Assembly (NCBI GenBank): GCA_964652335.1
Contig: CAZZDL010000017.1
Coordinates: 1 to 17,401, forward strand
Reading direction: 5' to 3'
DNA: 17,401 nucleotides
DNA from: Candidatus Micrarchaeota archaeon
GTDB taxonomy: Archaea > B1Sed10-29 > WALL01 > WAMD01
Shown here: one piece after another, positions 1-17,401 of the stretch
Layout of the letters: each line of letters begins with the position of its first letter
Position numbering within the stretch: the stretch's first letter is position 1
Made by a program: the position numbers and the translations under genes
Notes under the pieces: generated by a model
What the model was told of the DNA's origin: nothing
What the model saw: the letters and a program-made list of their open reading frames with translations, nothing else
Databases searched by the model: none

Positions 1-930
1 CAAGAACGCTCTACCGACAGCGTGTTTTAAGTTAGACCCTTGGGAAATATCTCCAGTAACTGTAAGTGGGCTTTGCACTTCTACTCCTCCTTCAAAATCG
101 CCGTTATAGTTAATGATAAGTTTGTCATTACCATCGGAATGAACCAATGCTCTCTGATTTGTCTTGCTACCTATATCTCTTCCGTCATTCTTTCCTAAAA
201 CGAAATCTGAACCGTTTACATACAACCGCCCTCCGACAACCAGGGTTCCACTAACATCCAAATTCCCACCCACCTCTGCGTTCGCATTTGCAATAAGGTC
301 TCCAACGAGATCAAGCTCTCCTGTCATGTTTACCCTACCACTGCCTCCAGAGAGAACAAGATCTCTCCCTACTGAATAAATAACAAAATCATTTCCATCT
401 CCATAATTAGGATTGTTTTTGTTGTACATTATTCCACCAACGTATGTTCCACCCGCATTATTTACCTTTATGTATTGGTATCCGTTCGTAGTATCATCTA
501 CTCCCATAGTCAATGCATTAGTCGGATTCTCAACAAAGTCTGAAGGTGTCTTTCCTTGAAGAGTCTCAGATTCAAATGAATATGGAGAAATGCCAAGCTT
601 TACTCTTGTGAAGTTCTCTCCATTGACCTTGATCTCCAGCCACAGGTCTCTCCCGTCAAATACGCTTTCAGGAAAAGGATTCGTATCTCCAAGGTATGTG
701 GAGAATACTCCGCTTTGCACATTCAGCGTCTTGCTCTCGCTCCAAAGCTGAGTCCCGCCTGTATCACTGTCATATATAGCAAAGACAAAAGGAACATCTC
801 CATTAACAGGATTTCCATACGAGTCCGTCAGTCTCCCAATCAATGGAATGTTCTTTGCCATGGCTAATGGCATTATCAAAGCCATTAAGGCAATAAGAAC
901 GACCCAAAAAATTGCTCTAATTTTAATCAT
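1..930 (-). CDS. Secreted tail-fibre-like (trimeric fibre/adhesin) protein, 5' part; runs off the window edge and is absent from the ORF track
   Basis: Manual translation from ATG at 930 gives 310 stop-free codons to base 1: MIKIRAIFWVVLIALMALIMPLAMA-KNIPLIGRLTDSYGNPVNGDVPFVFAIYDSDTGGTQLWSESKTLNVQSGVFSTYLGDTNPFPESVFDGRDLWLEIKVNGENFTRVKLGISPYSFESETLQG...VGGNLDVSGTLVVGGRLYVNGSDFVLGKNDGRDIGSKTNQRALVHSDGNDKLIINYNGDFEGGVEV... It has a Sec signal peptide and a GAGGTG RBS at 937-942. Confidence 0.85.
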   Translation of the reverse strand, partial: MIKIRAIFWVVLIALMALIMPLAMAKNIPLIGRLTDSYGNPVNGDVPFVFAIYDSDTGGTQLWSESKTLNVQSGVFSTYLGDTNPFPESVFDGRDLWLEIKVNGENFTRVKLGISPYSFESETLQGKTPSDFVENPTNALTMGVDDTTNGYQYIKVNNAGGTYVGGIMYNKNNPNYGDGNDFVIYSVGRDLVLSGGSGRVNMTGELDLVGDLIANANAEVGGNLDVSGTLVVGGRLYVNGSDFVLGKNDGRDIGSKTNQRALVHSDGNDKLIINYNGDFEGGVEVQSPLTVTGDISQGSNLKHAVGRAFL

Positions 931-1007
931 GCAAACCACCTCTATCCGCCTCACAGCTACATTCTGATAAATCAGACACCAAATTTAAACGTTTCCCGGA
1001 CTGGTAT

Positions 1008-1020
1008 AAAAACTTTTAAA
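1008..1020 (+). promoter_or_regulatory. Candidate archaeal BRE/TATA promoter for the 1044 gene (likely leaderless)
   Basis: AAAAAC-TTTTAAA ends 23 nt before the ATG at 1044, and no SD is present. Confidence 0.5.
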
Positions 1021-1043
1021 CTAGACATTCCTAGACTAGAAAC

Positions 1044-3233
1044 ATGGAGAACAAAGCTATTGCGTTCACATTTATATCCTTATTTCTAATATCGCTAGCC
1101 TTTGCAAATTACACTGTTAGCTTTTCACCAGACAACTTTTCATTTTTCCCAAATGAAACTAGAGATTACACAGTCAAGCTAGTGAACAATGACCACGCCT
1201 TCAATGCAACTGTTACAATTAAATCCCTAGACACGACCTTGTTCCTAGTGAATAATAGTCAATCTGTAAATATAGAAATAGTCAACTGGGGTGTAGGAGA
1301 CGCATTCAACATACCAATAAACATAACCACGGCAGTAAGCGCAAATTTTAGTGATTCTGCAAATCTAAAAATAAACATCTACGACGAGGACAATGACTCA
1401 GATGTATACACTAGCTACAAGGAAGTTTCAATAGTAACACCTACCGGGTTGACTTACAGTCTAAACGCTAGTTTATCTGATGTTTCCACTCTAACTATTA
1501 TCGTTTTGTTTAACGATGATAGGAACTCAACAGAAATGAATGATGCATTAGTAAAAGACCTATTTGACTCATGGGCCAATGTAACTGCCAATGAAGAATT
1601 AATAGCATCAGGTACAAGTGACAATCTCACTTGCAAACTAGATCTCATAGGAAAAATAGGAAAAGCCGAACTTAACTACGGAGTAAACTATTCAACTGGA
1701 AGCCTTAACGAAAAGGCAAGTATAGAACTAGCCTATGAGCTGCAGTTAAACGCAACAGCCACATATCTAGGAGATATAAACTATTACTATCCACTAACTG
1801 AACCAGTAAAATCTGGAACATTAATTTGCGTTGAGGGGAATGTTACATACGATGGAGTATTCCCTCTAGGTTATTTTGGAGAAGACTATACACTAAACAT
1901 GACAGTAAAAAATAATGTAACCACAACGTATGAACTAACTCCAGATAATTATGGAAAATTCAAAAAATGCTTTAAAGCATCAAACGAAACAGGGAATTAT
2001 ACAATTACAATAGAGGCCATTGGAGTAAATAACTTAAAGGCCAATTGGAGCCATGACTTTAAAGTCAGTAACATAAAGGAATACAAACCAGAGGAAAACG
2101 TTATAACGCCAGAAGTTGCGGTCAGCTTGAGCGGAGATAATTTAACACTCGAAAACAAAAAGAGTATATATCTATTTGGTTGGCTAACTCTGAATGAAGA
2201 TAGCGAGTTTAAACATCTCGTCATTGGAAACAATAAAACATACATAAGCCTGGAACCAAATGGTAAAGTTACAATAAAGCTGAACATCTCAGCTGTTGAA
2301 GGCTGCCCACCAGGAACATACAAAATAAATGGAAAACTAGAAACTGCACTTGGAACAATACCGTTTTCCATAAGCTACAATGTGGCTCCAGAGACTGAAT
2401 CCATTGGTTGCAAGAGGTATTGGGAAAAATCTGAAAACAAAACAAGGATAATTTTGTACGCAGCAAATCCAACTGACTCAAAGGTTTCAATGCTAATAAG
2501 AGATGAAATACCAAAATCAGTAGTAAGTAATCTTAGCTTCTTAGAACCAGATCAGGATAACGAGCAAAGAGCAAAGAACTGTGAAGATGAAACCTGTGTG
2601 ATAGACATTGCAAAATCAACAAAAGACTGCGGTGTATGTGAATCGCAAAAATGCTGGGAGGAATGCATAAATGCATATTTACAATCTCCAGGAAACAAAA
2701 CCTACCCAATAATATTCATGCAAAAACCAACAGTAATAAAAAACGATCCTGTGGTCGCTTGGAACATAACCTTGGATCCAAATAGCGCATACAAGATAAC
2801 ATATATTATTGAAAACTCAACCAATCCTATGGAATTTCCTGAACCTATGGTGGATTATTCAGAAATTAAAACAATCACTCCGGCTGTCAATCAGACCAAC
2901 GAGACAAATCAGAGCCAATCCGAAGAGACAAACCAAAGTCTAATAGTGTATGAAAAAGAAAACGACCTGTTAATGCCAAGTATAACTGCTGCAATAATCG
3001 TGGCATTGGGATTAGGTATAGTCTTTTACATAAAGTTTAGAAAAAAGATAGAAAAAGAGCTTGAAAAGAGAGAAGGAGGAAGCGTTGAAACCCTTACTAA
3101 GCTAGTGAAACCCGAAGAACCTAAAGAAGAAAAAGAGATAATAAAAGAGGTGAAGAAAGAGAAGAAACCAAAGAAGAAGGAAAAATCCCCTGAAGAGGGA
3201 TTAGACGCCATTGGCGGAACATTCTTCAGATGA
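1044..3233 (+). CDS. Large secreted, C-terminally membrane-anchored surface glycoprotein (S-layer/Ig-like domains)
   Basis: N-terminal signal peptide (MENKAIAFTFISLFLISLAFA), roughly 30 N-x-S/T sequons, beta-rich body, six-Cys cluster, NQT/NET/NQS linker, TM helix (ITAAIIVALGLGIVFYI) and a K/E-rich cytoplasmic tail. Confidence 0.8.
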   Translation: MENKAIAFTFISLFLISLAFANYTVSFSPDNFSFFPNETRDYTVKLVNNDHAFNATVTIKSLDTTLFLVNNSQSVNIEIVNWGVGDAFNIPINITTAVSANFSDSANLKINIYDEDNDSDVYTSYKEVSIVTPTGLTYSLNASLSDVSTLTIIVLFNDDRNSTEMNDALVKDLFDSWANVTANEELIASGTSDNLTCKLDLIGKIGKAELNYGVNYSTGSLNEKASIELAYELQLNATATYLGDINYYYPLTEPVKSGTLICVEGNVTYDGVFPLGYFGEDYTLNMTVKNNVTTTYELTPDNYGKFKKCFKASNETGNYTITIEAIGVNNLKANWSHDFKVSNIKEYKPEENVITPEVAVSLSGDNLTLENKKSIYLFGWLTLNEDSEFKHLVIGNNKTYISLEPNGKVTIKLNISAVEGCPPGTYKINGKLETALGTIPFSISYNVAPETESIGCKRYWEKSENKTRIILYAANPTDSKVSMLIRDEIPKSVVSNLSFLEPDQDNEQRAKNCEDETCVIDIAKSTKDCGVCESQKCWEECINAYLQSPGNKTYPIIFMQKPTVIKNDPVVAWNITLDPNSAYKITYIIENSTNPMEFPEPMVDYSEIKTITPAVNQTNETNQSQSEETNQSLIVYEKENDLLMPSITAAIIVALGLGIVFYIKFRKKIEKELEKREGGSVETLTKLVKPEEPKEEKEIIKEVKKEKKPKKKEKSPEEGLDAIGGTFFR

Positions 3234-3278
3234 CCCTCTTGTCATCATAGTTTCCTCAGCACTCATAAGGCTCATCAT
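3226..3278 (-). ncRNA. Archaeal box C/D 2'-O-methylation guide sRNA (dual guide)
   Basis: Minus strand reads ATGATGA (C, 3278-3272) GCCTTATGAGTG (12-nt guide) CTGA (D', 3259-3256) GGAAACT ATGATGA (C', 3248-3242) CAAGAGGGTCAT (12-nt guide) CTGA (D, 3229-3226). All four boxes are perfect consensus with canonical 12-nt spacers. Confidence 0.93.
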
Positions 3279-3300
3279 CTAATAGCTCTTTGCCTTTTCA

Positions 3301-3308
3301 TATTTAAA
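3301..3308 (-). promoter_or_regulatory. TATA box for the C/D sRNA
   Basis: TTTAAATA on the minus strand ends 22 nt upstream of box C, the spacing expected for a TSS at about 3280. Confidence 0.6.
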
Positions 3309-3364
3309 TAATTATGCAAATTTCCAAATGAGATACAATGCTAACAACATTAAGACAAATCCTA

Positions 3365-3907
3365 TCATCTAACTCTCACCTTCTTCCTTGGACAAAACTC
3401 AATCTCACATCTTTCACATATCAATCCTTTCTTTCTAGTGTCAGGTGTAAATATTTTAACATTCCCTATCCCTGAAACTAGTTCATTCAATTTGTCATGC
3501 GGTATTGGCCTATCATATATCACATAGAAATTTCCATTCACATAGCTAAAAGAAACAATGCTTGCCAAACCGGACAGCTTATCCAAAAACTCTATCGCTC
3601 TATCCGGCGACGCCTCAAACTTAACTACTTCATATCCAATGTCTGGTGCTACCTTAGAAGGATCACCAACAGCGGATAATCCAGAGAAGATTGACCTCAA
3701 AACGAAGTTTCTCCTAACATCCCTTGTAAATGCATAGATGGTTTTCCTATCTACCCCAAGCTTAGAGGCTAGGCTAGACATACTTACATTAACTCCATTC
3801 ACAAAGAATTTATCTCCCTTGACAGATATACCAGAAGATAATAAGAAATTGGCAAGTTTCATCTTCTTCTTTGAATTGCTAAATAATGTATAAATGGCTG
3901 GAAACAT
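3365..3907 (-). CDS. COG2150-type predicted transcriptional regulator (HTH + ACT-like domain) with C-terminal CxxCx4C motif
   Basis: FLLSSGISVKG..FFVNGVNVSMSSLASKLGVDRKTIY (HTH) and VAPDIGYEVV are typical of this archaeal family; ends ICERCEIEFCPRK. Start re-called to ATG 3907, since the track's GTG 3922 lies in the GAGGGGG RBS. Confidence 0.8.
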   Translation of the reverse strand: MFPAIYTLFSNSKKKMKLANFLLSSGISVKGDKFFVNGVNVSMSSLASKLGVDRKTIYAFTRDVRRNFVLRSIFSGLSAVGDPSKVAPDIGYEVVKFEASPDRAIEFLDKLSGLASIVSFSYVNGNFYVIYDRPIPHDKLNELVSGIGNVKIFTPDTRKKGLICERCEIEFCPRKKVRVR

Positions 3908-3947
3908 AAAATCCCCCCTCACTTAATTCAACAAATTTATGGAATAT

Positions 3948-3960
3948 GGTTTATATAACC
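3948..3960. promoter_or_regulatory. Near-palindromic bidirectional TATA element between divergent genes
   Basis: GGTTTATATAACC reads as a TATA box on both strands and lies between the starts at 3907 (-) and 3992 (+). Confidence 0.5.
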
Positions 3961-3991
3961 GTAAGTTAAAATAAAACGGGGAGGAATCTAG

Positions 3992-4288
3992 ATGATAACA
4001 AAAGAGGAAGTTATCGAAAAACTTAAAGAAGTAATAGATCCCGAGCTAGGATTTAACATAGTGGATCTCGGCTTAATCTATGGAGTAGAGACAAATGGAG
4101 ACGATGTAAGCATTAAAATGACTCTAACATGGCCTGGATGTCCTTTGGCTCAGCAACTGGTAGGTAAGGCAAGGGAAGCTGTGGAATCAATCCCAGGAAT
4201 AGGAAAAGTCAATGTGGAGTTAGTGTTTGATCCTCCATGGAGTCCAGACATGATGAGCGAGGAGATAAAGAAAAAGATAATGGGCTAG
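3992..4288 (+). CDS. sufT: DUF59/SufT (PaaD-like) metal-sulfur cluster assembly protein
   Basis: Motifs VIDPELGFNIVDLGLIY, MTLTWPGCP and VELVFDPPWSPDMM; GGGGAGG RBS. Confidence 0.92.
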   Translation: MITKEEVIEKLKEVIDPELGFNIVDLGLIYGVETNGDDVSIKMTLTWPGCPLAQQLVGKAREAVESIPGIGKVNVELVFDPPWSPDMMSEEIKKKIMG

Positions 4289-4617
4289 ATCAAGCTTTTT
4301 AGCTCATCGCTTACAACCTTCAAATAATTGTTTAGTCCCATATGAACAAAATCCCTGTTATTTAGCATTCTGTATATGCGCTTTTGTGGATTCAAGACTT
4401 TGATTATTATCCTATCCACATGCTTAGAATTCTCTAGATAATCTAAAACTTCTTCCAACAAATCAGAGTGTCTATCCACAGATATAACTCCATCTATCCA
4501 CTCACCAGGTAGTCCAATTATTTCCCTAGGTCCCTTTTTGGCTAGTACTATCTCTCCCTTTTCATGCCTTCGCCTAAAAACTAGCTTGTCCTCCCCTCCA
4601 ATAATCTCTAAACTCAT
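4285..4617 (-). CDS. Hypothetical protein, possibly a degenerate GNAT fold
   Basis: 110-aa ORF filling the gap downstream of the reductase. The C-terminal pattern LLEEVLDYL...VDRIIIKV....RIYRMLNNRDF echoes GNAT motifs A/B. Confidence 0.6.
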   Translation of the reverse strand: MSLEIIGGEDKLVFRRRHEKGEIVLAKKGPREIIGLPGEWIDGVISVDRHSDLLEEVLDYLENSKHVDRIIIKVLNPQKRIYRMLNNRDFVHMGLNNYLKVVSDELKSLI

Positions 4618-4665
4618 TATTGGTCGCCTTGATTTATTTCTAGAAAAAGAAGTATTTACGCTTTT

Positions 4666-5766
4666 CTATATTGTACCAAATCCTTTCAAAAATCTGGAAA
4701 TTTTAAGTGCCTTTACTGGATGTCTTGAAAGATAGGATAAAAATACTGGAAAGGCGTTTTCTAGTCCTTCCATATCTGCGTGTTTCTCTAGAATTGAAAT
4801 AATTTCATCGTCCACAAGGCTAATCAACTCCTCAAAATCAGAATCTGAAAGCCTCCTGTAAAAATCATAAACTAGCTTGTGCATCCTCAGCTCCCTTCCA
4901 AACTTGGCTCTCCACTCACTCTCATAGCTAGACAACTCCCTTCCTTCTCCCAGTGTCTTGCCTAGGATCCTAGCACACGCTCCTCCTATAGCTATTCCCC
5001 CTCCAGTGCTGGCCTTTACCTGGGCGGCAGCATCACCGACTAGGGCTAAACTCCCATGCACAGCTGGTTTTCCATCGTATATGGGAATAAGCCCACCTGT
5101 TCTAGAGACTGGTTCCCATGGGTAACCTCTGCGTTTAGCTAGGAATCTTAAGGCTGTCTCTGGATCATAGTTTCCAAATTTCCTATTGGCTAGGCTAACA
5201 TCATATGCCAATCCCATTCTGGCTAAACCCTCACTAACAGGGATAACCCATGCAAAAAAACCAGGAGCAAATGATCCAAAATGCAATTCTACAGAATCCA
5301 TATCTGTCTTCATTTTATTCTCAATCTGGAATGCAGATAATAATTTCCTGTTTATTCCCACAGATTTGGCAAACAAGCTATTCGCTCCATCAGCTCCAAT
5401 TACTATGCCATTTAGCTTTGTTACCCTTTTTCCTAGGATTATTTCTGCCCCTTCTGACCTGGCTCCATATGCAAGGATGTTGTCAAATGCATCCCTATCC
5501 AGAACCAGAGCATAACCCTTTCCTTTGCTCAGCTCTATGTACTTCCCTGAAGGGGAAAATATCTTTGCACTAGAAACAGAATTCAAAACAGCATCTTCAT
5601 ACTCAATATCTAGACCGTCTAACCCAGATCTAGAAACCAACCCACCACATGCCTTTCCTCCTATCTTCCGCTTTGCCTCATACACAGTTACACTAGCACC
5701 TAGCCTGCTGGCCTCCCTAGCAGCCAGGAGGCCAGCAGGTCCAGCCCCTACTACGCTAATCCTCAT
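4666..5766 (-). CDS. Geranylgeranyl reductase-family FAD-dependent oxidoreductase (DGGR-like)
   Basis: GAGPAG Rossmann motif, ACGG, LDRDAFD, IGADG, PGFFAWVIP and LVGDAAAQVKASTGGGI. Confidence 0.9.
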   Translation of the reverse strand: MRISVVGAGPAGLLAAREASRLGASVTVYEAKRKIGGKACGGLVSRSGLDGLDIEYEDAVLNSVSSAKIFSPSGKYIELSKGKGYALVLDRDAFDNILAYGARSEGAEIILGKRVTKLNGIVIGADGANSLFAKSVGINRKLLSAFQIENKMKTDMDSVELHFGSFAPGFFAWVIPVSEGLARMGLAYDVSLANRKFGNYDPETALRFLAKRRGYPWEPVSRTGGLIPIYDGKPAVHGSLALVGDAAAQVKASTGGGIAIGGACARILGKTLGEGRELSSYESEWRAKFGRELRMHKLVYDFYRRLSDSDFEELISLVDDEIISILEKHADMEGLENAFPVFLSYLSRHPVKALKISRFLKGFGTI

Positions 5767-7082
5767 CTAGAAGCCTCCACCAAGGATTTGAACTTCTCCA
5801 CTAGTTCATTGACTTCTTCATTGGTCTCTGCTTCAACTGTCACCCGTATTATAGGTTCTGTATTGCTCTTCCTGATGAGGACCCATCCCTTACCCAAATC
5901 TATCCTTATTCCATCCATGGTATTAATCTCATATTCGCTGGCTAGTTTCTGCTTTAATTTCTCCATGACTGCGTCCTTTTCCCTTTCACCAACAGCAACC
6001 TTGACTTTTTTCCTTGGGTATGTTTCTATCTCGCTGGCAACTTCGCTAAGCTTATCTCCAGCTATTCTAGCTAATTCCATCACCACAGGAACAGAATCAT
6101 CAAATGGTAAAACACTTGGGATTATGAAATGTCCACTAGATTCTACACCAATCAAAGCATTTAACTCTTTAACATAATGGGTCATGAACGTATGTCCAAC
6201 AGGTATCCGTACCACCTCTATGCCCAAAGGCTCTAGATTTCTCTCCAGAGCCATACTACATTCAACATTGGCTACCACTTTGCCTCCTCCATGTTCCTCT
6301 GCCAGGTCTTTAGCAACTATTACAGTTATCTGTTCAGGAGTAAGGAAATTCCCCTTATTGTCAACAACGGTAACCCTATCCCCATCCCCGTCAAAGCCAG
6401 CCCCCATGGCAAGACCTTTGCTCAGAACTGTTTCCCTCAAGGTCTGGAGTCCATCTGGGTTTGGCTCTGGTGGTCTGTCACTCAAAGCTGGGTTTGGTTT
6501 TGAATACAAGAACACTGCGTTAGAATTGACAGAATTAAACAGCTCCTCTGCTACTAAGCTCACTGCCCCTCCACCACAGTCTATGCCAATGCCCATTCCA
6601 TTAAAATCGTACCTTGAGGAAAAATGATCCACATAGTCCTTTGCGTAATCCACGCTTTCATAACTACCATAATCCCTCCATGACTTCTTTGACGCTCCCT
6701 CTATTGAAAGCCTTTTTATCTTTGCCAGATCGTCTTCATAAAATCCAACTCCATCCGAATAGTAAAATTTCAGCCCATTGTACTCTGGAGGCAAATGTGA
6801 GGCGGTTACATAGGCAGTAGTCTTTCTATCCTCCTTCCATCCAGCAAAGAGAGCTACTCCAAAGCTAGCCACCCCTTGAAAAGCTAGATCACCCCCACCT
6901 TCTAGGAAACCTGCCATAAACGCTAGGGCTAGACTAGGACTTGTCTTCCTAATGTCATGAGAAAGGGTGGTGGATGAATAATTATCAGCTAGGGCTAGAC
7001 CTATCCTGTAGGCTGCATCTCCATCCAGCTCAGATGGAACCTTCCCCCTAATGTCGTAGGCTCTAAATATGTAGTCCTCCAT
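5763..7082 (-). CDS. Phosphomannomutase/phosphoglucomutase (alpha-D-phosphohexomutase)
   Basis: FRAYDIRG, phosphoserine loop TASHLPPEYNGLK, metal loop FDGDGDR, sugar loop ESSGH and RKSNTEP; 4-bp ATGA overlap with the reductase. Confidence 0.95.
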   Translation of the reverse strand: MEDYIFRAYDIRGKVPSELDGDAAYRIGLALADNYSSTTLSHDIRKTSPSLALAFMAGFLEGGGDLAFQGVASFGVALFAGWKEDRKTTAYVTASHLPPEYNGLKFYYSDGVGFYEDDLAKIKRLSIEGASKKSWRDYGSYESVDYAKDYVDHFSSRYDFNGMGIGIDCGGGAVSLVAEELFNSVNSNAVFLYSKPNPALSDRPPEPNPDGLQTLRETVLSKGLAMGAGFDGDGDRVTVVDNKGNFLTPEQITVIVAKDLAEEHGGGKVVANVECSMALERNLEPLGIEVVRIPVGHTFMTHYVKELNALIGVESSGHFIIPSVLPFDDSVPVVMELARIAGDKLSEVASEIETYPRKKVKVAVGEREKDAVMEKLKQKLASEYEINTMDGIRIDLGKGWVLIRKSNTEPIIRVTVEAETNEEVNELVEKFKSLVEASR

Positions 7083-7102
7083 CTCTATCCCCTATGTGGC
7101 AT

Positions 7103-7163
7103 TGTATAGATACAGCATATATAAAGGCAAAAGGGTTTAATAATACTTCATACAAATTCATAC
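7103..7163. promoter_or_regulatory. Divergent promoter region with candidate RHH operators
   Basis: Minus-strand TATA (TTTATATAT, 7117-7125), plus-strand BRE/TATA (AAAAGGG-TTTAATAA, about 7129-7143), palindrome TGTAT-AG-ATACA at 7103-7114, and direct repeat TTCATAC at 7147-7153 and 7157-7163. Confidence 0.55.
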
Positions 7164-7181
7164 CATTCTAAGAATAAAGGG

Positions 7182-7931
7182 ATGAATATGGAGAAAGATA
7201 AGAAGGAGAGAATAACCATAACCCTGTCTAGGAAACTACTGGAAAAAATAGATAAGCTAGTGGACGGGGCTGACATTAGGAACAGGAGCCATGCAATAGA
7301 GAGACTAATAAAGAGTGCACTGGGCATGGGTCCAAGGACTGCTGTGATACTGGCTGGAGGTAGAAAGGAGTTTAGATCTGGAAAGATCTACCATGGAAAA
7401 ACGATTTTACTGCACTTGGTGGACTGGATAAGGAAGTATGGTGCAGATGAAATAATAATAGCAGGCCCGAGAAAGAAGATTGCAAATCTGGTTCCAAATG
7501 ATGTGCGCATTCAGGATGAGAGAAGCCCACTTGGAACAGCTGGGGCGTTGGCAAAACTGAAAGATGAGCTGAGCCAAACGTTCCTTGTGGTGTACGGAGA
7601 CATATTCACAAATCTAAATCTGAAGAAATTCTACAGCTTCCACAGAAAGAACAATGGAATTGTCACCATGGCGTTGAAGAACGTAGATAATCCAAGCAGG
7701 TTCGGATCCGTGGAACTAGAGGGAGTAACAGTAACCAAGCTTGTGGAAAAGGGGGAGCCTGTAACTAATCTAGTAAATGCAGGGATCTACCTTATGGAAC
7801 CAGAAGTGCTTGAGATGTGTAAAGAGGGGAAGGACATAGTCAGAGATGTATTGCCTCAATTGATAGAACAGGGAAAGGTTTTTGGATATCCTTTCCCTGA
7901 GGACTGGGTTGATGTTAAATGGATATCTTAA
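7182..7931 (+). CDS. Ribbon-helix-helix (CopG/NikR-like) domain fused to a degenerate sugar-phosphate nucleotidyltransferase domain
   Basis: N-terminal ERITITLSRKLLEKIDKLV....RNRSHAIERLI (RHH), then AVILAGG, PLGTAGAL, VVYGD, RFGSV, NAGIY and WVDV. The RLxPxTxxxPK loop is missing. Confidence 0.85.
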   Translation: MNMEKDKKERITITLSRKLLEKIDKLVDGADIRNRSHAIERLIKSALGMGPRTAVILAGGRKEFRSGKIYHGKTILLHLVDWIRKYGADEIIIAGPRKKIANLVPNDVRIQDERSPLGTAGALAKLKDELSQTFLVVYGDIFTNLNLKKFYSFHRKNNGIVTMALKNVDNPSRFGSVELEGVTVTKLVEKGEPVTNLVNAGIYLMEPEVLEMCKEGKDIVRDVLPQLIEQGKVFGYPFPEDWVDVKWIS

Positions 7932-9058
7932 TGGTAAATCCGATGTTCATCCCGTATTGGGGAGGCACAGAGAAAGTCATATATGAAATAGGCAGAAGAC
8001 TGTCTAGCGACTTTGAGATAACAGTGCTTACTACGAAAATGAAAGGAACTCCAAAGGAAGAGGAAATTGAGGGAATGAGAGTTCTCAGAACCAATGCGCT
8101 AATATTGAACAAGCTTCCCCATCCATTGCCTCCTCCTTACCCTATAGCTCCAAAAAAGGTAAAGCTACTGGGAGATGAGGCTAAAAGACATAGGGTGGTT
8201 CATTTTCATAATAGGTTCTACTATAACCCGATAGACTTTTTGCTAGTGAAGAAATTGCGTAGAGAATTAGTGCTAACGCTGCATAATGCTAGGCCAGAGG
8301 GGATAGATCCAATAACGGACTTCCTAGGAACAGCGTATGATGACACAGTCGGTAGGATAATAATGGAAACATGTGACCATATAACTGCTGTCTCTAGGGA
8401 TACACTAATAACAACGGTTCCAGAGGAACTGAGGTATAAAGCAAGAGTAATATACAATGGTGTGGATGAGAAGCGATTTAATCCAAAAGTTGATGGATCA
8501 GAGGCTAGAGAATATCTTGGATTAACAGATGAAGTAATGATACTAAGCGTTGCAAGGCTGGTTGAGCAAAAGGGGATGAAGTACCTAATAGAAGCCATGA
8601 AAGGGTTGGATGCGAAGCTAGTGATACTCGGGAGAGGTCCAAAGGAGAAATCATTGAAGAAGCGGGTGAAAAAGCTTGGAATTGAGGAAAACGTGATATT
8701 CGTCACTGAAAGGATACCTGAAGATATGCTGCCAAAGATGTACGCGGCTTCTGATATATTTGCACTTCCGTCTTTGTATGAACCGTTTGGCCTTGTGGCT
8801 GTGGAAGCAATGGCATCTGGAAAACCAGTGGTTGTATCTAGGATTGGTGGTTTGAAGGAAATAGTCACCCCTGAAGTTGGATTCCTAGTTGAACCTAGAG
8901 ACCCAGCCGACATGGCCAGTAAGCTAGCTCTGCTGCTATCCAGCCCAGAGCTTAGAAAGAAGATGGGGAAGGAAGCTAGAAAGAGGGTTGAGGAAAACTT
9001 TACGTGGGATAAGATTGTGAAGGATTACAAATCATTCTATGAAGAGGTGTTGGAATGA
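7919..9058 (+). CDS. GT4-family (GT-B) glycosyltransferase
   Basis: PYWGGTE, IYNGVD, VARLVEQKG, YAASDIFALPSLYEPFGLVAVEAMASGKPVV (Ex7E) and FTWD. Confidence 0.95.
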   Translation: MDILMVNPMFIPYWGGTEKVIYEIGRRLSSDFEITVLTTKMKGTPKEEEIEGMRVLRTNALILNKLPHPLPPPYPIAPKKVKLLGDEAKRHRVVHFHNRFYYNPIDFLLVKKLRRELVLTLHNARPEGIDPITDFLGTAYDDTVGRIIMETCDHITAVSRDTLITTVPEELRYKARVIYNGVDEKRFNPKVDGSEAREYLGLTDEVMILSVARLVEQKGMKYLIEAMKGLDAKLVILGRGPKEKSLKKRVKKLGIEENVIFVTERIPEDMLPKMYAASDIFALPSLYEPFGLVAVEAMASGKPVVVSRIGGLKEIVTPEVGFLVEPRDPADMASKLALLLSSPELRKKMGKEARKRVEENFTWDKIVKDYKSFYEEVLE

Positions 9059-9975
9059 AAGCTATAATTCTAGCTGGAGGATTCGCTAAAAGGCTATGGC
9101 CACTGACATTGAGAAAGCCTAAGCCGTTGCTACCCGTGGGGGGAAAGCCAATAGTAGATTACATAATGGAAGGAATTGAAAAAATTCCAGATATTGAAGC
9201 TGTCTATGTGTCTACGAATAGGGCATTTGAAGATGATTTCAATGATTGGCTTGCACATAGAGATTTCAATAAGGCTGTGGAAATAGTAGTTGAGGAGGCA
9301 AAGAAAGAAGAAGAAAAGTTTGGAAGTATAGGTGCATTGAATCAACTTTTCTCATGGAAAGGAAAAGATGACTATCTCGTAATTGCGGGAGACAACCTAT
9401 CTTCTATTGATTTGTTCTCATTTGTGAAGGCATTTGACAAGGATACACTGATCGCATTGTATGATCTTGGAGATCCAAACATTGCAAAGAAAAGGTATGG
9501 AGTGGCTGTTTTGGATGAGAACGGATTTGTAAAGGAATTCCAAGAGAAGCCAGAGAACCCCAAATCTAGCCTAGCTTCAGCTGCCGGATACATATTCCCA
9601 AAGGACGTCATTCCATTGTTTAGTGAATACCTAGCCAACAAAAATAACCCAGATGCACCGGGTTATTTCCTTCAATGGCTAAAGGATAGAAGGCCAGTAA
9701 AGGGGTTTGTGTTTGATGGATACTGGTATGATATTGGATCGCCAGAGATGTTTATAGAAGCTAATAGGCAATTCTCAGGAGAAAGCGTTGTGATTCTCGG
9801 AGACGTTGAGTTAGAAAACAGCATTCTAGAAAACTGTGTCGTGTTCCCTGGAGCAAGAATTAAGGACTCCCATCTGAAGAATTGTATAATTGCGGATAAT
9901 GCAGTGATAGAGAACGTCAAACTTAGAGACTCAGTTATAGGAGAGCATGGGAAAGTTCTAGGCCATATAGACTAG
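9055..9975 (+). CDS. Sugar-1-phosphate nucleotidyltransferase (NDP-sugar synthase) with C-terminal left-handed beta-helix
   Basis: ILAGGFAKRLWPLT..KPKPLLPVGGKP, IAGDN, YGV, FQEKP and WYDIG, followed by hexapeptide repeats; ATGA overlap with the GT4 gene. Confidence 0.93.
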   Translation: MKAIILAGGFAKRLWPLTLRKPKPLLPVGGKPIVDYIMEGIEKIPDIEAVYVSTNRAFEDDFNDWLAHRDFNKAVEIVVEEAKKEEEKFGSIGALNQLFSWKGKDDYLVIAGDNLSSIDLFSFVKAFDKDTLIALYDLGDPNIAKKRYGVAVLDENGFVKEFQEKPENPKSSLASAAGYIFPKDVIPLFSEYLANKNNPDAPGYFLQWLKDRRPVKGFVFDGYWYDIGSPEMFIEANRQFSGESVVILGDVELENSILENCVVFPGARIKDSHLKNCIIADNAVIENVKLRDSVIGEHGKVLGHID

Positions 9976-11228
9976 CTTTCAGAAATTAACTCTTTTGCCC
10001 TGTCCAAAGCTCTTTTTATTATTTGTTCTTCGTTTGGCACTCGTCTATCACGCATGACTATTTTTCCATTGATCACAACGTCTGTTACTACGTCCCCAGT
10101 GGCAGAGTAAACCAGATTAGAAATTAGATCTATATGTGGAATCATTTTGTGATGATTCAAATCCACAAGTATAAAGTCTGCAAGCGCTCCTTCCCTTATG
10201 CCGTAGTCAAGGCCTAAAGCCTTTGCTCCCTCGTAGATGCCCATTCCCAATGCGTCTTCTGCTTTCATTATCTCTGGATTCCATCTGTGAGCCTTTTGCA
10301 GGACAGCAGCTATCTTCATTTCCTCAAACATGTCAAGGTTGTTGTTTGATACAGCCGAATCTGTTCCAAGACCAACTGTCAGTCCTGCCTCCTTCATCTC
10401 TGGCCATGGCATTACTCCTCCGGTGGCTAGCTTCATATTGCTGGTGGGATTGTGAGCTATTTTTACGCCATGCTTAGCTAATATTCCTATCTCCCCCTTT
10501 GTTACCCAAATTACATGAGCAGCTACCAGTCTATCGCAGAGGAAGCCAATCTTTTCTAACCAAGGCACAGGCCTCTCTCCTGTTGCCTTCACGTGTCCTT
10601 CGTTCTCTTCTCTAGTCTCAGCCAAGTGAAAATGAATCAAAGTGTCATGTCTCTCTGCTATGTCCTTAGCCTTTAACAGCGTTTCTTCTCCGCATGTGTA
10701 AACTGCATGGGGTCCAATGCTCGGCTTAACCAACTCATCGTCCTTCCATCTTTTTATGAACTCTTCAGCTAGCCTGGCATGTGGTATTTGGCTCTTGTCT
10801 GGATCAACCATTGCCCAGCTTAGAAACGCTCTAATGCCTAATTCCTTTGCTGCCTTTGCCACGCCATCCATATACCAGTACATATCAAGGAAAGCCGTAG
10901 TTCCTGTCTTTATCATTTCTAGGATGGCCAAGCTAGAACCTATGTACATGTCCTCCTCTGTGAGCTTTGGCTCTATTTTCCATATTTTCTGAAGCCAAGG
11001 CATCAGCTCCAAATCATCGCTGACTCCCCTCATTATGGACATTGGTGAATGAGTATGAAGATTCACCAGTCCAGGCATGATTAGTTTTCCCCTAGCGTCT
11101 AGAACTTCCTCTGCTTCAACGCTTGCATTCCCAACCTCTACTATGCGACCGTCTTCAACGTAGACGTTTCCTTCTGATATGCCAAAATCTGGACGCAGAA
11201 GTTTTGCGTTTTTTACTATGAGTGACAT
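9972..11228 (-). CDS. mtaD: Metal-dependent amidohydrolase, 5'-methylthioadenosine/S-adenosylhomocysteine (5'-deoxyadenosine) deaminase family
   Basis: PGLVNLHTH, GPHAVYT, HFHLAET, AAHVIW, HNPTSNMKLATG, GLGTDSAVSNNNLDMFEEM and GALAD. Confidence 0.88.
   Translation of the reverse strand: MSLIVKNAKLLRPDFGISEGNVYVEDGRIVEVGNASVEAEEVLDARGKLIMPGLVNLHTHSPMSIMRGVSDDLELMPWLQKIWKIEPKLTEEDMYIGSSLAILEMIKTGTTAFLDMYWYMDGVAKAAKELGIRAFLSWAMVDPDKSQIPHARLAEEFIKRWKDDELVKPSIGPHAVYTCGEETLLKAKDIAERHDTLIHFHLAETREENEGHVKATGERPVPWLEKIGFLCDRLVAAHVIWVTKGEIGILAKHGVKIAHNPTSNMKLATGGVMPWPEMKEAGLTVGLGTDSAVSNNNLDMFEEMKIAAVLQKAHRWNPEIMKAEDALGMGIYEGAKALGLDYGIREGALADFILVDLNHHKMIPHIDLISNLVYSATGDVVTDVVINGKIVMRDRRVPNEEQIIKRALDRAKELISES
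11197..11222. repeat. 26-bp perfect direct repeat, copy 1 (codons 3-11 of mtaD)
   Basis: AGAAGTTTTGCGTTTTTTACTATGAG, identical to 12294-12319. Confidence 0.95.
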
Positions 11229-11261
11229 GATGATTTTTAGATAGACCAGATATTAAAATTG

Positions 11262-12233
11262 TTAGTGTTTTATGCGCTTAATCACTTTCTCTCTAACGAG
11301 CCTCTCTAGGCTAGGAGAATTAAGGGCGCCGGTCTGAGCTGCTGCCAAATTTTCTGTTACTGCTTTATCAAGCTCCTCTTTAGATATCCGCTCAGTCAGA
11401 CCTGCTCTTTCTAAAGCTCCAAAATTTCTCAAGACATGTGTGGGATTTTCCTTGAAAATATTGTGTATATCATCTGGTGTGACTTTAGTAGTCAGACCAA
11501 GTTCATGTAAAGTCGGAAAATGCTCAAGTATAGTTGGATCTTCTCTTATCGCCCTCTTCAAGTGCTCTGGTTTAACTGCCCTATGAAGATCTGAGTCCAC
11601 AATTGATGGAATATGATGTATGTAATTGATTAGCGAACCTGGATGCTCACTTAAATGTTTAGACAACTCATCGGGAGATAATGCCTTAGATAGTCCTACC
11701 CTATGTATATCTCCTATATTTGATAATACGGCTTTTGGATTACTACTAAGTGTTCTTTTTATGTCGTCTGGAGTTATCCGTGAAAGCAATTCCCTGTCCA
11801 ACTTAGGTATGTTGTCCAAAATGGCTCTGGGATGTGCCTCAAAAACTCTTTTTATGTCATCTGGAGACAACCCTGGCTTTATTCCTGCTCTTTTAATTTT
11901 GTCATAATTATCCAACACAAAATAAGGGTTCCTATTAAAAGCACTCAATATGTCTTCTGATCTTATGTTAGTCGCTAGCCCCAACTCATGAAGCTCATCA
12001 ATATTATCTAGGACAATGTTTGGCATCTCATTGAATATCTGCCTTATGTCTTCGGGTTTAATTATTTCTTTTATCGCGTCTTCAAGACCGTTGGCTCTAA
12101 GTTCTCTAAGATTTCCAATTACAGCATAGGGGTTTTCCTTAAATGCCTTCTTTAGATCTCTTTTCGTTCTAATCCTTCTTCCTGCTAACTCAACCCCTCT
12201 TGTCCTAAATATTTTAAGTGGTTTGCCAGGCAT
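11262..12233 (-). CDS. Orphan alpha-helical tandem-repeat protein (8-9 repeats of about 32 aa)
   Basis: Repeat consensus (I/L/V)(S/T/K)PxDIxxxFxxNPxxVLxNxxxLxxxGL. A TATA (TTTATTAA, 12256-12263) about 22 nt upstream suggests its own leaderless transcript. Confidence 0.85.
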   Translation of the reverse strand: MPGKPLKIFRTRGVELAGRRIRTKRDLKKAFKENPYAVIGNLRELRANGLEDAIKEIIKPEDIRQIFNEMPNIVLDNIDELHELGLATNIRSEDILSAFNRNPYFVLDNYDKIKRAGIKPGLSPDDIKRVFEAHPRAILDNIPKLDRELLSRITPDDIKRTLSSNPKAVLSNIGDIHRVGLSKALSPDELSKHLSEHPGSLINYIHHIPSIVDSDLHRAVKPEHLKRAIREDPTILEHFPTLHELGLTTKVTPDDIHNIFKENPTHVLRNFGALERAGLTERISKEELDKAVTENLAAAQTGALNSPSLERLVREKVIKRIKH

Positions 12234-12283
12234 AAAAAGTTAAGAGAATCCAAGATTAATAAACATTCCTCTGTTGTAACTCG

Positions 12284-12337
12284 TTAGGAGCCAAGAAGTT
12301 TTGCGTTTTTTACTATGAGCGAAGTTTGCTTTGACAT
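12284..12337 (-). pseudogene. Remnant duplicate of the mtaD 5' end (MSKQTSLIVKNAKLLGS*)
   Basis: ATG at 12337 is preceded by a GGTGGT RBS just after the aminopeptidase stop. It encodes SLIVKNAKLL, identical to the mtaD N-terminus, then stops at TAA 12284-12286. Confidence 0.75.
12294..12319. repeat. 26-bp perfect direct repeat, copy 2 (intergenic)
   Basis: AGAAGTTTTGCGTTTTTTACTATGAG, identical to 11197-11222 and 1097 bp away. Confidence 0.95.
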
Positions 12338-12358
12338 TCAACCACCAGATAACAACTA

Positions 12359-13708
12359 TCACAGCTTACTCCCAATGAACGCTTTAAACGCTAGGTAAGC
12401 TGAATACAAATCTGCTTTGCTAATTATCTCAAACGGAGAGTGCATTGACAAGACTGGAACTCCCATGTCAATAATATCCATTCCGTACCTAGCCAGATAG
12501 GCTGCGACTGTCCCGCCACCGCCAGCATCCACTTTGCCAAGCGTTCCCGGCTGCCATGGAACCTTTGCGGAGTCTAATATCCTTCTAATGCTAGCAACGA
12601 ATTCTGCCCTTGCCTCGCTTGCCATGTACTTTCCACCATAGCCTGTGTACTTTGTAATAATAACTCCCCTCCCAAGAACGCCTGCGTTCTTCTTTTCAAA
12701 TACGTCCTTATACAATGGATGTATCCCTGCGTCTACATCTGCAGATATTGCAACAGAATTAAGCAATGCCAAGTCTGGATCCTTAGCAATCAAACTGACC
12801 ACATGCCTCAGGAAATGGGATTTGGCAGACGTATTGCCTTCGCTTCCTATCTCTTCCTTGTCAAAGAAGAAAGCAACCACAGTCCTGGCTGGGCGTTTGG
12901 TACCTAGCACTGCTTTCAGAACAGTAAACACCGAACTCCTATCGTCATGGCCGTAACCGCCAATCAATCCGCGATCAAAACCCACATCCCTAGGCTGGCC
13001 AGCTGGCACTACTTCTAGGTCAGCAGATATCAAATCTGCTTCTTCAATCCCATACTTCTTATTCAATATGTCTAGTATCGCCTTCTTTATGCTAGCTTCC
13101 TCTTTACCCTTTTCCTTGTACTTCTTTGGTATATGACCTGCCACTAGATCTAGGTTCTCTCCTTCAATGAACTCCTTTGCTGGTTTTTCCAACTGCTTTT
13201 TAGCCAGGTGAGGCAATAAATCAGGAATCACTAGAACTTCGTCTCCTTTTTCTCCGAGTTTAACATTGATCTTTTTCCCATTTTTCTTGACAATGACTCC
13301 ATGCATAGCTAGCGGATGATTCAGCCATTGATACTTCTTTATCCCACCGTAATAATGCGTATCCAGCAAAGCCAGATTAGAGTCTTTATCCTCGTACAAT
13401 GGAACCATCTTAAGGTCTATTCTAGGAGAATCCAAATGAGCAGCAAGAACAAAGAGGCCATTCTCTGGCCTTTCCATTCCTTTGACGACTAATGCAATTG
13501 CCTTTTCTTTAAAGGATATGTAGAATCTTTCCTTTGATTTTGGCCAGGGCTTAAAACCAGACTTCTCAGCTAAGCGAATTATCTCACTAACTACTTCCCT
13601 TTCAGTTTTTGCATTCCCTATGAACTTTTTGTATTCATCAGCAAACGAGAACACGTCCTTGTTATTGAGCATGCCCCAGGCATCTGGCCTCTCATATTCT
13701 AGCTTCAT
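12359..13708 (-). CDS. M18-family (aspartyl/aminopeptidase I-type) metallo-aminopeptidase
   Basis: AHLDSPRIDLK, HYYGGIKKYQW, PDLLPHL, GYGHDDR, DKEEIGS, SADV, GGGGT and LSMHSPFE. Start re-called to ATG 13708, which has a GGTGAT RBS at 13713-13718 and avoids overlap with lysS. Confidence 0.93.
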   Translation of the reverse strand: MKLEYERPDAWGMLNNKDVFSFADEYKKFIGNAKTEREVVSEIIRLAEKSGFKPWPKSKERFYISFKEKAIALVVKGMERPENGLFVLAAHLDSPRIDLKMVPLYEDKDSNLALLDTHYYGGIKKYQWLNHPLAMHGVIVKKNGKKINVKLGEKGDEVLVIPDLLPHLAKKQLEKPAKEFIEGENLDLVAGHIPKKYKEKGKEEASIKKAILDILNKKYGIEEADLISADLEVVPAGQPRDVGFDRGLIGGYGHDDRSSVFTVLKAVLGTKRPARTVVAFFFDKEEIGSEGNTSAKSHFLRHVVSLIAKDPDLALLNSVAISADVDAGIHPLYKDVFEKKNAGVLGRGVIITKYTGYGGKYMASEARAEFVASIRRILDSAKVPWQPGTLGKVDAGGGGTVAAYLARYGMDIIDMGVPVLSMHSPFEIISKADLYSAYLAFKAFIGSKL

Positions 13709-13818
13709 GATTATCACCGTTAGGTTTATTGATAATCTGGATAAAAAGCTTTTCTTGGCTTTTGGCAAAAACGGATATTAGGAAAACCATAAAAATAATG
13801 ATTAAGAAAATATCTTCC

Positions 13819-15312
13819 ATGACAGAGGAAAAGAGAACTGGAAAAGCTGAAAGCGAATCAAGAAAACCAATAGAAAATCTTATAGAAGTGAGAATTAAGA
13901 AATTGGAAAAGCTAAGAGACATGGGAATAGATCCTTACCCATATAAGTATGAAAGAGATCACTATGCTGAAGAAGTCAAATCCAAATTCTCTAATGTTGG
14001 GGAAGAACCAGAAGGGAATGTTAGTGTAGCTGGGAGGATAATTGCTTTTAGAGACATTGGCAAAATAAGCTTTGCACACATTCAAGACCAGACCGGCAAA
14101 CTGCAGATAGTTTTCAAGAAGGATGAACTAGGAGAAAGGTATAAACTGTTAAAGTTGTTGGACATTGGAGACATCATTGGAGTTAAAGGACCTGTATTCA
14201 AGACAAAGAGGGGAGAGATAAGTGTCCTGGTTAAGGAATTCCAATTACTAACGAAGTCATTAAGGCCATTGCCTGAAAAATATCATGGATTAAAAGACGT
14301 GGAGCTAAAGTACAAAAAAAGATATCTTGACTTGATAATGAACAGAGAAAGTCTAGAAACATTCTTGAAACGAGCTGTCATTGTAAAGAAAATAAGAGAG
14401 TTCATGGACTCTAAGGGATTCGTAGAAATGGAAACGCCAATACTGGAAAAGGTGTATGGTGGTGCAGCAGCAAGGCCATTCATAACGCACTTAAATTACT
14501 GGGATATGGACGTGTTCCTAAGAATCGCATTGGAGATACCACTGAAAAAATTACTAGTTGGAGGATATGACAAAGTCTATCAAATAGGAAGAGTATTCAG
14601 AAACGAGAGTATAGACTCTACCCATAACCCAGAGTTCACAATGATAGAAGCCTACTGGGCATACACTGATTACAACGATATGATGAACCTAATTGAAGAA
14701 ATGATCAAATGCATTGCAAAGGATGTCATAAAGAAAGATAAGGTAACGTTTAGAGATCGCAAGATAGATCTAACAAAGTTTGAAAAAATGACCATGAGAG
14801 AAGCATTTGAAAAATTCTATGGAAAAGACATTATAGACAAAAGCCTGGACGAGCTAAAGACCATAATAGAAAAAGAAGCAATCCCGTACGACGGGAAGCT
14901 GACCAGAGCAGATGCACTTGACTTGATCTGGAAGCATTATGTAGAAGACAATTTGATAAATCCAGTCTTTATAATTGATTATCCAGAAGAAACATCTCCT
15001 TTATGCAAGCAGCATAGATCCATTCCTGGTTTCATAGAGAGATCAGAATTGTTTATAGGCGGAATGGAGCTAGCTAACATTTATTCAGAGCTAAACGATC
15101 CCATAAGGCAAAGGAAGCTATTAGAGGAACAAGCTAGGGAAAGAGAACTAGGAATAGAAACTGCCCAGCCATACGATAAAGACTTTGTTGAGGCTTTAGA
15201 GTACGGGATGCCGCCTGCCAGTGGAATGGGAATCGGGATAGACAGGCTAGCAATGATCCTACTTGAAAAAGACAGTATCAAAGATGTTATTTTATTCCCG
15301 TTTGTTAAATAG
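13819..15312 (+). CDS. lysS: Lysyl-tRNA synthetase, class II
   Basis: DPYP, OB-fold AGRI...GKISF..IQD.TGKLQ, RPLPEKYHGL, RYLDLI, GGAAARPF, motif 2 FRNESID.THNPEFT and motif 3 EYGMPPASGMGIGIDRL. Start re-called to ATG 13819, because the track start overlaps the divergent promoter region. Confidence 0.96.
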   Translation: MTEEKRTGKAESESRKPIENLIEVRIKKLEKLRDMGIDPYPYKYERDHYAEEVKSKFSNVGEEPEGNVSVAGRIIAFRDIGKISFAHIQDQTGKLQIVFKKDELGERYKLLKLLDIGDIIGVKGPVFKTKRGEISVLVKEFQLLTKSLRPLPEKYHGLKDVELKYKKRYLDLIMNRESLETFLKRAVIVKKIREFMDSKGFVEMETPILEKVYGGAAARPFITHLNYWDMDVFLRIALEIPLKKLLVGGYDKVYQIGRVFRNESIDSTHNPEFTMIEAYWAYTDYNDMMNLIEEMIKCIAKDVIKKDKVTFRDRKIDLTKFEKMTMREAFEKFYGKDIIDKSLDELKTIIEKEAIPYDGKLTRADALDLIWKHYVEDNLINPVFIIDYPEETSPLCKQHRSIPGFIERSELFIGGMELANIYSELNDPIRQRKLLEEQARERELGIETAQPYDKDFVEALEYGMPPASGMGIGIDRLAMILLEKDSIKDVILFPFVK

Positions 15313-15341
15313 TTTAAATGTTAATAGTTAAATTACACACA

Positions 15342-15375
15342 ATTTTTGTACGAAAAATGCGCAATATTTAAATAG
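15342..15375 (+). promoter_or_regulatory. Promoter/operator region of the TA operon
   Basis: Near-palindrome ATTTTTGTACGAAAAAT (15342-15358) upstream of TATA TTTAAATA (about 15368-15375); GGTGAT RBS at 15397-15402. Confidence 0.45.
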
Positions 15376-15405
15376 AATTAAATTTATTACATTATTGGTG
15401 ATAGT

Positions 15406-15639
15406 GTGAATATATCATTAACAGGAATTCCACTTGAAATAATAAATAAAATGGTAAAGCTTGGTTTCGCAAGGACAAGGTCAGAAGCAATAAGGTACGC
15501 TATCCTTTATTTCGGGGAAACAAAACACTTGCTGGATGAAGACTTACTTGTAAAGAGAAAACTAGACAAAATAGACAAAGAAATATCCAGAGGGAGAAGA
15601 AGAACAATTTCATACAAAGAGGCATTAAAGGTGAAGTGA
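15406..15639 (+). CDS. RHH (CopG-like) antitoxin
   Basis: MNISLTG..LEIINKMVKLGFARTRSEAIRYAI RHH signature and an ISYKEALK tail typical of RelB-type partners; overlaps the toxin start. Confidence 0.8.
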   Translation: MNISLTGIPLEIINKMVKLGFARTRSEAIRYAILYFGETKHLLDEDLLVKRKLDKIDKEISRGRRRTISYKEALKVK

Positions 15640-15905
15640 TGAATCCCAATTTTAAAGCAGAGTTTGACGAGGACTGGCTCAAATTCTGGAAGAAAGTTCC
15701 TCATAATATGAAACTGCGGATAAAACGAAAAATAGACAAAATAATATCAAACCCAAAAGGCAGACATCTTAGACATGGTTTAGATTTTTTTGTGGCAGAG
15801 GTTGGACAATACAGAATAGTTTACAGAATATTTGAGAATGACAGGAAAGTAAGGTTTTATTTTGTTGGTAAACACAAAGAATATGAAAAATGGTATTCTT
15901 CGTAG
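15639..15905 (+). CDS. relE: RelE/ParE-superfamily type II toxin
   Basis: Small basic protein with IKRKIDKIISNP...HL....FFVAEVGQYRIVYRI......VRFYFVGKH. TGATG coupling with the antitoxin; an alternative GTG start lies at 15636. Confidence 0.85.
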   Translation: MNPNFKAEFDEDWLKFWKKVPHNMKLRIKRKIDKIISNPKGRHLRHGLDFFVAEVGQYRIVYRIFENDRKVRFYFVGKHKEYEKWYSS

Positions 15906-16292
15906 TTACTCAAGAAGGTGGTGGTCCTTCGGGCTCCATGGTTTTCTAGTTATCACTAAAATCTTAAATCCTTTCTTGCTAAACGCTTTATGTGGAGTCC
16001 CAGGAGGGATATGTAAGAAATCCCCTTTATTTAGTTCAATGATTTGATCTCCAACTCTAACCTTACCCTTTCCTTCGGCTACATAGTAGTATTCATTCAT
16101 CTTTTTGTGATAATGAAGCTTAGCCTCCCTTACATCTGCCTCTGCTACGCCTATTTTCCCATCAGAAAAAATCTCTCTTATTACTTCCCCTGGAGGTGTT
16201 ACTACATTGCCCTCATGGGCTCTAACAACCGTCGGTCTCTTCTTTCCTCTGGTCCTGCCTTTAAGCCAACTAGCTATTCTTTTAACTGGCAT
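15906..16292 (-). CDS. Cupin-domain protein with a basic N-terminal extension
   Basis: Cupin motifs LHYHKKMNEYYYVAEGKG and GDFLHIPPGTPH. BRE/TATA GGAAAAGA-TTTATATT lies about 20 nt upstream, suggesting a leaderless transcript. Confidence 0.9.
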   Translation of the reverse strand: MPVKRIASWLKGRTRGKKRPTVVRAHEGNVVTPPGEVIREIFSDGKIGVAEADVREAKLHYHKKMNEYYYVAEGKGKVRVGDQIIELNKGDFLHIPPGTPHKAFSKKGFKILVITRKPWSPKDHHLLE

Positions 16293-16397
16293 ACAATAGA
16301 TTGTGGGCTCAAAATATAAATCTTTTCCTTTTGGGCAAATATTATAAACTAGTTTTTACAGAAAATCTCCCTGCGGAGATCTGTCGGAGGGGATGGC

Positions 16398-16604
16398 ATG
16401 GCAGGAGTTAGTAGGTACAATCTCATTCTTTCTCTCATGAAGAGGGTTGAAGACAATCATCACTATGTCTCTCTTCCTGAACTAACTGAAATGGCAAAGA
16501 AAGAAGGAATAAACCCAGAGCTGGTTAGGAGCTATCTAGAAAAACTAAGAAGAATTGGGTCCATCTACTCCCCTAGACCAGGATTTTTTAAGATAGCAGA
16601 GTAG
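16398..16604 (+). CDS. Small stand-alone winged-helix protein resembling the archaeal MCM/RPA C-terminal WH domain
   Basis: VSLPELTEMAKKEGINPELVRSYLEKLRRIGSIYSPRPGFFK; GGAGGGG RBS at 16386-16392. Confidence 0.75.
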   Translation: MAGVSRYNLILSLMKRVEDNHHYVSLPELTEMAKKEGINPELVRSYLEKLRRIGSIYSPRPGFFKIAE

Positions 16605-17270
16605 CTATATGTCTATCCTAGTTATGCCAAACCTATCAAATTCATCTCTTATTCTCTCCTTTATCCTTTCAGACATATCTAGTAAAGGAAGGAGGTATCT
16701 CGCATTACTCATCGGATAGTAAGGAATCCCCATGTCTAAAAGTAATTGACTTACATGTTTCCCATCATCCCTTTTTTCATCTCTGTCTGTAAGGACTATA
16801 ATTGCCGATATGTCTGTTCCCGCTTCTTGTAACTTTTTTACATTCTCAAGCAAAGAACTTCCTGTAGTTATAACGTCTTCTATTATAACGACTTTTCCTC
16901 TAGGGAAACCTAGAAAATACCTGTCTCTAGCCATCCCATGATCTTTTGGCTTCCCTCTTCCCATGGCTAGAGTATAGCTTCCTTTCCCAAAATTGGCCTG
17001 GCTCTTTGCATACTTGTATTGAGTTATTATTCCCAGTTTTGTCGCCCCCTCTGGGACTCCGTAAAATGTATCCACTGGTATTTCCTTGTCTTTCACAAAG
17101 TCCAAAACAAAATCACTAAGCTTATCCAAGAGGTACACATCTTCTGCTATCTTTCTCCAATTCACATACCAGCTTGACAATCTCCCTGATTTTAACTTTA
17201 TTGGCTCCTCATAGAAGCCAATAACCTTATTTTCAATAATAAACTTGTTAAATGCCTCCTGATCAAACAT
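16605..17270 (-). CDS. pyrE: Orotate phosphoribosyltransferase
   Basis: LKSGRLSSWYVN, RGKPKDHG and PRPP-binding motif VVIIEDVITTGSS; AGGTG RBS at 17276-17280. Confidence 0.88.
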   Translation of the reverse strand: MFDQEAFNKFIIENKVIGFYEEPIKLKSGRLSSWYVNWRKIAEDVYLLDKLSDFVLDFVKDKEIPVDTFYGVPEGATKLGIITQYKYAKSQANFGKGSYTLAMGRGKPKDHGMARDRYFLGFPRGKVVIIEDVITTGSSLLENVKKLQEAGTDISAIIVLTDRDEKRDDGKHVSQLLLDMGIPYYPMSNARYLLPLLDMSERIKERIRDEFDRFGITRIDI

Positions 17271-17401
17271 TTAAACACCTTTTGGATTGTTATATGAAAA
17301 TAAGGTAAAACACTATTTAAAACCTATTAATTGGGGGTGTGTTATTGGGGTTGTTTACGGGTTTAAAATCCTGGCACCTGTTCATAACTAGTCAAATCCA
17401 A

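Follow-up and report, generated by a model that had tools for sequence, protein, structure and literature searches.

A dual-guide box C/D sRNA gene in a Micrarchaeota genome with predicted targets in elongator pre-tRNA-Met and 23S rRNA helix 69

Features of the locus

The window is a 17,401-nucleotide stretch of DNA (GenBank assembly GCA_964652335.1, contig CAZZDL010000017.1, positions 1 to 17,401 of the forward strand) from a Candidatus Micrarchaeota archaeon, whose genome (designated G000) measures 821 kb and is 96.8 % complete. Its size and relatives suggest a DPANN-type archaeon. The window was matched in 8 sequencing runs, none of them listed as an RNA data set; the best were hydrothermal-vent metagenomes, one of which may be its source. 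Its minus strand carries, at positions 3278-3226, the core of an element that is, judged from its sequence, an archaeal box C/D guide sRNA gene. In the host's phylum 31 genomes were examined; G001, G002 and G003 are of the same family, and G002 and G003 carry orthologues of the sRNA.

Read along the minus strand, the core consists of box C (AUGAUGA, 3272-3278), a 12-nt D' guide (3260-3271), box D' (CUGA, 3256-3259), a 7-nt linker (GGAAACU, 3249-3255), box C' (AUGAUGA, 3242-3248), a 12-nt D guide (3230-3241) and box D (CUGA, 3226-3229), which agrees with the four perfect boxes and two 12-nt guides recognised in the initial annotation. The box order C, D', C', D with guides of about 10 to 12 nt is that of the class, and both guides form at least nine contiguous pairs with a stable RNA, including a Watson-Crick pair at +5 (the D guide on the 23S rRNA of G003). 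Box C and the D' guide are identical in G002 and G003 and box D' is conserved; box C' reads GUGAUGA in the orthologues. The G-GAAA-C mini-loop described at the outset is present in the linker, where a one-pair stem with a GAAA loop is possible, but both orthologues have a 3-nt linker instead, and the loop was rejected as a conserved element.

The strict C-D'-C'-D pattern occurs four times in the 821-kb genome but never in 10 genomes of that size simulated with an order-4 Markov model, so the four-box pattern is not expected by chance. In an Rfam search of the window, archaeal C/D families matched below threshold only: the best match, to sR41 (RF01126), scored 28.3 bits against a gathering score of 54 and covered only model positions 26-53, sR-tMet (RF02163; gathering cut-off 50 bits) gave no match in the window at E <= 5, and the orthologues likewise stayed under every Rfam cut-off. 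Membership in the sR41 and sR-tMet families was rejected on these thresholds. Because all matches are sub-threshold, threshold-based annotation would overlook the gene, as had been anticipated.

A convergent plus-strand ORF (1044-3233, 729 aa) overlaps the sRNA by 8 nt; its last three codons, stop included, are covered on the opposite strand by box D and 4 nt of the D guide, in keeping with the overlap of box D originally reported. The product had been called a surface protein. Its hydrophobic N- and C-terminal segments point to a putative surface or membrane-anchored protein, and Pfam adds only a sub-threshold MBG match. In G002 and G003 there is no such antisense overlap, and the sRNA is separated from the convergent gene by a PIN-domain gene. 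The overlap could suggest that the sRNA is an antisense regulator, or a 3'-end signal, for the convergent gene, which we consider scarcely credible: the overlap is kept in neither G002 nor G003, a function for it was rejected on that ground, and its simplest explanation is as a by-product of the loss of the PIN-domain gene. That gene begins a few bases past box D in both orthologous loci (L005:1010-1474 and L006:1011-1490, both minus strand) and is missing from the window; a protective link between a wobble-methylation guide and an adjacent putative ribonuclease gene would be speculation.

On the other side of the sRNA, the convergent intergenic gap described earlier is indeed convergent but not empty, as it holds a hydrophobic, unannotated 18-codon ORF (3312-3368, minus strand) upstream of the TATA-like box; G002 and G003 have counterparts of 26 aa in the corresponding position. 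This small ORF, a neighbour outside the sRNA, overlaps the stop of ORF 3365-3922 by 4 nt (ATGA). The TATA-like box, TTTAAATA (3308-3301, minus strand), a putative promoter of the sRNA, begins 3 nt past the stop of the small ORF and lies 22 nt upstream of box C, where it had been placed in the initial annotation; its first T stands 30 nt before box C, and the motif stands at 34 nt in both orthologues. A TTTWAW motif is found at 30-35 nt in 18 of 40 host tRNA genes, over a background of 0.002 per position. Independent promotion, as claimed at first, is plausible in view of a TATA-like motif at tRNA-gene distance that both orthologues keep. The 30-nt distance is at the short end of the TATA range, and the start site would fall almost on box C. 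Alternatively, the A/T run may act as a terminator, with the sRNA cut out of a longer transcript, or read-through from co-directional upstream genes could extend into the sRNA.

The protein machinery that such an RNA implies is present in the host genome, where fibrillarin (E 5e-81) and Nop5 (E 8e-73) are encoded by adjacent genes on contig C30 and an L7Ae-family protein (E 5e-32) by a gene on contig C10.

Target of the D' guide

Among the 41 tRNA calls made by ARAGORN in the host, the best match of the D' guide is the precursor of elongator tRNA-Met, whose gene (G000:C27:1332-1444, minus strand) has a 38-nt intron and is wrongly labelled as Ser by ARAGORN. The duplex of 11 bp (10 Watson-Crick pairs and one terminal G.U) spans the exon/intron junction, running from position 31 to four intron bases, and the fifth nucleotide from box D' pairs with C34, at +5. 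Its energy is -16.2 kcal/mol, compared with -9.9 kcal/mol for the 8 bp formed with the mature tRNA. The predicted role of the D' guide is thus to direct 2'-O-methylation of C34 in elongator pre-tRNA-Met before splicing, which both supports the tRNA wobble base named in the initial annotation and narrows it to the precursor.

In all 33 parsed genomes that carry the guide pair (35 were tried), the genome's own pre-tRNA-Met pairs with the tRNA guide over at least 10 bp. Guide position 9 and intron base 1 are C:G in 32 and U:A in 5 of 38 genomes, with one mis-registered; the host family has U:A, and G004, a genome of the same taxonomic order, has C:G. A C at guide position 9 cannot pair with A38 of the mature tRNA. 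Across other archaea, the D' guide and the tRNA-Met intron co-vary.

The same guide forms 10 bp with the host pre-tRNA-Ile(UAU) (-13.9 kcal/mol) and, on the initiator pre-tRNA-Met with its intron, 9 bp (-12.2 kcal/mol), and might act on one of these as well. We hold this to be very unlikely, as the Ile(UAU) duplex has G.U at +5, where a Watson-Crick pair is reported to be essential for methylation (PMC6009581), and shrinks to 6 bp in G002 and G003 despite their identical D' guide, while G000 is the one genome in which the initiator match was compared. Pre-tRNA-Ile(UAU) was accordingly rejected as a conserved target. The intron-containing tRNA-Ile(UAU) gene lies at G000:C13:2-112 (minus strand) and is also present in G001-G005, the introns sharing a short motif; in the 96.8 % complete host genome, a TiaS domain gave 0 matches and no tRNA-Ile(CAU) was seen. 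The initiator tRNA-Met gene, with an intron of about 415 nt (G000:C1:51156-51646, plus strand), directly follows another C/D sRNA.

Target of the D guide

The host assembly has no LSU rRNA match and short motifs recovered no rRNA from it; the helix-69 site was found in 9 of the 31 phylum genomes searched. The D guide of the window forms 10 Watson-Crick pairs with helix 69 of the same-family genome G003 (-17.3 kcal/mol), with C1920 (E. coli numbering) at +5, and the D guide of G003 itself forms 11. Taking the target sequence from G003, the guide is predicted to direct 2'-O-methylation of 23S C1920, and the expected site in the host 23S rRNA would be UGACCCUCUU at 1917-1926. The helix-69 target first put forward is supported by 10 bp on a same-family 23S rRNA, the host's own not being assembled. 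Together with the 11 bp formed by the host's own pre-tRNA-Met, this supports the initial view that one RNA appears to address both a tRNA wobble base and helix 69. Comparison of the contigs of 4 runs with the G003 23S rRNA gave pieces about 92-94 % alike in two runs, one of them spanning helix 69, which are not attributable to the host.

The base next to box D pairs with 23S position 1916 in three of four genomes (G003, G149 and G174; not G130), a co-variation too weak to predict the host's base at 1916. The helix-69 site was assembled in none of the 5 genomes with a variant helix-69 guide.

It could be argued that the tRNA arm alone functions in the host and that the helix-69 arm is carried along as a passenger, or binds its site but does not lead to methylation. 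The host 23S rRNA is not assembled and the target is read from a relative, the helix-69 guide pattern is lacking in 28 of the 31 phylum genomes (with the site itself assembled in 9), and the second guide is an orphan in about 80 % of the tRNA-targeting sRNAs of Pyrobaculum (PMC6009581). Set against this, the D guide keeps 11 of its 12 positions across three genera although the adjoining linker changes, it matches helix 69 of G003 perfectly over 10-11 bp, and it is retained with a recognisable partner in 104 of the 119 public loci listed. A passenger arm thus appears unlikely, and methylation of C1920 is the preferred reading of the D guide.

A second use of the D guide on the tRNA-Met intron

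Besides helix 69, the D guide may also grip a copy of the helix-69 site in the intron of pre-tRNA-Met, so that both arms hold one precursor. We put this forward as a tentative possibility. Such a grip could help to open the precursor structure for methylation of C34. The D guide forms, at intron bases 13-20, 8 consecutive Watson-Crick pairs with the intron in each of G001, G002 and G003 (shuffle p 0.001-0.004 each) and 8 pairs including one G.U in G000, compared with a longest Watson-Crick run of 5 in 19 control elongator-Met introns; the control introns of G005, G008, G009 and G011 were shortened in parsing, and in its complete form that of G005 has a longest run of 5. Of the 33 genomes whose two guides stand in the opposite order, 13 have UGACC in the intron, for the most part at a comparable position, and the 8-nt spacing between the two precursor sites would suit a single RNP. 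In G004, where the tRNA-Met guide has a different partner, that partner pairs over 6 bases with its own intron and over 3 with host-family introns.

Several observations weigh on the other side. The four family genomes are one lineage, hence one event, and it was noticed post hoc; the GACC part of the intron site is accounted for by hairpin pairing with the 5' end of the same intron; and in G000 the +5 pair on the intron is G.U. With G.U pairs allowed, 2 of 19 control introns reach 8 or more, and among the 33 genomes with the guide pair the runs are at most 4 in 17 and never exceed 6. The G004 match overlaps the splice-motif helix. In another phylum, that of G136, variable partner guides pair best with their own intron in 1 of 4 genomes, these being the 4 of 30 in which both partner guide and elongator-Met intron were obtained (0 of 29 in a further search). 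In Pyrobaculum, a conserved mismatch at +5 has been read as binding without methylation (PMC6009581).

Perhaps the intron carries a mimic of helix 69 on which the rRNA guide has a second role as a clamp, so that pre-tRNA-Met and pre-23S rRNA compete for one arm of one RNP, a reading that we advance with reserve. If it were true, the intron would have a job before splicing, the clamp would survive the exchange of the D and D' arms, and archaeal tRNA introns would gain a testable function.

Conservation and guide order

Two of the three same-family genomes (G002 and G003) have both guides at the syntenic site, the third genome being 61 % complete, and the flanks and linker have diverged between host and orthologues while the guides have stayed, an outcome in favour of the gene in the conservation check proposed for relatives. 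Scanning the phylum with exact patterns gave the helix-69 guide in 3 and the tRNA-Met guide in 6 of 31 genomes; the sRNA is either patchy in the phylum or has drifted past exact search patterns.

When public genomes were searched with the helix-69 guide, at least 119 loci were obtained. Among those listed, 87 have the helix-69 guide at D' and a tRNA-Met guide at D, the order opposite to that of the host; 9 lie in a tRNA-Trp intron, 5 have a neighbouring 23S guide, 1 has a tRNA-Leu(CAA) guide, 2 are in the host's order and 15 are without a recognised partner. Both loci in the host's order match the family orthologues and hence are not independent. In the 80 listed loci with titles, the main class is mostly labelled Thermoplasmata, with one Altiarchaeota. 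The swapped order was seen only in the host family among the at least 119 matches listed, and a metagenome scan for it gave one locus (L148), identical to the window over 144 nt and therefore not independent. Of 61 genomes in the phylum of G136, 36 have a tRNA-Met guide, with an exact helix-69 partner in 1 of the 31 matches viewed; the phylum of G131 gave 3 matches among 251 sampled genomes. In G004 the tRNA-Met guide is at D' and its partner is a 16S C1402-type guide. As the tRNA-Met and helix-69 guides occur with several partners and in both orders, they are old modules with changing partners. The host's guide order could have arisen by circular permutation or by independent shuffling, which are indistinguishable here.

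The 9 tRNA-Trp intron loci with the helix-69 guide at D' are L046, L048, L057, L068, L087, L092, L112, L120 and L144; a position-39 guide would be expected there, and a 6-nt precursor match near position 39 was seen by eye. At L188 (G172:C63:3505-3634) tandem copies of the tRNA-Met guide sRNA, about 110 nt apart, have different partner guides.

In the literature covered by the searches, no paper on the guide pair or its swapped order was found; the 18 tRNA-Met guide candidates of PMC2584109 may include the pair. In the part of supplement 1 of PMC4644070 covered by 5 of 5 tRNA-word and 14 of 15 rRNA-word matches, none of the 489 sRNAs has both guides.

Insights from the genome sequence

Further C/D sRNAs of the host were seen at C1:51055 (plus strand), C9:16348 (minus strand), C12:14908 (plus strand) and C28:3689-3857 (plus strand), a tRNA-Trp intron sRNA included. 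One of their guides fits C34 of the host's own tRNA-Leu(CAA) over 11 bp, and others fit sites on the G003 rRNA that, by their position numbers, we take to be 16S C1402, the 23S P-loop and the A-loop; the C1 sRNA combines the tRNA-Leu(CAA) C34 guide with the 16S C1402-type guide. Judging by these predicted targets, the C/D set of the host is minimal and aimed at functional centres of translation.

In box C/D RNPs, L7Ae binds the kink motifs formed by the C/D and C'/D' boxes, Nop5-fibrillarin dimers then join the L7Ae-bound sRNA, and methylation falls on the target nucleotide that pairs with the guide five bases upstream of box D or D'; this mechanism is established for the family and would apply to the RNA of the window. 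We consider it highly probable that the locus yields, likely from a TATA promoter of its own, a box C/D sRNA about 55-60 nt long, with a D' guide that would direct methylation of C34 in pre-tRNA-Met and a D guide that would direct methylation of C1920 in 23S rRNA. The two guides would handle their substrates independently, and their placement on one shared RNA is most readily seen as an economical packing of two old guides that have been shuffled among partners.

This reading yields two modification predictions, Cm34 in tRNA-Met and Cm1920 in 23S rRNA, for an uncultured archaeon with a small genome, in which RNA-guided methylation would persist with a handful of guides aimed at the centres of translation although the genome has only 821 kb. 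The locus also offers a clean natural example of guides as swappable modules. On present evidence it reveals no new mechanism.

Comparison with known systems

The D' arm resembles sR-tMet of Haloferax volcanii (RF02163), also a stand-alone C/D sRNA with a guide on the anticodon loop and the first intron bases and with C34 as its target (PMC2584109). A pre-tRNA-Met C34 guide is likewise found in Pyrococcus sR49, the 3' half of sR41 (RF01126) and M. maripaludis sR102 (PMC4033218; PMC4644070). In the mode described for sR49 and sR-tMet, an exonic guide pairs into the intron of pre-tRNA-Met and methylation precedes splicing (PMC2584109), and the host D' guide likewise reaches C34 of elongator tRNA-Met through intron pairing. 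The difference lies in the arrangement: the sR-tMet/sR49 group carries this guide before box D and sR41 requires it there, whereas the host sRNA has it before D', with a helix-69 guide as its partner.

The D arm has a near-identical counterpart in N. equitans sR20, in the same register on helix 69 and also in the D position (PMC5389701; PMC4644070). For sR20, the source states that MS and RiboMeth-seq confirmed Cm1920 but does not show the data (PMC5389701), and its second guide targets 16S Gm1530, a different RNA, as in the two-RNA targeting of the host. In four species, RNA-seq has detected sRNAs with the same helix-69 guide (PMC4644070 supplement 1). A helix-69 guide like that of the host is carried by S. 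acidocaldarius sR20, M. kandleri sR47 and M. maripaludis sR104 (PMC4644070), but they and N. equitans sR20 lack its tRNA-Met partner guide. The Thermoplasmata-labelled and other archaeal sRNAs bear the host's two guides on one RNA, with helix 69 at D' and tRNA-Met at D.

Exchange of guides has precedents in Pyrobaculum sR56/sR57, where the D and D' guides have changed places, ascribed to circularisation and re-insertion or to guide replacement (PMC6009581), and in the circularly permuted C/D sRNA24 of N. equitans (PMC3491384); these exchanges are between related sRNAs, whereas the swap described here is between phyla. Dual guides make up about 20 % of the tRNA-targeting sRNAs of Pyrobaculum, where the composite sR12/45 has a C34 guide for tRNA-Val as one of its parts (PMC6009581); tRNA guides with a working partner are thus uncommon, though known before. 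Human SNORD97 and SCARNA97 give the same product, Cm34 on elongator tRNA-Met, but are separate RNAs (PMC6601510).

A search of the host for a stand-alone FtsJ/TlyA-family enzyme gave weak matches, the best of 24.5 bits. In bacteria, TlyA is such a stand-alone enzyme with the same product, Cm1920 in helix 69. By analogy, the host sRNA would work like sR-tMet at one arm and like N. equitans sR20 at the other. Each target already has published guides and their pairing on one RNA is common in public genomes, and what sets the host sRNA apart is the reversed order of the two guides.

Follow-up and report, generated by a model that had tools for sequence, protein, structure and literature searches.

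A two-guide box C/D RNA predicted to direct wobble methylation of intron-containing elongator tRNA-Met in a reduced-genome archaeon

The window analysed here, a stretch of 17,401 nucleotides, is contig C17 of an archaeal genome (G000; 821 kb, 51 contigs, 96.8% complete), which represents a small DPANN-type, reduced-genome lineage. Relatives in the same phylum, sampled as 31 genomes, are designated G001 onward, and L numbers denote loci. At 3225–3281 the minus strand of the window shows every element expected of a two-guide box C/D RNA, about 57 nt long, with its ends placed from Rfam alignments. Read in its own direction, this sRNA consists of the C box AUGAUGA (3272–3278), the D′ guide GCCUUAUGAGUG (3260–3271), the D′ box CUGA (3256–3259), a D′–C′ loop of 7 nt, the C′ box AUGAUGA (3242–3248), the D guide CAAGAGGGUCAU (3230–3241) and the D box CUGA (3226–3229). 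The coordinates and the D′ guide agree with those of an initial annotation of the same DNA. A TATA-like box, TTTAAATA, precedes the C box by 22 nt (3301–3308, minus strand) and is the putative promoter of the sRNA itself; a box A motif has been described (PMC3491384).

The sRNA is located between two protein genes. The convergent gene on the plus strand (1044–3233) encodes a probable surface or membrane protein of 729 aa with no family over the cut-off, and its final codons and stop overlap the 3′ end of the sRNA in antisense. The gene upstream of the sRNA on the same strand (3365–3922, minus) has a weak TrpY-family match, and a similar gene is also found upstream of the sRNA in G002 and G003. 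In these two relatives a PIN-domain gene is positioned directly downstream of the sRNA (L002:1010–1474 and L003:1011–1490), where it separates the sRNA from the convergent surface-protein gene; it is absent from this place in the window. Elsewhere in the window, a lysine-tRNA ligase (13729–15312) passes the score threshold of the bacterial-type lysS model, though the host is an archaeon.

All four boxes of the sRNA are perfect and follow the order C, D′, C′, D, with guides within 10–12 nt. A strict C/D scan gave four loci in the 821-kb genome and none in the reversed-genome control. In another public study, of hydrothermal-vent DNA, a contig covers positions 2900–3600 with two differences, both outside the sRNA, and the guides are identical in two other genera except for one +1 base, their flanks being different. 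The genome encodes fibrillarin, Nop5, two L7Ae-family matches (not told apart) and the splicing endonuclease, and we infer that the 57-nt sRNA is expressed and assembled into an RNP. The Rfam search of the sRNA gave no family at its gathering score and only sub-threshold C/D matches. The top one is sR41 (RF01126), which scores 28.3 bits where 54 are required and covers model positions 26–53 only; RF02163 (sR-tMet, threshold 50 bits) gave no match at E ≤ 1 in G000, G002 or G003, and none of the 15 matches obtained at E ≤ 1 is to sR49. Such an Rfam result would be expected if box-like words had fallen by chance at a gene end, and a guide for rRNA only could be read from an 11-pair site of the D′ guide in the 23S rRNA of G003, the best alternative rRNA target, which needs three G-U pairs. 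Both ideas are hardly credible in view of the four perfect boxes with an empty reversed-genome control, the guides shared by other genera with divergent flanks, and the covariation of the guide with a tRNA intron described below.

The initial annotation had assigned the D′ guide to wobble C34 of a tRNA-Met(CAU) gene, probably one with an intron, outside the window. Such a gene is present at C27:1332–1444 (minus); its intron, inserted at 37/38, measures 38 nt. Apart from the sRNA locus, no other site in G000 shares 10 letters with the D′ target. Since the guide gene is on C17 and the tRNA gene on C27, the guide lies outside the tRNA intron. The bulge-helix-bulge (BHB) motif of this tRNA is canonical (C32:G, U33:G, C34:G, A35:U, then G:C, G:C). 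On the precursor, the D′ guide pairs with A31–A37 and intron +1 to +4 through 10 Watson–Crick (WC) pairs and one G-U, 11 pairs in all (−14.9 kcal/mol), whereas on the mature tRNA it keeps 8 contiguous WC pairs (−7.8 kcal/mol). The N+5 rule is established for box C/D methylation guides, and position +5 falls on C34 of the precursor, just as had been predicted. The pre-tRNA-Met(CAU) is the best D′ match among all 41 tRNA genes of G000. When the D′ guide was shuffled, 186 of 20,000 versions reached 10 WC pairs anywhere in the search set, which comprised the 41 tRNA genes and the 16S and 23S of a relative (8,328 letters).

Some details of the predicted target needed correction. The base next to the D′ box (guide +1) is unpaired, for tRNA position 30 opposite to it is G and not C as had been assumed. 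At the exon–intron junction, CACTCATA|AGGC was expected and GACTCATA|AGGT is found, with 10 of the 12 letters right. The anticipated pairing of the guide end with the intron start is correct for AGG, but intron +4 is U and makes a G-U pair; the intron of G003 starts exactly with AGGC. A search of G000 with the exact 12-letter predicted target returned the sRNA locus alone. The initial annotation had staked its reading on CACTCATAA within a CAU tRNA gene, and no such gene contains it, solely because the guide +1 base does not pair; the target reading holds in substance. Two other 9-letter CACTCATAA matches in G000 were set aside, being not called as tRNA genes, and the one on C9 reads as non-tRNA. 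The mature stem has an A31–U39 pair in G000. Taken as a whole, the earlier reading of guide and target is largely confirmed, with methylation itself predicted from the pairing.

The tRNA on C27 is the elongator Met, not Ile(CAU) or the initiator. The initiator tRNA-Met is a separate gene with A1–U72 and three G-C pairs, the AUA codon is served by tRNA-Ile(UAU), which is present in G000, and no TiaS domain was found in this genome. ARAGORN labels C27:1332–1444 as Ser(CGA), although the sequence reads tRNA-Met(CAU), and G000:C9:28289–28415, given the same label, reads as an intron-bearing tRNA-Thr(CGU). Automatic annotation thus misplaces these introns.

Two other precursors deserve attention as the main target of the D′ guide, namely tRNA-Ile(UAU) at U34 and the initiator tRNA-Met at C34. 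In G000 the former offers 10 contiguous pairs (−13.9) and the latter 9 pairs (−11.8), and Cm34 occurs in the initiator tRNA of two archaea (PMC7668247). However, tRNA-Ile(UAU) has a G-U pair at +5, a position said to require a WC pair (PMC6009581). In G002 and G003, which have the same guide as G000, its intron starts with TGGC, and in G004 and G007, where the guide has C at that place, with AGGC; hence the Ile intron does not follow the guide. For the initiator, the match contains only 8 WC pairs and one G-U. Both were rejected as main targets, a role we consider very improbable for either, and each could be a minor side substrate.

The initiator tRNA-Met gene (G000:C1:51156–51646, L006) is interrupted at 37/38 by an intron of 415 nt, which combines a long terminal stem with a broken reading frame; this frame, which gave no Pfam match over the cut-off, may resemble a homing endonuclease. 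Intron-bearing tRNA-Ile(UAU) genes occur in many genomes of the phylum (G000:C13:2–112; L097–L099, L101, L102, L106). A GC(T/A)CT-like motif recurs in the introns of these genes, in many cases with ACA after it.

The D guide, to which the initial annotation gave no interpretation, has a clear predicted target in 23S rRNA. It makes 10 WC pairs with helix 69 of the 23S of G003, and its +5 position corresponds to E. coli C1920 when the G003 23S is aligned to that of E. coli; among shuffled D guides, 135 of 20,000 match equally well. Because the 23S of G000 is not assembled (the 16S is present as a 5′ part only), the target of the D guide rests on G003. The bacterial methyltransferase TlyA makes Cm1920. 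Helices 68, 69 and 71 of archaeal 23S have been called methylation hotspots (PMC4644070). The same D guide is found in G002, G003 and G012, so that the Met guide is partnered by a 23S C1920 guide in four genomes including G000, and by a 16S C1402 guide in six others. A layout scan for the Met34 and C1920 combination gave two further records; these carry the same sRNAs as G002 and G003 and were left uncounted. As G012 escapes the exact pattern, the scan count is a lower bound.

The phylum provides a comparison of guide and intron. Among the 31 genomes, the elongator tRNA-Met has the 37/38 intron in 12 and lacks it in 12 (two of these calls being based on a 22-letter match only), and the gene was not found in 7. 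A boxed Met-C34 guide is present in 10 of the 31, and for nine of these the own tRNA-Met was also found. In all nine, the guide makes 10–11 pairs on the precursor versus 7–8 on the mature form, counted beyond guide +1. Intron +1 is A and the guide base U in G000, G002 and G003, while intron +1 is G and the guide base C in G004, G005, G007, G008, G009 and G011. The guide therefore tracks intron base +1 in 9/9 genomes with a change on both sides. The guide is found in 9/12 intron-bearing genomes and in 0/12 intron-lacking ones, 11 of which have fibrillarin; the intron-bearing genomes in which it was not found are G001, G006 and G025, at 61–78% completeness. The covariation amounts to a single lineage split and 11 of the 12 intron-bearing genomes belong to one order, so neither it nor the intron contrast is statistically independent.

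These comparisons bear on the question of whether the mature tRNA-Met (A31–A38), after splicing, is the substrate of the guide, with the intron match being incidental. The 8 contiguous WC pairs kept in the mature G000 tRNA would allow it, and human SNORD97 and SCARNA97 do base-pair with elongator tRNA-Met at its anticodon stem-loop (PMC6601510). In six relatives, however, the guide C stands opposite A38, leaving 7 pairs beyond guide +1, and yet the intron G is matched; the inability of this C to pair with mature A38 argues for the precursor as target. Moreover, none of the 12 intron-lacking genomes yielded a guide that fits the mature junction; the six pattern matches there all fall inside long reading frames and lack a C box. 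Action on the mature tRNA is thus very improbable.

One guide-pattern search underlying the counts gave 38 matches, 30 of which were inspected with their own loci and 4 more through other loci. A boxed-looking match in G006 was dropped as it has no C′/D half, and other matches in relatives were dropped on inspection as being without box context. A second boxed CCCTATGAGT RNA in G004 (L077, G004:C29:42617) has a Met-C34 guide with a different D guide; it may be a paralog or a contaminant and was left out of the guide counts. Extra insertions outside the anticodon loop of elongator tRNA-Met are located in the D arm in G005 (L100) and in the T arm in G004 (L040) and G016 (L049), and are probably non-canonical introns.

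We propose, with a probability of roughly 0.87, that the two-guide RNA assembles with L7Ae, Nop5 and fibrillarin and directs the predicted Cm34 on elongator pre-tRNA-Met(CAU) before splicing, together with methylation at the position of 23S C1920. The RNP would melt the anticodon-side BHB helix of the pre-tRNA, the D′ guide would pair across the exon–intron junction and C34 would be methylated according to the N+5 rule; release of the guide would then let the BHB form and splicing proceed. The D half of the sRNA would separately methylate 23S C1920. The D′ guide uses the same exon bases as the BHB helix, so the guide-bound and BHB states are mutually exclusive. After splicing, 8 pairs are left to the D′ guide in G000. 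An order of methylation first and splicing second thus appears from the pairing to apply to the pre-tRNA-Met of G000. Cm34 limits the pairing of C34 to G (PMC7668247), and would help keep Met off AUA codons.

An addition to this explanation may be considered, in which both guides bind the same pre-tRNA-Met, D′ at the exon–intron junction and D inside the intron, and thereby help to keep the BHB from closing before C34 has been methylated. Binding of D′ would open the 5′ hairpin of the intron and expose the D site, the precursor would be kept from its spliceable BHB fold, and the D guide would have two jobs, methylation of 23S C1920 and a grip on a conserved intron motif. An 8-pair complement of the D guide is present in 4/4 family introns (G000–G003), with intron-shuffle p values of 0.004–0.009 for each genome, which are not independent because the four introns are kin, and 3 of 5,000 shuffled guides equal the D guide across all four. 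In G003 the motif is kept 12 nt further downstream despite the changed intron start. The own-intron pairing score of the D guide is 7.5–8, versus 4–5.5 in five genomes with a 16S-targeting D guide (G011 was left out of this scoring). The pairing of the D guide with the G000 intron has a G-U at +5, a pattern of pairing without methylation (PMC6009581), and a non-BHB fold is favoured by 2.8–8.0 kcal/mol in three of the four family arms.

Several observations weigh against this addition. Eight pairs are short, roughly half of the motif forms a hairpin with the start of the intron itself, which makes a guide-free explanation possible, and the 23S site fully accounts for the conservation of the D guide. 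G004 and G025 also favour non-BHB folds. A metagenome scan gave four tRNA loci, comprising one intron identical to that of G000, one truncated and two unrelated; the metagenome introns L111 and L114 start with AGGC and lack the motif. We therefore hold the second grip on the intron to be a tentative and rather unlikely extension. If it were real, it would give a testable answer to how methylation stays ahead of splicing, as a built-in device that orders the two. A literature search returned no title on the window sRNA or on a two-point intron clamp, and the primary papers and their supplements may describe second-guide pairing.

The three remaining C/D sRNAs from the strict scan map to tRNA-Leu(CAA) C34, 16S C1402, and 23S U2552, G2581 and G2251. 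The first lies at about C1:51053–51105 (L006), about 50 nt upstream of the initiator tRNA-Met; its D′ guide forms 11 WC pairs at tRNA-Leu(CAA) C34 and shares its final six letters with the Met guide, and its D guide fits 16S C1402. The sRNAs at C12:14909 (+) and C9:16347 (−) correspond to 23S U2552 and G2581, and to G2251, respectively, and no good target was found for the D guide of the latter.

Returning to the preferred reading of a guide for pre-tRNA-Met C34, it would extend guide-directed wobble methylation of this precursor to a reduced-genome archaeon, in which the strict scan counts four free-standing C/D RNAs. It would also mark the predicted Cm34 as being among the last modifications retained, and offer a reason for keeping the tRNA-Met intron. 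As the mechanism is already in print, the main value lies in annotation: the target is wrongly called tRNA-Ser(CGA) by ARAGORN, and the guide goes undetected at Rfam thresholds.

PMC2584109 describes free-standing RNAs that guide Cm34 formation on tRNA-Met with an intron, Pyrococcus sR49 among them, and reports 18 candidates; according to this paper, intron pairing with the guide forces methylation before splicing, and one tRNA-Met gene was located from its guide. Similar to the sR49 class, the window sRNA is a free-standing C/D RNA whose predicted target is C34 of an intron-containing tRNA-Met, with part of the intron pairing with the guide. Different from that class, it occurs in a small DPANN-type lineage and is coupled to a 23S C1920 guide. 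Wobble guides listed for Pyrococcus are those for Leu(CAA), Leu(UAA), Met and Trp (PMC7994747). The sR41 family resembles the window sRNA in another way, in that the consensus of its 3′ guide differs from the window D′ guide at 2 of 12 letters, but the match covers half of the model and the sR41 guide is in the D, not the D′, position. Pyrococcus sR41 has been linked to 23S G1909 (PMC2584109). The 3′ guide of the sR41 model resembles a pre-tRNA-Met C34 guide, with 10 letters identical to that of G004, which suggests that RF01126 may include Met-wobble guides.

Human SNORD97 and SCARNA97 likewise represent C/D-guided Cm34 of elongator tRNA-Met(CAU), but they are eukaryotic, act as two cooperating RNPs and pair with the anticodon stem-loop, not an exon–intron junction (PMC6601510). 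The composite C/D sRNAs of Pyrobaculum have guides swapped between sRNAs (PMC6009581), like the C1920 guide in four genomes versus the C1402 guide in six here. In Pyrobaculum, the second guide lacks a target in about 80% of the sRNAs directed at tRNA, as reported in PMC6009581, whereas here both guides have a target in 10/10 genomes.

The experimentally studied case is sR-tMet of Haloferax volcanii (cited in PMC6601510 and PMC4033218), with which the window sRNA shares the predicted target and the predicted dependence on the precursor. Unlike sR-tMet, it has no RF02163 match, and it possesses canonical boxes and the 7-nt D′–C′ loop; halobacterial guides are described as having degenerate boxes and a D′–C′ spacing of 19–21 nt (PMC2584109). 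Although by score it falls outside RF02163 and RF01126, the window sRNA shows the testable features of the class that guides Cm34 on pre-tRNA-Met, and to judge from these features it probably functions like sR49 and sR-tMet.
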